Below, one piece after another: positions 1 through 64,000 of a DNA stretch of 64,000 bases (the first letter of the stretch is position 1; each line of letters opens with the position of its first letter). Source of the DNA: Armatimonadota bacterium. Its GTDB lineage: Bacteria; Armatimonadota; SYMT01. The translations under genes and the position numbers were made by a program. The notes below the pieces were generated by a model that searched no databases, was not told the origin of the DNA, and worked only from the letters and a program-made list of their open reading frames with translations. The DNA is taken from the NCBI GenBank assembly GCA_046292385.1, contig JBKBRF010000003.1, positions 74,845 to 138,844 of the forward strand. The letters are read 5' to 3'.

Positions 1-78
1 CGCGGCCGCACGGACGGAGTCCGGCTTCAGTGGAAGGGAGTGGCGCGGGAGCGTTAAACTTTACCCCCTTGACACGGG

Positions 79-87
79 TGCTATACT
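79..87 (+). promoter_or_regulatory. Possible extended -10 promoter (TGcTATACT) for the 67-aa ORF
   Basis: TGnTATACT lies about 80 nt upstream of the ATG at 168. The TTGACA at 69-74 is only 7 nt away, so it is not a canonical -35. Confidence 0.35.
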
Positions 88-167
88 CTTTTGGCTCTGA
101 GAAGCCGGGCATTCAGCCGTCCCGCATCGGCTGACATTCTGACGATTTCAAGTTACAGGAAGTACCG

Positions 168-371
168 ATGACGCAGCGGCAGAGACTGGCTTTCATTATT
201 CTTCAGCTCAATCACGGCTACACCTCGTGGCGCGAGGCGCTCCGCCTGGCCCGCGCCCACGCTCGGGGCTGTGAGCGCGCCGAGTCCCGCGAGGCGGCGG
301 AGGCGGTGCGCGCCTCCCTCCGCGCCGCGGACGCGGCCCTCGAGACGATGCAGGTCGCCGCGGCGGCCTAA
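168..371 (+). CDS. Small hypothetical alpha-helical protein (67 aa)
   Basis: ATG start with AGGA upstream, GC3-rich codons, followed by a terminator-like hairpin. Confidence 0.5.
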   Translation: MTQRQRLAFIILQLNHGYTSWREALRLARAHARGCERAESREAAEAVRASLRAADAALETMQVAAAA

Positions 372-394
372 CCCGGCTCGAATCCGAAAACAGC

Positions 395-423
395 AAAGGC
401 CGGCTCCTCCGGGGCCGGCCTTT
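395..423 (+). terminator. Intrinsic terminator
   Basis: Stem AAAGGCCGGCTCC / GGGGCCGGCCTTT followed by TCT, just after the stop at 371. Confidence 0.6.
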
Positions 424-625
424 CTGCGTCTGGAGTACTGCCCCAAAGAGCCGACTTTCCGTTGGTCTCCGAGCCTCCCTGTGAGCGCTCCAACCGAGGG
501 AGCGGGTGCGATGCAGATTTCGGGCAGCCCCAAACCGCGAGGACGGCGAGGGAGGAGCATCTCCCGATCTGGTGCACCCGACCGCCTGATGACGAGGGTC
601 CGACGTCCACGCGGGCCGAAGGCCT

Positions 626-764
626 TGGAGTGCGGGAGCTTGCTCCCGCTTTCGCCGCCGGCTGCGAGACCGAGCCGCCGATACCTGTGACAGCTTGCTG
701 TCGCCCGAGAGCATACTACCGGAACGGCCGGCTCCCCAAAGCGGCAGTGAGCTGCCGCACTCCA
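626..764. repeat. Inverted pair of REP-like palindromes
   Basis: TGGAGTGCGGGAGCTTGCTCCCGCTTT (626-652) and AAAGCGGCAGTGAGCTGCCGCACTCCA (738-764) are near reverse complements, and each is internally palindromic. Confidence 0.65.
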
Positions 765-1023
765 TACACTGGCCCGCGAGCTGGTCCCGCCTCACCCTGC
801 GACATAATCCCGGTCCGCAGTCTCCGCCAAGGCATAGCCGGAGGGCTCCACTTGTGAGGCCCCCAGGCGCGGGGGTGAACCCGGGGAGTGATCACGGTCC
901 CGAAGCGAGTGTCTCTCACCCGATCCCATCTCCTTTTCCGGCTCTGCGCCGGCATACGCCCTCATGCTCGGTCGCGGAGTTACCAGCAGCAGCTACTCTG
1001 CTGCTCCTCTCCTTTCAAGCGAG

Positions 1024-1049
1024 GGTTTCTTATCCGGGCGCTTGGGTAA
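1024..1049 (+). promoter_or_regulatory. SigB/SigF-type promoter candidate
   Basis: GGTTT-N15-GGGTAA, 37 nt upstream of the GNAT ATG at 1086. Confidence 0.5.
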
Positions 1050-1085
1050 GACGGGCCGGACACGGGAGGCGAAGGATCACGAGTT

Positions 1086-2270
1086 ATGGCGATCTCCGAG
1101 CAGTCACCTCCACGGCCGGCGGAAGCCCGGTTGAAGATCGAGCGAGTGGAAAGCGCGGACGGGCTCCGCGCGCTCTTTCCGGAATGGCAGGAACTACTGC
1201 GGCGCTGCCCGGACCGCTCCCTCTGCCAGACGCCGGTCTGGCTCGGAACGTGGTGGCAGGTCTTCGGCGGCGGTCGAGAGCTCTGCGTGCTGACCGCGCG
1301 CGACCCGCAGGGGGAGCTCCGCGGCATTGCCCCGCTCCTGTTACGCACCGTCCGGCACCGTGGTCTGGTGCCGCTGCGGCGCCTGGAGCTCCTGGGGACC
1401 GGGGAGCCGGAGGCGGACGAAGTTGCTTCCAACTACGTCGACTTCCTCACCGACTCGGAGTGGGAGCCGTGGGTTACCGCCGCCTTCGCGCAGGCCCTGG
1501 CGGGAGAGCTGGCGGACGCCTGGGATGAGCTCTACCTGACCGCTTTGCCTGCGGAAAGCCTGCGCGCGCGGGAGCTGCCGGCGCTGCTGGGGAAGCGCGG
1601 CTGCCGCGCGGAGGCGCTTGCCCGGACCCCCGGCGTTTACGTCTCCCTGGAAGACGGCTGGGAAGCCGCGCAGGCGCGGATGCACGCCGGCCACCGGAAG
1701 TCGCTCCGCCGCCGGCGGCGCCGGCTGGAAGAGGCGGGGGAGGTCCGCTTCGACTGGGCCACGGGCCCCCAGGAGCTTCGCGAACGCTGGCCGATCCTGC
1801 GCAGCCTGCACGAGCGCGGCTGGGCGGCCCGGGGCGGGACCGGCTGCTTCCACAGCGCTCCGTTCCGGGAGTTTCACCGCCAGGTGACCGAGTACCTGCT
1901 CCCGCGCGGCGGGGTGCGGCTCGCGGTCCTCTCTCTCAACGGAGAGCCGCTGGCGGCGGACTTCTACTACCTCTACCACGGCCGCGTCTACGCCTACCAG
2001 GCCGGCCTGGACCCGGAACGCGGCCGGCAGCTCAGCGCCGGGACGATCGGCATCGCCTGCGGCATGGAAGCGGCCGCGGCGGAAGGTCTGGAAGAATACG
2101 ACTTCCTCCGCGGCGTCAGCGAGTACAAGACGGTCTGGTCGGACGCCCGCCGCGAGCAGCTCACCCTCCGCATCGCCCGCCCCGGCCTCCGCGAGACCCT
2201 CCGTGGTACGATCGAGGCCGGCGTGAGCGCAGTCCGCCCGCTGCGCTCGCGACTGAGGCGACCGGTGTAA
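1086..2270 (+). CDS. GNAT family acetyltransferase (CelD/BcsL-like, Acetyltransf_6)
   Basis: Motifs QTPVWLGTWW, GIAPL, YAYQAGLDP and EYDFLRGVSEYK. Confidence 0.85.
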   Translation: MAISEQSPPRPAEARLKIERVESADGLRALFPEWQELLRRCPDRSLCQTPVWLGTWWQVFGGGRELCVLTARDPQGELRGIAPLLLRTVRHRGLVPLRRLELLGTGEPEADEVASNYVDFLTDSEWEPWVTAAFAQALAGELADAWDELYLTALPAESLRARELPALLGKRGCRAEALARTPGVYVSLEDGWEAAQARMHAGHRKSLRRRRRRLEEAGEVRFDWATGPQELRERWPILRSLHERGWAARGGTGCFHSAPFREFHRQVTEYLLPRGGVRLAVLSLNGEPLAADFYYLYHGRVYAYQAGLDPERGRQLSAGTIGIACGMEAAAAEGLEEYDFLRGVSEYKTVWSDARREQLTLRIARPGLRETLRGTIEAGVSAVRPLRSRLRRPV

Positions 2271-2295
2271 GAAAAGGAGATAGGGGGCTTCTGTG

Positions 2296-2323
2296 GGATG
2301 AAGGATGAGGGATGAGGGATGAA
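2296..2323. repeat. Heptamer tandem repeat (GGATGAR)x4
   Basis: ggatgaa ggatgag ggatgag ggatgaa. Confidence 0.7.
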
Positions 2324-2512
2324 GCCGAACCCTCGGTGCACGGCAGATCCTGCTCCTGCTCTGGCTCGCTGGCGACCCTGGGGGTCCGGCACGTCCCCGT
2401 GAGCTCGCTCCAGGCGCAGTCAAAGCGATGAAGGCGGAACGATGAGGGCGGAGCCTCCCGGCTCGGGCACTCCTACCGCTCTGAGAATAGCCGCCGAGGA
2501 GTAGCGGCATCA

Positions 2513-2549
2513 CACCCTCGGTCCCTACTCAGGAGAGGGACCGAGGGTG
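2513..2549. repeat. REP-like hairpin between convergent genes
   Basis: 14-bp perfect stem CACCCTCGGTCCCT / AGGGACCGAGGGTG. Confidence 0.55.
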
Positions 2550-2672
2550 AGGCCGCGTGAGCAGGAGCCGCCGCCGCACTTGCACCTGCCGGGTAGTGGA
2601 AAGCTTCAGCCTCCGTTGACTCGTCGCAGCCAACGGGAGGCTGAATCTTTCTTACAAGCTGCGGAGCCCGGG

Positions 2673-3596
2673 CTAGAATCCGCCTACCTTTCCGCCGGTC
2701 ACCATGATCACCTCGCCGGAGATGTAGGAGCTGTCCCGCGCCGCCAGGAAGACGTAGGCGGGTGCCAGCTCCGCCGGCTGGCCGGCGCGCTTCATCGGGG
2801 TGTTGGCGCCGAAACTCTCCACGTGGTCTTTGGAGAACGAGCCGGGGATCAGCGGCGTCCAGATCGGACCGGGCGCCACGGCGTTGACGCGGATTCCTTT
2901 CTCGATCAGCTCTTCACTCAGCGAGCGGGTGAAGTTGGCGATGGCCGCTTTCGTGGCGGCGTAGTCCTTCAGGCCCGGCGACGGCTGGTAGGCCTGGATC
3001 GAGGAGGTGTTGATGATGGCGGAGCCGGGCTGCAGGTGCGGCACCGCCGCCTTCGACATGTAGAAGAAGCCGAAGAGGTTGGTGCGGAAGGTCCGCTCGA
3101 GCTGCTCCGCCGTCAGCTCTTCCAGGCTCTCCACCACGTGCTGCTCCGCGGCGTTGTTCACCAGGATGTCGAGCTTTCCCAGCTCGCGGACACACCGCTC
3201 CACCGCTTCCCGGCAGAAGCGCTCGTCGCCGATGTCCCCCGCCATCGCAAGGCACCGGCGCCCGTAGCGCTCCACGCAGCGGACCGTCTCCTGTGCGTCC
3301 CGGTCCTCGCAGCGGTAGACGATGGCGACGTCTGCTCCTTCCTTCGCGTAGCAGACCGCCACCGCCCGGCCGATGCCGCTGTCGCCGCCGGTGATCAGCG
3401 CGACTTTCCCCTCCAGCTTGCCCGCCGCGCGGTACTCCGGATCGTCGAAGATCGGGCGCGGCTCCATCTCCGCCTCGCTCCCCGGCAGCGACTGCTCCTG
3501 CGGCGGAAAGTGCTGCGGCTGCTGAAGCGCCGGCTGGCGCATCAGCTCCATCTCATGCTCTTCGTCCTGGACTACCTGAGCCTGTTCTTCCGGCAT
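2673..3596 (-). CDS. SDR oxidoreductase, general-stress YdaD/YhxC-like
   Basis: TGGDSGIGRA, NNAAEQH and YAATK motifs; N-terminal PPQEQSLPGSEAEMEPRP extension typical of this subgroup; GAGGAG RBS before the ATG at 3596. Confidence 0.9.
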   Translation of the reverse strand: MPEEQAQVVQDEEHEMELMRQPALQQPQHFPPQEQSLPGSEAEMEPRPIFDDPEYRAAGKLEGKVALITGGDSGIGRAVAVCYAKEGADVAIVYRCEDRDAQETVRCVERYGRRCLAMAGDIGDERFCREAVERCVRELGKLDILVNNAAEQHVVESLEELTAEQLERTFRTNLFGFFYMSKAAVPHLQPGSAIINTSSIQAYQPSPGLKDYAATKAAIANFTRSLSEELIEKGIRVNAVAPGPIWTPLIPGSFSKDHVESFGANTPMKRAGQPAELAPAYVFLAARDSSYISGEVIMVTGGKVGGF

Positions 3597-3686
3597 GGAA
3601 CTCCTCGCTCGCCCGGCCGCGTCGCCGGCCCGCAGCGCCGCCGAATCCGGACGGGCAGGGGCACGGATGCCGGGAACGGCGGAGGA

Positions 3687-3713
3687 ATACCCGTCCCCAG
3701 AAGCGCTCAAACC
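3687..3713 (-). promoter_or_regulatory. SigB/SigF-type promoter
   Basis: On the minus strand GGTTT-N16-GGGTAT, about 90 nt upstream of the SDR start. Confidence 0.6.
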
Positions 3714-3723
3714 GTCGTTGCCA

Positions 3724-3837
3724 GGGATCAGAGGCCAGGGGTCAGGGGTCGGGTTGACAGGTTGGCAAGTTGCAGGTTGTCAGGTTGCCTACACGACAGG
3801 TGGGGTTCCAAACCTGGAACCTGGAACCTGGAACCTG
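3724..3837. repeat. Clustered 7-8-mer tandem repeats
   Basis: GGGGTCA-like x4, CAGGTTG-like x4-5 and AACCTGG x4 in the divergent intergenic region. Confidence 0.65.
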
Positions 3838-3875
3838 ATCCCGGGCAACCTGCAAACCGCGCCGGCAGGGTATGC

Positions 3876-4859
3876 ATGGAACAGAAGGGAGATCCGCTTG
3901 TGAAGGCACAGTTTCCGGCGGAGACCGCGCAGGACGGCTCGTTCGTGCGCCAGGAGTACCAGTTCCGCGATCGCATCACCGCCGACGGCTCCTCCGGCTT
4001 CCCCGCGGAGCCGGGACGCTACCACCTCTACGTCTCGCTCGCCTGCCCGTGGGCCCACCGGGCGATCATCGTCCGCCGCTTGCTGGGACTGGAAGAGGTG
4101 ATCACGATGTCGGTGGTCGACCCGATCCGAAACGGGCACGGCTGGGCGTTCACGGAAGGACCGGGGCACGGTCCCGACCCGGTGAACGGCTTCCAGTTTC
4201 TCTCGGAGGCCTACCACCGGACCGATCCGGACTACCGGGGCCGCTACACGGTGCCGTGCCTCTGGGACCGGGAGACGGGGCGGCTCGTCACCAACAACTT
4301 CCCGGACATCACGATCGACATGGAGACGCAGTTCACCGCGTTCCACCGGCCGGGCGCGCCGGAGCTCTACCCGGAGGCGCTGCGGGAGGAGATCGACGCC
4401 GTGAACGCGCCGATCTACCGGGACGTGAACAACGGCGTCTACCAGGCCGGCTTCGCCACCACCCAGCGGGCCTATGAGCGGGCGGTGGAGGCGCTGTTCG
4501 CGCGGCTCGACTGGCTGGAGGAGCGGCTCTCCGCGCAGCGGTACCTGGTCGACGGCCGGCTCACCGAGGCCGACATCCGGCTCTTCACCACGCTGGTCCG
4601 CTTCGACAGCGTCTACTACGGGCACTTCAAGTGCAACCTGCGCCGGCTGGTCGACTATCCCCACCTCTGGGGCTACACGCGCGATCTCTACCAGCGGCCG
4701 GAGTTTAGGGAGACGGTCGATTTCGACCACATCAAGCGCCACTACTACATGACGCACGAGCAGATCAACCCCACCCGCATCGTGCCGAAAGGACCGCTCA
4801 TCGATTGGGACGAGCCGCACCGTCGTGCAGAGCTCTCCGGAGACAGAGAGACGGAGTGA
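3876..4859 (+). CDS. yqjG: Glutathionyl-hydroquinone reductase (GST omega-like)
   Basis: GRYHLYVSLACPWAHR, VNNGVYQAGFA, LVRFDSVYYGHFKCN and HIKRHYY. The start may instead be the GTG at 3900. Confidence 0.9.
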   Translation: MEQKGDPLVKAQFPAETAQDGSFVRQEYQFRDRITADGSSGFPAEPGRYHLYVSLACPWAHRAIIVRRLLGLEEVITMSVVDPIRNGHGWAFTEGPGHGPDPVNGFQFLSEAYHRTDPDYRGRYTVPCLWDRETGRLVTNNFPDITIDMETQFTAFHRPGAPELYPEALREEIDAVNAPIYRDVNNGVYQAGFATTQRAYERAVEALFARLDWLEERLSAQRYLVDGRLTEADIRLFTTLVRFDSVYYGHFKCNLRRLVDYPHLWGYTRDLYQRPEFRETVDFDHIKRHYYMTHEQINPTRIVPKGPLIDWDEPHRRAELSGDRETE

Positions 4860-4951
4860 CAGAGAGACGGAGTGACAGAGAGACGGAGTGACAGAGGGAC
4901 GGGGAGAGGGAGACGGAGAGAGGGAGACGGAGAGACAGAGGGATGGAGAGA
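4841..4951. repeat. Purine-rich octamer tandem repeat (GACAGAGA/GACGGAGT)
   Basis: About 13 degenerate 8-mer units overlapping the yqjG stop codon. Confidence 0.75.
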
Positions 4952-5065
4952 GCCGGGCACGGAGACCCGGACTCTCCAAACCGCCCCTGCTCGCCAGGAC
5001 ATGTCGGGGTACCGCAGGTCGCCAGCGAGCAGGAGCAGGACCTCCCGCACACGGAAGGTTCGGAC

Positions 5066-5155
5066 TTTAGCCTTTAGCCTTTTGCCTTTAGCCTTTTGCC
5101 TTTAGCCTTTTGCCTTTAGCCTTTTGCCTTTAGCCTTTAAAGGCCTTTTGCCTTT
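5066..5155. repeat. Heptamer tandem repeat (TTTWGCC)x10+
   Basis: Mostly alternating tttagcc/ttttgcc units abutting the aldo/keto reductase stop. Confidence 0.85.
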
Positions 5156-5157
5156 AC

Positions 5158-6189
5158 TTAAACCGGCGCCGGGTTGCGCTCCACGAAGTTGCGCTGGTGC
5201 CAGTAGGGATACGCCGGCCGGGTGTCGCTCGCGGCGTCGAGGCGGGCGACCTGCTCCGGCGTGAGGCTCCAGCCGACCGCCGCCAGGTTCTGGCGAAGCT
5301 GCTCTTCGTTGCGGGCGCCGATGATGACGGTGGAGACGGTCGGCCGCTGCAGCAGCCAGTTGATGGCGATCTGCGGAACGGTCTTCCCGGTTTCCGCGGC
5401 GATCTCGTTGATCGCGTCGACGATGGTGAAGAGTCGCTCCTCCGGCACCGGCGGGGCGGCATTCCGTTGCCGCTCGTTCTGCAGGCGTCCCGTCTCCGGC
5501 ACCGGCTGGCCCCGGCGGATCCTGCCGGTGAGGCGTCCCCAGCCGAGCGGGCTCCAGACCACGGCGCCGACTCCCTGGTCCAGCCCCAGCGGCATCAACT
5601 CCCACTCGTAGTCGCGGCCGACCAGGGAGTAATAGGCCTGGTGCGCCACGTAGCGCGCGAGCCCGTAGCGGTCCGAGACGGCGAGCGACTTCATCAGGTG
5701 CCAGCCGGAGAAGTTGGAGCAGCCGATGTAACGGACCTTGCCGCTCCGCACCAGCTCATCCAGGGTTGAGAGCGTCTCCTCCACCGGCGTCTGCGCGTCG
5801 AAGCCGTGGAGCTGGTAGAGATCGAGGTAGTCGGTCCCCAGGCGGCGCAGGCTGCCTTCCACCGCCTGGAGGAGGTGGTAGCGAGACGAGCCGACGTCGT
5901 TCGGGCCCTCCCCGCTGCGGAAGGTCCCCTTGGTAGAGATCAGCACCTGGTCGCGGCGGCCGCGGATCGCCTTTCCCAGCACCTCTTCCGCCAGGCCGTT
6001 CGAATAGACGTCGGCCGAGTCGAACATCGTCACGCCTGCTTCCAGGCAGAGGTCAACGAGCCGCGTCGCCTCTTCCACTCCGGTCGAGCCCCACGCCTGG
6101 AAGAACTCGTTTCCGCCGCCGAAGGTCCCCGTGCCGAGACAGAGCGCCGGCACCTTCAGTCCGGATTGGCCCAGCCTGCGAAACTCCAT
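5158..6189 (-). CDS. Aldo/keto reductase
   Basis: MEFRRLGQSGLKV, FDSADVYS, SLRRLGTDYLDLYQLH and GKVRYIGCSN. Confidence 0.92.
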   Translation of the reverse strand: MEFRRLGQSGLKVPALCLGTGTFGGGNEFFQAWGSTGVEEATRLVDLCLEAGVTMFDSADVYSNGLAEEVLGKAIRGRRDQVLISTKGTFRSGEGPNDVGSSRYHLLQAVEGSLRRLGTDYLDLYQLHGFDAQTPVEETLSTLDELVRSGKVRYIGCSNFSGWHLMKSLAVSDRYGLARYVAHQAYYSLVGRDYEWELMPLGLDQGVGAVVWSPLGWGRLTGRIRRGQPVPETGRLQNERQRNAAPPVPEERLFTIVDAINEIAAETGKTVPQIAINWLLQRPTVSTVIIGARNEEQLRQNLAAVGWSLTPEQVARLDAASDTRPAYPYWHQRNFVERNPAPV

Positions 6190-6567
6190 TCCCTGCTCCT
6201 CATGCGGTCATCCGCGCGGCCTGCCGCCGCCCGCATCAGCGTATCGTCTTCCCTCCCCGGGCGTGCACTCGTCTTGGGTCGGTTCCAGCCCCGCGTCTAC
6301 ATGAATATTTAATTCTCCTGGTGCCTGATGAGGCACGATTCTTGCACGGTTGTCTAAAGGACAGAGTAGGGCCATCGGGAGTCCACGCGCTCTCATCCCA
6401 CGGATGGAGTCTGCGAAGCGAACAAATCAACCGACCGGTCGGCAGGGCACTGCGCCGCGAGAGAAGAACGGAAAAGCGAAAGTGCAAACCATGGGCGTGC
6501 GGAATCAATAAGGAGTTCGTCCACTGTGATAAACCACTGCAACCTTTGGCGCCTGCATGAGGACGCC

Positions 6568-7221
6568 ATGACGCGGGATAGCCATGGCTTCGTATGGACG
6601 GAAGAGCACACGTTATCGGAGGCAGACGGGCGCATGGACCACGCATCGACGCTCGAGTTCGCCGGCCGGGCAAACCGCCTGCGGCACGCGGCGCTGCACG
6701 TCGGCGTCCGCGCCGGTGCCCTCCGGAAGCAGGCTCGGGAGCTGTGCCGCGAGACCGCTCAGCGCCGGCGCAGCTCGGAGGCGGAACGGGAGCCCGCTCC
6801 CGAGATCACGGCCCCGGACCGTTGGGAGGAGACCGTCTCCCCGGAGTCTCACTCCGATCTGCGTCCGGTAGTGATGTTCTGCTGCTCGGGGCTGACCCGG
6901 CTGCGGCTGCAGCGGTGTCTCACCGGTTTCGGCTACCGGCCGGTGAGCGTCTCGCCGGATCCTGCGCAGCTCCTCCGCCTGGCGCCGACTCTGGCGCCGG
7001 ACGTGCTGCTGATCGACCTTTCCGCCCTCGGCGACCAGGCGCCGGCCCAGCTCCGCAGCCTGCGAGAGGCCTGGCCCGCTGCCGTGGTGCTCGCCATCGT
7101 TAACTCCACGGCGCAGGCGCGCATCGCCCGGGAGGCCGGGGTGAGCGCGGTCTTGGAGAAGCCGTTCACCGACGACCAGCTCCACGCGCTCCTGGGCCAA
7201 TTCATCAACTCCGCACCCTGA
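6568..7221 (+). CDS. Atypical response-regulator receiver protein with N-terminal helical extension
   Basis: C-terminal PDVLLIDL...GVSAVLEKPF; TGAGGA RBS. Start is uncertain. Confidence 0.65.
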   Translation: MTRDSHGFVWTEEHTLSEADGRMDHASTLEFAGRANRLRHAALHVGVRAGALRKQARELCRETAQRRRSSEAEREPAPEITAPDRWEETVSPESHSDLRPVVMFCCSGLTRLRLQRCLTGFGYRPVSVSPDPAQLLRLAPTLAPDVLLIDLSALGDQAPAQLRSLREAWPAAVVLAIVNSTAQARIAREAGVSAVLEKPFTDDQLHALLGQFINSAP

Positions 7222-7491
7222 CCCCCGCAGAGGAGCCGCCTGCTGAGACGCACCTGGCGACCGGGCCGATGCTCGCTCGTCGGGCGCGGAAACATCCCCT
7301 GTGCCGCCGCGTGTGAGCCGTGGCAGGGGCGGGAAGGCTGATGGTACTCCGCGCTGCCCCGCCGCCCACCCCGGACGGCGCTGCGTCGGAAGTGCGCGTC
7401 TCACCAGGCGCCGGGACTGCCAAGCGGCCTTCTGCGGAGGGGCAGAGGTCCGTCCCCCAGCCGCCGGCTTTGTTCACCAGGAGCGGAGCCC

Positions 7492-10400
7492 ATGTGGATC
7501 TCATCTTTGGCTGCGGAGGCGGTGCGCCGCGGCGCCTCGCGTCTGCTCTGCGGCGGCCTGCTGATCGCCGCCCCGCTGGCCGCCGCGGGCTCCGCGGCGC
7601 AGACTTCCGGTGCTGCCGGCGCCCCGGCGCCGCGGCCGTCGCTCGAGACGCCGCCGGTAGCGTTTGAGCGGAACCGCGGCCAGACCGATCCGGAGGCACG
7701 CTTCGTCGCGCGGGGGAGCGGCCACACGCTTTACCTGACCCCGCGCGAGGCGGTGCTGCAGCTTCGCGCCGGGCCGCCGCGGCGAGAGGCCCCCAGCGCG
7801 GCTCCGCGGCCGTTCAGCAAGGTGGAGACGGCGACGCTCCGCTTCTCCCTGGCGGGTGGGGCCCGGAGCCCCCGTCTGACGGGAGTGGAGCCTCTTCCCG
7901 GGACAGTGCGATACGTCCGCCGGGGAGAGGCGGCGCCGATTACCGCGGAGACCTTCGCGGGGGTGCAGTACGAGGAGGTCTATCCGGGGATCGACCTCCA
8001 CTACTACGCCGCGGCGCGGCAGGTAGAGTACGACTTCGTGGTCGCTCCGGGCGCCGATCCCCGGCGGATCCAGTGGAGGATCGAGGGAGCGCGGTCAGCC
8101 TCTCTCGAGCGGGGCGACCTGCTCCTGCGGACCGCCGCGGGCACCCTGCGCCACACCCGGCCCGTCGCCTACCAGGAGATCGCAGGCGCCCCGAGGCCGA
8201 TCCGCTGCGACTACACCCTTACTTCCTCTCGGCCGGGAGAGACACGGGTCTCGTTCCGCGTGGGGGAGTACGACCGCTCCCGTCCCCTCGTGATCGACCC
8301 GGTCGTCATCTTCGCCACCCCGTTCGGCGGCACCGGTCAGGATACGGTCAACGGCGTGGCGGTGGACCGGACCGGCGCGAGCTACTTGACCGGGCAGACC
8401 GCGTCGCTCGACTTCCCGACGCGGAACCCGATCCAGGCGGAGAAGAGCGGCGTGTTCGGCCTCTTTGACGCCTTCGTGACGAAGATCAATCCGACCGGCA
8501 CCAGCTTGGTCTACTCCACCTACTTCGGCGGCACGTCGGACGACAGCGGACAGAAGATCGAGGTCGATGCCGCGGGGGCCGCCTACGTGGTCGGCACCAC
8601 CACGTCGAACGACTTTCCGGTGACGCCGCGGGTGGCCGACCGCAGCTACAACGGGCTGGAGGACGTCTTCGTGCTGAAGCTCGACCCGACGGGAACGGAC
8701 GTGGAGTACTCCACCTACCTGGGCGGCTCCCGCAGCGACGTCGGGCTCGGGATCGCCGTCGATGCAAACGGGTTGGCTCACGTGGTCGGCTCCACCGAAT
8801 CGCTCAACTTCCCGATCGGTGGGCGCTCCTTCGACCGCTCTCAGAACGGCCTGTCGGACGCGTTCCTGGTCCGGTTGAGCGCCGATGGGCGGACGGTGGA
8901 TCTCGGCACCTTCCTGGGCGGCGACGGGTTCGACGTCGCCCGGGGGGTTGCGCTCGACGCCGACGGCGCGATCTACCTGGCCGGCGGCACCGACTCGTTG
9001 AACTTCCCCACCACCTCCGGCGCGTTCGACCGCACCCGCGGTGGGATCCGGGATGCGTTCGCGGCGAAGCTGTCCCGCGGCGGCGGCTCGCTGGTGTACA
9101 GCACCTTCGTCGGCGGGTCGGCGAACGACGAGGCGTATGACGTGGCGGTGACCCCGGCCGGGGTGGCATGCCTGACGGGGGAGACCCGCTCGCTCGATTT
9201 CCCCACCACCTCGGGCGGCTTCGACCGGACCGGCAACTTCCCCACGCGGGATGCGTTCGTGGCCTGCCTCGCCCGCAATGGGGCCAGCCTGACTTACGGC
9301 ACCTACCTCGGCGGCGTGGGCGACGACGTGGGGACGGGCATCGACCTCGACCCCGCGGGCCGGCTCTACGTGGCCGGGTTCACCGCGTCGGTCGACTTCC
9401 CGCTGAGAGAGCCGGTCGACGTGGAGAACGGCGGTCTCTACGATGCCTTCGCCGCGAGCTTCGCTCCCGGCGCCACGGGAACCGCCTCACTCCTCTATTC
9501 CACCTACTTCGGCGGCAGCGCCGACGACGCTGCGTTCGACGTGGCGGTCGACGAGAACGGCAGCGCCTACCTCGCCGGCGAGACCTTTTCCTTCGACTTC
9601 CCGCGCGTCGAGCCGCTGCAGTCCGCTCTGCGGGGGGTTCGCGACGGGTTCCTGGTCAAGTTGGCGATCCTGCCGGGTCTCTCCGCGCCGAGAGACCTGA
9701 CGGCGACGGCGGTTTCGGCTACGGAGGTCGAGCTCAACTGGGTCGACCAGAGCGCCGGGGAGAGCGGCTTCGAGATCGAGCGGCGCACGGAGACGACCGG
9801 CTTCACCCGGATTGCCACCACGGCCGCCAACGTGGAGCGCTTCCGGGACACCGGGCTGACGCCGGGTGTCCGCTACACCTACCGGGTGCGGGCGGTGGGA
9901 CTGCGCGCCACCTCCGCCTACTCGAACGAGGCGTCCGTCGAGACCGCGTCCGGACCGCCCTCCGCGCCGGATCAGCTCCAGGCGGAGGCGGTGTCCAGCA
10001 CCTCGATTTCGCTCACCTGGCGGGACACCAGCGCCAACGAGAGCGGCTTCCGGATCGAGCGGAAGACCGGGAACGGGAGCTTCACCCAGGTGGCGACGGT
10101 CGACGCGAACGTCACTTCCTACCTCGACACCGGGCTGTCGCCTGGCACGCGGTACACGTACCGGGTGCGCGCGGTGAACGCGGCCGGAAGCTCGGCCTTC
10201 TCCAACGAGGCCTCCGCCACCACGTCGTCCGCGCCTCCGCCCGCCCCGGACCGGCTCGCCGCGAGGGCGCTCAGCAGCCGGAGGGTCGAGCTGACCTGGC
10301 GGGACCGCAGCACCAACGAGGAGAGCTTCGAGGTGGAGCGCCGGCTGGAGAACGGCACGTTCCAGCGGGTCGCCGTGCTGCCCCCGAACACCACGCGCTA

Positions 10401-11673
10401 CGAGGACCAGGGGCTGGAGCCGGAGACGGTCTACTTCTACCGGGTGCGCGCGGTGAACGCGGGTGGGCCCTCGGCCTACACGGATGAGGTCCGCGTGGAG
10501 ACCCTGTCGCCTCCGCCGCCGCCGGCGGCGCCGGAGGGGCTTGCCGCCGCGCCCCAGGGCTTCTTCCAGATCAACCTGCAGTGGCTGGACCGCAGCACCA
10601 ACGAAGAGCAGTTCGAGATCGAGCGGCGCACGGCCGGCGGAGCGTTCGCGCGAGTGGCCACGGTGCCGGCGAACACCACGACCTTCGCCGACACGATGCT
10701 CCAGCCGGGCACCCTCTACTTCTACCGGGTGCGGGCGGTCAATGAGGGCGGAGAGTCGGCCTACTCCAACGTGGCGCAGGCTTCCACTGCCCCGCTGCCC
10801 CCGCCGCCCGCCGCGCCGGCCGGGCTGGATTGCGAGGTGCCTTCCACCTCGCAGGTCCGCCTCACCTGGCAGGACCGCAGCAACAACGAGGAGCGCTTCG
10901 TGATCCAGCGCCGGACCGGCACCGGAGCGTTCCAGCAGGTGGGGCAGGTCGCCGCCAACACCACCAGCTTCACCGACAGCGGGCTGGAGCCGAACACCCG
11001 GTACTTCTACCGGGTGGCGGCGGAGAACGCGGGCGGCACCTCCGCCTTCTCGGAGGTATGCGAGGCGCTGACGCTGCCTGCGGCCGCGACCAACCTGACC
11101 GGCGCCGCGCAGGGTCCGGACCGGATCGCGCTGATCTGGGTCGACAACAACCCCGGCAACGTGGCCTACCGGGTGGAGCGGTCGGAGGACGGCGGTGCCA
11201 CCTTCCGCGTGGTCGGGGAGACCGCGCCGGGAGCGGTGACGTTCGAAGACACCGGGCTCCAGGAGGGGACCACCTACCGCTACCGGGTGCAGGCGGTGAA
11301 CGCCTCCGGCACCTCCGGCTACTCCAACATCGTCTCGATCGCCACCCTGCCGCCGGCCGGCGGGAGCCTGCGGGTGGCCACACGGGTCAACTTCGGTCGC
11401 GTGCGGGTGGGGCGGAGCAAGACGGTTCGGCTGCTGGTGCGCAACGTCAGCCGCAGCGAGAGCCTTTCGATCTCGACGGAGCTGGAGGAGGGACCGTTCT
11501 CCGTGCTGGACGGCGGCACCGCGACGATCCCCCCGAACGGGCGCCACCGGATCACGCTCGTCTTCCGGCCGCAGACCCGCGGTCGCCAGCAGCGGACCCT
11601 CCTGCTCCGGAGCTCCGATCCGTCGCGCGCGGAGACCGCCGTCCGGCTTCGCGGGAACGGCGTAAGACGCTGA
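7492..11673 (+). CDS. Secreted SBBP beta-propeller + 6x fibronectin type III + C-terminal Ig-like (ASH-like) surface protein
   Basis: Signal-like N-terminus, FERNRGQ, LVIDP, repeated YSTYLGG/DAFV units, six W.D.S.NE..F.IER...Y.YRVRAVN repeats, and a VNFGRVRVG tail. Confidence 0.88.
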   Translation: MWISSLAAEAVRRGASRLLCGGLLIAAPLAAAGSAAQTSGAAGAPAPRPSLETPPVAFERNRGQTDPEARFVARGSGHTLYLTPREAVLQLRAGPPRREAPSAAPRPFSKVETATLRFSLAGGARSPRLTGVEPLPGTVRYVRRGEAAPITAETFAGVQYEEVYPGIDLHYYAAARQVEYDFVVAPGADPRRIQWRIEGARSASLERGDLLLRTAAGTLRHTRPVAYQEIAGAPRPIRCDYTLTSSRPGETRVSFRVGEYDRSRPLVIDPVVIFATPFGGTGQDTVNGVAVDRTGASYLTGQTASLDFPTRNPIQAEKSGVFGLFDAFVTKINPTGTSLVYSTYFGGTSDDSGQKIEVDAAGAAYVVGTTTSNDFPVTPRVADRSYNGLEDVFVLKLDPTGTDVEYSTYLGGSRSDVGLGIAVDANGLAHVVGSTESLNFPIGGRSFDRSQNGLSDAFLVRLSADGRTVDLGTFLGGDGFDVARGVALDADGAIYLAGGTDSLNFPTTSGAFDRTRGGIRDAFAAKLSRGGGSLVYSTFVGGSANDEAYDVAVTPAGVACLTGETRSLDFPTTSGGFDRTGNFPTRDAFVACLARNGASLTYGTYLGGVGDDVGTGIDLDPAGRLYVAGFTASVDFPLREPVDVENGGLYDAFAASFAPGATGTASLLYSTYFGGSADDAAFDVAVDENGSAYLAGETFSFDFPRVEPLQSALRGVRDGFLVKLAILPGLSAPRDLTATAVSATEVELNWVDQSAGESGFEIERRTETTGFTRIATTAANVERFRDTGLTPGVRYTYRVRAVGLRATSAYSNEASVETASGPPSAPDQLQAEAVSSTSISLTWRDTSANESGFRIERKTGNGSFTQVATVDANVTSYLDTGLSPGTRYTYRVRAVNAAGSSAFSNEASATTSSAPPPAPDRLAARALSSRRVELTWRDRSTNEESFEVERRLENGTFQRVAVLPPNTTRYEDQGLEPETVYFYRVRAVNAGGPSAYTDEVRVETLSPPPPPAAPEGLAAAPQGFFQINLQWLDRSTNEEQFEIERRTAGGAFARVATVPANTTTFADTMLQPGTLYFYRVRAVNEGGESAYSNVAQASTAPLPPPPAAPAGLDCEVPSTSQVRLTWQDRSNNEERFVIQRRTGTGAFQQVGQVAANTTSFTDSGLEPNTRYFYRVAAENAGGTSAFSEVCEALTLPAAATNLTGAAQGPDRIALIWVDNNPGNVAYRVERSEDGGATFRVVGETAPGAVTFEDTGLQEGTTYRYRVQAVNASGTSGYSNIVSIATLPPAGGSLRVATRVNFGRVRVGRSKTVRLLVRNVSRSESLSISTELEEGPFSVLDGGTATIPPNGRHRITLVFRPQTRGRQQRTLLLRSSDPSRAETAVRLRGNGVRR

Positions 11674-12145
11674 GTTCTGGAATTCTTTTGGAGACGCGTT
11701 ATGAAGAAAATAGGGTGTCAAGGGGTCCGTGTCCGGTAAGTCTGGGCCTGTGCCGCGACCCGGTGAGTGGTCCGGAGCTCTCGCAGCCCGGAGGACCCCT
11801 CCCTCCCATGCGAGACCGTACTCCATGCGGAGCAACCGTACGGGGGCGGCGATCTCGGTACCCCGCCCGGGGCTGCCGCGGCACACTGCCGGCGGGCAGG
11901 TACGACTTCCGGAAGCCGAAAGAGCGGCGGCTAGGAGGAAGCGTGCTTGCCCGCCGGATGCGCGCGTACCACGGGTCCGGTGCCCCCGCTTTCGTCCGCA
12001 GACTTTCCGCACCGCTTGCAAGCTTAGACCGGGTATGCTTAGCATGGAAGCCTACTAGTGGCCTCTCTCCAGCCGAGCTCTGCACGATGGTAGTACGGGT
12101 CCCGGCGCCCGTGCCTGCCGGCGAAAGGCACAGGCCAGGGACCAG

Positions 12146-13828
12146 ATGAGATTTCAGCCCGAGGAGCTACTGGAGAGCATCAGCGAGGCTTTCTACGCGC
12201 TGGACTCCGAGGGGCGATTCACCTACGTCAACGGCCAGGCCGCGGAGCTGTGGCAGTGCTCCCCCGCCGACCTCCTGGGGAAGAGCATTCATGACGTGTT
12301 TCCGTCGCTCCGGGATTCCGAGGTGTATCAGGCCTACCAGGAAGCGCTGCAGGGTGGCGAGCCGGTCTCCCGGGAGTGCCCGTCCCCCACGCGGAAGGGC
12401 TGGATTGCGCTGACCGTCCGGCCGCACGCGGAAGGGCTGATGGTCTTCTTCCGGGACATCGCCGGGCCTCGCCAGATGGCCGCGGACCTGCAGGAGCACG
12501 TGGAGCGGCTGAAGCAGCTGAACTCGCTCTGCCGGGAAGGCGTGATCGTCCACAACGACCACCAGGTCCTCGACGTGAACGAGAGCTTCCTGCGGATGCT
12601 CGGCTTCAGCTACGAGGAGGCGCTGGGGCTCCGGGACCTTGGCTTCGTAGCGCCCGAGTGCCGGCAGGAGGTGGCGGAGCGGGTGCGGACCGACTTCGAG
12701 GGAGCCTACGAGACGATCGCCGTGCGCAAGGATGGCAGCCGTATCCCGGTGGAGGTGCACAGCCGGCGCTGCGTCTTCCACGGCGAGCCGGCGCGGGTAA
12801 CGACCCTCTGGAATCTCTCCACCGTCCGCCAGGCGGAACAGGAGCGGCTGCGGCTGATGGCACAGCTCGAGGCGGTGCTGGAGCAGCTTCCCGCGGGAGT
12901 GATCATCACCGATCCGGTGGGCGGCATCCTGCGGGCCAACGAATTCGCCCTCCGCCTCTTCGGGGCCGAGTTCCGGTATTCCCGCTCCGTGGAAGAGTAC
13001 GAGGAGTGGCACCCCCACCGGGCGGACGGCACCCCCTATCGCCCGGAGGAAGTGCCGATCGCCCGCGCGCTCCGGACCGGTGAGATCGTCGCCGGCGAGG
13101 AGATGCGGATCCCACTCGCCGACGGCTCCTGGCGGCACCTGAGCATCAACGCCGCCCCGATCCGGGATGCCAGGGGGGAGATCGTGGCGGGCGTGATCAC
13201 CATCGACGACCTTTCCGAGCGCAAGCACGCGGAGCAGTTGGAGCTGGCGATCCGGGAAGCGCACCACCGGATCAAGAACAACCTGCAGGCGATTACCGAC
13301 CTGCTCTCCCTGGAGCTCTTCTCCGCCCGCACGCGGGAAGTCGCCGACCCGCTGCGAGAGAGCATGGAGCGCGTGCAGGCGATTGCAGTGGTCCACGACC
13401 TCCTCTCCCGGGAGAACGTGGAGATGGTGAACGTCCCGCAGCTCGCGGAGAAGCTGATCCGGTCGCTCGTGCCGACCAATCTGCCCGGCGGGCCGGTGGA
13501 GGTGCTCATCGAGATTCCGCCGCTGGAGCTCCCCTCCCGCCAGGCGACGGCGCTGGCGCTGATCCTGAACGAGCTCCTGAGCAACGCCTTCAAGTACGCG
13601 CTCTCCGGCGGGCGGCGAGAGCTCGTCGTCCGGCTCACCGTCACGCGCGAGGAGATCTGCCTGATGGTCCGCGACTACGGCCCGGGCCTGCCGCCCGGCT
13701 TCGACCTGGAGCGCCACGCCGACGTGGGGCTCCAGATGGTCCAGGGGTTGACGGAGAGCAACCTGGGCGGGACCCTGGCTCTCCAGAGTCGCGACGGGCT
13801 CATCGCAGAAGTCCGCTTTCCCCGCTGA
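12146..13828 (+). CDS. PAS-domain sensor histidine kinase (HisKA_2 type)
   Basis: Three PAS-like domains, H-box EAHHRIKNNLQ, NELLSNAFKYA and DYGPGLP. Confidence 0.9.
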   Translation: MRFQPEELLESISEAFYALDSEGRFTYVNGQAAELWQCSPADLLGKSIHDVFPSLRDSEVYQAYQEALQGGEPVSRECPSPTRKGWIALTVRPHAEGLMVFFRDIAGPRQMAADLQEHVERLKQLNSLCREGVIVHNDHQVLDVNESFLRMLGFSYEEALGLRDLGFVAPECRQEVAERVRTDFEGAYETIAVRKDGSRIPVEVHSRRCVFHGEPARVTTLWNLSTVRQAEQERLRLMAQLEAVLEQLPAGVIITDPVGGILRANEFALRLFGAEFRYSRSVEEYEEWHPHRADGTPYRPEEVPIARALRTGEIVAGEEMRIPLADGSWRHLSINAAPIRDARGEIVAGVITIDDLSERKHAEQLELAIREAHHRIKNNLQAITDLLSLELFSARTREVADPLRESMERVQAIAVVHDLLSRENVEMVNVPQLAEKLIRSLVPTNLPGGPVEVLIEIPPLELPSRQATALALILNELLSNAFKYALSGGRRELVVRLTVTREEICLMVRDYGPGLPPGFDLERHADVGLQMVQGLTESNLGGTLALQSRDGLIAEVRFPR

Positions 13829-13937
13829 AGGGCTAGGGTGGGCGCCTTGAAGACCGCCTCCGGCCGGCCGGACGCAGAAAACGCACGGAGCGATGCCCCG
13901 TGCGCCTCACGCGTCTCCCGTTTCCTCTGGGGGGTGG

Positions 13938-14132
13938 TCAGTCGGTAAACTCCCCACCTTCCCGCGCCCGCTGGCGGATCAGCGCCCGCAGCAAGATCCC
14001 CAGCTCATACTCGCTCAGCCCCAGCGCGTGCCCTGCGGCCTCGGTCCGGGTCTGCCCCCTCAGGACCTCTTCCAGCAGCGGCTCCAGGTGTCCTGGCACT
14101 CGCAGGTCCGCCCGTCCTTCTTCCCCCGTCAT
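13938..14132 (-). CDS. Small hypothetical protein (possible HTH-like)
   Basis: 64-aa ORF containing EAAGHALGLSEYEL; plausible coding composition. Confidence 0.35.
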   Translation of the reverse strand: MTGEEGRADLRVPGHLEPLLEEVLRGQTRTEAAGHALGLSEYELGILLRALIRQRAREGGEFTD

Positions 14133-14562
14133 CCCGTCACCTACCGTTTCTGAAGGGTGGTAGAGGCAAGCCAGCGCCCACCGCGCTTCCTTCAGACACC
14201 GCGGGCGCGGGTCGCTGCCCGCGCCACCTTGCTTTGTTTCTTCTCGCCGCTGCGAAAGCAGCATACGGCGAATTGTGCCCGCTACCCGGCCGGCCCAAAC
14301 GCGTCAGGATTCCCGCCGAGGCCGCGGGAAGCCGGCGGCCTGCGAACGGATGGGAGCAACATTCCGCCTAGCGGCGTGCGTCCTCAGAATTCCCGGCTTT
14401 CACCATCTCGCGCGGGTAGTTCCACGGTTTTCTGCACAACACCGTCGCTCCGAGGAAGGGAGGACGCACCGCGCCTCGAATGTAAATCGTACTATTCTAA
14501 TGGGCTCTCTTGTTTAGACGTACACATAACTCGCAGCCGCTGGGTATCGAAGTAACTGTCCC

Positions 14563-16371
14563 ATGCGTCGCCACGATGCGATCTCTGCCTCCGGCACTTC
14601 CGCGGGACTCTCTCTCCTCGTCCTGCGGGTCACGCGCTCGCTCCGAGCGCTCTGCTCCCACGCGTCAGTCGCCCTAGCGGCGCTGACGGCCGCGTCTGCA
14701 GGCTGCACGCCGGCCACCCCACCCTCGGCCCTCCAGCCGGTCCGTCTCGTCGAGCCCGTGCCACCCGCGTCGATCCGGTTCGAACGGATCACCGCCGCCG
14801 CGGGTCTACAGTTCCGGCACGAAGACGGCGGCACGGGGCAGAAGTACTTCGTGGAGGTGATGGGACCGGGCTGCGCGCTGTTCGATTACGATGGTGACGG
14901 CTGGCTGGATGCGTATCTGGTGAACGGCGGGGTTCTCCCCGGATTCAAAGGCGGCCGCCCGAAGAACCGCCTCTACCGGAACAACCAGGACGGCACCTTT
15001 TCCGAGGTGACCGCCAGGGCAGGAGTGGAGGGGACCGGATACGGCATCGGCTGCTGCGCCGGTGATTACGACAACGACGGACACACCGATCTCTACGTCA
15101 CCCAGTTCGGCGCGGCGAACGTGCTCTACCGGAACAACGGGGACGGGACCTTTACGGACGTGACGCGGCCGGCCGGCGTCACGGCGGGCGGGTTCAGCAG
15201 CGGTGCGGCGTTCGGAGACTACGACGCGGACGGCGACCTCGATCTGTACGTGGCGCGGTACGTGGAGTACGACCCTCTGACCAGCCCTCGCTGTTCCGGC
15301 CGTCTCGACGGCCAGCCGCAGCCGATTTACTGTATGCCGACTGCCTACGAAGGCGCCTCCGGCATTCTCTACCGCAACGAGGGAGACGGCCGTTTTCACG
15401 ACGTGACGAAAGCGGCCGGGATGGCCGTCAGCCCCGGCCGCAGCCTCGGCTGCCGCTGGGTCGACCTGGACGCGGACGGCGCGCTCGATCTCTACGTTGC
15501 CAACGACATGTCGGAGAACTTCCTCTTCCGGAACCTCGGCGGCGGGAAGTTCCGGGAGACCGCCTTCGAGGCCGGCGCCGCCGTCAGCAGCTCCGGGCGG
15601 TCCCAGGCCGGGATGGGGGTCGCGGCCGGCGACTGCGACGGAGACGGCCGCTTCGACCTCTTCGTCACCAACTTTACCGGGGAGTACACGGCCCTGTACC
15701 ACAACGACGGCGCCGGCTTCTTCCAGGAGACTTCCGCCACGGCCGGACTGATCGAGCCGACCCGCTCCGGCACCGGCTTCGGAGTGGCGCTAGAGGATCT
15801 GGATCTCGACGGCTGGCCGGATCTCTTCATCGTCAACGGGCACGTGACGGAAGACGTGGAGCGGTTCTACACCGGCGTTAGCCTGGCCCAGCCCAACGTG
15901 GTGCTCCGGAACCGGCAAGGAGCCGGGTTCGAGCCGGTGGCAGATCCCGGTCCGGAAGTCCTGACCCCACGCGTGCACCGAGGGCTGGCAGTGGGGGACA
16001 TCGACAACGACGGCCGGATCGACGCGCTCGTCAGCAACTGGCGCGGCGAGCCGGATCTCTTTCGGAACACCGGCGAGCTTCCGCACCACTACCTCACCCT
16101 GAAGCTGCGCGGAACCCGCTCCAACCGCGATGCGATTGGAGCACGGGTCACGGTCACCGCGGGAGGGCGAGAGCAGGTGCGGGAGGTGGCGAGCGGGGGC
16201 AGCTACTGCTCTCAGGGTGACTTCCGCCTGACGTTCGGTCTCGGTTTGCACGAAACGGCGGACCGGGTGGTGGTCCGCTGGCCGAATGGCCGCACGGAGG
16301 CACGCACCCGTCTGCAGGGCGATCGGATCGTTACCTGGACGGAGGGCGAGGCCGAGGAGGTACGCCAGTGA
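14563..16371 (+). CDS. CRTAC1 family protein (FG-GAP/VCBS repeats + ASPIC/UnbV)
   Basis: Multiple DYDxDGxxDL repeats, NRDAIGARV and GGSYCSQ...FGLG. Confidence 0.9.
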   Translation: MRRHDAISASGTSAGLSLLVLRVTRSLRALCSHASVALAALTAASAGCTPATPPSALQPVRLVEPVPPASIRFERITAAAGLQFRHEDGGTGQKYFVEVMGPGCALFDYDGDGWLDAYLVNGGVLPGFKGGRPKNRLYRNNQDGTFSEVTARAGVEGTGYGIGCCAGDYDNDGHTDLYVTQFGAANVLYRNNGDGTFTDVTRPAGVTAGGFSSGAAFGDYDADGDLDLYVARYVEYDPLTSPRCSGRLDGQPQPIYCMPTAYEGASGILYRNEGDGRFHDVTKAAGMAVSPGRSLGCRWVDLDADGALDLYVANDMSENFLFRNLGGGKFRETAFEAGAAVSSSGRSQAGMGVAAGDCDGDGRFDLFVTNFTGEYTALYHNDGAGFFQETSATAGLIEPTRSGTGFGVALEDLDLDGWPDLFIVNGHVTEDVERFYTGVSLAQPNVVLRNRQGAGFEPVADPGPEVLTPRVHRGLAVGDIDNDGRIDALVSNWRGEPDLFRNTGELPHHYLTLKLRGTRSNRDAIGARVTVTAGGREQVREVASGGSYCSQGDFRLTFGLGLHETADRVVVRWPNGRTEARTRLQGDRIVTWTEGEAEEVRQ

Positions 16372-17036
16372 TGCTGCGGAGAGTACGACCGGAAATGTGG
16401 CTCCTGGGAATTCTGGTAGTGATCGGGAGCGTCTTGGGCGGCGACATCCTGCTGCGGACGATGCCGCGCGCCCCCGCGAGCCCGGCGGGTCTGGTCGAGG
16501 CGACGGGCGCCGCGGCACGGTCGGGTCAGGCCGGCGTCCCGGAGATCACCAGGCCAGTGGGCAAGGGACTTCCGATCGGCTCGCTTGCCCCCGATTTTGA
16601 GCTGCCGGACCTGCAGGGTAAGGCGCATCATCTTTCGGAATTCCGGGGCAAGCCGGTGTTGATGGCATTCTACTGCGGCTGCGCCCGCTGCAATATGCTC
16701 GCGCAGATCCTGAGCACGGTGCTGGAAGAGATTCCGGGTGAGAAGCCGCACAACTTGGTCGTGACCTCCATCGATCCGGCCGCGCTGCCGCGCTGGTCGG
16801 AGAACGCCGGATTCGATGGCACGTTCCTGCTGGAGAAGCGGAACGGTTCGGTGGCGACCCAATACGACGGCGAGGCGTGCCCGCGGGTCTACGTGCTCGA
16901 CAAAGAGCTGCGGGTCCGGCATGTCACCCCCTCACCCGAGCTCGAGGCGGGCGCACAGATGATCCTGAACCCGCTGGCGAAGGCGCTCGGCTCCAAATGG
17001 AGGGTCAAAGGCCAGGCTCCCGGCGCGCCGGTGTGA
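16368..17036 (+). CDS. Membrane-anchored redoxin (AhpC/TSA-like)
   Basis: N-terminal TM segment, APDFELPDLQG, CGCARC and P-x-VYVLD; overlaps the upstream stop. Confidence 0.75.
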   Translation: MMLRRVRPEMWLLGILVVIGSVLGGDILLRTMPRAPASPAGLVEATGAAARSGQAGVPEITRPVGKGLPIGSLAPDFELPDLQGKAHHLSEFRGKPVLMAFYCGCARCNMLAQILSTVLEEIPGEKPHNLVVTSIDPAALPRWSENAGFDGTFLLEKRNGSVATQYDGEACPRVYVLDKELRVRHVTPSPELEAGAQMILNPLAKALGSKWRVKGQAPGAPV

Positions 17037-17156
17037 CCGGGGGTGCCGCTTGAAGTGCGGGCAGGGACGCGGACCCGGCGGGTGGACCCGGGGCAAGCGG
17101 CTGATGCGCTCGCCCCGGCTTCGGCAGAGGGTCTCTCGGCAGCAGCACGTGGGCCG

Positions 17157-17702
17157 CTAATAGAGCGAGAGGTCTTGCGGGCGCTCGTCGTCCAGAACCT
17201 CGGGGAGGGCCGTGATGCGCGGGCCGCCGTCCCGCCGCTCCACGCGGAACACCCCCCACTTGTCATTGGCAAACTGCACCACCGCACTGTAGAAGACCTG
17301 GTCGCCGCGGCGGCGCATCTCCAGGTCGATCTGCTTTGGATCTCCCGGGGGGACCAGGTCTTCCGGAGCGGCCGAACGCTGGCCGTTGAGCGTTTGATAG
17401 CGGATCGTCTCCACGTGACCGTTAGACGTCTTTTCCAGGGTGAACTGGTTTCGCGCGAGGGTCGTTTCGAGAGAGGCATTCTCTTTGGCATGGGCGCTTC
17501 GGATGAATTCCCGCACGACCTGTTTAGGGCTCTCCTGATCCCAGCCATGCAAGGCGACGTAACCTGTAATCTCTTCGTTCCAGTAGGCAAACGCGCCTAC
17601 TCCCACGGCGAGCACTACCGCCAGCAGCACGGCCGCGGGGGATACACCACGGGCCCGTGTCGGAGCGACAGCGACTTCAGTCTCATTCGGAGGGTTCTGC
17701 AT
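17157..17702 (-). CDS. Hypothetical single-TM protein
   Basis: AAGGAG RBS, hydrophobic segment AAVLLAVVLAVGVGAFAYW. Confidence 0.65.
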   Translation of the reverse strand: MQNPPNETEVAVAPTRARGVSPAAVLLAVVLAVGVGAFAYWNEEITGYVALHGWDQESPKQVVREFIRSAHAKENASLETTLARNQFTLEKTSNGHVETIRYQTLNGQRSAAPEDLVPPGDPKQIDLEMRRRGDQVFYSAVVQFANDKWGVFRVERRDGGPRITALPEVLDDERPQDLSLY

Positions 17703-18045
17703 CGGATCACTCCTTTTCGCAACTCGAGTTTTCAGACCCACTCGGCAGGAAACCGCGTTCACGCCGGTGGAACGACTGCTTGAGTGAGCTGGATTTCCAC
17801 ACGCCGAACGGTCGCTTGGTTAAGAATAACAATCCACGGATTCGACTGCCGCGGACGCGGCCTTATCGAGTTGAGATTGCTCCTGAAAACAGAGTGCCAG
17901 TGATCTGGAACTTTCCAGGACTCCGGTTATTCAAGCGTTACTTCAGTGGGAAACGATCTCCTTCTAAAGTCTTTCTGAAGCCCTTTTCCGGCTGGGATGA
18001 TTCACGCCGCGAAGGCCTATCGCTCCACCCGTTTAGGAGAAGGTT

Positions 18046-19320
18046 GTGATTGCACGTGACACCACCGTACGCGAAGGGAAGCGTGCTGCACGACGCCTGG
18101 GACTGGTAGTGCTGATCGGAGCCGCCCTGATTGGTGGGGCAATCGTGCTGCGCAGCCAGGCTCCACGTACGGTTGTCCCTCCAGCGCTGGCGTCGGTGGC
18201 CGTGACAGCACCCGCCTCGCCGAACGACGAGCTGGCGCTGCTGGAGTACCGCGCGATGGTGGCGCCGAAGAATGCCGGCGTGGCGCTCGCGCTCGGTCAG
18301 GAGTACGCGGAGCTGAACCGCCTGCCGGAGGCGCTCGCGCAGTTCCAGCGCGCTTCGCGGGTCGCCCCGGGCTTGCTCCCCGCCCGCGTGGGACAGGGGC
18401 AGGTCTGGCTGCGGCTTCAGCGCCCGGGCCGTGCCGTCGAGCACTTCGAGTGGGCCGTGCGGCGCCTCCCCGAGCATGCCGAGCTCCGTCTGGAGCTGGG
18501 GGCCGCCTATCTTTCCCTGCGGGACGCGAACAGCGGACTGCGCCACCTGCGAGAGGCGGTAAAGCTCACCCCCGAGAGTCCGGAGGCCTACCGGGCGCTG
18601 GCGAGCGGATACCTGGCAATCTTTAGCTACGAGCGGGCTACGGAAGCGGCGCAGCGAGCGGTGGAGCTGGAGCCGGAGGTGGTGGAGAACTGGTCGGTGC
18701 TCGGGAGCGTGCACCTGAACAACGACCGGTTCCCCGAGGCGGAGCAAGCGCTGCGGCGGGCGCTGCAGCTCAAACCGGAAGACCCGACCGCCAACGTGCT
18801 CCTGGCGCGTACTCTGGCCGGGGCCGACCCCACCCCCGCCTCCGATCGCGAAATCCAGGCCCTGCTGGCGCGGGCGCTCACGACCGATCCGTTCCACGCC
18901 GAGGCGCTGCAGCTCCTCGGGCGCCACTACCTCGAGCAGGATCAGCTCGATCTCGCGGCGGCGACCCTGCGACGCGCGCGCGAGCGCTATCCGGAGGTCC
19001 CGCAGGTCACACTGCTGCTCGGACAGGCACTCGTGCGCCGTGGGGATGCCGAGGAAGGCCGGCGGCTGATCGCGGCCGCACAGGCGCAGATCGACCAGAC
19101 CGTCGACTTCCGCGGGCTCGAGTTCCAGGCGGCGCGCAACCCGAATCCGAACGTACAGATGCGGCTCGCCCGCATGTACATGCAGCAGCGCTACTACGAC
19201 AGCGCCGTCCACCTGCTGCGCAAGGCGCTCCGCCAGACGCCCGACGATCCGGCCCTCAAGCAGACGTACCAGGAAGCCCTGGCCGGAGCTACTCAAGGCG
19301 AATCGGGGGTGAAGCCATGA
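18046..19320 (+). CDS. Tetratricopeptide repeat protein, N-terminally anchored
   Basis: Repeated A...LG..Y......EA...R.A..L.P pattern; AGGAG upstream of the GTG start. Confidence 0.85.
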   Translation: MIARDTTVREGKRAARRLGLVVLIGAALIGGAIVLRSQAPRTVVPPALASVAVTAPASPNDELALLEYRAMVAPKNAGVALALGQEYAELNRLPEALAQFQRASRVAPGLLPARVGQGQVWLRLQRPGRAVEHFEWAVRRLPEHAELRLELGAAYLSLRDANSGLRHLREAVKLTPESPEAYRALASGYLAIFSYERATEAAQRAVELEPEVVENWSVLGSVHLNNDRFPEAEQALRRALQLKPEDPTANVLLARTLAGADPTPASDREIQALLARALTTDPFHAEALQLLGRHYLEQDQLDLAAATLRRARERYPEVPQVTLLLGQALVRRGDAEEGRRLIAAAQAQIDQTVDFRGLEFQAARNPNPNVQMRLARMYMQQRYYDSAVHLLRKALRQTPDDPALKQTYQEALAGATQGESGVKP

Positions 19321-21047
19321 TCTATCGGCCGCTCGTGCCGGCACTCCTCGTGCTTTCCGGACTGCTGTTCACCCAGCCTGGCTGCCGACCGGCGTCGACG
19401 GCTCAGGCCAAGCCCGCTGCGGACGACCGCGCTCCCGCCTTTCAGGACGTCACGGCGCAGGCGGGGATTGCGTTCCGGCACGATAACGGCGGCTTCGGAA
19501 AGAAGCTCTTCCCGGAGATCATGGGCTCCGGCGGAGCGTTCCTGGACGCGGATCAGGACGGCTGGCTGGATCTCTACCTGGTGAACTCTGAGACCCTGCC
19601 CGGCGCCTCGTCTCCCCGGCGACCCGTCAGCCGGTTCTACCGGAACCGCAGAGATGGAACCTTCGAGGACCAGACGGAGCGAAGCGGCCTGGGGCGCGTG
19701 GGATACGGGATGGGCGCCGCAGTCGGCGATGTCAACAACGACGGATACCCCGATCTCTACGTGACCGCCCTCGGTCCGGACCGGCTCTTCCTCAACCGCG
19801 GCGACGGCACCTTCGAAGAAATCTCGAAGAAAGCCGGACTCGGCGATCCGAGATTCGGCTCCAGTGCCACATTCCTGGACTACGACCGGGACGGAGACCA
19901 GGATCTCTACGTCTGCAACTACGTGCAGCTTCCGGACCCGATCGAGAAGATCGCCTGCCGCAATCCGGCCGGCGGGCTGCAGTACTGCGACGTCCACCTC
20001 TACGGAGGAGACCGGGACCGGCTGTACCGGAACAATGGGGACCTGACCTTTACCGACGTGAGCGGACCCTCCGGCATCACGCGGCGCTCCTACCGCGGCC
20101 TTGCGGTACTGACCAGCGATTATGACCGGGACGGATGGGTCGACATCTTCGTCGCGAACGATGAGAATCCGTTGCTTCTCTGGCGGAACAACGGGGATGG
20201 GACGTTCACCGATGTGGCCGGCGAGAGCGGTGTAGCGTACGACGGCACAGGCCGAGTGGTTGCGGGAATGGGACTTGACATGGCCGACCTGAATCGGGAC
20301 GGCCATCCGGAGCTGTACGAGACCGGATTCCAGGGTGAGCCAAATATCCTGTTTCAGATGGAGAGCGACGGTTGGTTTGTCGACCGCACCCAGAAGTGGG
20401 GTCTCGGCTCGGCCACCATGAGTCGGCTCGGCTTCGGCCTGGGGTTTCTCGATTTCGATCAAGACGGCTGGCGGGACCTGGTGATTGCCAACGGTCACGT
20501 CATCGATGACGTGCAGCAGTTTCAGCCGAGCGTGAGTTACGCGCAGACGGCCCAGCTCTTCCGGAATACGGGGGCTGGATTTCAGGATGTCTCTCCCCGT
20601 CTCGGCGACTATGCTGCACAGCAGCGCGTCGGGCGAGGGGCTATTCTGGGCGACTACGATAACGACGGAGATGTCGACGTACTCTTTACCAACAACAACC
20701 AGGCACCCGCGCTCCTGCGAAACCTGATCAGCGAAGAACAGGGGCCCAATCACTGGATCTCGATCCGCTGCGAAGGTACCACTTCTGCGCGAGATGCATA
20801 CGGATCGGTAGTGGAGTTAGCAGCCGGAGGCGTGAGCCAAAAGCTGGAGGTTCGTGCTTCCGCAGGTTATCTGGGGAGCAACGATCCCCGTGTGAATTTC
20901 GGGCTTGGAAGGTCCGATCGTGTAGATCGAATTCTTGTCACCTGGCCGGATGGAAAATCAGAGGAGTTCGGCGGTACTAGCGCAAACCAGCATGTAATGC
21001 TGCGGCAGGGCTCCGGCCGGATCGTGCCGGACCGGAGAGACCGGTAA
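19317..21047 (+). CDS. CRTAC1 family protein (FG-GAP + ASPIC/UnbV), second paralog
   Basis: DxDxDG repeats, MGSGGAFLD and GYLGSNDPRVNFGLG. Confidence 0.9.
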   Translation: MIYRPLVPALLVLSGLLFTQPGCRPASTAQAKPAADDRAPAFQDVTAQAGIAFRHDNGGFGKKLFPEIMGSGGAFLDADQDGWLDLYLVNSETLPGASSPRRPVSRFYRNRRDGTFEDQTERSGLGRVGYGMGAAVGDVNNDGYPDLYVTALGPDRLFLNRGDGTFEEISKKAGLGDPRFGSSATFLDYDRDGDQDLYVCNYVQLPDPIEKIACRNPAGGLQYCDVHLYGGDRDRLYRNNGDLTFTDVSGPSGITRRSYRGLAVLTSDYDRDGWVDIFVANDENPLLLWRNNGDGTFTDVAGESGVAYDGTGRVVAGMGLDMADLNRDGHPELYETGFQGEPNILFQMESDGWFVDRTQKWGLGSATMSRLGFGLGFLDFDQDGWRDLVIANGHVIDDVQQFQPSVSYAQTAQLFRNTGAGFQDVSPRLGDYAAQQRVGRGAILGDYDNDGDVDVLFTNNNQAPALLRNLISEEQGPNHWISIRCEGTTSARDAYGSVVELAAGGVSQKLEVRASAGYLGSNDPRVNFGLGRSDRVDRILVTWPDGKSEEFGGTSANQHVMLRQGSGRIVPDRRDR

Positions 21048-21074
21048 TCCTACGAGTTACAGAGGAGTCTTCAG

Positions 21075-21338
21075 ATGAGCGTGCTTCCTCAGCGACTGTG
21101 GATGGTGATCGGGGCCGGAGTTCTCGTCTGCCTCATTGCGGGATGCGCCGGCTCCGCGAATGGAGCCTCCGGCAAGGATGCCGTAGAGGTCATGCCCGCG
21201 GAGAACCGGCAGCAGTACGAAGACCAGATGCGGCAGCGCATGCAGCCGGGCGGCGGAGCGCCGCCGGGAATGCAGCCCGGCGGGACGGCGCCCGGCGGGA
21301 TGCAGCCAGGGGGAGTTCCGCCGCCCGGACCGCGGTAA
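21075..21338 (+). CDS. Small putative lipoprotein with Pro/Gly-rich (MQPGG) tail
   Basis: GAGGAG RBS, lipobox-like LIAG|C, MQPGG x3. Confidence 0.7.
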   Translation: MSVLPQRLWMVIGAGVLVCLIAGCAGSANGASGKDAVEVMPAENRQQYEDQMRQRMQPGGGAPPGMQPGGTAPGGMQPGGVPPPGPR

Positions 21339-21364
21339 GGCGGCCCTCCAGAGAGACTCAGCAG

Positions 21365-21394
21365 CGGGCACCGGGGAGCGCTCCCCGGTGCCCG
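21365..21394. terminator. Perfect 30-bp palindrome between convergent genes
   Basis: CGGGCACCGGGGAGCGCTCCCCGGTGCCCG. Confidence 0.6.
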
Positions 21395-21457
21395 TTGACG
21401 CTTTCCGGCCAGCCGGAACCGAAACTTGGAGCGTTCGGCTCGTGAACGGGTGCCGCG

Positions 21458-22630
21458 CTAAAGCAGCGTACTCGCAATCTCGAATTCCGCACGGGCTTCG
21501 TCGGCCCGTCCCTGCTTCAGATAAAGAGAAGCTCGAAGGCGGCGGATCTCGCGGTTGTCCGGATGCCGGCGAGCCGCCCGCTCGACCAGACGCTCGGCAT
21601 CGGTAAGCCGGCCTTTTTCTAGTGCCTCCCGCGCCACCTTGTAGGCCAGATCCACGTCGTCCGGCCGGGCCTGGGCGCGGGCTTTGAGCGCCCCAAACCG
21701 CCGCGCTGCTTCTCGCTCCGCCTGAGCCCGGCGAAGGTAGGTGCTCGCTTCGCGAGGGTTGCCGCTGCGCCGCTCCAGCTGCGCGAGGCCGTAGAGGGCC
21801 TCTTCCTGACCGGGCTGCAGCTCCAGCGCTCGCATGAAGTGCTGCCGTGCCTGCCGGTGGTCCCCGCGGCGCACCGCCAGCTCCGCCAGCCGTTTGTGGG
21901 CACTCGCCGCACCGGGATTGTTGGGGATGGCGAGCTGATAGTGCTTCTCCGCCAGATCCGCGGCGCCGGGGAGCTGGGGCCGGGCGAAGTAACTCTCGGC
22001 GAGCTGAAGGTGCAGGCCCGGGTTGTGCGGGTCGTGCTCCAGCCCTTCCTTCAGGAGCTGCTCCGCTTCTTCGAGCTTCTGCAGTTTGAGCAGGATATAG
22101 CCCGCCTTCAGGTACGCCAGCGAGAACCCGGGCGTCTGCCGCAGCGCCGCGCGGAAACACTCCAGCGATCCGGCGAGATTATCATCCCGCAGCAGCAGCT
22201 CGCCTCGCACCGCCAGCGCATAGGTGTCGGCCGGAGCAGTTTTCAGTGCCTGGGCGACTGCCCAGTAGGCCTCCTCCGTCCTCCGGGAGTCGAGATAGGC
22301 CTGGGCCAGCCGGGTGTAGTCTTCCGGGCGGGAAGATCCCTGCGCGATCGCCGTCTCCAGCGCCTGCACCGCCTGCGGAAGCCTGCGCTGCAGGAGGTAG
22401 AGGTTACCAAGCTGCGCGTACGCCGCTGCATACGCGGGGTTCTCCGCGATGCAGCGGCGCAGCTCCGACTCGGCCGTGCGCAGGTCTCCCGCTTCCAGGC
22501 TAGTGGTGCCGGCCAGATAGGACGCCGGTGTCGGCGGCGCACTGCCTCTTCGGAGCAGCCACCACCCACCGGCAGCGCCTCCCCCGATGACGAGCGCGGT
22601 GAGGAGCGCGAGCAGAACGCGGTAGTTCAT
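21458..22630 (-). CDS. Tetratricopeptide repeat protein
   Basis: N-terminal TM segment followed by TPR repeats. Confidence 0.85.
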   Translation of the reverse strand: MNYRVLLALLTALVIGGGAAGGWWLLRRGSAPPTPASYLAGTTSLEAGDLRTAESELRRCIAENPAYAAAYAQLGNLYLLQRRLPQAVQALETAIAQGSSRPEDYTRLAQAYLDSRRTEEAYWAVAQALKTAPADTYALAVRGELLLRDDNLAGSLECFRAALRQTPGFSLAYLKAGYILLKLQKLEEAEQLLKEGLEHDPHNPGLHLQLAESYFARPQLPGAADLAEKHYQLAIPNNPGAASAHKRLAELAVRRGDHRQARQHFMRALELQPGQEEALYGLAQLERRSGNPREASTYLRRAQAEREAARRFGALKARAQARPDDVDLAYKVAREALEKGRLTDAERLVERAARRHPDNREIRRLRASLYLKQGRADEARAEFEIASTLL

Positions 22631-22693
22631 GCTGCTTCCAGTGGAGAGTACTGCCGAAGCAGTACCCTCCCGGTGTGTCACGCTACGCGGTTA

Positions 22694-23500
22694 CTAGTGC
22701 CCCTTCAGCGGGCAGGTGTTCTTGTTCACCGTCACCCCCTGGTCATCCACGTAGGTGGCGGACCAGCCCGCGTCCCAGCAGCCGCGGTTGTCCAGGTCCC
22801 CACCGCTCCACTGTCGCCGCTGGCACGGGAAGACCTGGGCGCAGCGCAGGGTCTTTACGTGACCATCGGAATAGAGCATGTTGACCTGGTTCATGTGGCG
22901 GCTCTCGAACCCGGAGTGCCAGGGCACCGTGGCGCCGTCCTTGTTCCACGTGAAGTACTGCGTGTGCGTTTCTTCCACGTAGTAGTAGTTCGCGTCGAAC
23001 GCCACGAACATGTCGGCCGGGTTCGCGATGCTAGCGATGTTGATGCCTCGCACGTATCCGGCGTTGGCGTTGTAGCCGTAGGACCCGCGCATCCACCGGA
23101 CCCCGAGGCGCGGGTTGGTAGGCGTGCCAGGGTCCGCATCTTGGGGCAGGTCGTGGTCGTCCCAGTTGAGCCAGGGTGTGGGGTCGGACGGACAGACCAT
23201 CACGCCCAGGTTCTTGACGTAGGGCTGGATCCGATAGAAGGCAATGGCCCGCCAGCCGCTCCCCTTTCCTTCGGTGGTCCACGCGTTCATCGGCGTGGTC
23301 TCGTCGTAGTCCTGGATGTACATCATCCAGCCGCTGCCGATCTGCTTCAGGTTACTCTGGCACGAAGCCTTCCGTGCCGATTCCCGTGCCTGCGCGAACA
23401 CGGGGAAGAGGATGGCTGCAAGTATCGCGATAATCGCGATGACTACCAGCAGCTCGATCAGCGTGAATGCCTTGGACAGGTTCCTAAGACGCATCCGCAT
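22694..23500 (-). CDS. Prepilin-type N-terminal methylation / DUF1559 / H-X9-DG protein
   Basis: [31 protein letters not shown]...C.SNLKQ and [16 protein letters not shown]. Confidence 0.92.
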
Positions 23501-23631
23501 CCTCCTGTTGTCCTAGAAAGGCCGCAGCACAGTACCTCGCGACCTTTCTGTGTCAACTCAGTTCCAGAGGATGGAGCGTTCACCTTCTCGGGAAAGGCAG
23601 CCCCGGCAGATTTTTTTCTAAATTTCTGGAA

Positions 23632-24858
23632 CTAGCGGAGGGTACGGGTCGTATAAGCCCTCTCCAGGTCGTTGTGTGAGCCTCGGGTGGGGACCCGGAT
23701 CCAGTGATCGGTGAAGGTGATGTGCAGCATGCTGCTGGAGTCCCGCGGCATGTGGCAGGAGACGCAGGCCTCCTTCGGGTTCACGGGACACGGCTTGCCG
23801 GTACTGCCTCGGGGCTTGGACGCGGGGGCGGTGGGGGTGTGGCAGCTCAGGCAGCGGCTCACGTAGTAGGCCTCGTCCTCGCGGGCATTCGAGTGCGGAT
23901 CGTGACAGGAGAGGCAGGAGAGGCGGCCTGCGCTCTGTTTGAAGCACTCGCTCCTGGCGAGCCCGAGCGGCTGGAACCGCGCCATCCCCTCGTGGCCCGG
24001 GCCCACGTCCGGAGCAGTGTGGCATTCGCCGCAGAGCTCGTTGATCTGCACCGCGGAGCGCTTTTCCGGGCGCGCAGGCACCGCGCCCGCCCGGAAAAGC
24101 CTTACGTGCTCCTGACGCGGACCGTGGCACCGCTCGCAGCGGATGCCCAACTCGCTCCGGGCGAGGTCGAGCCGCACCTGGCTGGAGGGGGTGCCCGCCT
24201 GCTCCACTCCCGTCGCGCGCAGCACCGTGGTGTGGCAGGAAAAGCAGAGTGCGGTGTCGGCCGGGCCAAGCGGACGGCCCAGGGGCTGCTCCAGGAGGGT
24301 CGGCAGCGGCTTCTCCTGGCCGGAGGTGAAGTCCCAGCGCCCGATCTTGCGGTAGTAGTTCAGGCGCGCGTCCAGATACTCGTGGTCGCCGGTCTTTCCC
24401 AGGTATGCGAAGGCGCGGCGGCCGGAGCCGAACTCAAAATCGAGCGGCTGCCGGGCCTCTGCGCCCGCCCGCTGCACCGAGATGGCGCAGCGGCTGCCGT
24501 CGCGCACCATCTCATAACGGGCCCCGGTGTCGGGATCGACCACCCCTTGCCCATTGCCGACCGGCGAGCGCGGCTCGGTCGCTTTCAGGGAGCGCAGCGT
24601 CAGCGCGTGGGCGCTCTCCGCCTGGCGATCGTAGATCTCCTGATGACATTCACGGCACGACTCGCTTCCCGCAAAGCGACCATGGACCGGTTCCCATCCG
24701 GTAGCGGCACGTCGCACCGCAGGCGGGGGAGGGCTCCACTCGACGAACCGGTACGCGGCAGCGAGGAGCGCCAGCAGCAGCACGATAGCGACGGCGGTGA
24801 GGTACGAAGCCCGGACCCGGGGAGTGCGACGAACGGCGGCGCTCTGGTGGGTGCTCAT
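23632..24858 (-). CDS. Multiheme c-type cytochrome (7 CxxCH)
   Basis: CRECH, CFSCH, CERCH, CGECH, CLSCH x2 and CVSCH; N-terminal TM; FTDHWI tail. Confidence 0.88.
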   Translation of the reverse strand: MSTHQSAAVRRTPRVRASYLTAVAIVLLLALLAAAYRFVEWSPPPPAVRRAATGWEPVHGRFAGSESCRECHQEIYDRQAESAHALTLRSLKATEPRSPVGNGQGVVDPDTGARYEMVRDGSRCAISVQRAGAEARQPLDFEFGSGRRAFAYLGKTGDHEYLDARLNYYRKIGRWDFTSGQEKPLPTLLEQPLGRPLGPADTALCFSCHTTVLRATGVEQAGTPSSQVRLDLARSELGIRCERCHGPRQEHVRLFRAGAVPARPEKRSAVQINELCGECHTAPDVGPGHEGMARFQPLGLARSECFKQSAGRLSCLSCHDPHSNAREDEAYYVSRCLSCHTPTAPASKPRGSTGKPCPVNPKEACVSCHMPRDSSSMLHITFTDHWIRVPTRGSHNDLERAYTTRTLR

Positions 24859-24980
24859 GGGGTACTGCCGGGTCGACGAGTGACTACCGCATCTGGGTTC
24901 CCGTTATCTAGTGTTCAGTCTGGCTCCTTCTTTCAATCTGCGAGCGCGAGGGCCGGCCCCGGGTGCGGAAGCCGGCCGGG

Positions 24981-25664
24981 TTAGGGCTTCAGCTCTCGCA
25001 GCTTAAGGTCGCGATAGGCGGCGGAGGTGCGGAAGGTGGCGATGCCGAGCGGTTTCGAGAGGCTGATGCTGCCCGGCCGCAGGCTGATCTTCCGGCCCTG
25101 GATGTCCTGGTCCACGATCTTCTCGTCGTCCAGCCAGGTCTCCAGCCGGGTCGGCGTCACCCGCATCCGGACCCGGTACCACCGGTCCTTCACCAGGTCC
25201 AGGTAGCGGGTGGTGGCGTTCTGGGACGCGTCGGAGTTGTCGATGCTGGAGATTCCGCTCACCGGACCGCCCCAGCCGCCGACGATCAGGGTGGCGTGCG
25301 AGTCGGCCACGGGGAAGGTGAGGCCGAGCATGAAGTCTTCGCCCTCGATCTTCAGCACCTCGAGCGAGATCTCGTAGCTCGTCTTCGGCATCTCTCCTGT
25401 CCAGTTGAAGCCGCTCAGCGTCTCCCCGGCGCCGACCACGATCGCCCCCGGGCCGCCGCGGAACGACTTCTCCACCCGCACCTCGCCGCCGCCGGCGAAC
25501 TCGGTCCGCTTCCAGCCGGCGAGCGACTTGCCGTCGAACAACGGCTTCCAGGCGGGCTCTTCCTTCTTCTCCTTCTCCTCCTGCGCCCAGGCGGCGGCCT
25601 GGGAGGCGAGCGGGAGACCGGCGAGAGCGACCAGCACGGCGCGGCGGGTGAACGGGGTCGACAT
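24981..25664 (-). CDS. DUF1080 (3-keto-disaccharide hydrolase-like) protein, Tat-like signal
   Basis: TRRAVL signal, WKPLFDGKSLAGW; AAGGA RBS. Confidence 0.8.
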   Translation of the reverse strand: MSTPFTRRAVLVALAGLPLASQAAAWAQEEKEKKEEPAWKPLFDGKSLAGWKRTEFAGGGEVRVEKSFRGGPGAIVVGAGETLSGFNWTGEMPKTSYEISLEVLKIEGEDFMLGLTFPVADSHATLIVGGWGGPVSGISSIDNSDASQNATTRYLDLVKDRWYRVRMRVTPTRLETWLDDEKIVDQDIQGRKISLRPGSISLSKPLGIATFRTSAAYRDLKLRELKP

Positions 25665-25771
25665 GGCACTGACTTCCTTTCGCAGCGCGAGCCGGGCGGG
25701 CTCGGCGCCTCGACTCTGCAGTTGTCCACGCCGGAGCCGGAACTCCTGCTCCCGGGCGTGTTGAAGTTGCT

Positions 25772-25800
25772 TTGACGATCCCGCCGGGGCGGGGTAGCTT
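25772..25800 (+). promoter_or_regulatory. Sigma70-type promoter for the peptide operon
   Basis: TTGACG-N17-TAGCTT, 48 nt upstream of the ATG at 25849. Confidence 0.55.
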
Positions 25801-25848
25801 ACCAGTGGCCGGCGCGCGGCGTGCGGCGCGGCCGAAGGAGAACCACGG

Positions 25849-26043
25849 ATGGCGCATACCCTGACCGACGAAGACATTCTCGTGACCCGTCTCCAGACCC
25901 CTCGCGTCCCCGGCGCCCAGCCGTATGCGGCGTTCGACGCGGACGGCACCGACGCGGACGGCACCGATGCGGACGGCACCGACGCGGACGGCACGGACGG
26001 CTCCGGCGATGCGGACACCACCGACAGCAAGGGCGACCAGTAA
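25849..26043 (+). CDS. Asp-rich repeat peptide, putative RiPP precursor (DADGT x4)
   Basis: GAAGGAG RBS; 64 aa; 15-bp tandem repeats at 25936-25995 vary only at synonymous positions; lies directly upstream of a JmjC gene. Confidence 0.8.
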   Translation: MAHTLTDEDILVTRLQTPRVPGAQPYAAFDADGTDADGTDADGTDADGTDGSGDADTTDSKGDQ

Positions 26044-26066
26044 CCTTCCCTCGTCCACCGTCCCTA

Positions 26067-26102
26067 CAAGCCGCGACAGCCCCGGGAGGCTCTCGCGGCT
26101 TG
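26067..26102 (+). terminator. Stem-loop between peptide gene and JmjC gene (partial terminator or mRNA stabiliser)
   Basis: CAAGCCGCGA...TCGCGGCTTG followed by CTGTTTCTTTC. Confidence 0.6.
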
Positions 26103-26121
26103 CTGTTTCTTTCACGCTGCC

Positions 26122-27327
26122 ATGAGCTATCCGGACGCCTTCACGCTGGAGCGACTCCTCGCGCCGGTGACCCCCGCCGTCTTCCTGGCGGAGTACTGGG
26201 AGCAGCGCCCCCTGGTGCTGCCGCGCGCGGACCGCGGCTACTACCGGGAGCTGCTCTCCGCGGCCGACGTGGACCGCCTGGTCACCACCTCCGACCTGAC
26301 CTATCCGGAGTTCCGGCTGGTGCGGGACGGCGCGCCGCTGCCGCTCTCCGAGTACACGAAGACCGCGCACGCCTCCGGCGGCGTCACCCGGCGCGTGGCC
26401 GATCCGGACCGGATCGTGGAGCAGTACGGGCAGGGCGCCACGGTGATCCTGCAGGGGCTGCACCGGAGCTGGACGCCGCTCGCCGCTCTCTGCCGCAGCC
26501 TGGAGACAGTGCTCTCTCACCCGGCGCAGACCAACATCTACGTCACGCCGCCCGGGTCGCAGGGCTTCGCGCCGCACTACGACACGCACGACGTCTTCAT
26601 CCTCCAGATCGACGGCTCCAAGCACTGGCGCCTCTACGACTCGCCGGTGCCGCTCCCGGACCGCTCCCAGCCCTACAAGGAGGAAGGCTCTCCGGAGGGC
26701 CGGCTGCTGCACGAGCTGGACCTCGGCCCCGGCGACCTCCTCTACCTGCCGCGCGGCTTCATCCACGAGGCGCTCACCTCGCAGGAGCGGTCGATCCACG
26801 TCACGCTCGGCATCACCGGCTTCACCTGGCTCGACCTGCTGGCGGGGGCGGCCGCGGCCTGCCGCGACGACGTCCGCTTCCGCCGTACTCTGCCGCCCGG
26901 CTTCGCGCAGAGCGAGGAGCTGCGCGCGGAGATGGCCGCGGAGCTGGTGGTGCTGGCGGAGGCGCTGCGGAACCCGGAGACGGCCCGGCGAGCGGTGGAG
27001 GCGGTGACCGACCGCTTCATCCACACCCGCCGGCCGGTGGGCGGCGACCGGCTCTTCGTCGCGGAGAGCCTGGCGGAGCTCGACCTCCGGACGCGGGTCT
27101 GCCGCCGCCCGGAGGTGCTCTTCCGCCTCTGCTGGGAGGGCGAGCGAGTGCGGCTGGCGTTCCATGGGAAGCAGGTGGAGCTGCCGGCCTACGCCGCCGC
27201 CTCCCTCGCCTTCTGCACCCGTGCCGAGCCGTTCACCGCCGCCGAGCTTCCGCCGGAGCTGGATGAGCCGGGGCGGCTGGTCCTGCTCCGGCGGCTGCTG
27301 CGGGAAGGCTTTCTCCGCCATGCCTAG
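26122..27327 (+). CDS. JmjC/Cupin_4 2-oxoglutarate-Fe(II) oxygenase with C-terminal winged-helix-like domain
   Basis: FLAEYWEQRPL, FAPHYDTHDVFILQIDGSKHW (HxD), LYLPRGFIH (distal His) and LLRRLLREGFL. Confidence 0.9.
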   Translation: MSYPDAFTLERLLAPVTPAVFLAEYWEQRPLVLPRADRGYYRELLSAADVDRLVTTSDLTYPEFRLVRDGAPLPLSEYTKTAHASGGVTRRVADPDRIVEQYGQGATVILQGLHRSWTPLAALCRSLETVLSHPAQTNIYVTPPGSQGFAPHYDTHDVFILQIDGSKHWRLYDSPVPLPDRSQPYKEEGSPEGRLLHELDLGPGDLLYLPRGFIHEALTSQERSIHVTLGITGFTWLDLLAGAAAACRDDVRFRRTLPPGFAQSEELRAEMAAELVVLAEALRNPETARRAVEAVTDRFIHTRRPVGGDRLFVAESLAELDLRTRVCRRPEVLFRLCWEGERVRLAFHGKQVELPAYAAASLAFCTRAEPFTAAELPPELDEPGRLVLLRRLLREGFLRHA

Positions 27328-28717
27328 CCGACCGCGAGGCCGGGAGCTCTGCGCCGCCGGCGCCCGCCGGGTGGGGGAGCCGCTCTACGCCACCGCCTCG
27401 CGGGTCGACCTCTGGCTGGTGGTGGAAGTCAGCGGCGCCTGGCCCGTAGAGGTGGGGGACTCGCTCGATCCGGGGAGCCCCCTGGGCCGCGCGCTGCTGC
27501 CGGTGCTGAATGCGGTGCCGCGCTCCCGCGTGCTGTTCGTCAAGGGCGCGGAGCGCGGGCTGCGTGAGACCCTCGCCTTTTACGCGGCGGTTTCCGACGA
27601 AGCCGAGCCCCGCCTCTACCACTGGGAGCTGGAGCGCTATGAGGATTTGGAGGAGATCGACCTCTGGGGCGTGCTGGCGGGAGAGGAGCGGTACGACCGC
27701 TGCCGCCAGGCAGAGCCGCTCTTCCTGATCTGCACCCACGGCACGCACGACCGCTGCTGCGCCAAGTTCGGCTTCCCGCTCTACCGCGCCCTCGCGTGGC
27801 AGCGGCCGGAGCGGGTGTGGCAATCGTCGCACGTCGGCGGCGACCGGTTCGCCGGCAACCTGGTCTGCCTCCCCGCCGGCCTCTACTACGGCTTCGTGGA
27901 GCCGGACGACGGCGAGGTGATCCTGGAGCTGACGGAGCAGGGGCAGCTCTACCCCTCCCGCTGGCGCGGGCGCACCTGCTACCCGCCCCCGGTGCAGGCC
28001 GCCGAGCATTTCCTGCGGGAAGTGGAGCACGAGACGGCGATCCACGCCTACCGGCTGCGGTCGCACCGGCGGGGGGGCGAGACGACCGAGGCCCGCTTCC
28101 TCGAAACCGGCTCGGGCCGGCAGCACCTGGTGCGGGTGGAGACGACGCTGCGCGAGGGGCGGCGTTACATGACCTGCGACACGGAAGAGGAGCAGCCGGT
28201 CTCCGGCTATCGTCTGCTCGACCACCAGGTGCTCCCCGCGGAGCCGGAGCCGGCCTCACCCGGAGAGGCGGGCTACCGGCTGGAGCCGGCGGCGATGCGG
28301 GATTACGCCTTCATCTACCGCCTGCGCCGGGAGACGCTCCGCCGCTGCCTGGACGAGCTGGGAATGCCGGGGGAGGAGCGGGGCCCATTCTGCGCTCGCT
28401 TCGACGTGACGCGCCACCGCCTCGTCTACGCCGGGGCGCAGGATCCCGCCGGCGCGATCAGCGTGCTGGAGCGGGAGCGGGAGCTGCACCTGACCAACCT
28501 TCACCTCCTGCCGGCCTACCAGGGGCGCGGGCTCGGCGCGGCGCTGGTGCGAGAGGTTCAGGCCCAGGCCCGGGCGACCCGGCGGCGCGTCACCACGCAG
28601 GTGCTGAAGGTCAACCCCGCGCGTGCCTTCTACGAGCGCCTCGGCTTCCGGGTCGAGGGCGAAGAGGGGCCGCGCTATCGCATGGCGTGGGAGCCGTCTC
28701 GCGCGGTTGGGGTATAG
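27320..28717 (+). CDS. Sucrase/ferredoxin-like domain fused to C-terminal GNAT acetyltransferase
   Basis: LICTHGTHDRCCA, WQSSHVGGDRFAGN, YYG; C-terminal LLPAYQGRGLG...NPARAFYERLGF. ATG overlaps the JmjC stop. Confidence 0.85.
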   Translation: MPSRPRGRELCAAGARRVGEPLYATASRVDLWLVVEVSGAWPVEVGDSLDPGSPLGRALLPVLNAVPRSRVLFVKGAERGLRETLAFYAAVSDEAEPRLYHWELERYEDLEEIDLWGVLAGEERYDRCRQAEPLFLICTHGTHDRCCAKFGFPLYRALAWQRPERVWQSSHVGGDRFAGNLVCLPAGLYYGFVEPDDGEVILELTEQGQLYPSRWRGRTCYPPPVQAAEHFLREVEHETAIHAYRLRSHRRGGETTEARFLETGSGRQHLVRVETTLREGRRYMTCDTEEEQPVSGYRLLDHQVLPAEPEPASPGEAGYRLEPAAMRDYAFIYRLRRETLRRCLDELGMPGEERGPFCARFDVTRHRLVYAGAQDPAGAISVLERERELHLTNLHLLPAYQGRGLGAALVREVQAQARATRRRVTTQVLKVNPARAFYERLGFRVEGEEGPRYRMAWEPSRAVGV

Positions 28718-28761
28718 CTGTGAGTAGCCGCCGCTCCGAGTCGAGTGCTGGAGGTGGAACG

Positions 28762-29184
28762 ATGTCGGAAGCCGCACGCAGCGATCTTCCCGGTCGCGTT
28801 CGCAGCTTTCTCTCCGCCGAGCGGTTCGCGGTGGCGGGAGCGAGCGATGATCCCGCCAAGTTCGGGCACCGCTGCTACGCGGCGCTGCTGCGGAACGGGT
28901 ACGCCGTCTACCCGGTCAATCCCCGCGCGACCGAAGTGCTGGGAAACCCCACGTTCCCGGACCTCGCCTCGCTGCCGGAGCCGGTGCAGTCGCTCTCCAT
29001 CGTCACCCCGCCGCCGGTGACGGAGCAGGTGGTGGAGCAGGCGATCCGGGCGGGGGTGCGCTCCGTCTGGATGCAGCCGGGGGCGGAGAGCGCGGCCGCG
29101 GTACGGCGCGCCGAGGAAGCCGGCCTGGAGGTGATCTCCGGCGGCCCCTGCCTGCTCGTTGCGCTGGCCTCCGGCAGGGTGTAA
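28762..29184 (+). CDS. CoA-binding protein (YccU-like)
   Basis: AVAGASDDPAKFG, VYPVNP, VWMQPG and GPCLLV; GGAGG RBS. Confidence 0.88.
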   Translation: MSEAARSDLPGRVRSFLSAERFAVAGASDDPAKFGHRCYAALLRNGYAVYPVNPRATEVLGNPTFPDLASLPEPVQSLSIVTPPPVTEQVVEQAIRAGVRSVWMQPGAESAAAVRRAEEAGLEVISGGPCLLVALASGRV

Positions 29185-29225
29185 CCTCCACGCCCCGGGA
29201 TCAGTCGAAAGCGCGGAGGCCTCCC

Positions 29226-31385
29226 ATGTCACCCGCTCCGACCCCCCGTCTGTTTCCGGCGCTCGCCGCCGCGGCGCTCCTGCTTCCGCTCGCGGCCTCC
29301 GCTCGCACCGACCGGGTCACCGGACGGACGCCGGAGCCGGAGCTGCTGGTGCAGGCGCTCGACCGCTCGCTCTCCACCGCGGTGCTCAGCGGCGACGGCC
29401 GCTGGCTGATCACCGGCAGCGGAGACCGGCGCGTGCAGGTCTGGGACGCGCGCACCGGCCTGCTGACGCGCAACCTCCCCACCGGCGGCCCGGTGGCGGA
29501 GGTCGACCTCTCTCCGGATGCTCGCGTGGTCGCCGCGGGTGGACTGGAGGGAGCGGTCCGGCTGTGGGACCGCGAAACCGGCGCGGAGCGGGCCGTGCTG
29601 AAGACCGACCCGCAGGGCACCCTCTCCGTCCGCTTCTCCCCCGCCGGTCCGCACCTGGCGACCGCGGACCACCGCGGCGTGAAGCTGTGGCACGCCGGCA
29701 CCGGCCGCTTCCTCCGGGCGCTGGAGGGCACGGGCGACTTTCTCTCCATCGGCCTCTATCCGGGCGTCGCCTTCTCCCCGGACGGAAAGCTCCTCGCCGC
29801 GCTTACCATGGAGGGCTGGGCGCTCTGGGATCCCGCCATCGGACGCAAGCTGCGCCAGCTCCCGAAGCAGCTGGACCGCGACACGGCGGTCGCCTTCTCG
29901 CGCGACGGCAAGCTGCTCGCGACCGCCCACGTCACCGCCCGGTACACGCTGCCGACTGCCGAGATCGCCTTCTGGAGCACCGCCACCGGAAAGCGGGCCC
30001 GCGCCGTCACCACCGGGCAGGACGCTCTGATTTCCCTCGCCTTCGCGCCGGACGACCGCACCCTGCTGGCCGGCACCCGCTTCTCCCGCGGCCTGCAGGT
30101 GTGGGACGTCCCCTCCGGAAAGCGGCTGCGGACCGTCGGAAGCCTCCCCGGAGCGGTCACCCTCTCCCGCGATGGCCGAACCCTGGCGGCGTGGAGCTCT
30201 GGATTCGGCGCTCCGCCGGAAGTCCGCACCTGGCGCGTCTCCGATTTGCGGACGATGAAGACAATGCCCCTGGCGGCCCTCCCCACGCCGGCGGAGCCGG
30301 TGAGCGTGCTGCAGGCGGCCGGTGCCGGTAGCACGCTCGTGGCGGTGGGCGAGACCGGCCGCGCCTGGCGCTGGGACGGCGAGCGGGCGCGGCTGGAGCG
30401 AGCCGTTTCCCTGCCGGGCGGCGCGTATCAGCGCGTGGTCCTCTCCGCGGACGGCGCCACCGCGGCCGCTGCGTCGGTCGACTGCCTGACGGTCTGGGAT
30501 ACCGCGACGGGGCGGGTGCGTCGGACCTTCCGCTTCACCGGGGAAGACCTCGGCGAGTCGGTCGCCGCCCTCACGCCCGACGGCCGCCGCGTCGCCCTCG
30601 CCGACCGTGCCTACCCGGGCGACCGGAACCTCCTGTACCTGCGCTGGTGGAGCGTGGAGACCGGCGAGCAGCAGGGCGAGCTCCGCTGGCCGGAGACGGT
30701 GCCGCTGGCGCTCGCCGCCTCCCGGGAGGAGCTGATCCTGACCGTCATCAACGTGGAGCGCGAGCGCCGCGAGCTGCGAGGGGTCGACCTCCGCACCGGC
30801 CAGCTCCGGCGTACCCAACCGCTCGAAGGCTTCCCCGGCAGCGCCCTCGGCGTTTCACCGGACGGAGCCACCGCCGCGGTGCCGATGCACGCGATCGTCG
30901 GTGACCACTGGGACTTCCCCGTCGACCTCTGGAGCCGGGAGCGCGACCGCCCCACGGCGCGGCTGCTCGGGTTCCGGCAGGTGCCGGAGAGCGTCACCTT
31001 CTCCACCTCCGGAGCGCGCGTTGCCGCTGGCGGCAGCGAGGGGACGGTGCGCGTCTGGAAGGCCGAAAGTGAGACCCCGCTCACTACCCTTCGCGCGCAC
31101 CGGCGGGAAGTGGCGGCCCTCGCCTTCGTGGGGGAGAATCGCCTCGCCACCGCGGGCGGAGACGGCGAGCTCGCGCTCTGGGAGGTGCCCGGCGGGAAGC
31201 GGCTGGCGACGCTGCTGGTCTTTCCCTCCGGCGAGTGGCTCGCCTACCGGCCGGACCACCGCTACACCGGCTCGCCGGGGATCGAGAAGCGCCTGGCGTG
31301 GAGGGTAGGCCGGCGGGTGGTCTCCGGCAGCAAATCTGGCGTGCGCTTCCGGGTGGAGAGGCTGCTCCCGCCACCGGGCGGTTGA
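29226..31385 (+). CDS. Secreted WD40-repeat protein
   Basis: Signal peptide; repeated FSPDG..LA....D..V.LWD. Confidence 0.85.
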   Translation: MSPAPTPRLFPALAAAALLLPLAASARTDRVTGRTPEPELLVQALDRSLSTAVLSGDGRWLITGSGDRRVQVWDARTGLLTRNLPTGGPVAEVDLSPDARVVAAGGLEGAVRLWDRETGAERAVLKTDPQGTLSVRFSPAGPHLATADHRGVKLWHAGTGRFLRALEGTGDFLSIGLYPGVAFSPDGKLLAALTMEGWALWDPAIGRKLRQLPKQLDRDTAVAFSRDGKLLATAHVTARYTLPTAEIAFWSTATGKRARAVTTGQDALISLAFAPDDRTLLAGTRFSRGLQVWDVPSGKRLRTVGSLPGAVTLSRDGRTLAAWSSGFGAPPEVRTWRVSDLRTMKTMPLAALPTPAEPVSVLQAAGAGSTLVAVGETGRAWRWDGERARLERAVSLPGGAYQRVVLSADGATAAAASVDCLTVWDTATGRVRRTFRFTGEDLGESVAALTPDGRRVALADRAYPGDRNLLYLRWWSVETGEQQGELRWPETVPLALAASREELILTVINVERERRELRGVDLRTGQLRRTQPLEGFPGSALGVSPDGATAAVPMHAIVGDHWDFPVDLWSRERDRPTARLLGFRQVPESVTFSTSGARVAAGGSEGTVRVWKAESETPLTTLRAHRREVAALAFVGENRLATAGGDGELALWEVPGGKRLATLLVFPSGEWLAYRPDHRYTGSPGIEKRLAWRVGRRVVSGSKSGVRFRVERLLPPPGG

Positions 31386-31393
31386 GGTTAGCT

Positions 31394-31684
31394 GCTTCTT
31401 CGCCTCGGGAGCAGCGTCGAGCCCGGGCGCCCGACCCCGCGCCCTTGTCGGCGGAGCCAGCCCTCCCGCGGCGGGTGCCCTCCGCGGCCTTTTCACGCGC
31501 CTTCGGCGCTAGCAGGCCGCTCCGGGAGTGCGTTTCGGTACGCTCTTCCCGCGCCACCGCCGTGATCTACCCTTCGGCTCTGCTCACGGGCTGGCTCCGC
31601 CGCCTTCGAGCGAACTCCCCTGGGCCCAGGGGAGTTCACAGGGGCCGTCCTCCGGTCCAGCCTGCGGCTGCACCTCCCGACGCC
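31394..31684 (-). ncRNA. Putative structured ncRNA or non-autonomous element, copy A
   Basis: Homologous to 47119-47413 in inverted orientation, with compensatory changes in several stems. Confidence 0.6.
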
Positions 31685-31865
31685 AGAGCGAGGCACGACT
31701 GAGTCCCCGGATGGGACCCTCTAATCCGGGGGGACAAACGCCGGGTTGTGTTGCTCCCGCTCCTCCCGCCCGCGGGGGCCCACCCCGGCCGAAGAGGGGT
31801 TCCTCTCTCTGCGTCGAACGAGACGGTACGCCGAAGCCCGCGTCGCCCGGCGTGAGGAGGTCCCG

Positions 31866-33386
31866 ATGCCGCACTCCCGATCCCGTCGCCAGTTCCTCGC
31901 CCGCACCGCCGCGGGAGGCGCGCTCGCCGCCGCGGGGGAGCTCTCGTTCCTCTCCGCGCTGCGGCCGATCGCCGCCGAGGAGACGCAGGTGAAGCCGGGG
32001 CACGTGCGACTCCGGCCGGAGATCGAGCCGCTGGTGCGGCTAGTGGAGGAGAGCCCGCGCGACCGCCTGCTGGAGCGGATGGCGGAGGAGATCCGCCGGG
32101 GCACCTCCTACCGCGAGGTGCTGGCCGCCCTGATGCTGGCGGGGGTGCGGAATATCAAGCCGCGGCCGGTCGGCTTCAAGTTCCACGCCGTGCTGGTGGT
32201 CAACTCCGCGCACCAGGCGAGCCTCGCCTCGGCCGATCGCGACCGCTGGCTGCCGCTCTTCTGGGCGCTCGACTACTTCAAAGGCTCCCAGGCCCGGGAC
32301 GTGCAGGAGGGGGACTGGACGATGTCCGCCCTTCCGGACTCCGCGCTCCCGTCGCCGGACCAGGCGCGCCGCCGCTTCGTGGAGGCGATGGACCGCTGGG
32401 ACGAGGAGGGGGCGGACGCCGCCGTCGCCCAGCTCGCGCGCACCGCGCCGGCCGGAGAAGTGTGGGAGATGTTCTGGCGCTACGGCGCGCGCGACTTCCG
32501 CGACATCGGGCACAAGGCGATCTACGTGGCGAACGCTTGCCGCACGCTCCAGGTGATCGGCCGGGAGCACTCGGAGCCGGTGCTGCGCTCGCTCGCGTTC
32601 GCCCTGCTGATGCGGGGGAACGTCAACCCCGCGGAGGCGGACGAGCCGGCCGACCGCCCCTGGCGCCGCAACCTGGAGCGGGCGAAGGAGCTCGGCCCCG
32701 GCGCGCTGCACGGCACGCGGGTCGACCCCGCCGCCACGCGGGAGCTGCTCTCCGCCCTCCACTCCGGCTCCCCGGACGACGCGGCGGGCCGCGCGGCGGC
32801 GCTGCTCAAGTCCGGCGTCGCTCCCGCCAGCGTGTGGGACGGCGTAATGGCCGGCGCGGGCGAGCTGCTGATGCGGAAGCCGGGGATCGTCGGCATCCAC
32901 TGCGTCACCACCGCCAACGCGCTCCACTACGCCTACAGCGCCGCCGCCTCGGACGAGACCCGCCTGATGATGCTGCTCCAGGGCGCCGCCTTCATGCCGC
33001 TGTTCCGCGAGGCGATGGGCGACCCGGGCGACGTGCGCCTCGACCGCCTGGAGCCGCTGGCGATGCAGAGCAGCGGTCCCGCCGCGGTGGAGGAGGTGCT
33101 GGCGGACGTGAGCCGGAGCCGCATGGACGCCGCCCGGAAGGCGCTCGGCTACCTGGAGGCGGGCGGCTCGGCGGAAGAGCTGCTCGCCGCGGCCCGGCGC
33201 CTGATCTTCCTGAAGGGCACCGACTCGCACGACTACAAGTTCAGCTCCGCCGCGCTGGAAGACTACTACCACGTCAGCCCGGAGTGGCGGAACCGCTTTC
33301 TCGCCTCCGCGATGTTCAACCTGCGCGGCGCCGGCGACCGCGACAACCCGCTCACCGGCCGCATCCGCGCCGCCCTCTCCGGCTGA
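31866..33386 (+). CDS. Tat-exported hypothetical protein
   Basis: SRRQFL Tat motif, GAGGAGG RBS; conserved-looking GFKFHAVL, DIGHKAI and DSHDYK. Confidence 0.8.
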   Translation: MPHSRSRRQFLARTAAGGALAAAGELSFLSALRPIAAEETQVKPGHVRLRPEIEPLVRLVEESPRDRLLERMAEEIRRGTSYREVLAALMLAGVRNIKPRPVGFKFHAVLVVNSAHQASLASADRDRWLPLFWALDYFKGSQARDVQEGDWTMSALPDSALPSPDQARRRFVEAMDRWDEEGADAAVAQLARTAPAGEVWEMFWRYGARDFRDIGHKAIYVANACRTLQVIGREHSEPVLRSLAFALLMRGNVNPAEADEPADRPWRRNLERAKELGPGALHGTRVDPAATRELLSALHSGSPDDAAGRAAALLKSGVAPASVWDGVMAGAGELLMRKPGIVGIHCVTTANALHYAYSAAASDETRLMMLLQGAAFMPLFREAMGDPGDVRLDRLEPLAMQSSGPAAVEEVLADVSRSRMDAARKALGYLEAGGSAEELLAAARRLIFLKGTDSHDYKFSSAALEDYYHVSPEWRNRFLASAMFNLRGAGDRDNPLTGRIRAALSG

Positions 33387-33413
33387 TGAGGTGCGTGGAG
33401 GTCTTCCCTGACG

Positions 33414-33461
33414 GGCGGTTGAAACCGCGGCAACTACGGCACGAAGTGCCCCTTCGGGCAC
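33414..33461. repeat. REP-like palindromic element
   Basis: GCGGTTGAAACCGC and AGTGCCCCTTCGGGCACT hairpins just after a stop codon. Confidence 0.45.
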
Positions 33462-33584
33462 TCGGCAGCGCTGGTACGGGCTTCCGGCTCAGGCCTGGCA
33501 GGGATAGTCGAACAGGGAAGTCGATCCCTCGCGGCCGCAACAGCCAAAACGTGGTAACCGGCTGCTGATCCACCCCACGAGCAG

Positions 33585-34712
33585 ATGTTCCCAGAGCAGC
33601 CGCCAGTCCGATCCGAGCCCGCCGACAACCCCCGGGAAGAGGCGCTGCGCCTCGTCGAGGAAGCGCAGCGCCGGCTGCCTCGCTCCATCGGAAATGTTCT
33701 GGATGGAACCGCTTTCCTGGACGGGCACCCGATCTCCGAACGCGAGTACCATCGAGCAGTCCGGGCGGCCATTCGCGATTACAGTCGTGCGATCGAGCTC
33801 GACCCCCAGTGTCTCGAAGCGTACCTCCGCCGGGCTCTGCTCTACAAGCGGATCGCGGGGGAACGGTGGCTCGATCGCCTGACCGTCAACCTGCTCTTTC
33901 GCCGGCGAGCAGAGGACTTCCCGGAACACCAACTCGCCGTTGCCGATGCCCGGAAAGTCCTGGCGCTGGAGCCGGCGGACTGCGGCGTCTACCTCACGAT
34001 CAGTCAGCTGCTCTCCGGAGAGGAGCGCGTCGACGCGCTGCGAAAGGGCCTGTCCCGGGCGGGGGGCTCGCGCGCGTATCGCGGGCTGCTCCAGGGCGAG
34101 CTTCCGCTTGCGCTGATGTTCGATGGGCAGGTCCGCAGCGCCATTCGGGAATGGCGGATCTTGCTTCGCGAGTCGTTCAGCGGCGTCTTCCACGCCGAGC
34201 AGCTCGCGCTCTGCTACTCCGCGTTGGAGATGCACCCGGAGACCGAGGCCGCATTCCGCCTCGCCCTTGGAATCTTTCGCCACTCCGGCGAAAGCAACTG
34301 GCTGCTGCTGCTGCCGACACCGGAGGAGGTGGCCTCCAACCTGGCGGAGGGCATCCTCCGCTGCCGCCTGCGGCGCGGCGACTGGGACGGCCTCCGAGCG
34401 AGGCTGCAGCTCTGCGCGCAGTACCTGCTGCCGGGGCGGGACTCCGGCTACCGGGCGCTCCTCTCCGCCCGGAGCGGGGAGCGCGTCGACGACCTCCCGG
34501 GCGTCCTGCGGCACCTGCGTCTCCGGGCGAAAGCCGACCCCCACCCGCGCTTCCTCGCGGGGCTGCTGCTCGAGAGCCTCGGCCGCCACCGGGAATCGCG
34601 GCGGCACTACCGCAGCTACCTGCGGGAGCTCACTCGCCACGAGGAGGAGCGCTGGTACCCATGGGAGCGGACCCACGCCACGCGCCGCCTCGTGGAGCCG
34701 GAGCCCGGCTAA
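33585..34712 (+). CDS. TPR-like hypothetical protein
   Basis: AIRDYSRAIELDPQCLEAYLRRA. Confidence 0.65.
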   Translation: MFPEQPPVRSEPADNPREEALRLVEEAQRRLPRSIGNVLDGTAFLDGHPISEREYHRAVRAAIRDYSRAIELDPQCLEAYLRRALLYKRIAGERWLDRLTVNLLFRRRAEDFPEHQLAVADARKVLALEPADCGVYLTISQLLSGEERVDALRKGLSRAGGSRAYRGLLQGELPLALMFDGQVRSAIREWRILLRESFSGVFHAEQLALCYSALEMHPETEAAFRLALGIFRHSGESNWLLLLPTPEEVASNLAEGILRCRLRRGDWDGLRARLQLCAQYLLPGRDSGYRALLSARSGERVDDLPGVLRHLRLRAKADPHPRFLAGLLLESLGRHRESRRHYRSYLRELTRHEEERWYPWERTHATRRLVEPEPG

Positions 34713-34743
34713 CCTGCCGGCAAGCACGGCATCGAACCGCAGC

Positions 34744-36015
34744 TCACGGTTCCGCCGGCGGAGGGGCCGTGAATCCGGCCCGATGGCGAGGCCTCAGCTG
34801 GCCGAAGACAATGTCGCCGCGGGCGCTCGCCTCGGGTGACCAGGGGACCTCCACGCTCCGCCCGCCGTCGTCGATCCCGTCCGGGCCGAGGCTGTAAACG
34901 AGAGGGCGGCCGTGCTGCAGCCGGTAGACAAGCGGGCGGCCCCACTCGTCCTGCGGGACCCCGCGGAGCCACTTTCCGCGGAGCTCCTCCCACGAGCCGG
35001 GGTAGTAGCCCTGCTCTCGCTGCCGGCGCTCCACAGCCAGCGCTGCGTAGAGCAGCCGGACCCTCGTGTGATCTAGCTGGACGAATGGCGCCCGGTGCTC
35101 CACGCAGAAGTACTCCGCCCACGGGTCGGCGGGCAGCGGAACGGTGACCTGGGCCGGGATCGGCTTCCCGGCTTCCTTCGCGACCACGCGGTAGTAGCCT
35201 TCCACCCGCGCAAGGGCCTCGCGGCGCGGCGAGAGGAGCAGCCGGAACTTCTCCAGCCGGCCGAAGTCACCGAAATCATCGAGGGCCGTCCACTGCCGCG
35301 GGAGCGCCTTGCCGTTCAGCTCCCGAAAGTACCGGGCCATATCCGCGGGAGCGATCGCCGCCTCCGTCTCCATCGCCTGTGCGACGGACGGCCAGCCGGC
35401 CTGCAGACGGTCGAGCCGCGCGAGCGCGGTCTCCAGCGCCGCCAGGGAGACGCGCGCGGGGAGCGCCTCCACCCGTGCCAGCCCGATCCCGGCGACCGCG
35501 GCCCCGACGAGCATTCCGAGGGTGCCCTCGCCTTCGCGGAGGCGGACGCCCAGCTCGATCGCGTCCAGCAGATTGCCCAGCGCTGCGTCGGCGTCTCCTC
35601 GGCGCTCGGCGAGGAGCGCCTCCGCGGCGAAGCACCGGGCCGCCTCACGAAACGCGGAGTGCTCCTCCTGGTACTGCGTCAGGCGAGAGAGCGGGACGCG
35701 CCACTCCCTGCCGTACGATGCGCGCAGTCGCTGGAGGGCCGGGCGCACCGGGGAGAGTGTCCTCTCCAGCTCGGCCGTGGTGCCCTCCGGCCAGGTGGCC
35801 GGGGTCGGGCCGAGGCTCCGCTGCACTTCGAAAGCAGCTCCCATCCCGTCGAGGAACCCGCGCGGCGGCGGCGCCGCATCCACGGGCAGCGTGACTTCCG
35901 GGACCGCGGTGACGTAACGCCAGTAGGCGGCGGACCCGGCGAGCACCGCCAGCAGCAGGCCGAAGAGGCTGCCGCCGACCCACAGCCCCGCTCGCCGCGC
36001 CCGCTTCGCTCCCAT
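34744..36015 (-). CDS. Membrane-anchored hypothetical protein with GspG-like C-terminal motif
   Basis: N-terminal TM; C-terminal PQDEWGRPLVY...VYSLGPDGIDDGG. Confidence 0.7.
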   Translation of the reverse strand: MGAKRARRAGLWVGGSLFGLLLAVLAGSAAYWRYVTAVPEVTLPVDAAPPPRGFLDGMGAAFEVQRSLGPTPATWPEGTTAELERTLSPVRPALQRLRASYGREWRVPLSRLTQYQEEHSAFREAARCFAAEALLAERRGDADAALGNLLDAIELGVRLREGEGTLGMLVGAAVAGIGLARVEALPARVSLAALETALARLDRLQAGWPSVAQAMETEAAIAPADMARYFRELNGKALPRQWTALDDFGDFGRLEKFRLLLSPRREALARVEGYYRVVAKEAGKPIPAQVTVPLPADPWAEYFCVEHRAPFVQLDHTRVRLLYAALAVERRQREQGYYPGSWEELRGKWLRGVPQDEWGRPLVYRLQHGRPLVYSLGPDGIDDGGRSVEVPWSPEASARGDIVFGQLRPRHRAGFTAPPPAEP

Positions 36016-36016
36016 C

Positions 36017-36379
36017 TCAGCGGCGCTTGCGGTGTTTGGCCAGCAGCTCCAGGAACTCGAGCGCCAGCTCCTGGTCCGCCGGCTCCAGCCCGCCGAAGAG
36101 CCGCTGCACCCGCTCGTCCTCCTCCGGCGCCGACTCCCCGCCGCCGCTGCCGCGGCGGGAGGCGTCGTCCATCGCCTCCTGCAGCAGGTCGAGCACGCTG
36201 AGCCGGAAGTAGCGGGCGAGCCGCTCCAACTCGTCCAGCGTGGGGCTGGTGCGCCCCGTCTCCAGCGCGCTGATGTAGCTGGCGCTGCGGTCGATGCCGG
36301 TGTGATCCACCAGCTCCTGCTGCGTGAGCCGCGCCCACTCCCGGCGGCGGCGCAGCGTCTTTCCGATCTCGATCGCCAT
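36017..36379 (-). CDS. XRE-family HTH transcriptional regulator
   Basis: LRRRREWARLTQQEL...SYISALETGRTSPT. Confidence 0.88.
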   Translation of the reverse strand: MAIEIGKTLRRRREWARLTQQELVDHTGIDRSASYISALETGRTSPTLDELERLARYFRLSVLDLLQEAMDDASRRGSGGGESAPEEDERVQRLFGGLEPADQELALEFLELLAKHRKRR

Positions 36380-36396
36380 CCGTGCTTATCCTCTCG

Positions 36397-37518
36397 CTAC
36401 CCCTTGCGGCCGACTCCGAACTGGTCGCCGTTGCGGACCGGCCGGTCGCCTTTCCAGACGATCTCTACCACCTTCTCGCTCTGCACCGGGCGGCCTTCCT
36501 CGTCGGAGAGCTCCGCGACGATCCGGCGGGTGCGGGTATCGATCACCTGGCCGGTGGAGGGGTAGGCGTAGCGGCCGTCCAGGCTGAAGGTGATCCAGCC
36601 GGGCTGGTCCCGCACCCCGATGCTGGCGACCTGCCGCGGCGGCTGCCGCGTGTTGTCGAACACGTGCATCCGGCTGTTGGCGGCGTCGCAGAGCCACACC
36701 TCCCGCTCGTCCGGCGTCAGGCCGACCCCGTGGCTGGGGCAGCCGTGGCGCTTGATCGGCCCCTTCTGGTAGCCGCTCACCTCTACCCGGTGGAGCACTC
36801 GCCCGGTGCGGAGGTCGCCGACCTCGAACCCGAGCAGCTCGTTCACGTTCACGTAGCAGCGCTCCCCGGCGCCGTCGACCGTGAACGGCCGGATCGAGTG
36901 GCCGAACGGGCCGACTTCCTTCACGATCTTCTGCGTGCCGGTATCGACCACCCGCAGCAGCGGCGAGCGCAGCCCCGCCAGGAAGGCGCGGGAGCCGTCC
37001 CGGCTCACCAGCGTGTTGTGCGCGCCGGAGTCCGGGTTGATCTGCGCGAGGACGTCGCCGGTGAGGGCATCGACGACGTTCCAGTGCGGCCCCTCGAACG
37101 AGGGGGAGTAGATCGTCTTACCGTCCGGCGTGATCGACATGCGGTCGCACCCGCCCGGGTACTCCCGGCTCCAGAGCACCTTCTCCGTGCGGAGGTCGAG
37201 GCACGCCATCCGCTTCGGGGTGGAGAGGTAGAGGCGGCCGGTGGCGGCGCTGGCGCAGATCCCCTTCACGTTTTCCGCCGGCTCTCCCGGAGCCACCGGC
37301 CAGGTGGGGATCCGCTTCACCCACCGGTGGCCGCGGTCCATGTCGTAGACCAGCACGCCGACGCCGCCCCACTCCGTGTAGTTGCGGATGCCCGGCGACG
37401 CCACGTAGAGCAGGCGCCGCTCGCCCTCGTCCTGGCCCGCGTCGAGCGGCCCCGCCGCGCCCGCCAGCACCGCGGCCGCTATGCCCAGCAGGAGCAAGCG
37501 TAGTCGAACCATCGTCAC
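36397..37518 (-). CDS. YncE/YVTN-like beta-propeller protein
   Basis: Signal peptide; TPDGK/SRDGS/TPDER repeats; HGCPSHG. Confidence 0.75.
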   Translation of the reverse strand: MTMVRLRLLLLGIAAAVLAGAAGPLDAGQDEGERRLLYVASPGIRNYTEWGGVGVLVYDMDRGHRWVKRIPTWPVAPGEPAENVKGICASAATGRLYLSTPKRMACLDLRTEKVLWSREYPGGCDRMSITPDGKTIYSPSFEGPHWNVVDALTGDVLAQINPDSGAHNTLVSRDGSRAFLAGLRSPLLRVVDTGTQKIVKEVGPFGHSIRPFTVDGAGERCYVNVNELLGFEVGDLRTGRVLHRVEVSGYQKGPIKRHGCPSHGVGLTPDEREVWLCDAANSRMHVFDNTRQPPRQVASIGVRDQPGWITFSLDGRYAYPSTGQVIDTRTRRIVAELSDEEGRPVQSEKVVEIVWKGDRPVRNGDQFGVGRKG

Positions 37519-37707
37519 CTCTCCCGGCCTTCACGTTTCACTTAGGCCCGCACCCAGGTTGCGTCCAGCCGGGGGGATTTCCTGTGCCGACCCTGGAAAC
37601 CCGGTGAGTAGCCGCATCGGGATTGTATTCAGAAACGGAGCAAGCATTCCGATACTCAGTAGCGGCGACGCACCGCCCTGGCGGCGCCGGACCTGGAGTC
37701 ACCCCCT

Positions 37708-38502
37708 GTGTTGAAGAAGCGGCCGGCCAAGCGCTCTCCCCTCAAAGACAAACCCCTCAACCTGCCCGGCGAGTCACTCGAGCGCCAGCAGAGCGATCTT
37801 CTGGAAGACAAGGTCTTCCCGCTCGCGATGGTCGCCCTCTTCGCCATCGTCATGGCGGCGATCGAATGGTGGCGGTGGTATGCGCAGATCCCTCCCAGTC
37901 CGGTGTCGTACACCCTGCTCGCAGCAATCGTCAGCGTGATCTTCTGGTACCGGTGGAGAAAGGTACTTCCGGAGGCGAAAGCGCTCTGGCTGGGCGTCCA
38001 GGGAGAGCGGTTGGTCGGCCAGGAGTTGGAAGAGCTTCGCTCCCACGGCTGCCAGGTGTACCACGACCTCGAAGGCGATGGCTTCAACCTGGATCACGTG
38101 GTGGTCTCCCGGCGCGGCATCGTAGTGATCGACACCAAGACGCTGCGCAAGCCGGCGGACCGGGACGCGACGATTACCTTCGACGGCGAGCGCATCCTGG
38201 TGGACGGCCGCGAGCCGGACCGTGACTACCTGGTGCAGGCCGCCGCGGCGCGACGCTGGCTCCGAAACCTGCTGCGCGAGAGCACGGGGCGCGACTTCCC
38301 GATCCGCAGCGCTATCGTCTTCCCCGGTTGGTTCGTCCAGAACCAGGCGCTCAAACGGAATGCCGAGGTGTGGGTCTTCAACCACAAGGCGCTGCTCAAG
38401 TTCATCCCGAACGAGCCGGAGGTGCTTCTGCCCAGCGACGTCGCGCTGGTCAGCCACCGGATCAAGCTGCACATCCGTGACCAGGCGGCCAAGCGGACCT
38501 GA
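37708..38502 (+). CDS. NERD (nuclease-related) domain membrane protein
   Basis: Two TM segments, then GVQGERLV...HDL...NLDHVVVSRRGIVVIDTK. Confidence 0.85.
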   Translation: MLKKRPAKRSPLKDKPLNLPGESLERQQSDLLEDKVFPLAMVALFAIVMAAIEWWRWYAQIPPSPVSYTLLAAIVSVIFWYRWRKVLPEAKALWLGVQGERLVGQELEELRSHGCQVYHDLEGDGFNLDHVVVSRRGIVVIDTKTLRKPADRDATITFDGERILVDGREPDRDYLVQAAAARRWLRNLLRESTGRDFPIRSAIVFPGWFVQNQALKRNAEVWVFNHKALLKFIPNEPEVLLPSDVALVSHRIKLHIRDQAAKRT

Positions 38503-38521
38503 TCCTGTCGCGCCTCTCTCG

Positions 38522-39511
38522 CTACCGGACGCGAGGGAGCGAAGCCGCCTCGGTGGAGGGCGCCTCTCCCACGCGGGGGAGCGCGGCGGGGTCGGTGGTG
38601 GGCTGTCCCGGCAGCGGGAGCCGCTTGAGCTCTTCGGTCAGCGACTCGATGCGCTCCACCGCGTCGCGGGTCGTCTCCCGAGTTTCGGTGTCCTGCTGGA
38701 GGAGGTCGGCGGAAATGCCGCGCAGCTCCGGCAGCACCTCCCGCAGCTCCACTGCCGGCCTCCGCGCGCCGATCTGGCAGAGGGCCGACGTGATTGCCTG
38801 GATCAGGCGGCCGCGGCTCCGGCGGCGGTGCAGGTAGAGGTAGGCGGCGGCGAGCACCAGGAGGACGAAGGCGGGGCCGAACAGCCGCCCGGGGCCGGTG
38901 GTGGCGATGAGCCCCACCAGCAGCAGCAGCACGCCCGTAAGGAACGCCGGTCCGAAGACGAGCTGCTTCCAGGCCGCGCCGCCCACCAGGCACGCTCGCA
39001 GCGCCTCCCGCAGGGGCGGGATCGCCGTCTCGTCCCCGATCTCCCCCAGCACCTGCGCGGCATTGATGCGGGAGTGCTCTTCCGGGTCCCAGAGCAGGCA
39101 CCGCCGCGGCAGCTCGCCGAGCCACGAGAGGATCGAGCCAGGCTGCTCGTTCCGCGGCGGCGGCTGCAGGAGCGCCGCCACCGCGGCGATCCCCTCCGGT
39201 CCGAAGTGGCGCAGCCCCTGCGCCGCCCGATGCGCCCGGACCGAGTCGCCCCACCGCACTCCCCGCAGCAGCGCCTCCAGCCCGGAAGCGCCCAGCGCTG
39301 CGAAGGCGGCGGTCGCCTCCGCCCGCACGGCTGCGTCTTCATCGGCTAGCGCTTCCCAGAGGGCGTCGGTCGCGTCCTCGCCGCCGAGGCGCAGCTCCCG
39401 CACCACCCGCAGACGCTCGGTGGGGTCGCCTCTCCGCAGGCGGCCGGTGAGGGTGGCTACCTGCATCCGGCGCACCCGGCGCTTCCGGTACTCGGTCTTC
39501 GAACTGGCCAT
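38522..39511 (-). CDS. HEAT-repeat two-TM protein, array paralog 8
   Basis: HEAT units, TM hairpin, tail LPRVGEAPSTEAASLPRVR. Confidence 0.8.
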   Translation of the reverse strand: MASSKTEYRKRRVRRMQVATLTGRLRRGDPTERLRVVRELRLGGEDATDALWEALADEDAAVRAEATAAFAALGASGLEALLRGVRWGDSVRAHRAAQGLRHFGPEGIAAVAALLQPPPRNEQPGSILSWLGELPRRCLLWDPEEHSRINAAQVLGEIGDETAIPPLREALRACLVGGAAWKQLVFGPAFLTGVLLLLVGLIATTGPGRLFGPAFVLLVLAAAYLYLHRRRSRGRLIQAITSALCQIGARRPAVELREVLPELRGISADLLQQDTETRETTRDAVERIESLTEELKRLPLPGQPTTDPAALPRVGEAPSTEAASLPRVR

Positions 39512-39534
39512 CCGCTGGTTCTCCGCGCCGGGCC

Positions 39535-40503
39535 TCAGACCCGCGGCAGGGCGCGGGCGTCCGGCGTGGGCGCCTCGCCGACCCGGGGGAGGGAGGTGCC
39601 CACGCCGGAGACGCAGCCCGGCAGCGGCAGGTTCGACCCCTCCGTGAGCGCCTCGATTCGCTCCGCCGCCGCCCGCGAGGCCTCCCGCGCCTTCGGGTCG
39701 CTCTGAAGGCGGTCGCGCTCGATCGACTGCAGGTCCGGCAGCAGCGTGCGCAGCTCCGGAGCGGGGCAGCGCTCCCCGATCCGCAGCAGGGCGTCCACGA
39801 TCGACTGTCGCGCGAGGCTCTGCCTGCGCTGAGAAGTGAAGTACTGGAACGCAATGTTGATGATACTCATCGCAACCATGGCGAGTGAGCCTTGGAAGCC
39901 CAGCCAAACCTGTCCGAGGAGGGTTAGAGGCATGACCAGCACCGCGACCAGGAGCACCGTCCAGCCGATCACCACCTGGCGGCGTCCTGATCGTCCCAGC
40001 AACTGCCCGCGCAGCACCTGCATGAGCGGCTCCACCGCACGCTGGTCCCCGAATTCTCCCAGGGCTTCCACGGCCGCGTGTCGAGCCGCTGGATCGTGGA
40101 GCGCCCGGCAGAGGAGCGGGACCGACTGCGGCAGGGCCAGCCGCTGGAGCGATTTCACCGCCGCTACGCGCACGCCGTCGTCCGCCTGGCCCAGCGCGTC
40201 TTCCAGCGGCCCCAGCGCCTCCGGCCCGAAGAACCCGAGCGCCCAGGCCGCCTCCCGCCGCTCGCTGGCGTGACGGCTCCGCACCCGCACCGCCAGGCTC
40301 TCGAGTGCGACGGGGCCGATCCGGGCGAGCGACTTTGCCGACGCGGCACGGACCTCTTCCTCGTCGTCGCGCAGCGTCTCCAGCAGGCACGGCACCGCGG
40401 CGCGGCCGAAGTCTCCCAGCGCTCGCGCAGCCGCCTTTCGCTCCGCCTTTGCGCGCGACCGGAGCTGAATCCTCAGGTTCTGAAGCTGATCCGTGGGAGT
40501 CAT
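39535..40503 (-). CDS. HEAT-repeat two-TM protein, array paralog 7
   Basis: LRDDEEEVRAASA; TM hairpin; tail LPRVGEAPTPDARALPRV. Confidence 0.85.
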   Translation of the reverse strand: MTPTDQLQNLRIQLRSRAKAERKAAARALGDFGRAAVPCLLETLRDDEEEVRAASAKSLARIGPVALESLAVRVRSRHASERREAAWALGFFGPEALGPLEDALGQADDGVRVAAVKSLQRLALPQSVPLLCRALHDPAARHAAVEALGEFGDQRAVEPLMQVLRGQLLGRSGRRQVVIGWTVLLVAVLVMPLTLLGQVWLGFQGSLAMVAMSIINIAFQYFTSQRRQSLARQSIVDALLRIGERCPAPELRTLLPDLQSIERDRLQSDPKAREASRAAAERIEALTEGSNLPLPGCVSGVGTSLPRVGEAPTPDARALPRV

Positions 40504-40567
40504 CCGCCGCTCCGAGGCCGCTGCCGGCAGGGCGCCGGTCCGTTACAGTTCGCGCTCCACGCGCCCC

Positions 40568-41314
40568 TCACCTCACCCGCGGCAGCGTGTCCGCCTCCGG
40601 CGTGGGAGCCTCTCCCACGCGCGGGAGGGTGGCCTCGTGCTGCGTCCCGGAGGCCGGCAGCGGGAGGCTTTTCAGGTTGTCGGTAAGCTCCCGAATACGC
40701 CGTGCGGCCTTCTCGGAAACAGGCCGGGTGCTCGGGTCTTGCTGCACCCAGCCGCTCCCGATCACCCGCAGATCCCGAATCACCTGCCGAAGCTCCGGCG
40801 TGGGATGCCGCTCCCCAATCCGCACCAGCGCGTCGATCAACGCGCGCCTTCCCTGCCCCCGTCCACGCCAGTCGAGAACCCTGCCGATCAAAGCCTGTCC
40901 CAGCCCGGTCAGGATGCCGACCAACCAATACTCCTTCAGATCCAACAGCCTATGCGCTATCACGGAGGCGTTAATGATGACGAGCATGGTCGCGAGGCAC
41001 ATCAGCCAGCCAAAGGCCAGGTGCCGCCAGGCGGAGCGGCCCACGAGGCTCGCGCGCAGTGCTTCCTGCAGCGGTCCAATCGCGCGTTCGTCTCCCACCT
41101 CCGCCAGCGCCTCGGCCGCCGCGAACCGGACGCGCGGCTCGCGGTCCCGCAGTGCCCGGCAGAGGGGCGGTACCACTTCCGGCCGCGGCAGACGCCGGAG
41201 CGCCTCCACGGCGGCCAGCCGCGCTCTGGCGCACGGCGATCGGAGCGCCGTCTCCAGCGCCGGCAGGTCCGGAAGCGGTGCAGGCTCGGTGAGCGTGGCC
41301 AGGGGAGAGAGCAC
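40568..41314 (-). CDS. HEAT-repeat two-TM protein, array paralog 6 (short N-terminus)
   Basis: GTG start with no clear RBS; fewer HEAT units; tail LPRVGEAPTPEADTLPRVR. Confidence 0.75.
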   Translation of the reverse strand: MLSPLATLTEPAPLPDLPALETALRSPCARARLAAVEALRRLPRPEVVPPLCRALRDREPRVRFAAAEALAEVGDERAIGPLQEALRASLVGRSAWRHLAFGWLMCLATMLVIINASVIAHRLLDLKEYWLVGILTGLGQALIGRVLDWRGRGQGRRALIDALVRIGERHPTPELRQVIRDLRVIGSGWVQQDPSTRPVSEKAARRIRELTDNLKSLPLPASGTQHEATLPRVGEAPTPEADTLPRVR

Positions 41315-41343
41315 GGGAGTTCTCGCAAGAAGCAGTTGGCCGG

Positions 41344-42441
41344 TTACCGGATTCTGGGCAGCGTCTGCGGGTCCGCGGCGGGCGCCTCTCCCACGCGCGG
41401 GAGAGTGGCTTCACCAGGGGACGCGTCCGCCGGCAGGGGGAGATCTTTCAGGTCTTTGGTAAGCTCTTCGATGCGACGCACGGCCTTGCGGGACGCCAGG
41501 GACATCGCCGTATCCTGCTGAAACCACCGGGACGCCATGAGACGCAAGTCCGGCAGGGCCGCGCGGAGCTCCAGGGAGGACTGACGTTCCCCGATCCGCA
41601 CCAGCGCCTCCATTACCGCGCTAACTACCTCTCCGCGACGGCGGCGGTTGACTACGGAAACCGCGACCGCGTTTCCGATCATAACGAGGAATCCGCCCAG
41701 GTAGTCCAGATCCCACTTGAATGCTGTCAGCAGGAGAAGGAAGAGCGCAGGTCCAGAACCCAGGCCGAACAGAAGGCTAACCCAGAGGTGCCGCCTGGAA
41801 GAGCGTCCTACCAGCCCGTCTCGGAGCAGCTCCTGGAGCGGTCCGACGGCCGCTGCGTCCCCAACGTCCCCCAGCGCCTGGACTGCGGCCAGGCGGACGC
41901 GCGGGTCGCGGTCCTTCAACGCCTCGCAGAGGGGTGGAGCCGTTTCCGGCAGCCCCAGGCTCCGCAGCGCTTCCACGGCAGCGAGGCGGACGCGGTGGTC
42001 CCGGTCCCGCAGCGCGCCGCAGAGGAGCGGAGGCACCTCCGGCAGCCCCAGGCTCGGGAGCGCCTTCGCCGCCGCTACCCGCGTTCGCCAGGACCAGGAG
42101 GTTATCGCCCGCTCCAGCGCCGGCAGCGCGGCCGGGCCGTAGTGACTGAGTGCCCAGGCGGCGCACTCCCGCTCCACCGCGGTGGCCCCATCCAGACGCA
42201 CCTCCAGCGCGGCCAGGGCCGGCGCGCCGATCCTGGCGAGAGAGAGCGCCGCGGCGAGGCGCACCTCCTCGTCGGAGTCAAAGAGGGCGCCGCAGAGGAG
42301 CTCCACCGCCTGCTCGCCGCAGTGGCCCAGCGCTTCCGCCGCGGCGGCCCGCTCCGACACCTCCCGCGACTGGAGCCGCGCTTCCAGGCTCGCCAGCGGG
42401 GCGGGCTCCGTCTCGGGAAAGGTTGCTCTGGTCGAGATCAT
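41344..42441 (-). CDS. HEAT-repeat two-TM protein, array paralog 5 (extra HEAT unit)
   Basis: Duplicated SLGLPE...RVRLAAV unit; tail LPRVGEAPAADPQTLPRIR. Confidence 0.85.
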   Translation of the reverse strand: MISTRATFPETEPAPLASLEARLQSREVSERAAAAEALGHCGEQAVELLCGALFDSDEEVRLAAALSLARIGAPALAALEVRLDGATAVERECAAWALSHYGPAALPALERAITSWSWRTRVAAAKALPSLGLPEVPPLLCGALRDRDHRVRLAAVEALRSLGLPETAPPLCEALKDRDPRVRLAAVQALGDVGDAAAVGPLQELLRDGLVGRSSRRHLWVSLLFGLGSGPALFLLLLTAFKWDLDYLGGFLVMIGNAVAVSVVNRRRRGEVVSAVMEALVRIGERQSSLELRAALPDLRLMASRWFQQDTAMSLASRKAVRRIEELTKDLKDLPLPADASPGEATLPRVGEAPAADPQTLPRIR

Positions 42442-42471
42442 GGCTGCGCTCGAAGGAGCCTCACGCAACTT

Positions 42472-43488
42472 TCACCGGACCCTGGGCAGCGTCTGCGGGT
42501 CCGCCGACGGTGCCTCGCCGACCCGCGGGAGAGACGCCTCGTCTCCCGAGGCAGTGCCGGGGAGGGGGAGAGTTTTCAGGCTCTCGGTGAGGGCCTCGAT
42601 CCGTTGGATGGCCGCCCGGGATACCTGCCGGGTCTCTCTGTTCTGCACGAGTGGGTCCGAGACCATCCGGCGCAGGTCCGGGAGCACCTGCCGCATCTCC
42701 GGGCTCGGTCGTCTTTCGGCGATTTTCACCAGAGCCTCGGTGACGGCCTGCGTCACTCTGCCTCGCTGCTGAATGCGCTCACGACTGCAGTCCACCGCGA
42801 TGCCGAATCCGAACACCACCGCCCACACCGCCCATACCGCAGTCACGACCGCCAGGTCTCCTGTCAGCATGCGCAGGAGCAGGAATCCGCTCAGTGCCAG
42901 CACGAGAAAAACCGTGGGGCTCAACCGCCAGCGCCGGGTGAAGGGTCCGCCCACGAATTCGGACCGGAGCAGGTCGTGGAGCGGGCGCACCGCCGTCTCG
43001 TCGCCGATAGCTCCCAGCGCCTCCACGGCGGCGATCCGCACGCGCGGCTCACGGTCGGTCAATGTCCGGAGGAGATGCGGCACCACCTCCGGCAGATGCA
43101 AGCGTCCGAGCACCTGCACCGCGGCCAGCCGGGTGTCCCAGACGCTCGATTCCAGGGCGCCGGCCAGGACCGGCACTGCCGCCGGTCCGCAGTAAGCCAG
43201 CGCCCACATCGCCCGCTCTCGGGTCTCGGCCGCGTCACTCTCCATCCTCGCCGCCTGCGCGCGGATCGCCGGAGAGCCGATTCTGCCGAGCGACTGCGCC
43301 GCCGCGATCCGCACCGCCTCGTCGGGGTCGTAGAGCGCCGCGCAGAGCGCCTGCACCGCCGGGCCGCCGCGGCTCCCGAGTGCCTCCGCCGCAGCCAGCC
43401 GGTCCGACGCAGCCGCCGACCGCAGCCGGGTCTTGAGCTCCGCCAGGTCGGGGCCGGGATGCGGCGTCGCGGGGTGGAGCTCGCTCAT
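42472..43488 (-). CDS. HEAT-repeat two-TM protein, array paralog 4
   Basis: ATGA overlap with paralog 3; tail LPRVGEAPSADPQTLPRVR. Confidence 0.85.
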   Translation of the reverse strand: MSELHPATPHPGPDLAELKTRLRSAAASDRLAAAEALGSRGGPAVQALCAALYDPDEAVRIAAAQSLGRIGSPAIRAQAARMESDAAETRERAMWALAYCGPAAVPVLAGALESSVWDTRLAAVQVLGRLHLPEVVPHLLRTLTDREPRVRIAAVEALGAIGDETAVRPLHDLLRSEFVGGPFTRRWRLSPTVFLVLALSGFLLLRMLTGDLAVVTAVWAVWAVVFGFGIAVDCSRERIQQRGRVTQAVTEALVKIAERRPSPEMRQVLPDLRRMVSDPLVQNRETRQVSRAAIQRIEALTESLKTLPLPGTASGDEASLPRVGEAPSADPQTLPRVR

Positions 43489-44483
43489 CGGACTCGGGGG
43501 AGGTGGTCGGCGTCCGCGTGGGGCGCGTGACCGACCCGTGGGAGCGAGGCGTCGTCGACGGAGGCAGCGGCGGGGAGCGGGAGGTCCTTCAGGCTTTCAG
43601 TAAGCCCTCCGATCCGGCGGGCGGCCGTGCGAGAAGCCTCCCGCGTTTCTGCGTCCTGCTGGATCGGATCGGCTGCCATCCGGCGCAGGTCGGGGAGCAC
43701 CGCCCGCATTCCGGGACTTGGTCGTCGTTCCGCAATCGCCGAAAGGGCTCCGGTGACGGCTCGCGCCACCGATCCTCGCTCCGTCCGATTCCGTAGATAC
43801 TCCACCAGGACCAAGAGCAGCGCTACGAGACTCAGGATCGATCCCCGATCCTTCTGGAATAGTCCCGGAAGAAGCCCAGCAGCCGTGCCGAAGAGTACCA
43901 GACACAGGGGAAGAGCCAACCACCGACGGCGACCACTCAAGCCACCCACGAAGCCGGACTGTAACACTTCCAGGAGCGGTCGAACTGCCCTCTCGTCGCC
44001 GACCGCACCCAGCGCTTGCGCTACGGCGATCCGAATCCTCGGTTCGTTCTCCTCCAAGAGCCGGCAGAGGTGTGGCGTCACTTCCGGCTGACCGAGAGTT
44101 CCCAGCGTCTTCGCGGCGGCACCGCGGGTATCCCCGTATTTTGCTTCCAGGGCGTCAACCAGGATCGGCACTGCCGCCGGTCCGCAGTAAGCCAGCGCCC
44201 AGACCGCTCGCTCGCGGGTCTCGGAGCTTTCACTTTCCAACCGCGCGGCGAGCGCCCATATCCCCGGAGAGCCGATTCTGCCGAGCGACTGCGCCGCCGC
44301 GATCCGCACCGCCTCGTCGGGGTCGTTGAGCGCCGCGCAGAGCACCTGCACCGCTGGGCCGCCGCAGCTCCCGAGCGCCTCCGCCGCGGCCAGCCGCTCC
44401 GACGCAGCCGCCGACCGCAGCCGGGTCTGGAGTTCCGCCACGTCGGGGCCGGGATGCGGCGTCATAGAGTGAAGCTCGCTCAT
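43485..44483 (-). CDS. HEAT-repeat two-TM protein, array paralog 3
   Basis: N-terminus nearly identical to paralog 4; ATGA overlap with paralog 2. Confidence 0.85.
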   Translation of the reverse strand: MSELHSMTPHPGPDVAELQTRLRSAAASERLAAAEALGSCGGPAVQVLCAALNDPDEAVRIAAAQSLGRIGSPGIWALAARLESESSETRERAVWALAYCGPAAVPILVDALEAKYGDTRGAAAKTLGTLGQPEVTPHLCRLLEENEPRIRIAVAQALGAVGDERAVRPLLEVLQSGFVGGLSGRRRWLALPLCLVLFGTAAGLLPGLFQKDRGSILSLVALLLVLVEYLRNRTERGSVARAVTGALSAIAERRPSPGMRAVLPDLRRMAADPIQQDAETREASRTAARRIGGLTESLKDLPLPAAASVDDASLPRVGHAPHADADHLPRVR

Positions 44484-45493
44484 CGGACTCGGGGGAGGTG
44501 GTCGGCGTCCGAGTGGGGCGCCTGACCGACCCGTGGGAGCGAGGCTTCGTCGACGGAGGTGCCGCCGGGGAGCGGGAGGTCCTTCAGGTTTTCGGTGAGA
44601 GCTTCGATCCGCTCAACCGCCGCGCGAGAGGCTTCACGGGTGCGGGGGTCGTGCTGGAGGCGGTCCTTCGCCACCACCCGCAGGTCCGGCAGCACCCGTC
44701 GCAGCTCGGGAGTCGGCGTCCGCTCGCCGATTTGCACCAGCGCCTTCGTCACCGCGCGAGAGTAGTCGCCGGTCTGCCGGCGCGACGCAAAGTACGAGTG
44801 GATCCGGCTGGTGAAGCCGGCCATGCTGCCGAAGAGGAACCCTCCCGCTCCGGCGAGCTCACTCTCGAAAGCGGCTCCCATGGCGACGCAGAACAGCGCT
44901 CCCCAACCGATCGCGACGAGGAGGCCCAGTCGAAGCTGTCGCTCGGCCGAGCGACCGACGAAGCAGCTCCGCAGCGCCTTGCAGAGCGGTCCGATCGCGC
45001 GCTCATCGCCGATCTCTCCGAGGGTCCAGGCGGCGGTCGACCGGGCGTAGTAGTCCCCGTCGCGCAGCATCTCACACAACAGCCGGGTGGTCTCCGGCCG
45101 CTTCAGCCGGCGGAGTGTTCGGAACGCAGCATTTCGCACTTCGCTGTCGGAGGACCGCAGCGCTTGCACCAGCGGCTTCAGCGCCTCCGAGCCGCAGAAG
45201 CCCAGTGCCCAAGCCGCCTTCCGCGGCTGGAGGAAGCTCCCGCAGTCGAGTAGCTCCGTCAGCGCTTCGATTGCGGGGCCGCCAAGGGTGCCGAGCGCCC
45301 GCGCGGCGGCGAGGCGCACTTGCTCGTCGGGGTGGTTCAGAGCGCGGCAGAGCGGCTCCACGGCACCGGCCTCCGCCAGGTCCGCGACGGCGGCAAGACA
45401 CTGGTCCGGATCGTCCGACCGCAACCGCGCCTCCAGCCGGCGGAGCTCGGCCGGGAGCGCTCTTTCGCAAAGTGTGGCGCCGTTTACGGACAT
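44480..45493 (-). CDS. HEAT-repeat two-TM protein, array paralog 2
   Basis: HEAT units, TM hairpin, tail LPRVGQAPHSDADHLPRVR. Confidence 0.85.
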   Translation of the reverse strand: MSVNGATLCERALPAELRRLEARLRSDDPDQCLAAVADLAEAGAVEPLCRALNHPDEQVRLAAARALGTLGGPAIEALTELLDCGSFLQPRKAAWALGFCGSEALKPLVQALRSSDSEVRNAAFRTLRRLKRPETTRLLCEMLRDGDYYARSTAAWTLGEIGDERAIGPLCKALRSCFVGRSAERQLRLGLLVAIGWGALFCVAMGAAFESELAGAGGFLFGSMAGFTSRIHSYFASRRQTGDYSRAVTKALVQIGERTPTPELRRVLPDLRVVAKDRLQHDPRTREASRAAVERIEALTENLKDLPLPGGTSVDEASLPRVGQAPHSDADHLPRVR

Positions 45494-45522
45494 AACTCTA
45501 CTCTACCGGAACCGTGTCGCTC

Positions 45523-46509
45523 CTACCGGACCCGGGGCAGCGATTGCTTCGCTGGCGCCGGCACGGCGCCCGGGCGGGGAAGCGTGTCGGCGCTGGAGTT
45601 AGGCTCCGCCGGGAGGGGGAGGCTGGTGAACGGGTCGGTCAACTCCTGGATCCGGCGGGCCGCTTCTTGCAAAGCCTCACGGGTAGCGGGCTCCTGCTGG
45701 AGACGGTCCGCGGCGATAAGCCGCAGGTCTCGCAGCACGCCCCGCAGCTCCGGACTGGGTCGGCGCTCTCCGATCCGCACCAGCGCTTCCGCCACGGCGC
45801 GAGAGAGCTCTCCCTGCGCTCGCCGCCGGTTGAAGTAGGCGTGGAACGCCCAGCCAATCCATATCGCGGGAAGGAGCCCGCCGATCCGGGCCACGATGGT
45901 GCTGTAGATAAGACCGGAGAGCACCGCCGCGGCCAGGATCAGCATGAGGCCGCCGGTCACCGCCTGCAGGACGACCGACCCACCGACGAGCGACTCGCGC
46001 AGGGCGCTGCAGAGCGGCTGAACGGCGCGCTCATCGCCGATCTCTCCGAGAGCGCGCACCACCGCCACGCGCACTCGCCAGTCGTGGTCCCGCAGCATCC
46101 GGATGAGCACCGGAACGCACTCCGGCAGCGCCAGCCGCTGCAGCGCCTCCGCTACCGTCCGACGGAGGGTGGGGTCGAGAGAGCTCCTCGCCCACTCCAG
46201 AGCTTCCACAGCGGCGGGACCGCAGAAGCCGAGCGCCCATGCCGCGCTGCAGCTCACGCTGCTCACCCCGGTCTTCAAGCGCCAGGTCAGCCGTCGGATT
46301 GCGGGGAGGCCCAGCTGCGCCAGCGCGTGAGCGACGGCGGTGCGGACCCCCTCGTCCTCGTCGCTCAGCGCACGGCAGAGCGGGTCGATCCCGCGCTCCC
46401 CACACGCGGCGAGCGCCTCCGCCGCGGCCCGCCGCTCGGCCGGATCTTCCGAGTCGAGGCGTGCCGTGTAGAGGTGGACTTCGTTCCAGCTCGGGGGAGT
46501 GGGTGCCAT
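45523..46509 (-). CDS. HEAT-repeat two-TM protein, array paralog 1
   Basis: HEAT units, TM hairpin, tail LPRPGAVPAPAKQSLPRVR. Confidence 0.85.
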   Translation of the reverse strand: MAPTPPSWNEVHLYTARLDSEDPAERRAAAEALAACGERGIDPLCRALSDEDEGVRTAVAHALAQLGLPAIRRLTWRLKTGVSSVSCSAAWALGFCGPAAVEALEWARSSLDPTLRRTVAEALQRLALPECVPVLIRMLRDHDWRVRVAVVRALGEIGDERAVQPLCSALRESLVGGSVVLQAVTGGLMLILAAAVLSGLIYSTIVARIGGLLPAIWIGWAFHAYFNRRRAQGELSRAVAEALVRIGERRPSPELRGVLRDLRLIAADRLQQEPATREALQEAARRIQELTDPFTSLPLPAEPNSSADTLPRPGAVPAPAKQSLPRVR

Positions 46510-46572
46510 GGTCGGTGACGGGCCGTCCGGTCTCCGTTACTGAAACGGCGAAATCCCTCCGTCGTTGCGGGG

Positions 46573-46986
46573 TCAGTCTCCCGCGCTCTCCGCCAGCAGC
46601 CGCTCCACTTCCGCCGGGAGGCTGGGCCGGCCGCGGTCGTTGATTCCGGTCCCGATCACGCGCCCCCGCAGGATCGGCTTGCCGTCCGGCAGCCGGAAGA
46701 TCTCCTGCGTGAAGCCGAAGCGGAGGCGGGAGACGCGGTCGACGCTGACCCGCACCTCGAAGCGGTCCCCGCTGCGGAGCGGGTAGAGGTAGTCGAGCTC
46801 GATCCGTGCCACCACCAGGTTCACGCCGTCCCGGGAGAGCTGCGCGAAATCGATCCCGCGCGACTTCAGGAAGAGGTGGCGGGTATGCTCCAGGTAGTTC
46901 TGGTAGACGGCGTTGTTGACGATGCCCTGGAGGTCGCACTCGTAATCGCGCACCTCCAGCTCCAGCCGGTAAAGAGAGTTGTCCAT
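46573..46986 (-). CDS. Acyl-CoA thioesterase (4HBT/YbgC-like)
   Basis: EVRDYECDLQGIVNNAVYQNYLEHTR. Confidence 0.9.
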   Translation of the reverse strand: MDNSLYRLELEVRDYECDLQGIVNNAVYQNYLEHTRHLFLKSRGIDFAQLSRDGVNLVVARIELDYLYPLRSGDRFEVRVSVDRVSRLRFGFTQEIFRLPDGKPILRGRVIGTGINDRGRPSLPAEVERLLAESAGD

Positions 46987-47118
46987 GCGTTCGTTGCAAG
47001 CACCCGGGTCAAGGAAGGGTGCCCTCGAGAGGGTTGTTCGCCAGCCGTGCGCCAAATCCCGCCGCGAATCGCGATGAAATGGCATGGCCAGTGCTTCGGA
47101 TCCGCACCAGAAACCCGC

Positions 47119-47413
47119 GGCGTCCGCAGGTGCAGCCGTTAGGCTGCGCCGGAGGATGCCACCTGTGACCACCCCTTGGGAAAGGGGTGGTTGCTCGAAG
47201 GGCCGGGGGGCAGCCCGTGAACCCTGCCTCTGGCCCAGTAGAGCGCAGTGGCGCGGGTACGGCAAACCGGAAGGCACGCCTGGAGCGGCCTGCTAGCGGA
47301 GCGAAGCGGAGTGTGAAAAGGCCGCGGAGGGCCTTCGTCGCGGGAGGGCTGCCCCCCGGCACAAGGGCACGGGGTCGGACCTCCGACACCAACGCTGGTC
47401 CTCGGCAAGAGGC
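47119..47413 (+). ncRNA. Putative structured ncRNA or non-autonomous element, copy B
   Basis: Homologous to 31394-31684; 15-bp long-range stem 47202-47216/47346-47360; hairpin with a GGGA tetraloop at 47168-47191. Confidence 0.6.
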
Positions 47414-47611
47414 AGAATCCTGCGGCACACGGCTGCTCATCCCGAGGCCCTGCTGGCGCGGGGCGCGAAAGCAAGCCTCCGTACTGGGGGCAAGCATTCG
47501 CACTCCAGGGACCAGACCGAGGCGTCGTCTGGTATACCCTTGCCCGGATTGGTTCTCGACAGAGATGCTGTAGGCCAGCGATAGCTGTCGAAGAGAAGCA
47601 CATCGCACCCG

Positions 47612-48718
47612 ATGACCCACTTCCACCTCGCCTACTACATCAGCAGTCACGGCTACGGTCACGCCCGGCGCTCCACCCTGGTCGTCCAGGCGCTCCTCCG
47701 GCGCTTTCCGGAGATCCGGATCTCCCTCCGCACCACGGCGCCCGCGGCGCTTTTCCAGGAGCTGCTCGGACCTCGCGTGGAGCGGGCGGAGGTGGCTCTC
47801 GATCCGGGCGCGGTGGAGCGGAGTCCGCTGGCAATTGACCCGGCGGCGACTCTCTCCGCGGTCCGCCGGGCGCTGGCGGAGCGGGGGACCGTGGTCGCGG
47901 CGGAGGCGGCGGCGCTGCGGGAGTCGGGCTGCCGGCTGGTAGTAGCCGACATCCCGTTCCTGGCGGGTGAGATCGCCGCGCGGGCGGGGGTGCCGTGCGT
48001 GGGGATCAGCAACTTCACGTGGGACTGGATCTTCGAGCCGCTCTTCGCCGGGCTGCCGGGCGGCACGGAGGCGCTGGCGCAGGTGCGGCGCGGCTACGGA
48101 GAGTTCGAGGCGCTGCTGCGGCTGCCGTTCGGCGGCGTCTCCCCGGCCGTGCGGCGGGTCGTCCCGGTGCCGCTCCTCGGGCGGAGGTCGGCGGCCGACC
48201 CGCGGGCGGTGCTGGCGCGGATCGGGGTCGCGGCGGGCGACGACCGTTCCCGCGTGCTCCTGGGGCAGCGCGGCGGGCTTCCGCCGGAGGTGCTGCGCCG
48301 GGCGGCGCAGGGCGCGCCGGAGCTGCTCTTCCTGGCGCCGGGGGCGGAGGGGGCGCCGCTCCCGAACGTGCTTCCGCTGCCTCCCGCCGTCGGCAGTAGC
48401 TTCAGCGACCTCCTGGCGGTGAGCGACATCGTGCTGGCCAAGCCGGGCTGGGGCATCCTGGCAGACTGTATTGCCGCGGAGACGGCGCTGCTCTGGCCGC
48501 CCCGGGAGGGATTCCGCGAGGACGCGGTCGCCCTGGCGGAAGCGCGGCCGTACCTCCGGCAGCGCCGCCTGCCGCCGGAGCGGCTCCACTCCGGCGACTG
48601 GGCCGCCGACCTCCGCGCGCTCCTGCAAGAGCCGCCCCCGGAAGCGCGTCCCCGCCTGGACGGTGCGGAGGTCAGCGCGGGGCTGTTGGCGGAGTGGCTG
48701 GAAGCGGTGGGGGATTGA
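47612..48718 (+). CDS. GT-B glycosyltransferase-like protein (resembles the L-arabinokinase N-terminal domain)
   Basis: AYYISSHGYGHARRS, VVADIP, SNFTWDWI and KPGWG. Confidence 0.75.
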   Translation: MTHFHLAYYISSHGYGHARRSTLVVQALLRRFPEIRISLRTTAPAALFQELLGPRVERAEVALDPGAVERSPLAIDPAATLSAVRRALAERGTVVAAEAAALRESGCRLVVADIPFLAGEIAARAGVPCVGISNFTWDWIFEPLFAGLPGGTEALAQVRRGYGEFEALLRLPFGGVSPAVRRVVPVPLLGRRSAADPRAVLARIGVAAGDDRSRVLLGQRGGLPPEVLRRAAQGAPELLFLAPGAEGAPLPNVLPLPPAVGSSFSDLLAVSDIVLAKPGWGILADCIAAETALLWPPREGFREDAVALAEARPYLRQRRLPPERLHSGDWAADLRALLQEPPPEARPRLDGAEVSAGLLAEWLEAVGD

Positions 48719-48848
48719 AGCAGGCCGGGAGCGGGTAATAGGGGCGCGGTGGGCCGACACGAGCGCGGCCAGGCAGAGAGCCAGAAAACGACGACGGGCC
48801 GCCGGAAGCTCTTCCGGCGGCCCGCTGTCTCGTGTCGCCACGTTCAGC

Positions 48849-51800
48849 CTATTCGTCTGTTTCCTCCGCCGGCGCCTCCGAGAGCGCGAGCGGTTCTCGC
48901 GGCTTCAGCGCCGGGTTGCGGAGCGGACGGCTGGCGACCCGCCGGCTCCGGAGCGAGGGGGCCGCGGAGGCCGCCATCACTTCCTTCAGCACCGCCGGCT
49001 GGTTATCCACCCACTGCTTCAGGAGCAGGTAGCCCTCATCCTGCGGCAGGTAGCGGCGTCCGCCCTGGTGGCCGTCCTCCGTGCCGTCCTGCACGTTGAG
49101 CGGCTTGCGGAGGATCTTGCTCTTCTCCAGGTCCATCAGGTTCACCCGCGCCTGCATCTCCCGGTAGTTGTAGAGGAGGTCCGGTACGGAGATGTAGCCG
49201 AACTCGTCCACCGGCTTGAGGTAGAACGAGGGGACTCGCGCCTGGATGCCGTGGCAGCCGAGACACGCGACCTGATCGGAGCGCTTCACGCGGGCCAGCT
49301 CCGGCATCACGTAGTCGCGGAAGAAGGTGAGGTCCTTCAGGAACCCGGGAGAGACCTTGCCGTCTTCCGTGAGCCACTTGCCGGGCCGCTTCTCCGCCTG
49401 CAGCGCCTTCACCACGTCCGGCACGAACTGCTCGGAGCCCTGCTTGAGCACGTTGCCGGCGATCTTCGTGAGCCGCTCGTCCTTCTCGACCTCCAGCAGC
49501 TTGCTCAGGGCCAGCAGGACCTCCGGGTTCTTCCGGACCGCCGTCTGGTTGGAGATCCGCACCGCGGCGGCGCGCGTCTCCTTCGGCGCGTCCGGCTTCA
49601 GGGCGTCGAGGTAGAGCTGCAGCGCCTGGTCCTTCACGATCAGGCCCGGGTGCACCTGCTGCGGCGCGTTCGGATCCGGGTTGGCCGGCATCTGCGGCAG
49701 GTCCAGCTTGTGCTCCAGGATCCAGGGCACGCTGCGGACCCAGAAGTGCCGCTCCAGGTCGTTGCGGAACTCCTTCGGCACGTACTGCTCGAAGACAATC
49801 TCCTTGTGCAGGTCCGGGTTGCTCGCCAGCACGCCTCCCAGCCGGTCGGCCAGGTACCACTGCGCCTGCATCTCCCGCTCCAACTCGCCGCGCTTGCCGG
49901 CGTCGGCCATCGCCTTCAGCTCTTCCGCGCTCACGTAGCGGTCGAACTTGGGGATCATCAGGTTGAAGAAGTGGCGCTGCTGCTCGCGGTCGTCCGGGAT
50001 CACCCAGTTGACGGTGCCGAACAGCTCGAGCACCGGATCGGAGAGCGAGGCCCGCCGGGCCGGCTCCGCCGCGCCGCGCTTCACCTGCTCGATGAGCGGC
50101 TCCACCCGTTCGGTCGCGGCCTGGAGCATGGCGGAGCGCGGGTCGGAGAGCGCCGCGGCAGCCGCCTGCCGCAGCTCTTCCGGCGCCTTCAGGGTGTAGT
50201 CGACCAGGAACTCCTGCAGCGGGCCGTGCGGCACGTTGGCGGCGCCTTCCAGCCCGGCCAGGATCGCCGACTTCTGCTCGGCGGGGAGCACCTCGCGGAG
50301 GTAGACCACCACCGCCTGCCCGATCGCCGCGCCGGCGCCCGGCGTGCTGTAGCCGAGCTGTCCGGGGCCGCCGTCGCCACCCGCGGTCTGGTAGAAGGTG
50401 CCGGCCACCGCCACCAGCCGCCGCGCCACGCGGGACTTGGTCGCGGCGTCGGCCTTTTCCAGCCGCCCGCGGATCGCCTCGAAGAGCGTCGCCAGCTCTT
50501 TATACTGGTGCTCGCTGGAGGCGTTCGCCTTATGACCGTTCGCGATGAAGAGCGCGTGGCTGGCGTAGCGGTTGTTGTTCTCCACCAGCGCGTTCGGCTC
50601 CGGCCGCTCCAGCATGCGGAGCCACGACTGGTTCACGGCGGCGCGGATCGGCGGGTTCCAGATCCACCACTGCCAGGCCGCCTTGGAGGCGTAGGCGCGG
50701 ACCGCCGGATGCTTGTCCTCGTTCATCGCGCGGTCGAGCAGGCGGCTCAGCCGGTTCCAGCTCACCTTGCTCTCCGGCAGCACCGCGTCCGCGCGCATGC
50801 CGAGCGCCTGGAGCACGCCCTCGCGGGTGTAGTCGCCGCCCTTCTCGTAGGCGGTGAAAGCCGCCTCCCAGCCGCGGTCATCCAGCAGGTTCTGCTTGAG
50901 CGCCCAGATGGCGGCGTCGCGCACCGGCTTGGCCGGCTCGTTGAGCGCCGCCACCAGCACCGGTACTCCCGCGTCGGTGGGGGCCGCGCCGAGGCCGATC
51001 ATGCCCCAGTAGCGGACCAGGGTGTTCGGGTGCTTCGCCGCCTGGACCATCAGGTCGGCGAGCTTGCGGTCGCCGGTCATCGCCAGGGCCTGCACGCGGC
51101 GCATGGTCGCCAGCAGCGTCTCCTCCGGCTTGGGAGTGAAGTCACTCCGCTGCGGCACGCGCGGCTGCACCGGATAGAGCGGTCCGAGCGCGCGCAGCGC
51201 GTAGGCGGAGGTGACGAAGCCGGTGATGGCGGCCCGGTTCCAGCGTCCGTTCGGGTCCTGCATCCGCAGGAGCGCGTCGACCGCCTTCTTCACCGTCGGG
51301 TCGTCCTTGCCGAGACCGGAAGAGACGAGGCCGATCAGCGCCATGGAGGTGGGAGACGGATCCCAGTCGTTCTCCGCCCGTTTCCAGGTGGCGCCGCCGT
51401 CGTTGGTGGTGCCGGGGCTGTAGCCCCAGGAGCCGTCGTCATTCTGGATCGCCCGGAGCCGCGCAACGTCCCTGGCGATCTGCTCCTTCACCTTCTGGAC
51501 GAAGGCGGTCACCTCCGCCGGGGTGCCGTTCACCTTCGCTCCGGCCGCCTGCTCCGCCGCAGCCGCCTTCGCGGCCTCGGCGGGATAGCGGTCGATCGGG
51601 AACGCGCGGCCGAAGAAGTCGAGCCGCACGCCGACGTCGTCGGTAAACCGCGGCTGGTAGGCCAGGAGCTTCCGGGCCTTGTCTTCGACGCCGCGGAAGA
51701 ACTTCGGATCGCCGGTCCTCTTCCAGCTCTCGTTCAGGATCTCGCCGGAGAAGAGCCAGACGATGTTCTGCCCGTAGTTGGAGCCCGGCCCGGCCGCGTT

Positions 51801-53453
51801 GATCCCGCCCGGGTCGTTCGTCTGGAGCATGTAATTGGCGGTCCGGAGCTGCTGCTTGGAGTGCAGCTTCTTCGGTGCCTGGATCTTTTCGGTGTTGACG
51901 ATGTTAAAGCCGGCGGCGCGGGTGCCGGCCGGACCATCGCCGATATCGAGCGGCGCCAGGCTGGTGTTGACCGCGGCGTCCTTCAGCTCGTTGGTCGGGC
52001 GCAGGCACTCGTACATCAACTGCTGCAGGTGCCAGAAGTTCTGCGGCTGCTCCACCGGGTAGCCGTTCTGGATCGGCACGGCCGGGCCCCAGATGCCGCT
52101 GTGGGTGTGGCAGCTCATGCATTGGGTGCCGAGCAGGTTGCCGGTATCGCGAATGCGGCGGTCGACACTGGCGCCGCGGGGACGGCTGCTGAGCCAGGCG
52201 TCGACCTGCCCGATCTGCAGGTACATCCCCTGGCGGACCGCCATGCGGGGATCGCGGTATGGGGCGGGGCGCAGCACGCGGAGCTGCAGGGCGTAGCTCG
52301 GCGCGTTCGCTTCCACGCGGAAGTAGTAGCTCTTGCCCGGCTGGAGGATGCGGGTGATGCTGCTCCGGAACTCCTCCTCCTGCTGGTGAGGGCGCTCGTT
52401 CGGATCGCGTCCTTCCGGCCACTCGATCTGCTTGTTCTCCTGCCACGGCAGCCGCTGCGGGTTGACCTTCCCGAAGAACTCCTTTACCGGCAGCAGCGCG
52501 CCCAGCGGCACGGCGGGGCTCGCGCCATCGCCCAGCTCGTAGCAGCGGAGCCGGGCGGCGAGGAACTGGCCCGGGATGCTGAGCTGCGCGGTCACCAGGC
52601 GGGGCTCGCTCCCCTTCACTTCGACGCGGAACCAGTCGTCGCCGGAGCGGCCGACCTTTCCGTTGTCGAAGTACTCCACGTCGTCGGAGGTGCCGGTGAT
52701 CTCGTAGGTGCGCACGTCGTCATTCGGCACCAGCGCGAGGTACTGCGCCTGCTCCGGGGTATCGTTCGGCTCCGCCTCCAGCAGTCCGGAGTGCTTCTGG
52801 TGCTGCGCGTCGGTGCCGAGGTCGATCGGGCGCAGCTCCACCGAAACCGGCGCGCTGGTGCCCTGGGGCCAGGGGGTGCGGCTCGGCGCCGGGAAGAGGT
52901 CCGGCGCCGTTCCCTTCTCCCGCCAGCGCGGGCCCGCACCGACCGGCGCCTCGTCGACCACCGGCACCAGCCGCAGCCGGTAGGTGCCGGTGACGGGGGC
53001 CCGGTAGACCATGTAGAGGTCGCCGTCGAGCGCGTGGAGCACCTTGCGCCAGTCCGCGGTCGGCCGGGTGTAGATCCCCTCCGCGTCGACCTTCCGCGGC
53101 CCGTTCTCCGGCGTAGCGACCACGTCCGCCGGGTTGGCCGGCGTGACCAGGGTCCACTCCGCGGCGAGGCGTCCGTTCGGCGGCAGCGCGGAGGGCTGCT
53201 CCAGGTGAACGGAGATCTCTCTCGCCTCGCCGGCCTTCAAGTTATAGGTCTTCTCCCACGCGCGGGAGACGAGCACCCGGTTCGGGTTCGCGGCGGGCCG
53301 GGCAGACGGCTGCGCAGTGGTGCGGATCGGCGGCTTCGGCTTCGGCGCCGCCTTGCGGGGCGCGGCTGCCAGCGCCACCGTGGCGCACGTGGCGGCGATC
53401 CCCGTCCACACCAGTACGGGAGCGCTCGGCTTGAGAGAGGTACGGAAGTGCAT
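48849..53453 (-). CDS. Large secreted protein with 2 CxxCH motifs, prenyltransferase-like (QW) repeats and HEAT repeats
   Basis: Signal-like N-terminus, EAEPNDTPEQAQ, CMSCH, QNDDGSWG, MQDPNGRW, HEAT-like units and CLGCH. Confidence 0.8.
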   Translation of the reverse strand: MHFRTSLKPSAPVLVWTGIAATCATVALAAAPRKAAPKPKPPIRTTAQPSARPAANPNRVLVSRAWEKTYNLKAGEAREISVHLEQPSALPPNGRLAAEWTLVTPANPADVVATPENGPRKVDAEGIYTRPTADWRKVLHALDGDLYMVYRAPVTGTYRLRLVPVVDEAPVGAGPRWREKGTAPDLFPAPSRTPWPQGTSAPVSVELRPIDLGTDAQHQKHSGLLEAEPNDTPEQAQYLALVPNDDVRTYEITGTSDDVEYFDNGKVGRSGDDWFRVEVKGSEPRLVTAQLSIPGQFLAARLRCYELGDGASPAVPLGALLPVKEFFGKVNPQRLPWQENKQIEWPEGRDPNERPHQQEEEFRSSITRILQPGKSYYFRVEANAPSYALQLRVLRPAPYRDPRMAVRQGMYLQIGQVDAWLSSRPRGASVDRRIRDTGNLLGTQCMSCHTHSGIWGPAVPIQNGYPVEQPQNFWHLQQLMYECLRPTNELKDAAVNTSLAPLDIGDGPAGTRAAGFNIVNTEKIQAPKKLHSKQQLRTANYMLQTNDPGGINAAGPGSNYGQNIVWLFSGEILNESWKRTGDPKFFRGVEDKARKLLAYQPRFTDDVGVRLDFFGRAFPIDRYPAEAAKAAAAEQAAGAKVNGTPAEVTAFVQKVKEQIARDVARLRAIQNDDGSWGYSPGTTNDGGATWKRAENDWDPSPTSMALIGLVSSGLGKDDPTVKKAVDALLRMQDPNGRWNRAAITGFVTSAYALRALGPLYPVQPRVPQRSDFTPKPEETLLATMRRVQALAMTGDRKLADLMVQAAKHPNTLVRYWGMIGLGAAPTDAGVPVLVAALNEPAKPVRDAAIWALKQNLLDDRGWEAAFTAYEKGGDYTREGVLQALGMRADAVLPESKVSWNRLSRLLDRAMNEDKHPAVRAYASKAAWQWWIWNPPIRAAVNQSWLRMLERPEPNALVENNNRYASHALFIANGHKANASSEHQYKELATLFEAIRGRLEKADAATKSRVARRLVAVAGTFYQTAGGDGGPGQLGYSTPGAGAAIGQAVVVYLREVLPAEQKSAILAGLEGAANVPHGPLQEFLVDYTLKAPEELRQAAAAALSDPRSAMLQAATERVEPLIEQVKRGAAEPARRASLSDPVLELFGTVNWVIPDDREQQRHFFNLMIPKFDRYVSAEELKAMADAGKRGELEREMQAQWYLADRLGGVLASNPDLHKEIVFEQYVPKEFRNDLERHFWVRSVPWILEHKLDLPQMPANPDPNAPQQVHPGLIVKDQALQLYLDALKPDAPKETRAAAVRISNQTAVRKNPEVLLALSKLLEVEKDERLTKIAGNVLKQGSEQFVPDVVKALQAEKRPGKWLTEDGKVSPGFLKDLTFFRDYVMPELARVKRSDQVACLGCHGIQARVPSFYLKPVDEFGYISVPDLLYNYREMQARVNLMDLEKSKILRKPLNVQDGTEDGHQGGRRYLPQDEGYLLLKQWVDNQPAVLKEVMAASAAPSLRSRRVASRPLRNPALKPREPLALSEAPAEETDE

Positions 53454-54012
53454 CGTTACTCTGGATAATCGCGGCCCGCGAGGGCGGGCGGGGGCGGCGC
53501 TCCGGGACAGGAGGAGCGCCGGACATCGGCGGAAGGCGCGCCTGCGCGCTTCTCAACCCTATTGAGAAACCGGGTCCTCATCAGAGTTGCGCCTCTCCCC
53601 CGGCCGAAGCCTCCCTCGCAAGAACAAGTCAACCTCACCAGCCGGGCGCCGGCTCCTGCCGGAGCGGCGCTCTGGCTCCAGGTTCTCAGGCTTACAGGCT
53701 GCAGGTCGTCTCCTCGACGGAGACGGCTCGCAACCTGCGAGCCTGCAGCTTGAACACTATTCGGCACTGCGCTTACGGCCGTCAGGACCCTGCCCCACGG
53801 GCGAACGGGCGCTGGGTGCGGACTGGTGTCAATCTGGGTAAGGGCCTCATGGAAGCCCTAAATTAGGGTTTCACCGGCCTCGCAAGCGGCGGAGTGATGG
53901 GCCGAGCGTGGGACGAGGCTTCGAACAGCCAAAGCGACGGCGGGGAATCGCGCACCTTACGGGACCGGTGCCCGCCCGACCGGATCGCAGTAGTGGAGGG
54001 AGAGCAGGATTG

Positions 54013-54813
54013 ATGGCACTCGCAACGGCCAGTCGCCTCGGGCGCGGCACGGACTCAGACCGACGGAGCACGGAAGAGCTGATCGCGGAGCTGCGGCGGA
54101 CGGGAGACCCCCATCTGCGCGACCAGGTGATCGAGCGTCACGACGGTCTGGTCCGGGCTATCGCCAGCAAATTCGCGCGCCCCGGCGCTTCCGCCGAAGA
54201 CCTGGCCCAGGCCGGCTGGATCGCCCTCATCCGCGCGCTGGACCGCTTCGATCCGGAGCGGCAGACGAAGTTCAGCACCTACGCCACGCACTGCGTGGTA
54301 GGCGAGATCAAGCGCTACTTCCGGGACCGGACCTGGGGCATGCGCGTGCCGCGCTCGCTACAGGAGGTGGCGGCGAACCTCAACCGGATGCACGACGACC
54401 TGATCGTCACCCTCGGCCGGGAGCCGACGATGGCGGAGATGGCGGAAGGCTTCGGAATCACGGAAGAGTTCCTGGCGGAGGCGATGGAGGTGGGCCGCAA
54501 CTACCTGATGCGCGGCCTGCACGAGCGCTACGGCGAGGATGGCGACGAGGGGATGGCGGTCGCCGACCGCGTGGGGCACGAGGACCACGACATGGAGGCG
54601 GTCATCGAGTTCGCGCCGCTGCAGGAGGCGCTGGAGCAGTTGGAGCCCCGCGACCGGTACATCATCGAGCGGCGCTTCTACGGCGGCTGCTCGCAGCAGC
54701 AGGTCGCCGAGGAGCTGGAGCTATCCCAGATGCACATCTCCCGGCTGGAGCGGAGGGCTCTTCGCCGGATGCGGGACGCGCTGGCGGACCAGGGACAGCT
54801 CGTCCCCGCATAG
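54013..54813 (+). CDS. SigB/SigF/SigG family RNA polymerase sigma factor
   Basis: EDLAQAG..ALIRALDRFDP...FSTYA...GEIKRYFRDRTW..RVPR and SQMHISRL. The start could be the GTG at 53908. Confidence 0.92.
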   Translation: MALATASRLGRGTDSDRRSTEELIAELRRTGDPHLRDQVIERHDGLVRAIASKFARPGASAEDLAQAGWIALIRALDRFDPERQTKFSTYATHCVVGEIKRYFRDRTWGMRVPRSLQEVAANLNRMHDDLIVTLGREPTMAEMAEGFGITEEFLAEAMEVGRNYLMRGLHERYGEDGDEGMAVADRVGHEDHDMEAVIEFAPLQEALEQLEPRDRYIIERRFYGGCSQQQVAEELELSQMHISRLERRALRRMRDALADQGQLVPA

Positions 54814-54836
54814 GCCGGCCAGCCGTTGGCAGGGTT

Positions 54837-54888
54837 GGTAGGTGGAAGGGAGGCCCGTCTCCAGGCGAGGGCCTTCCTTCCACCTGCC
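54837..54888. terminator. Long hairpin between convergent genes
   Basis: GGTAGGTGGAAGGGAGGCCC / GGGCCTTCCTTCCACCTGCC. Confidence 0.6.
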
Positions 54889-54937
54889 TGCCTGTGACTT
54901 CCCGCTTAACCGCCCACGTCTCCCAGGGAGCTTCCGG

Positions 54938-56149
54938 CTAACGCCCCTCCGGGTGGCTCCGGTCCGGGAGATACCGGTCGGGGCAGTGGGGGATCACCGC
55001 CGACGCCCCGGGCCGTGTCCCGGCGTCCGAGCCGGTGCTGGCGGGTGGCGGAGCGGGCGCTGCCTGCATTCGCAGACGCTGGAGGAGCGCCACGGCCTGC
55101 CGCCGCGGGCTGCCGCCTTCAAAGCGCAGGCCCTGCTCCACGGTGGCGAGCACCGGGTCCGGCCAGCGGAGTGCGAGCTCCCTCCAGAGCTCCCGCGGCG
55201 CGAGGAGCAGGCGGCCCAGGCGCGGTCGCAGCGGCGGGCGCTCTCCCCAGGCGCGGCCGAGACCCCACCGGCGCAAGACCGATCGGATCACCCACCCGGG
55301 CGGAGGCTCCACCGCCGCTGCGGCCGCGGCGGGGAGACGGGCTCCGAGCAGACACTCCGCCAGGGCGAGCGCAGTAGCGAGATAGTGGGTGTGCAGCGGC
55401 TCTCCGGCGAGGCAGCGGGGCCAGTCGAAGCGATCGCCTGCCGATTCCGCGGCGGCGGCGACGTCACAGAGCCATCCGGGTCGCCAGACTGCATGCCGGA
55501 CGGCGTGCAGCGCCAGCAGTCGGAGGTGGTCCTCCGCGCACGGCACCAGCACTTTCGCCCCGCCCAGCTCGATCGTCTCCGCCCGCTCCAGGAGCTGCTC
55601 CAGCGTGCGGTCCACCAGGGAGATCCGACCGGGATGGAGATCGATCGTGGAACGGCGCGAGGGCCCCGACTGGAGGAGCTCCCGGGCCGCTTCGAACTGC
55701 GCCGCCGGAACGCAGAAGTCGATGTCGCCCACGCTGCGCAGGGCCGGGGCGCCGTAGAAGCGGCCGGCGGCGAGTCCCTTGATCAGCAGCGCGGGAATCC
55801 CGGCCGCCCGGAGCCGCTCGGCGCTCTCTGCGATCTCCCGGGACTGCAGCGCCGCCGCGAGCGCGTTGCGGCGGTACGCCTCCTGCAGCGGCGAAGGGCG
55901 GTCGGTCTCCCGGGCGCCCCCGCCGCGGCTCACCCGGTGCCAGATCAGCGGGCCGATCCGCCGGGGCACCAGCTCCGGCGCGAGCTCCGCCTGCCGGCCG
56001 CCGGGCAGCTCGAGCGGGGGTGGGGCCGCCCGCCAGGCGCCGCGGAGGAGGTCCGCGACGCACTCTCCCGTGATGGTCCCGCTCGACGCCGCGTCGTCGC
56101 TCACCCCCGCCCTCCCAGGTCGCACCGCTTCCGTTCTATACATCGTCAT
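54938..56149 (-). CDS. Nucleotidyltransferase family protein (NTP_transf_5)
   Basis: LLIKGLA...Y..PALRSVGDIDF, IDLH and WLCDVA. Confidence 0.8.
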   Translation of the reverse strand: MTMYRTEAVRPGRAGVSDDAASSGTITGECVADLLRGAWRAAPPPLELPGGRQAELAPELVPRRIGPLIWHRVSRGGGARETDRPSPLQEAYRRNALAAALQSREIAESAERLRAAGIPALLIKGLAAGRFYGAPALRSVGDIDFCVPAAQFEAARELLQSGPSRRSTIDLHPGRISLVDRTLEQLLERAETIELGGAKVLVPCAEDHLRLLALHAVRHAVWRPGWLCDVAAAAESAGDRFDWPRCLAGEPLHTHYLATALALAECLLGARLPAAAAAAVEPPPGWVIRSVLRRWGLGRAWGERPPLRPRLGRLLLAPRELWRELALRWPDPVLATVEQGLRFEGGSPRRQAVALLQRLRMQAAPAPPPASTGSDAGTRPGASAVIPHCPDRYLPDRSHPEGR

Positions 56150-56287
56150 GCGGCGTGCCGGAGTAGAGGCGAGATGCGGGTGCGCAGTCCGCGTGGGGCT
56201 GCCGGTCAGAAAGAAAACCGGCGTGGCCGCCGGAGAACCGGGGCCACGCCGGAGCGAGCTTCGCTCGAGGGTTCGGGTCTGTGAAGC

Positions 56288-58600
56288 TTACTTCTTGCCC
56301 TTGCCCTTACCACCGCCGCCGGTGCCGCCGCCGCCGAGGCTGTCGCGGTGCGGGGCGCCGAGGAGCCCATTATTGTAGGCGTCCAGCTTGTCGTGCGCGG
56401 TCTGCACCTGGGACCACGCGCTGCCCTTCGGGTTGCTGCCGATCGCGTAGCTCTTCAGCCAGTTGTCGGCCGCCACGATGTAGCCTTCCACCTCGGAGGA
56501 GTTGTTGCCCACGCCGACGTTCAGCTTGGCGGCGATGAGCTGCTGCGCCACCGAGTAGCTGTTGTCTTTGCTGTCCACCTGCATAATCGCGATCGCCTGG
56601 GCCTTCGTGTAGGTCACCCCACCGATCGTGATGCTCTCCACCGGCCAAGCCTCCGGATGGGTCTTCCAGTAGCCCTGGGTGCCGGTGCCGAGGAGCACCG
56701 CCGGGCCGTAGCTGAAGTCCGCGGTCAGGTCGACCACGCCGCCGTTGGCGATGGTGCTGGTGGCGGTGTTCGGGGTCGCCACGCCGTCCTTGTCGGCATA
56801 CGGAGCCCAGCTCGCCGGGACGCCGGAGACCGAGACGGTGTACGTGCCGCCCGGAACCTTCTCGAACAGGTAGAGACCGTTCACGGTGGTCGTCGTCGCG
56901 GTATAGTCCGCCGTGCCGTCGCCGTTCTTGTCGACCGTCAGCACCACCGTGGCGCCGTGGGCGCCGAGCTCGCCGGCCTGCGGCTCGAAGTTCCCGTCCT
57001 TGTCGCTGTCGAGCCACACGGCGTCGCCGATCGTGCCGTTGGCGGAGTCGACGTAGCCGAAGTTCACGCCGTAGACGTTATCGTCCGCCACCGTCACGTT
57101 CAGCTCGAAGTTGTCCGTGGTGATCAGCAACTCCTCGAGCGGAGCGCCCGCGTTGTGGTTGCTCGGTGCCACGCACACCACGTAGTCGCCCGGCTCCACC
57201 TGGAACTCGTAGGTGCCGGCCGCGGAGGTCTGCGTGCTGGACACCACCTGTCCCTGCAGGTCCTTCAGCACCACGGTCACTGCGCCGATGCCGCTCTCGC
57301 CGCCGTCGATGCTCTTATCCGTGTCGGCGTCGAACCAGACGGTTCCGGAGAGCTTCTGCGTGCGGATCGGCGGCTTCGGCACGCCGTCCTCGTCCACGCC
57401 GAGGGCGTAGTGGAAGGTACGCCAGGCGTTCAGGTTGTTCAGGTCGACCCCGCTGGCCGCCACCCGGTAAATCCCGGCAGGCAGGCTGGAGACTTTGTAA
57501 TCGGCGACCGTAGGATCGAAAGTTGCGGCGGTGTCGAGGCGGAACCGCTCCCATTCGAGGTTGCCGGAGGGATTCGCGTTCCGGTAGCTCACGCCAGCCG
57601 GGGTGATGACGGAGTACTCGATCGCCGGACTACGCCGGAACACGACGGAGCTGTTATCGTCGTTCGGAACCGCCCCAGCGGCACCTTCCGCTACCGCCGG
57701 AGTGCCGGCCGCCCACGCAGGCACGAACGGCGCTCCCTGAGTGTTGGGATCGTCGGTATCCACCGCTGCGGGGAAGCCGGGGGCGCTGCCGTAATCGAAG
57801 TCACCGTCCCAGATCTCCAGCGCACTCGAGTTTGCGGGAACATCCAGGAACACATCCCACTCGCCGCTGTAGGTAGAATTCGCCAGCTTGATAGCGGCAT
57901 CCGTCGGGTGGGCGTTCCAGTTGGGGTAAATCGCCTCGCGGTCCTCTTGGAGGAATACTGGGCCGCAGAACGAGAAGGAGCTCGGCCGCACGGCTATATT
58001 CCCATCCGTCCGAACCTTAAAGTTCGACCAGGTCCAGTCGGCCCGGGTCTGCATCGAGACATCGCCCGGGAAGCTCGGCAGCGTCACCACCAGCTTATAG
58101 AAATAGTTGCCGCTGGGCGCCTGTGCCGCGGGGTTGGTCGGGACCGTCGCGGTCCACCAACCGTTGTCGACCATAGTGGAGCCGTTCCACGTAGCCACCA
58201 CGGCCTGACCGCTTCCGTCTCCCTCTGGGTCGGCGCAGAGCGTGTACTGAAGCGGTACCGGCTGAAAGCCGGAAACCGCCATCGCATCCCAGCGGCCGCT
58301 CGACTCGCCATCGAAGATGCCGACCTCAAACGTGTCGGCGCCTGCCGGGATAGAGATCCGGAGCTCAATCGCCTGGTTTAGCGTTGATCGGTTCTTACCG
58401 GCCAGGGAGAGGAACTTTCCGTCATCGACCTTCAAGCTGGGAAAGCCGACGTAGTCCAGGTGATGCTCGCCGTGAGACGGCCGAGCGCCGGACAGGGCGG
58501 CGGCGGCGATCGCCGCGCCGAAGCAGAGCACCGAGCCAAGCGCCTTGAGACCAACCGGGCCCCGCCGGTTGCTGCCGTTGCCGGCCGTGGTAGCGCGCAT
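56288..58600 (-). CDS. Secreted protein with SdrD B-like domains
   Basis: GGAGG RBS, signal peptide, SGTVWFDADTD...GESGI..V.V.L, IGDAVWLDSDKDG and TQGYWKTH. Confidence 0.82.
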   Translation of the reverse strand: MRATTAGNGSNRRGPVGLKALGSVLCFGAAIAAAALSGARPSHGEHHLDYVGFPSLKVDDGKFLSLAGKNRSTLNQAIELRISIPAGADTFEVGIFDGESSGRWDAMAVSGFQPVPLQYTLCADPEGDGSGQAVVATWNGSTMVDNGWWTATVPTNPAAQAPSGNYFYKLVVTLPSFPGDVSMQTRADWTWSNFKVRTDGNIAVRPSSFSFCGPVFLQEDREAIYPNWNAHPTDAAIKLANSTYSGEWDVFLDVPANSSALEIWDGDFDYGSAPGFPAAVDTDDPNTQGAPFVPAWAAGTPAVAEGAAGAVPNDDNSSVVFRRSPAIEYSVITPAGVSYRNANPSGNLEWERFRLDTAATFDPTVADYKVSSLPAGIYRVAASGVDLNNLNAWRTFHYALGVDEDGVPKPPIRTQKLSGTVWFDADTDKSIDGGESGIGAVTVVLKDLQGQVVSSTQTSAAGTYEFQVEPGDYVVCVAPSNHNAGAPLEELLITTDNFELNVTVADDNVYGVNFGYVDSANGTIGDAVWLDSDKDGNFEPQAGELGAHGATVVLTVDKNGDGTADYTATTTTVNGLYLFEKVPGGTYTVSVSGVPASWAPYADKDGVATPNTATSTIANGGVVDLTADFSYGPAVLLGTGTQGYWKTHPEAWPVESITIGGVTYTKAQAIAIMQVDSKDNSYSVAQQLIAAKLNVGVGNNSSEVEGYIVAADNWLKSYAIGSNPKGSAWSQVQTAHDKLDAYNNGLLGAPHRDSLGGGGTGGGGKGKGKK

Positions 58601-58935
58601 AGAACCTCCTCGAACGTTAGCCGCAGTGACCGTAATGCGAATGGGCCTGTCCTTCGGGCGCCGAGGGAAGCGCCGCTTGCCCAATCTTTTTGCCTGGAGA
58701 CCGGACGGGGCGGAAGCGCTGCTCACCGCGCCGGCTGGTCTCGCCAGCCCTCAACCGCAGGGATGAGGATGAAACTACTCCATCGGTCCACAAGCGGTTG
58801 CTTCTTCAGGACTACACTAGACACGCTCTTTGTGGGTTGCAAGGGGGCTACCGACTGTCTATTTAGAGGTGGATTTCACTCGGCCCCTCGATCTCTCCCC
58901 TCACTCTGGCTACTCCGACCGGATGACCCCGTCCT

Positions 58936-61191
58936 ATGTCTAATCCGACCCCTTATCTATATGCCGATGAGCTTGCCCCCCAGCCTGAGCAGGGAATCGA
59001 TCTTCGGGAGATCCTGGGAATCCTGGCTCGCCGGAAGTGGACGCTGATCCAGGTATCGCTGCTGGTGCTCTTCGCGGGGATGCTCGGGCTCACCATGGAG
59101 CCACCGGTTTACCAGGCAGCGGCCAAGCTGCTGGTGACCACTCCCGGGCGCAGCATCATCCTGACGCAGGTGGACTCGAACAGCTCGCTCTCGCCGCTGC
59201 TCACCTCCCGGCAGGCCCGGAGCATCTCGACCCAGCTCGAGATCCTGGAGAGCTCCAAGTTCCGGGAGGAGGTCCGAAAGCGGGTAGGGGAGTCCGTGCC
59301 GGTGAGCCTGAGCTTCTCCTCGGATCGGGAGAGCGAGATCATCCGGATCAGCGCCAGCAGCACGAATCCGGAAGCGGCCGCTCGCTGGGCGAACGCGGCG
59401 GCGAATGAATACATCTCGATGACGGAGAGCTCCAACCGGGAGGCGCTGCGCGCCACCCGCGAGTTCGTGAGCGAGATCGTCCAGCGATCTCAGGCAGAGC
59501 TGGTGAGCGCGGAGAAGCGGCTGCTCAACTTCCACAAGCGCACCAGAATGCCCAACAACGAGGAGAACCAGGCGCTTCAGTATGCCGACGCGTCCCAGCT
59601 CCAGTCCCGCCTGCGGGACAATCAGGCGAGGTTGATCTCGCTGACCTCCCGCATTCAGAGCCTTCGGGCACGGTTAAACCGGGAGCCGATGGTCCTGGTG
59701 GAAGTTCAGCAGATTCCGAATCCGGAGCGGCCGGCGCTTCTGGCCCAGTTGGCAGACCTGCAGGGCCGGCGCGTGCAGGCGCTCACCGAGTACCGCCCGG
59801 AGAGCGCGCACATCCGCCGGATGGACCAGCAGATCACCGACCTGCAGAGTGCCGTTCAGGCTCTTCCCAAGGTGCTCCGGGAAGAGGTCGAAAAGCTGAA
59901 CCCGCGGCGGGACACGGTGCTCGCCCAGCTCCGCGAGGTCGAGCTGGAGCGGGACGCGCTGGAGAGTGAGACGCTGCAGCTCCAGGAAGTCTCCGGACAG
60001 CGGCTGCAGGATCTGTCGCACTACCCGCGCTGGGAAGTGGAGCTGGCGCAGATCCGGCGCGACCGGGATCTGGCGGAGAAGCTGTTCGTCCAGTACAACA
60101 CCCGCCTCAAGGACCTCGACGTGCGAGACCGGGGGATGCAGGCCAATACCACTCTGCTGGAAAAGGCTTCGGTTCCGGGGAGCCCTTCCGGCACCAGCCG
60201 CGAGTCCAAGCTGCTGATGCTGGCCCTGTTCGCCCTCGTGATCGGCGCCGGGTTTGCGTTCCTGCACGAGTTCCTGGACGACCGTGTCAACGACCGCGAG
60301 GTCCTGGAACGGGTGGTTGCGCTGCCGGTGCTGGCGGAAGTGCCGATGGTCTCCGATTCCAAAGACCGCCTGCTCCTCACCCACTCGGAGACTTCGGTGC
60401 TGATGGAGAGCTTCCGAGACCTGCGCACCAGCATTCACTACGCGTCGGTGGCGAAGCCGGTGCGGGTGATGGGCGTTACCAGCTCTCAGGTGGGGGAAGG
60501 GAAGTCGGTCACCACCGCCAACCTGGCGATCAGCCTGGCCGCCCAGGGGAAGCGCGTGGTGGTGGTAGACGCCGACCTTCGCCGGCCCAGCCAGCACCGG
60601 CTCTTCGGTCTGCGGCTGGACGGCGGCCTGGCGGAGGTGCTCGCCGGCGACCTGACGCTCACGGAAGCATTCCGAGAGACGCCGCTGCCAAACCTGCAGG
60701 TCATTACCAGCGGCGCCCTGCCGCCGAACCCCCCGGAGCTTCTCGGCAGTGAGCCGATGCGGAAGCTCGTGCAGACGCTGCGCGAGCAGTTCGACATCGT
60801 GCTGATCGATACCCCGCCCGTGAACGTGGTGACCGACATGCGCGTGATCGCCGGGGAAATGGACGGGGTGGTGCTGGTGGTAGAGGCCGGACGCACCCGC
60901 AAGTCCGATCTCCAGCACGCGCGGATGCTGGTGGACCAGACGCAGATCCGCGTCCTGGGGGTGTCGCTTAATAAGGTGGAGCCGGGTCGCGGCTCGTACT
61001 CCTACCGCTATTCACAGAGCCGCTACTACTACATTTCCCCCACTCAGAAGCGTCTTGACGAGGCGAACCAGCCGGCTGCCAGCCAGGGTGGAACGGCGGT
61101 CGCAGACGGTGAGGAGGGGGAGATCAAGAGCCTTCAGGCCTCTTCGGCCGGGGCGAAATCGGAGACCGCTAATCTACCGGACTGGGAGTGA
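58936..61191 (+). CDS. wzc: Polysaccharide co-polymerase / BY-kinase (Wzc/GumC-CapB)
   Basis: IDLREIL + TM, coiled coil, TM, ESFRDLRT, Walker A GEGKS, DADLRRP, IDTPP, C-terminal Tyr cluster. Confidence 0.92.
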   Translation: MSNPTPYLYADELAPQPEQGIDLREILGILARRKWTLIQVSLLVLFAGMLGLTMEPPVYQAAAKLLVTTPGRSIILTQVDSNSSLSPLLTSRQARSISTQLEILESSKFREEVRKRVGESVPVSLSFSSDRESEIIRISASSTNPEAAARWANAAANEYISMTESSNREALRATREFVSEIVQRSQAELVSAEKRLLNFHKRTRMPNNEENQALQYADASQLQSRLRDNQARLISLTSRIQSLRARLNREPMVLVEVQQIPNPERPALLAQLADLQGRRVQALTEYRPESAHIRRMDQQITDLQSAVQALPKVLREEVEKLNPRRDTVLAQLREVELERDALESETLQLQEVSGQRLQDLSHYPRWEVELAQIRRDRDLAEKLFVQYNTRLKDLDVRDRGMQANTTLLEKASVPGSPSGTSRESKLLMLALFALVIGAGFAFLHEFLDDRVNDREVLERVVALPVLAEVPMVSDSKDRLLLTHSETSVLMESFRDLRTSIHYASVAKPVRVMGVTSSQVGEGKSVTTANLAISLAAQGKRVVVVDADLRRPSQHRLFGLRLDGGLAEVLAGDLTLTEAFRETPLPNLQVITSGALPPNPPELLGSEPMRKLVQTLREQFDIVLIDTPPVNVVTDMRVIAGEMDGVVLVVEAGRTRKSDLQHARMLVDQTQIRVLGVSLNKVEPGRGSYSYRYSQSRYYYISPTQKRLDEANQPAASQGGTAVADGEEGEIKSLQASSAGAKSETANLPDWE

Positions 61192-61195
61192 GTCA

Positions 61196-63934
61196 ATGAG
61201 CCGAACTGCGGAAACGGTGGCTCGAGGCGAGATCCGCCCGATCCACGCGGCGGTCGTAGGGACCGTCAGTATCGCTCCGCTGCTGCTGGGAGTCTCCCCG
61301 GTAGAGCGAAGCGTGCCGAATACTATCTTTCACTTGCTGGGACTGGCGCTGCTGCTGACCTGGCTGGTGCCGCTCGTCCGCACCGGAGAGTGGCGCGGGC
61401 TGGGGGACCGGCTGCTGCGCTGGCCGATGCTGCTGCTCCTCGCCTACGTCGGCTGGACGGCGCTCGGCTCCCACTTCAGCGCCACCCCCGCGCCGAGCCG
61501 GTTGGCCACGCTCGACCTGGCGGTAGGAACCCTGATCTGCGCCGTCATCGCTGCCGAGTTCCGCTCCCGCCGGCAGGTGCGGCTGCTGCTCGGATGTCTC
61601 TTCGCCGGGATCATTCTGCTGGCGCTGGCCGCGCTGGGAATGAGCGGGAAACGGCTGGACATGCTCTCCGGAGCCTTCCACGACCGGCAGCTCTTCGCCC
61701 TCTTCCTCTGCCTGGTACTGCCGGTGGCGCTGGGTGCGGCCTCCGGCACGGAGGACCGGGTCTGGCGCATCATCGCACAGTGCGCTACCGCCGTGGCGCT
61801 GATCTGCCTGGTGGTGAGCCAGAACCGCAGCGCCTGGCTCGGGGTGCTGGTCGGCGGCATCATCTTCGTCGGGCTCTCCGTGGCGTACTCGTGGAGCCTC
61901 TCTTCCCTGGCGAAGGTGCGGCGCGAGCTGCTGGTGACTGGGCTCCTCCTGGTGCTCCTGGTGGGAATGTTCCTGGGGGTCACCCGCTCGAACGCCGGCG
62001 TAGCGATGCGGGCGGCCACGCTCCAGAAGCTGCAGGGGGACTCGAGCCTCGGCTGGCGCGTGGAGATGTGGCGGGTCGGCCTGCGCCTTACAGGTGACCG
62101 GCCGCTCCTCGGTTGGGGACCGGGCAGCTTCCCCTACGCGCAGCAGAGGCTGAACCCGGCTTCGCGCAGTGCTGAGAGCATCCAGCGCACCGGCCCGAGC
62201 CTGACCGAAGATCCCCACAACGCCTACGTGCGAATCGCCGCGGAGCAGGGTGTGATCGGGTTACTGCTCTTCCTCGGCGTGATCGCCGCCTTCCTGATCC
62301 ACGCCGTCCGAGCCCTGCCGCGGATGCAAGCCCGATTCCGCAAGCACATCCTGATCGGCTGCATCGCCTCGGTGGCCGCCGGGGCGGTGACGGTGGTGGG
62401 CAATCCCGGCTGGGCCTACCCGGAGATCGCCGCCTACTTCTGGACGGTGATGGGGCTCGGCCTGGCGGCAAGCGGCTGGGGACAAGCGATGGCCCGCGCG
62501 AAGCAGCCGGAGGCGCAGGGGTGGCTGCCTTTCTCGCCCCGCGTGCTCACCACCGGCCGCCGGGTGGCGGTGACGATGGCTGCCGGGGTGGTCGGCTGTA
62601 CCCTGTTGGGGGTAGACCTGGTGCCCGGCGCCATGGCGCAGGTGATCGTCCCGATCGGCGGCGGCCAGATCCCGCTCTACGTGACGCAGGGCTTCGGAGA
62701 GCGCGGCGACCGCGGTGTGGAGACGGCGCTGATTACGGCTGCCGTTCCCAGCGCTGCCGCCGCGGCGGTTCCCGCGCTGCTCGGGGCCGCCGGCGCTCCC
62801 GCCGGCTTTACAGTCTGCGATCCGTGCGCCTGTGTGGATGAGCTTCCGGCGCTTCCCGCGGACCACACCGACCTGACCGACGTGCGGCTGGTGCCGTCCC
62901 GCTCCACTCTGGACCGGGGCGAGTGCCGCTGCTTCTTCCTGCACGTGCGCTCCGGCAAGGACAACAAGTGGTATAGCGTGACGCTGCGCCCCGAGAGCAC
63001 TTTCCACGTGGCGGAAGGCGAGCAGTGGGTGCAGCAGGCCAATGGTCGCCGCAGCGTCTTCTGCGTGCCGATGGACGTGGCACCGGAAGCGCATGGACAG
63101 AAGGCGATCATCGTCGGCACCTTCGCGCGGTCGGGCAGTGCTCCGATGGCGGCCCGCGCGGAAGTCACGATCAAGCTGCGAGACGCCCAGCAGGCGACCC
63201 TGCCGGACGACCACCGCGCGATCACCGACATCCGGCTGCGGCCGGAGAAGGGCAAGCTGGATCCGGGCTGCTGCACGGCACTGACGCTGGAGGTCCGCTC
63301 CGCGAAGGACGGCGAGTGGTACCGCGTGACCCGGCACCAGCAGAGCCAGTTCCGCGTCCGCGCCCCGCACGAGCTGCTGATGTCGCACACCCGCGGCCCG
63401 GGCATCTTCTGCCTGCCCCCGGAAGCCCCGGACCAGTGGGACCACACCGAAGCGGTAGTGGAAGGGACCTTCACCCCGCCGGAAGGCGAGCCGCGGACCG
63501 CCGTAGCGCGCCTCCGTATCGAGCTGAGCGGGGAGCGGCTGCCGGCGCTGCCGTCCGGCCACCAGCGGGTGCTCAAGGCCCGGCTGGCGCCGGAGAAGGG
63601 ACGCGTGCGCGTGGGGTGCTGCGTGCGCTTCTACCTGGAGGTGCAGTCTGCGCTGGACCGCAAGTGGTACAGCGTGAGCCAGCGCCCGGAGAGCCTCTTC
63701 TACCCGCGGAACGAGGACGACCGTGTGGTCCAGAGCCCGGAGCAGAAGAGCCGGTACTGCGTGCGCACGCACCGCACCGAGCGGCACAAGAGTCGGCGGG
63801 TGGAGTTCGTGGGGGTCTTCGCGCCGGAAGGCCAGCCCTCCGTGACCGCCACCGCTTCGATCCGGATCGTCGGCAGCGGTATCGCCCTCTTCGAGGAGAT
63901 GCACGGCGGGATGGACCACAGCGCCGGGCATTAA
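61196..63934 (+). CDS. O-antigen ligase/Wzy_C family protein fused to three C-terminal ~115-aa repeats
   Basis: Multiple TM segments, SQNRSAWLG, R..MW...PLLGWGPGSF and PHNAYVRIAAEQG, followed by a soluble repeat region. Confidence 0.85.
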   Translation: MSRTAETVARGEIRPIHAAVVGTVSIAPLLLGVSPVERSVPNTIFHLLGLALLLTWLVPLVRTGEWRGLGDRLLRWPMLLLLAYVGWTALGSHFSATPAPSRLATLDLAVGTLICAVIAAEFRSRRQVRLLLGCLFAGIILLALAALGMSGKRLDMLSGAFHDRQLFALFLCLVLPVALGAASGTEDRVWRIIAQCATAVALICLVVSQNRSAWLGVLVGGIIFVGLSVAYSWSLSSLAKVRRELLVTGLLLVLLVGMFLGVTRSNAGVAMRAATLQKLQGDSSLGWRVEMWRVGLRLTGDRPLLGWGPGSFPYAQQRLNPASRSAESIQRTGPSLTEDPHNAYVRIAAEQGVIGLLLFLGVIAAFLIHAVRALPRMQARFRKHILIGCIASVAAGAVTVVGNPGWAYPEIAAYFWTVMGLGLAASGWGQAMARAKQPEAQGWLPFSPRVLTTGRRVAVTMAAGVVGCTLLGVDLVPGAMAQVIVPIGGGQIPLYVTQGFGERGDRGVETALITAAVPSAAAAAVPALLGAAGAPAGFTVCDPCACVDELPALPADHTDLTDVRLVPSRSTLDRGECRCFFLHVRSGKDNKWYSVTLRPESTFHVAEGEQWVQQANGRRSVFCVPMDVAPEAHGQKAIIVGTFARSGSAPMAARAEVTIKLRDAQQATLPDDHRAITDIRLRPEKGKLDPGCCTALTLEVRSAKDGEWYRVTRHQQSQFRVRAPHELLMSHTRGPGIFCLPPEAPDQWDHTEAVVEGTFTPPEGEPRTAVARLRIELSGERLPALPSGHQRVLKARLAPEKGRVRVGCCVRFYLEVQSALDRKWYSVSQRPESLFYPRNEDDRVVQSPEQKSRYCVRTHRTERHKSRRVEFVGVFAPEGQPSVTATASIRIVGSGIALFEEMHGGMDHSAGH

Positions 63935-63957
63935 ACGACCCAGCCTGGAACAGCGAA

Positions 63958-63990
<33 letters not shown>

Positions 63991-64000
63991 CGGTGGCGGG

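What the first reader, a model, noticed from the sequence alone, without database searches (positions are those of the whole stretch)
31394..31684. ~290-nt intergenic element in two diverged copies with compensatory base changes (copy A, minus strand)
Seen: the reverse complement of 31394-31684 aligns with 47119-47413. Shared blocks include GGCGTC..AGGTGCAGCCG..AGGCTG..CCGGAGGA, CCTGTGA, GCTCGAAGG, CAGCCCGTGA, GTGGCGCGGG, GGAGCGGCCTGCTAGCG, GTGAAAAGGCCGCGGAGGGC, CGCGGGAGGGCTG and ACAAGGGC.CGGGGTCGG. A 15-bp long-range stem is perfect in both copies but differs in sequence: CGGCGGAGCCAGCCC/GGGCTGGCTCCGCCG (31449-31463/31588-31602) versus GCCGGGGGGCAGCCC/GGGCTGCCCCCCGGC. A second hairpin also covaries (GAACTCCCCTG..CAGGGGAGTTC versus GACCACCCCTT..AAGGGGTGGTT). 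Inference: a large multi-stem RNA under structural selection (novel ncRNA, ribozyme or mobile RNA). I do not recognise it as RNase P, tmRNA, SRP or a known riboswitch.
Basis: partly seen in the sequence, partly recalled or inferred. Interest (0 to 1): 0.85.

Follow-up and report, generated by a model that had tools for sequence, protein, structure and literature searches.

The report
Dispersed structured 300-base repeat family
The two look-alike stretches belong to a family of well over a hundred ~300-base non-coding elements scattered between this bacterium's genes; all keep the same intricate fold on one strand, so they look like an undescribed, probably mobile, structured RNA of unknown function.

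Summary

The two copies are not a pair. They belong to a family with 124 near-full-length copies by nhmmer and 143 covariance-model matches in this 7.0-Mb genome. No Rfam family matches.

The fold is strongly supported:
- 95.8% of cells are paired.
- 29 of 44 pairs show compensatory changes.
- 0 of 500 shuffles reach the observed values.

The fold is strand-specific, with 229 G-U against 33 A-C cells.

All copies are intergenic, with no bias towards any gene family or gene orientation. All 26 doublets are head-to-head. One subfamily has sharp ends, forms 397-nt or ~793-nt units, and has no terminal inverted repeats or target duplications. An IS110-like element inserts at the apex of hairpin P2.

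The family occurs in 3 of 6 other genomes of the same taxonomic family, in 0 of 144 other sampled genomes of the phylum, and in 3 metagenome contigs.

Best reading: an undescribed, non-autonomous mobile structured element. Transcription and the mobilising enzyme are unknown.

The parts
31391..31692 (-). Copy A, the whole repeated unit (~300 nt). It lies 6 nt after the stop of a +strand WD40-repeat gene (29226-31385) and upstream of a +strand 546-aa ORF (31746-33386, no Pfam match), so it is antisense to both neighbours.
   Evidence: Repeat-coverage profile against the whole genome. Sequence. Neighbours from a GC3-filtered ORF list and Pfam.
31430..31645 (-). Copy A, the conserved core covered by covariance model R1 (P2 hairpin, closing helix, long-range helix, inner junction with hairpins).
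   Evidence: cmsearch gives 192.3 bits, E 3.6e-38, full model 1-223.
31643..31684 (-). P1: a 5' hairpin with an outer stem (GGCGUC.../...GACGGCC), a purine-rich internal loop carrying GGAGG on both sides, and an inner stem CAGCC/GGCUG with a 3-4-nt loop. A short subfamily replaces it with a 17-nt hairpin.
   Evidence: Sequence and alignment A2. Pair counts for this hairpin on 40 copies: 78.9% paired, 46 cells with double changes against 17.5 in shuffles, 0 of 500 shuffles as high.
31612..31637 (-). P2: an 11-bp hairpin (GAACUCCCCUG...CAGGGGAGUUC). In other copies its apex is the insertion point of an IS110-like element.
   Evidence: Helix 1: 9 pairs, 6 with compensatory changes, 95.7% paired. 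Insertions shown.
31588..31611 (-). 5' strands of the closing helix GCUC (31611-31608) and of the 15-bp long-range helix (31602-31588).
   Evidence: Helices 2 and 3. Helix 3 has 15 pairs, 13 with compensatory changes. Helix 2 carries a U-G pair kept in 66 of 67 sequences. One further covarying pair extends helix 2.
31441..31463 (-). 3' strands of the long-range helix (31463-31449) and of the closing helix GGGC (31444-31441), joined by the conserved ACAA/ACUA linker.
31464..31587 (-). Inner domain enclosed by the long-range helix. It holds a variable ~30-nt segment and the conserved blocks GGCGCGGGAAGAGC, CCCGGAGCGGCCUGCUAGCG, GUGAAAAGGCCGCGGAGGGC and CGCGGGAGGGCUG, with nested helices.
   Evidence: Helices 4-9 (helix 8: 5 of 5 pairs with compensatory changes; helix 9: 2 of 2). 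Conserved columns.
31391..31440 (-). 3' tail: GCGGGGUCGG, a small hairpin, the conserved GACGCUGC, and a terminal hairpin (GCUGCU...AGCAGC) whose sequence differs between copies. Similarity to other copies ends here.
   Evidence: 3'-anchored listing of copies, coverage profile, single-sequence fold. The pairing of this tail was not resolved.
47105..47415 (+). Copy B, the whole repeated unit. It starts with the family's 5' boundary motif CCAGAAACC. It sits in a divergent intergenic region between a 4HBT thioesterase gene (minus strand; probable ATG at 46986, inferred) and a +strand 368-aa ORF (47612-48718, no Pfam match).
47159..47379 (+). Copy B, the conserved core covered by covariance model R1.
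   Evidence: cmsearch gives 206 bits, E 5.3e-41, full model.

Best explanation
Copies A and B are two ordinary members of an undescribed family of ~300-nt intergenic elements.
- a 5' hairpin P1;
- hairpin P2;
- a short closing helix;
- a 15-bp long-range helix that encloses a junction of smaller hairpins with highly conserved unpaired blocks.

Shown: the family has at least 124 copies in this genome, occurs in some related genera, and keeps its fold through compensatory, strand-specific changes. Its copies lie between unrelated genes in either orientation. It spreads as units with sharp ends.

Inferred: it is a non-autonomous mobile element that propagates through a strand-specific single-stranded form (transcript or ssDNA). 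The fold is the cis-acting structure recognised by an enzyme supplied in trans. Within that reading, the mechanism I think most likely is DNA-level, IS200/IS605- or REPIN-like mobilisation, for these reasons:
- no reverse transcriptase gene was found;
- the best-defined subfamily has subterminal hairpins, no terminal inverted repeats and no target duplication;
- that subfamily has a conserved CTGT next to its left end.

Head-to-head doublets would then be left-end-to-left-end insertions that afterwards spread as composite units. The P2 hairpin has secondarily become the landing site of an IS110-like element.
For: Copy number:
- BLAST finds 40 near-full-length matches at 73-82% identity.
- nhmmer finds 156 hits, 124 of them above 140 bits.
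- The covariance model finds 143 matches with only 150 candidates scored.

Fold:
- RNAalifold on 40 copies predicts 50 pairs, 19 with compensatory changes.
- On 69 copies, 95.8% of cells pair, 29 of 44 pairs have changes on both sides, 0 of 500 shuffles are as high, and slid controls give 35-49% paired.

Strand:
- G-U 229 against A-C 33 of 2953 paired cells.
- Two U-G pairs are kept in 66 of 67 and 63 of 66 sequences.

Selection: between nearest neighbours there are 119 compensatory double changes against 78 one-sided pair-breaking changes. Substitution rate is 0.094 in paired columns against 0.213 in unpaired columns.

No link to genes:
- The 364 flanking ORFs form no dominant family; the largest real cluster has 7.
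- For the 68 single copies with neighbours called on both sides: 21 sense in tandem regions, 19 antisense, 16 in divergent regions, 12 in convergent regions.

Mobility:
- 20 units of one subfamily share a left end (ACTACTCACCGCGAGAATCTTG...) and a right end (...GGTTGCGGCATCAGCCGCGCTGTG) in unrelated flanks.
- 6 of the 20 are 397-413 nt (one module), 10 are 786-818 nt (two modules head-to-head), and 4 have other lengths.
- The left flank ends in CTGT in 14 of 20. There are no terminal inverted repeats and no matching flanking duplications.
- Nearest-neighbour identity ranges from 76.5 to 98.6% (median 86%), so some copies are recent.
- Copies are clumped: variance/mean is 2.9 in 50-kb bins, and one 159-kb contig holds 19 where 2.8 are expected.

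Doublets: 26 of 26 are head-to-head, and 4 more such pairs occur in another genus.

No RT: PF00078 gives 0 candidates.

Y1 (HUH) transposase genes are present in the genome.
Against: - No enzyme is tied to the element. The two good Y1 transposase genes are flanked by unrelated REP-like hairpins or ~100-nt repeats, and their flanks show no similarity to the element's ends. Y1 genes also occur in relatives that lack the element.
- No empty site or presence/absence polymorphism was obtained, so movement is inferred from dispersal and shared ends only.
- Defined ends were found for one subfamily only. The subfamily of copies A and B has just a 5' boundary motif (GCAGCCAGAAACC) and a variable 3' hairpin.
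- A 300-nt multi-junction fold with conserved unpaired blocks is far more than any known HUH transposase needs (own knowledge). The excess of compensatory changes between nearest neighbours fits a functional RNA at least as well.
- In the low-copy relatives, copies mostly run in the same direction as flanking genes: G006 7 of 7, all in two tandem arrays, and G005 about 9 of 13 by my reading.
- Transcription is untested.
- Gene calls are a crude GC3-filtered ORF list.
Confidence: 0.5

Rival explanations
1. A family of genuine functional RNA genes or RNA modules. Examples would be a protein-binding or sequestering RNA, or an mRNA processing/stability module that works when transcribed in sense. 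Dispersal would be secondary, and the fold would be kept because each copy's RNA is used by the cell.
For: - The conserved architecture is complex, with invariant unpaired blocks.
- Wobble pairs are strand-specific.
- Between nearest neighbours, compensatory double changes (119) outnumber pair-breaking single changes (78).
- The fold is conserved across four genomes of one family and in metagenome contigs despite low sequence similarity: nhmmer gives 38-49 bits for the copies in G006 and G005 and 64-110 for the metagenome copies, where the covariance model gives 58-147.
- In G006 all 7 copies, and in G005 about 9 of 13, run in the same direction as flanking genes, partly as tandem arrays between genes of one strand.
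- GGAG/GGA motifs are frequent (seen by eye).
Against: - In the own genome, orientation relative to genes is random: 21 sense against 19 antisense in tandem regions.
- No conserved promoter-like sequence lies upstream. Similarity stops at the 5' boundary motif, and no sigma-70-like promoter or intrinsic terminator was found at either window copy.
- In tight doublets the two 5' ends are only 5-20 nt apart, which leaves no room for separate promoters.
- 124-143 copies, sharp-ended composite units and clumping are typical of selfish spread.
- The counts in relatives are small and come from a few arrays, so they are not independent.
Confidence: 0.25
2. Orphan guide-RNA scaffolds. The fold would be an omega-RNA- or bridge-RNA-like scaffold of an RNA-guided transposon nuclease or recombinase. 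Its protein gene would be lost, unassembled or of an unrecognised family, and the copies would be protein-less derivatives, as many HEARO copies are.
For: - Size, complexity, multi-copy dispersal and mobile-element behaviour resemble HEARO/IscB omega-RNAs (own knowledge).
- One subfamily has IS200/IS605-like ends: subterminal hairpins, no terminal inverted repeats or target duplication, and a conserved tetranucleotide at the left flank.
- The fold is strand-specific.
Against: - No TnpB: PF07282 and PF01385 both give 0 hits, and the controls rang in 8 of 14 genomes.
- No IscB RRXRR domain, though the control did not ring, so this test is weak.
- No HEARO match in the genome, even at E up to 1, and none in the window.
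- No recurrent neighbouring protein in the own genome, in G005/G006 or in the metagenome contigs.
- No LE-RE pair encloses an ORF-sized interior; the largest unit is 885 nt.
Confidence: 0.1
3. A purely DNA-level repeat, either a large REP/BIME-like protein-binding site or simply a landing pad for the IS110-like element. Its complementarity would be maintained by DNA processes (one arm copied onto the other), with no role for a single-stranded fold.
For: - Copies are intergenic and dispersed, and form inverted doublets.
- An IS110-like element inserts into it, as IS110-family elements do with REPs (abstracts of PMC12288879 and PMC11208160, seen in the search listings).
- The genome is rich in other small repeats.
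Against: - Arm-to-arm copying predicts perfect Watson-Crick stems and symmetric decay. Instead G-U outnumbers A-C seven to one, and two U-G pairs are nearly invariant.
- The helix arms are about 125 nt apart and enclose a conserved, asymmetric, non-palindromic core.
- Doublet partners are only 71-87% identical (median 78%), so doublets are not hairpins.
Confidence: 0.1
4. A cis-regulatory leader or riboswitch controlling the downstream gene.
For: Copy B lies upstream of, and runs in the same direction as, a +strand ORF. Several copies in G005 and G006 precede co-oriented genes.
Against: - Copy A is antisense to both neighbours.
- Orientation is random across the 68 single copies with neighbours called on both sides.
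- Neighbouring genes are functionally unrelated.
- No riboswitch family matches.
Confidence: 0.02

Closest known systems
REP / BIME / REPIN elements mobilised by RAYT (Y1 HUH) transposases
   Same: High-copy intergenic repeats that often sit as inverted doublets. They have no terminal inverted repeats or target duplications, and a conserved tetranucleotide lies beside one end. IS110-family elements use them as insertion targets (abstracts of PMC2817692, PMC3733652 and PMC12288879, seen in the listings; the rest is own knowledge). All these traits were seen here.
   Different: REPs are 20-40-nt simple palindromes, whereas this unit is ~300 nt with a multi-helix junction and conserved unpaired blocks. 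Doublet partners here are only ~78% identical and do not form one hairpin. The RAYT-like genes of this genome are flanked by other repeats, not by this element.
IS200/IS605-family non-autonomous derivatives (PATEs)
   Same: The best-defined subfamily has subterminal hairpins at both ends, no terminal inverted repeats, no target duplication, a conserved flank tetranucleotide at the left end, and a strand-specific structure. Features of the IS200/IS605 family are recalled from own knowledge.
   Different: No TnpA with matching ends and no TnpB were found in the genome. The structured cargo is much larger and better conserved than the terminal hairpins such elements need.
HEARO / IscB omega-RNA and TnpB omega-RNA
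   Same: Large (200-300 nt), intricately folded RNAs that are linked to mobile elements and often present in many protein-less copies (own knowledge).
   Different: There is no match to Rfam HEARO. No IscB or TnpB gene was found, and no adjacent effector gene was found at any copy examined.
Classical bacterial MITEs and ERIC-type elements (Correia/NEMIS, ERIC, RUP, BOX)
   Same: Non-coding, sub-kilobase, multi-copy and intergenic, and they can fold when transcribed (own knowledge; abstract of PMC3184786 in the listing).
   Different: No terminal inverted repeats and no target-site duplications were found. The fold is not one long hairpin but several independent helices, with a long-range helix and a strand-specific wobble pattern.
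Orphan large structured bacterial ncRNAs (raiA, OLE, GOLLD, ROOL)
   Same: Size, covariation-supported complexity and unknown function (own knowledge).
   Different: Those occur in one or a few copies per genome, at conserved loci or in prophages. This element has 124-143 dispersed copies, doublets and sharp-ended composite units. None of those families matches it.

Membership tests
Any Rfam 15 family | A covariance-model score at or above the family's gathering threshold | tested here: not met
   There were 0 matches in the whole 64-kb window at gathering thresholds. The best permissive hits on 31200-31900 scored 20 bits or less, with E 0.7 or more.
HEARO / IscB omega-RNA | A match to RF02033 | tested here: not met
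   0 matches in the own genome at E up to 1, and none in the window.
HEARO / IscB omega-RNA | An IscB/IsrB gene (RRXRR domain) next to at least some copies | tested here: inconclusive
   PF14239 gave 0 hits in the own genome, but the control rang in none of the 14 reference genomes, so the test has no demonstrated power. No recurrent neighbouring protein was found.
TnpB omega-RNA (IS200/IS605, IS607) | A TnpB gene (RuvC OrfB_IS605 domain plus Zn ribbon) in the genome, with the RNA overlapping its 3' end and the right end of the element | tested here: not met
   PF07282 gave 0 hits and PF01385 gave 0 hits. The controls rang in 8 of 14 genomes for each.
IS200/IS605-type non-autonomous element (PATE) | No terminal inverted repeats, no target duplication, subterminal hairpins, and a conserved tetranucleotide beside the left end | tested here: met
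   This holds for the 20 units of the L subfamily only. The left flank is CTGT in 14 of 20 and the right end is ...CTGTG in 16 of 20 (my counts from the listing). The hairpins are GAGAATCT..AGATTCTC near the left end and GCGGC..GCCGC near the right end. No inverted termini and no matching flank repeats were seen.
IS200/IS605-type non-autonomous element (PATE) | A Y1 (HUH) transposase gene carried between the same ends somewhere | tested here: not met
   The genome gives 5 Y1_Tnp hits, 2 of them strong. Their flanks show no similarity to the element or its ends: nhmmer gives no hit at E up to 1, and blastn-short gives only exact matches of 12 nt or less.
IS110 bridge RNA | Encoded in the non-coding end of an IS110/IS1111 element beside the DEDD recombinase gene | tested here: not met
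   The one fully assembled IS110-like copy (contig 6) contains no element. Instead, IS110-like ends and a ~290-nt miniature derivative interrupt the element at the apex of hairpin P2.
MITE | Terminal inverted repeats | tested here: not met
   The left and right termini of the 20 L-subfamily units are not inverted copies of each other. The subfamily of copies A and B starts with GCAGCCAGAAACC and ends in a variable hairpin.
MITE | Target-site duplication flanking each copy | tested here: not met
   The flanks of the 20 units show no copy-specific direct repeat. The recurring CTGT varies independently on the two sides.
REP / BIME / REPIN | A short (20-40 nt) imperfect palindrome as the unit | tested here: not met
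   The unit is ~300 nt with at least 9 helices.
REP / BIME / REPIN | Inverted doublets, and a RAYT gene flanked by the repeat | tested here: inconclusive
   The doublet part is met: 26 of 26 doublets are head-to-head. The RAYT part is not: the Y1 genes are flanked by other repeats.
Retroelement-linked RNA (retron, group II intron, DGR, SINE-like) | A reverse transcriptase gene in the genome | tested here: not met
   PF00078 gave 0 candidates in a genome that is 98% complete. The control rang in 3 of 14 genomes.
Riboswitch / cis-regulatory leader | A constant position upstream of co-oriented genes of related function | tested here: not met
   Orientation is random (21 sense, 19 antisense, 16 divergent, 12 convergent), and neighbours are unrelated.

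The most novel reading that the evidence does not exclude
The fold is the working part of an RNA-first mobile system. It would be a guide- or ribozyme-type scaffold, comparable in role to omega-RNAs or bridge RNAs. It would direct its own DNA-level copying or insertion through an effector supplied in trans, from a family that today's profile libraries do not recognise. This would account for several features together:
- strand-specific selection on a 300-nt multi-junction fold;
- sharp ends without inverted repeats or target duplications;
- head-to-head doublets;
- lineage-restricted bursts (143 matches in one genome against 2-15 in related genera).
Probability: 0.12. Interest if true: 0.9.

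Novelty: new variant of a known kind. Interest (0 to 1): 0.66.

Why it matters
Dispersed intergenic repeats are common. This one combines traits that rarely occur together:
- the size and covariation-supported complexity of a ribozyme- or guide-class RNA;
- more than a hundred copies in one genome;
- strand-specific conservation of the fold;
- composite head-to-head units;
- no recognisable mobilising gene.

HEARO looked much the same before it was identified as the IscB guide RNA (own knowledge). A family like this is therefore a concrete place to look for an unrecognised RNA-dependent or structure-dependent mobility mechanism, or for a new protein-binding RNA.

It also has practical value. 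The family, together with the IS110-like element that targets its P2 hairpin, explains much of the repeat content and assembly fragmentation of this genome. It also gives a natural example of an IS110-family element using a large structured repeat, rather than a short REP, as its landing site.

Tried and rejected
- Pattern scan of genome contigs. It was re-sent as the reverse complement.
- Viral contigs pattern scan: 0 matches.
- BLAST against plasmids and phages, distant mode: no match.
A 223-position core model was built instead, so P1 and the 3' tail are not in the model.
- Expression: no RNA holder is listed for this DNA.
- Laying contigs of three DNA runs and one 'RNA? (probably DNA)' run on 30000-48500 gave only short fragmentary contigs. 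No listed joint lies at either element's boundaries, so no empty site and no boundary information was obtained.
- Recurrent neighbour genes: clustering 364 flanking ORFs gave no dominant family. The largest cluster (9) is an artefact of over-long ORFs that run into the element.
- Link to Y1 transposases: none by sequence and none by co-occurrence across the 7 genomes of the family.
- Link to IS110 as cargo: rejected, because the IS inserts into the element. IS110 genes occur in 3 of 7 family genomes, without correlation to the element.
- Replication-strand bias. Among the 72 single copies, 31 have the folded strand on the C-rich strand and 8 on the G-rich strand, and 33 lie where skew is below 0.01 (30-kb flanks; p = 0.0003). 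However, 7 of the 31 come from one cluster on contig 40, the skew is weak throughout, and the ratio is 27:12 with 60-kb flanks. I treat it as unexplained, not as evidence.
- The array of 7-8 same-strand copies on contig 40 is not a segmental duplication; only the elements themselves are similar.
- A 5'-3' closing helix between P1 and the 3' tail was suggested by the folds of copies A and B. It could not be confirmed: duplex energies are uninformative at 70% GC, and mutual information is confounded by subfamily structure.
- Phylum. I first read the lineage as planctomycete-like from PSD/PSCyt-type domains in a relative. Earlier notes of this scan call the genome an uncultured Armatimonadota (unchecked). 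I make no claim about the phylum.
- Literature. Three full-text searches and passages of PMC2864571 and of bioRxiv 10.64898/2026.10.21.760802 turned up no description of this element. Only listings, abstracts and the quoted passages were seen.
Full report
**The observation**

The reverse complement of 31394-31684 aligns with 47119-47413 through a series of identical blocks.
- The 15-bp long-range helix is at exactly the stated coordinates (31602-31588 with 31463-31449). It is perfect in both copies with different sequences.
- The hairpin at 31637-31612 covaries in the same way.
The opposite strand folds at -165 (z = -4.5).
- A coverage profile against the whole genome places the repeated units at about 31391-31692 and 47105-47415.

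**Not two copies but a large family**
- BLAST of copy A against the window's own assembly (7.04 Mb, 91 contigs, 69% G+C) gave 47 matches, 40 of them near full length at 73-82% identity. Only 40 of 187 first-look candidates were scored.
- Two rounds of nhmmer gave 156 hits at E up to 1e-5, 124 of them above 140 bits.
- A covariance model of the 223-nt core (R1) gave 143 matches with only 150 candidates scored.
- Pairwise identity among the 124 copies has a median of 76%. Nearest-neighbour identity has a median of 86% (76.5-98.6%), and 15 copies have a neighbour at 95% or more. The family is therefore old, with some recent copying.

**The fold**

RNAalifold on 40 copies predicted 50 pairs, 19 with compensatory changes. 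I then aligned 69 copies to the model: 42 from this genome, 23 from three related genomes and 4 from metagenome contigs. On that alignment:
- 95.8% of 2910 cells form standard pairs.
- 29 of 44 pairs change on both sides, in 486 cells.
- The covariation score is 0.447, against 0.128 in shuffles; 0 of 500 shuffles are as high on any measure.
- Sliding the partners by 1-3 columns drops pairing to 35-49% and the score to 0.04-0.09.
- The alignment was fitted to the model, so it leans towards this structure. However, the MAFFT-only alignment shows the same helices.

The architecture, 5' to 3', is:
- P1, a hairpin with a purine-rich internal loop. It is weaker but supported: 78.9% paired, and 46 cells changed on both sides against 17.5 in shuffles.
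- P2, a 9-11-bp hairpin.
- A GCUC/GGGC closing helix, extended by one covarying pair.
- A 15-bp long-range helix in which 13 of 15 pairs covary.
- An inner domain of nested helices with invariant unpaired blocks (GGCGCGGGAAGAGC, GCUAGCG, GUGAAARGGCC, CGGAGGGC, CGCGGGAGGGCUG).
- A 3' tail with one or two hairpins.

**Which strand, and is it selected?**
- In paired cells G-U occurs 229 times and A-C 33 times, out of 2953.
- Two U-G pairs are kept in 66 of 67 and 63 of 66 sequences. On the other strand these would be A-C mismatches.
- In 53 nearest-neighbour comparisons, 119 differences in helices are compensatory double changes and 69 are one-sided but keep the pair. 78 are one-sided and break the pair, and 17 are two-sided and break it.
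- Paired columns change at 0.094 per site and unpaired columns at 0.213.

This is not what arm-to-arm DNA copying or neutral decay would give. Sequence alone cannot say whether that form is RNA or ssDNA.

**Context**

Genes were called with a crude GC3 filter: 4691 ORFs covering 79% of the genome.
- All copies lie between these ORFs.
- The 124 copies form 98 loci: 72 single copies and 26 doublets. All 26 doublets are head-to-head, with the 5' ends facing each other and gaps of 5-100 nt. None is tail-to-tail or tandem.
- Doublet partners are 71-87% identical (median 78%), no closer than random copies.
- Of the 68 single copies with neighbours called on both sides, 21 are sense and 19 antisense in tandem regions, 16 lie in divergent regions and 12 in convergent regions.
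- The 364 flanking ORFs form no dominant family.
- In the window, copy A lies antisense between a WD40-repeat gene and an ORF with no Pfam match. Copy B lies between a 4HBT thioesterase gene and another ORF with no Pfam match.
- Copies are clumped: one 159-kb contig holds 19 where 2.8 are expected, and variance/mean is 2.9 in 50-kb bins.

**Ends and units**

Copies fall into subfamilies that also differ outside the core.

The subfamily of copies A and B usually starts with GCAGCCAGAAACC a few bases before P1 and ends after a variable terminal hairpin.

A second subfamily ('L') has sharply defined ends: a left end ACTACTCACCGCGAGAATCTTG... and a right end ...GGTTGCGGCATCAGCCGCGCTGTG. I found 20 such left-right pairs:
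- 6 are 397-413 nt and hold one module.
- 10 are 786-818 nt and hold two modules head-to-head, together with a conserved spacer and a conserved extension.
- 4 have other lengths (545, 609, 638 and 885 nt); the 885-nt one holds an IS110-like fragment.
- No pair encloses an ORF-sized interior.
- The termini are not inverted repeats, and there is no copy-specific flanking duplication.
- The left flank ends in CTGT in 14 of 20 and the right end in CTGTG in 16 of 20 (my counts from the listing).
- Hairpins sit about 12 and 7 nt inside the two ends (my reading of the listing).

Many flanks carry CTGT-rich short repeats. The motif density is 1.44 per kb in element flanks, against 0.88 in all intergenic DNA. 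Earlier notes of this scan describe dispersed 7-base repeat tracts in this genome.

**An IS110-like element lands in P2**

The genome has one fully assembled IS110-family element on contig 6 (DEDD domain).
- Its two ends recur 45-74 times, while its interior occurs once.
- 99 of its 153 BLAST pieces lie within 300 nt of a contig end, so it is a main cause of assembly breaks.
- 14 of the 156 element hits abut such an end within 60 nt.
- In 9 of these 14, the element breaks at model position 131-141, which is the apex of P2.
- On contig 40 a ~290-nt miniature derivative, with both IS ends joined, sits precisely between the two arms of P2.
- In the window, a 39-nt fragment of one IS end lies at 47447-47485, just after copy B.

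The element is therefore a target of this IS, not its cargo. IS110-family elements are known to insert into REP sequences (abstracts of PMC12288879 and PMC11208160, seen in the listings).

**Distribution**
- BLAST found nothing in 40 relatives.
- The covariance model found the family in 3 of the 6 other genomes of the same taxonomic family: 15, 8 and 2 matches. The three without a match are 95%, 80% and 69% complete.
- It was found in 0 of 144 other genomes sampled from the phylum.
- A specific pattern found three metagenome contigs with four true copies, at 111-147 bits.
- In the 9.1-Mb relative G005, four head-to-head pairs and two same-strand pairs were seen. In G006 the copies form same-strand arrays between genes of the same strand.
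- Neighbouring genes there are again unrelated.

**Comparison with known systems**
- No Rfam family matches.
- No HEARO match, no TnpB (two domain models, working controls) and no reverse transcriptase were found. The IscB test lacked a working control.
- Y1 transposase genes exist, but they are flanked by other repeats and show no similarity to the element's ends. They also occur in relatives without the element.
- The element fails the MITE criteria (terminal inverted repeats, target duplication) and the REP size criterion.
- It shares with REP/BIME/REPIN and IS200/IS605-type derivatives the lack of inverted termini and duplications, a flank tetranucleotide, subterminal hairpins, strand specificity, inverted doublets and use as an IS110 target.

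**Reading**

The shown facts are copy number, dispersal without gene association, shared sharp ends, composite units, a strand-specific selected fold and a lineage-restricted burst. Together they make a non-autonomous mobile structured element the best description.

How it moves is inferred. With no reverse transcriptase in the genome, and with IS200/IS605-like ends in the best-defined subfamily, I favour DNA-level, single-strand-based mobilisation by an enzyme supplied in trans. No enzyme has been tied to it, however.

The main rival is that the RNA itself is functional. That rival fits the complexity of the fold, the excess of compensatory changes and the mostly sense orientation in low-copy relatives.

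A guide-RNA scaffold of an unrecognised system remains possible.

**Relation to earlier notes of this scan**

One earlier report (e1-1434673) described two ~285-base stretches 5 kb apart on another piece of the same genome. It read them as 'two copies of an undescribed structured RNA, not a jumping element'. That fits the pair I find on contig 4 (165351 and 170581), so the scan probably saw this family before on other DNA; I could not see that report's coordinates. My data agree on the fold. They contradict 'two copies' and 'not a jumping element'.

**Limits**
- Gene calls are crude.
- The model covers only the core.
- No expression data and no empty sites were available.
- The phylum is not established here.

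Noticed in passing
window 47447-47485 (repeat signal over about 47420-47520); own genome contig 6:73799-75384: A fragment of one end of an IS110-family element lies just 3' of copy B. The two ends of the full element recur 45-74 times in the genome while its interior occurs once, and 99 of its 153 BLAST pieces lie within 300 nt of contig ends. A ~290-nt protein-less derivative (both ends joined) also exists. Both forms insert at the apex of hairpin P2 of the structured repeat.
   Followed up: partly
own genome contig 22:55627-55965 and flanks; 41 BLAST pieces genome-wide, none in the window: A RAYT-like Y1 transposase gene is flanked by inverted ~100-nt repeats that recur about 40 times in the genome. 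This is a separate REPIN-like family. A second Y1 gene (contig 51:25920-26261) is flanked by inverted hairpins of the form GCGAGGGGTT-GAAA-ACCCCTCGC.
   Followed up: partly
own genome contig 40:13643-39998: Seven to eight copies of the element, all on the minus strand, are spaced about 3.3 kb apart in a region with unusually strong G>C skew (G 0.40-0.42, C 0.29-0.31). The DNA between them is not duplicated, so this is not a segmental repeat.
   Followed up: partly
flanks of L-subfamily units, e.g. own genome contig 8:52786-52835 and 56489-56535: CTGT-rich short tandem-like motifs (TCTGTGT / CCCTCTGT) often border the units, and a recurring ...GTCCCTCTGTGTCGAAAAA follows four right ends. This may be the 7-base repeat family that earlier notes of this scan describe in the genome. 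Whether it is the insertion target was not resolved.
   Followed up: partly
window 31700-31735 (minus strand), also upstream of copies on contigs 8, 17 and 51: A small hairpin of the type GTCCCC-TTCG-GGGGAC followed by TCAG recurs just 5' of several copies. It looks like an independent short repeat.
   Followed up: no
72 single copies, own genome: The folded strand tends to lie on the locally C-rich strand: 31 against 8 where |GC skew| is 0.01 or more in 30-kb flanks. The skew is weak, one cluster contributes 7 of the 31, and the ratio falls to 27:12 with 60-kb flanks.
   Followed up: partly
locus L090 (G005 contig 3:822000-841999), 14327-14896: In a related genome, two tandem copies of the element sit immediately upstream of cas1 (13223-14173, minus strand; Cas2 at 12510-12974), with a Cas6e-type gene (PF08798) about 2 kb further upstream at 16950-17618.
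   Followed up: no
window 41344-46509 (minus strand) and 48849-53453: A run of at least four paralogous ~330-370-aa HEAT/PBS-lyase-repeat genes lies in series on the minus strand. Next to copy B is a 1534-aa protein with HEAT repeats and a squalene-hopene-cyclase-like domain.
   Followed up: no

Follow-up and report, generated by a model that had tools for sequence, protein, structure and literature searches.

A gene-less, dispersed repeat family with a covariation-supported multi-helix fold in an uncultured Armatimonadota bacterium

For a decade HEARO RNAs, abundant, mobile and structured, were a puzzle, until their role as guides for IscB nucleases emerged. Other large structured RNAs, such as raiA, OLE, ROOL and GOLLD, are single-copy or few-copy genes, and the Y1 (HUH) transposases recognise folded single strands of DNA during replication. 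Gene-less PATE-like derivatives of IS200/IS605 elements carry omega-RNA (PMC10055086). They are described as multicopy units with sharp ends, lacking inverted repeats and target duplications, that carry a structured RNA, a few hundred bases in length, as cargo and depend on proteins encoded elsewhere. REP/REPIN sequences and their RAYT proteins are described (PMC3337134, PMC3116915) as hundreds of intergenic copies that occur as inverted doublets with a spacer and as singlets, and that persist for a long time in one lineage in genomes with Y1-type genes.

Here we describe a gene-less repeat unit of ∼300 nt that is dispersed in ∼134–141 copies through the genome of an uncultured Armatimonadota bacterium (7.04 Mb in 91 contigs, 68.9% G+C, 98.45% complete; label G000). 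It was noticed as two copies, A and B, in one 64,000-nucleotide stretch of a single contig (C3), referred to here as the window. The unit shares with PATEs, and with REP/REPIN sequences, the respective likenesses listed above, of which the RNA cargo and the need for proteins encoded elsewhere are proposed. With the orphan RNAs raiA, OLE, ROOL and GOLLD, discovered through comparative genomics (PMC12286853), it shares its size, a covariation-supported fold and an unsettled biochemical role, but it differs from them in being present in ∼140 copies with mobile-element features. A literature search on noncoding RNAs or repeats of Armatimonadota/Armatimonadetes found no description of the family.

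Copies A and B belong to a large dispersed family

When copy B was used as a BLAST query, 62 matches were obtained in the host genome. Two rounds of nhmmer gave 151 family hits, of which 134 span at least 200 and 132 at least 220 model positions, and a covariance model of the 216-position core of the repeat gave at least 141 matches, a number that may be a floor because only 150 candidates were scored. The initial annotation had anticipated many more copies genome-wide and proposed that they be counted; the 134 near-full-length copies and 141 covariance-model matches bear this out. Correlated alignment columns split 132 copies into type I (69 copies) and type II (60 copies), which are ∼65% identical to each other, with three copies untyped. 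The median identity between nearest neighbours among the copies is 0.82 and the highest is 0.96, so no two copies in the host genome exceed 96%, although identical repeats may have been merged in the draft assembly and six copies are located at contig ends.

BLAST searches of related genomes returned one weak hit, and the covariance model was used in place of this too insensitive method. By that model the family is present in three of the seven genomes of the host's taxonomic family, with 141 matches in the host, 15 in G005 and eight in G006; the other four (G001–G004) are element-free, as are all of the 144 other Armatimonadota genomes sampled. Three of four pattern hits in metagenomes are true family members and the fourth (L073) fails the covariance model. 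The two pattern hits from outside the phylum, one in a Ruminiclostridium MAG and the other in an Alphaproteobacteria MAG, were rejected because they fail it as well.

Copy B is a solitary type I copy on the plus strand. It was originally delimited as 47119–47413, which is nearly right, but a conserved 5′ motif (CCAGAAACC) and the terminal hairpin extend the whole unit, comprising that motif, helices P1–P7 and two 3′ hairpins, to ∼47107–47418. The corresponding nhmmer hit (C3:121962–122245, window 47118–47401) covers model positions 4–288. Copy A, also a solitary type I copy, occupies ∼31386–31696 on the minus strand (nhmmer hit C3:106531–106253). A repeat finder paired 31408–31501 with 47308–47401 (94 nt, 77%) and 31507–31560 with 47245–47298 (54 nt, 81%) on opposite strands, and pairwise alignment of the two copies gave ∼290 nt of bounded homology between unrelated flanks. 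Together with the family hits, this establishes copy B as a second copy of the element seen in copy A, as had been claimed.

Copy B lies between divergent genes, one encoding a 137-residue 4HBT/YbgC-like thioesterase (46573–46986, minus strand) and the other a protein of 368 residues (47612–48718, plus strand) that starts 194 nt 3′ of the copy. The divergent arrangement and the thioesterase were correctly annotated, but the second product, which had been labelled a glycosyltransferase, has no sequence match in Pfam, NCBIfam or PDB to support that name. Copy A is convergent with a WD40-repeat gene (29226–31385, plus strand), its 3′ end falling within ∼5 nt of the stop codon of that gene, and is divergent from a gene with a twin-arginine signal (31866–33386, plus strand). 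Directly upstream of copy A, on the minus strand at 31705–31745, there is a short hairpin motif, GTCCCC...GGGGACTCAG, that occurs 30 times genome-wide and at some loci is part of a longer repeat of ∼55 nt. Three of these occurrences precede a type I copy by no more than 100 nt, and the motif was rejected as an insertion target because it precedes only three of the 134 copies. Other repeats are also present. Window positions 38500–46510 hold a tandem run of ∼8 paralogous minus-strand genes of ∼330 codons each with a period of ∼1 kb, the last of which (45523–46509) encodes a HEAT-repeat protein, and 9700–11330 contains five to six tandem copies of a 279–285-nt unit with 62–73% identity, which probably reflects a domain that is repeated within one large gene. 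Elsewhere in the genome, three stretches of contig C8 (95934–96130, 99734–99880 and 100634–100780) each have from ∼50 to more than 100 BLAST matches and may represent other repeat families or common domains.

The genes next to the element are unrelated and its orientation relative to them is random. Downstream genes are co-oriented with 66 and opposed to 68 of the 134 copies, and solo copies in tandem spacers are sense in 22 cases and antisense in 22. The spacers that hold elements are tandem (53), convergent (25) or divergent (23), as expected from spacer length (p=0.49), and a crude ORF call places five of the 134 copies within a reading frame. Diversity is high among the 300 neighbouring genes: no similarity cluster exceeds 11 members, those of the largest one being tentatively Gfo/Idh/MocA-like oxidoreductases, and no neighbour family common to the three carrier genomes was found. 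Hence, the element is not a leader of particular genes, in agreement with the initial annotation, which had argued from the flanks of two copies for a dispersed element and against a cis-regulatory leader.

The fold and its strand

A self-consistent structure was built over 132 copies, and is given here in the plus-strand coordinates of copy B. Its conserved core of ∼215 nt comprises helices P2–P7. Two long-range helices, P3 (47192–96/47365–69) and P4 (47200–15/47347–62), close a central multi-branch domain (47192–47369). P3, within which alignment columns 88–90 pair (column 89 with 264), is 98.5% paired and its pair 88/265 covaries, while P4 is 92% paired with covariation at nine of its 16 pairs. 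P2 is a hairpin of 10 bp at 47168–47191, 96% paired, in which six of ten pairs covary. P5 (47254–47282, with strands 47254–58 and 47278–82) is the CGGGT/GCCTG helix that had been contrasted with CGGGA/TCCCG in copy A, a difference that we confirm. It is 85% paired overall and is weaker or shifted in type II; in type I copies four G-C pairs are kept in 91–100% and the fifth pair in 78% of copies, and position 154/174 is A-U versus C-G between subfamilies. P6 (47285–91/47319–25) encloses P7 (47296–302/47306–12); these helices are 97% and 99% paired with covariation at five of 11 pairs, and in their region (47285–47325) the segments GCUARCG and GUGAAA are nearly invariant. So are two purine motifs at 47324–47349, GCGGAGGGCC and CGCGGGAGGGC, which are present in the G005 copy too, and the near-invariant unpaired segments of the fold include two GGAGGG motifs.

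Outside the core, P1 (47119–47160) is a hairpin with purine-rich internal loops between an outer (47119–25/47154–60) and an inner helix (47130–37/47142–49). It is the least conserved helix (74% and 67% of cells paired, with at least two Watson-Crick types at nine of 15 pairs) and is absent or replaced in many 5′-variant copies. At the other end, hairpins at 47374–87 and 47395–415 complete the unit, and homology between copies stops just beyond them. No T-run terminator follows the 3′ hairpins of copy B.

The multi-helix fold of the family is supported by covariation. Across the 132 copies, the column pairs with the highest mutual information are almost all Watson-Crick exchanges, for example 67/84 (A-U in 81, C-G in 26 and G-C in 17 copies), 88/265, and 101/253 to 108/246. 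The structure was tested on a MAFFT alignment, made without reference to any structure, that combined 41 copies with one from another genus. The 42 predicted pairs are formed in 97.3% of the cells of this alignment and 16 of them have changed on both sides. None of 500 shuffled controls matched the observed values in any of five measures, and sliding the partners by 1–3 columns decreased pairing to 34–53%.

Structural constraint also acts in individual lineages. When changes private to one copy were scored relative to its three nearest relatives, 87 pair changes were obtained, comprising 28 double changes that restore a Watson-Crick pair, 25 changes to G.U, 11 to A.C and 23 to other mismatches. 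Chance would produce ∼6 double hits of whatever kind, compared with the 28 restoring ones observed (P∼4e-11), and paired columns changed at a rate of 2.4% versus 4.3% for unpaired columns (p=2e-9). Some of the private double changes could have arisen by gene conversion between copies.

Plus had been proposed as the functional strand of copy B and minus as that of copy A. Over all helices of the 132 copies, G.U cells outnumber A.C cells by 469 to 183, an asymmetry that is confined to P3 and P4 (302 versus 12). The counts are neutral in P2 (23/17), P6 (12/13) and P7 (2/1) and reversed in P5 (9/74), owing to an A.C at one position in type II, where this helix is probably shifted or unformed. Private changes lead from G-C to G.U 23 times versus 11 times from G-C to A.C, and the unpaired columns are biased in the opposite direction, with 37 C>T versus 59 G>A changes (Fisher p=0.005). 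The predicted folding energy of copy B is −176.3 kcal/mol on the plus strand (z −4.6) and −162.6 on the minus strand (z −3.7), a difference of 13.7 in favour of plus. The strand assignment therefore stands, with the private changes as independent support. The argument from a GNRA tetraloop, by which it had been reached in part, does not generalise across the family: the GGGA loop reported for the 47168–47191 hairpin is present in copy B but in no other of the 114 P2 hairpins extracted.

Searches for known RNAs and for signs of transcription gave the following. With Rfam 15 at gathering thresholds no match was obtained in the whole window, and a permissive search of both copies, omega-RNA models included, gave nothing credible (best scores ≤20 bits versus gathering thresholds of 37–92). 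No tRNA or tmRNA was found, nor was any sigma-70-type promoter at copies A and B, and the only terminator-like site (47601–47614, minus strand) lies outside the element. In metatranscriptome run X17, two short contigs of low depth overlap the core, each partly on the locus, a weak hint of RNA that may reflect DNA carry-over; stretches of the locus not covered by these RNA contigs are no evidence of silence.

Pairing, ends and presence or absence at two loci

In the host genome, 27 head-to-head pairs of copies are present. In 25 of these a type I copy faces a type II copy and the remaining two contain an untyped member, while tandem or tail-to-tail pairs were not found. The solo copies number 43 of type I and 34 of type II. 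Head-to-head pairs are present in G005 too, and in G006 (L066, C47 3729–4933; L067, C236 4060–6958) the copies form same-strand runs of three that are co-oriented with neighbouring genes, unlike the pairs of the other two genomes. Identity between the arms is 0.646 within pairs and 0.645 between pairs (687 of 2,000 permutations as high). Since the arms do not co-evolve, a pair represents two independent modules, and its interpretation as one long hairpin was rejected. The pairs thereby differ from REPINs, in which two short inverted REP units form one hairpin: the 27 pairs have arms of ∼290 nt, of two types, each with an internal multi-helix fold in place of a short palindrome, and no RAYT gene is flanked by these units. 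Obligate head-to-head pairs of two RNA types are likewise not described for PATEs (PMC10055086).

Approximately 13–18 of the pairs form an 850-nt composite unit with sharp, non-inverted termini that both contain ACAG. The sequence upstream of type II solo copies is often the reverse complement of the far end of the composite, and thus the family is modular. Type I solo copies have ACC at positions −5 to −3. This and ACAG are candidates for a short target motif beside the left end, as in IS200/IS605 elements, there being no clean empty site by which the junction would be defined. No target-site duplication was found (at k=6, 12 of 39 observed versus 11.6 expected with shuffled partners) and there are no terminal inverted repeats at the ends of either the element or the composite, for which reasons a MITE was rejected.

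Two loci are found both with and without the element. At the locus of copy B, a 594-nt DNA contig from run X2 that is ∼88% identical to the window joins position 46986 to 47627. It matches 46674–46986 with 39 differences and 47627–47802 with 28 differences, 102 other letters taking the place of 640, whereas contigs in runs X2, X3 and X5 that are 98% identical to the window contain the element. At the second locus, the PfkB and NIF3 genes of G005 flank a pair in a spacer of 1,137 nt, and their best homologues in the host genome (66% and 71% identity) are 152 nt apart with no element between them. Empty sites at orthologous loci had been proposed as a means of defining boundaries and target duplications; two such sites do exist, but both are imprecise, leaving the ends undefined. 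The sharp ends together with the two empty sites indicate insertion or loss at the DNA level. Against mobility speak the missing target-site duplications and inverted repeats and the identity of at most 96% between any two copies.

G005 also contains a type I-E CRISPR-Cas locus (L064, C3:826000–841000, positions 4540–10900) with an array of ∼46 repeats and four copies of the element. Two of these are at the array trailer, bracketed by degenerate repeats, and two are between cas6e and cas1, where they adjoin a stray CRISPR-repeat fragment.

Candidate partners and the nature of the element

The proteins that serve related elements were sought in the carrier genomes. TnpB (PF07282, PF01385) gave no match in G000, G005 or G006, with controls matched in eight of 14 genomes. 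For IscB (NF040563) only the HNH part was matched in the carriers, at no more than 57.5 bits versus a cut-off of 175; in the RRXRR search the control was silent. A reverse transcriptase (PF00078) was not found in the 98.45% complete host genome, and a SINE-like retroelement was rejected for this reason. CsrA (PF02599) was found in none of the seven genomes of the taxonomic family (controls matched in three), and an RNA that sequesters CsrA/RsmA was rejected. There are two copies of IS110 in the host genome. Y1_Tnp matches number five in the host genome, two of them strong, and Y1 genes are present in all three carriers and in six of the seven genomes of the family, including the element-free G002 with four matches. 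None of the host Y1 genes is adjacent to an element, and a single copy lies within 15 kb of one, at a distance of 5 kb from the gene on contig C51. That gene (C51:25843–26414) encodes a RAYT-like Y1 protein of 145 residues and is flanked by 47-nt inverted repeats, whose 29-nt core is found unchanged on at least five other contigs and forms a separate REP-like family. The family therefore differs from PATEs and HEARO in lacking TnpB and IscB in its three carriers and any omega-RNA match in Rfam, and in having unlinked Y1 genes; no Y1 TnpA was found whose own element shares ends with the repeat, the repeats of the C51 gene being different. Thus, defining features of both PATE/omega-RNA and REPIN systems were looked for and are lacking in this family; what it does have in common with PATEs is the gene-less unit with defined ends and neither terminal inverted repeats nor target-site duplication.

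We propose, with a probability of roughly 0.6, that this lineage-restricted gene-less family consists of non-autonomous mobile DNA elements, each carrying as cargo a structured RNA under selection that acts with a trans-encoded factor. Machinery encoded elsewhere would drive intergenic insertion and loss of the element, the RNA would work with a trans-encoded factor of an unrecognised kind, and the fold would be under selection because the element needs it to persist or spread. A head-to-head pair of types I and II may be the complete unit, in which case the solo copies would be half units. Transcription of the element, folding as RNA as opposed to single-stranded DNA, and a protein partner are inferred. 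A more specific proposal, which we regard as doubtful, is that the type I and II unit provides two cognate RNAs for a protein of an unrecognised kind, with no relationship to TnpB, IscB, IS110 recombinases or reverse transcriptases, and that RNA thereby guides or scaffolds the mobility or maintenance of the element, or alternatively that the RNA is catalytic in its own propagation.

The fold could instead act as single-stranded DNA, as an oversized substrate of a Y1 (HUH) enzyme that resembles REP/REPIN sequences or IS200/IS605 ends and needs no RNA function. The Y1 genes of all three carriers, among them the five matches in the host, would suit this explanation, as would the sharp ends without inverted repeats or duplications, the ACAG at both composite termini and the CRISPR-repeat hairpins that adjoin copies in G005; strand-specific pairing is compatible with a single active DNA strand, and the orientation of solo copies is weakly correlated with local GC skew (p=0.049). 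The known HUH substrates are, to our knowledge, short hairpins, however, and a fold of seven helices, closed over a long range and with unpaired purine segments that hardly vary, is difficult to reconcile with them. Furthermore, the sole clearly RAYT-like gene has its own unrelated repeats of 29–47 nt, four of the five Y1 genes have no element within 15 kb, G002 has Y1 genes without the element, and the arms of the pairs do not co-evolve, so that we consider a DNA substrate of this kind a tentative and rather improbable explanation. Alternatively, the copies could constitute a multigene family of independently transcribed, trans-acting host small RNAs that spread by ordinary duplication and not by transposition. 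Conservation of the structure across genera at the low copy numbers of G005 and G006 and constraint in individual lineages are in keeping with this, divergent type I and II pairs could share a bidirectional promoter region, and the core is present in contigs of an RNA library. An origin by ordinary duplication is nonetheless unlikely given the sharp ends of the ∼140 copies, the existence of modular variants and composite units, presence or absence at syntenic loci, insertions within a CRISPR-Cas locus, the lack of a promoter or terminator consensus, and four of seven genomes in the taxonomic family without the element.

Two further explanations are much weaker. As a cis-regulatory leader or riboswitch the element would belong with a downstream gene, as the co-oriented gene 194 nt from copy B and the co-orientation of all six copies at the examined G006 loci with their neighbours might suggest, but copy A points towards the 3′ end of the gene convergent with it, and the even division of orientations (66/68 overall, 22/22 for solos in tandem spacers) beside diverse neighbours makes this very improbable. 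The element is non-coding. Long open frames do cross it, as would be expected of the remnants of a decayed coding duplication, but they number 84 compared with 81 in shuffled sequence, only 451 of 3,501 alignment gaps have a length divisible by three, no periodicity of three bases is seen in the variability and changes in the helices are compensatory. Such remnants, which the initial annotation had named together with a total of only two copies as an outcome that would overturn its view, were rejected and have a negligible probability in a non-coding family of ∼134–141 members.

The mobile structured-RNA element proposed here has the outward signs once presented by HEARO, namely high copy number, an elaborate fold under selection and the behaviour of a mobile element, but it lacks every known partner and adds the obligate pairing of two RNA types. 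The ∼140 natural variants of a single fold are ideal material for structure determination. If the family acts as single-stranded DNA, no known HUH-type substrate would come close to it in complexity, and if paired type I and II copies do provide two cognate RNAs, they would form a new class parallel to OMEGA systems. Should the element prove to be transcribed and its RNA bound by a protein, a new mechanism by which mobile elements depend on RNA could come into view.
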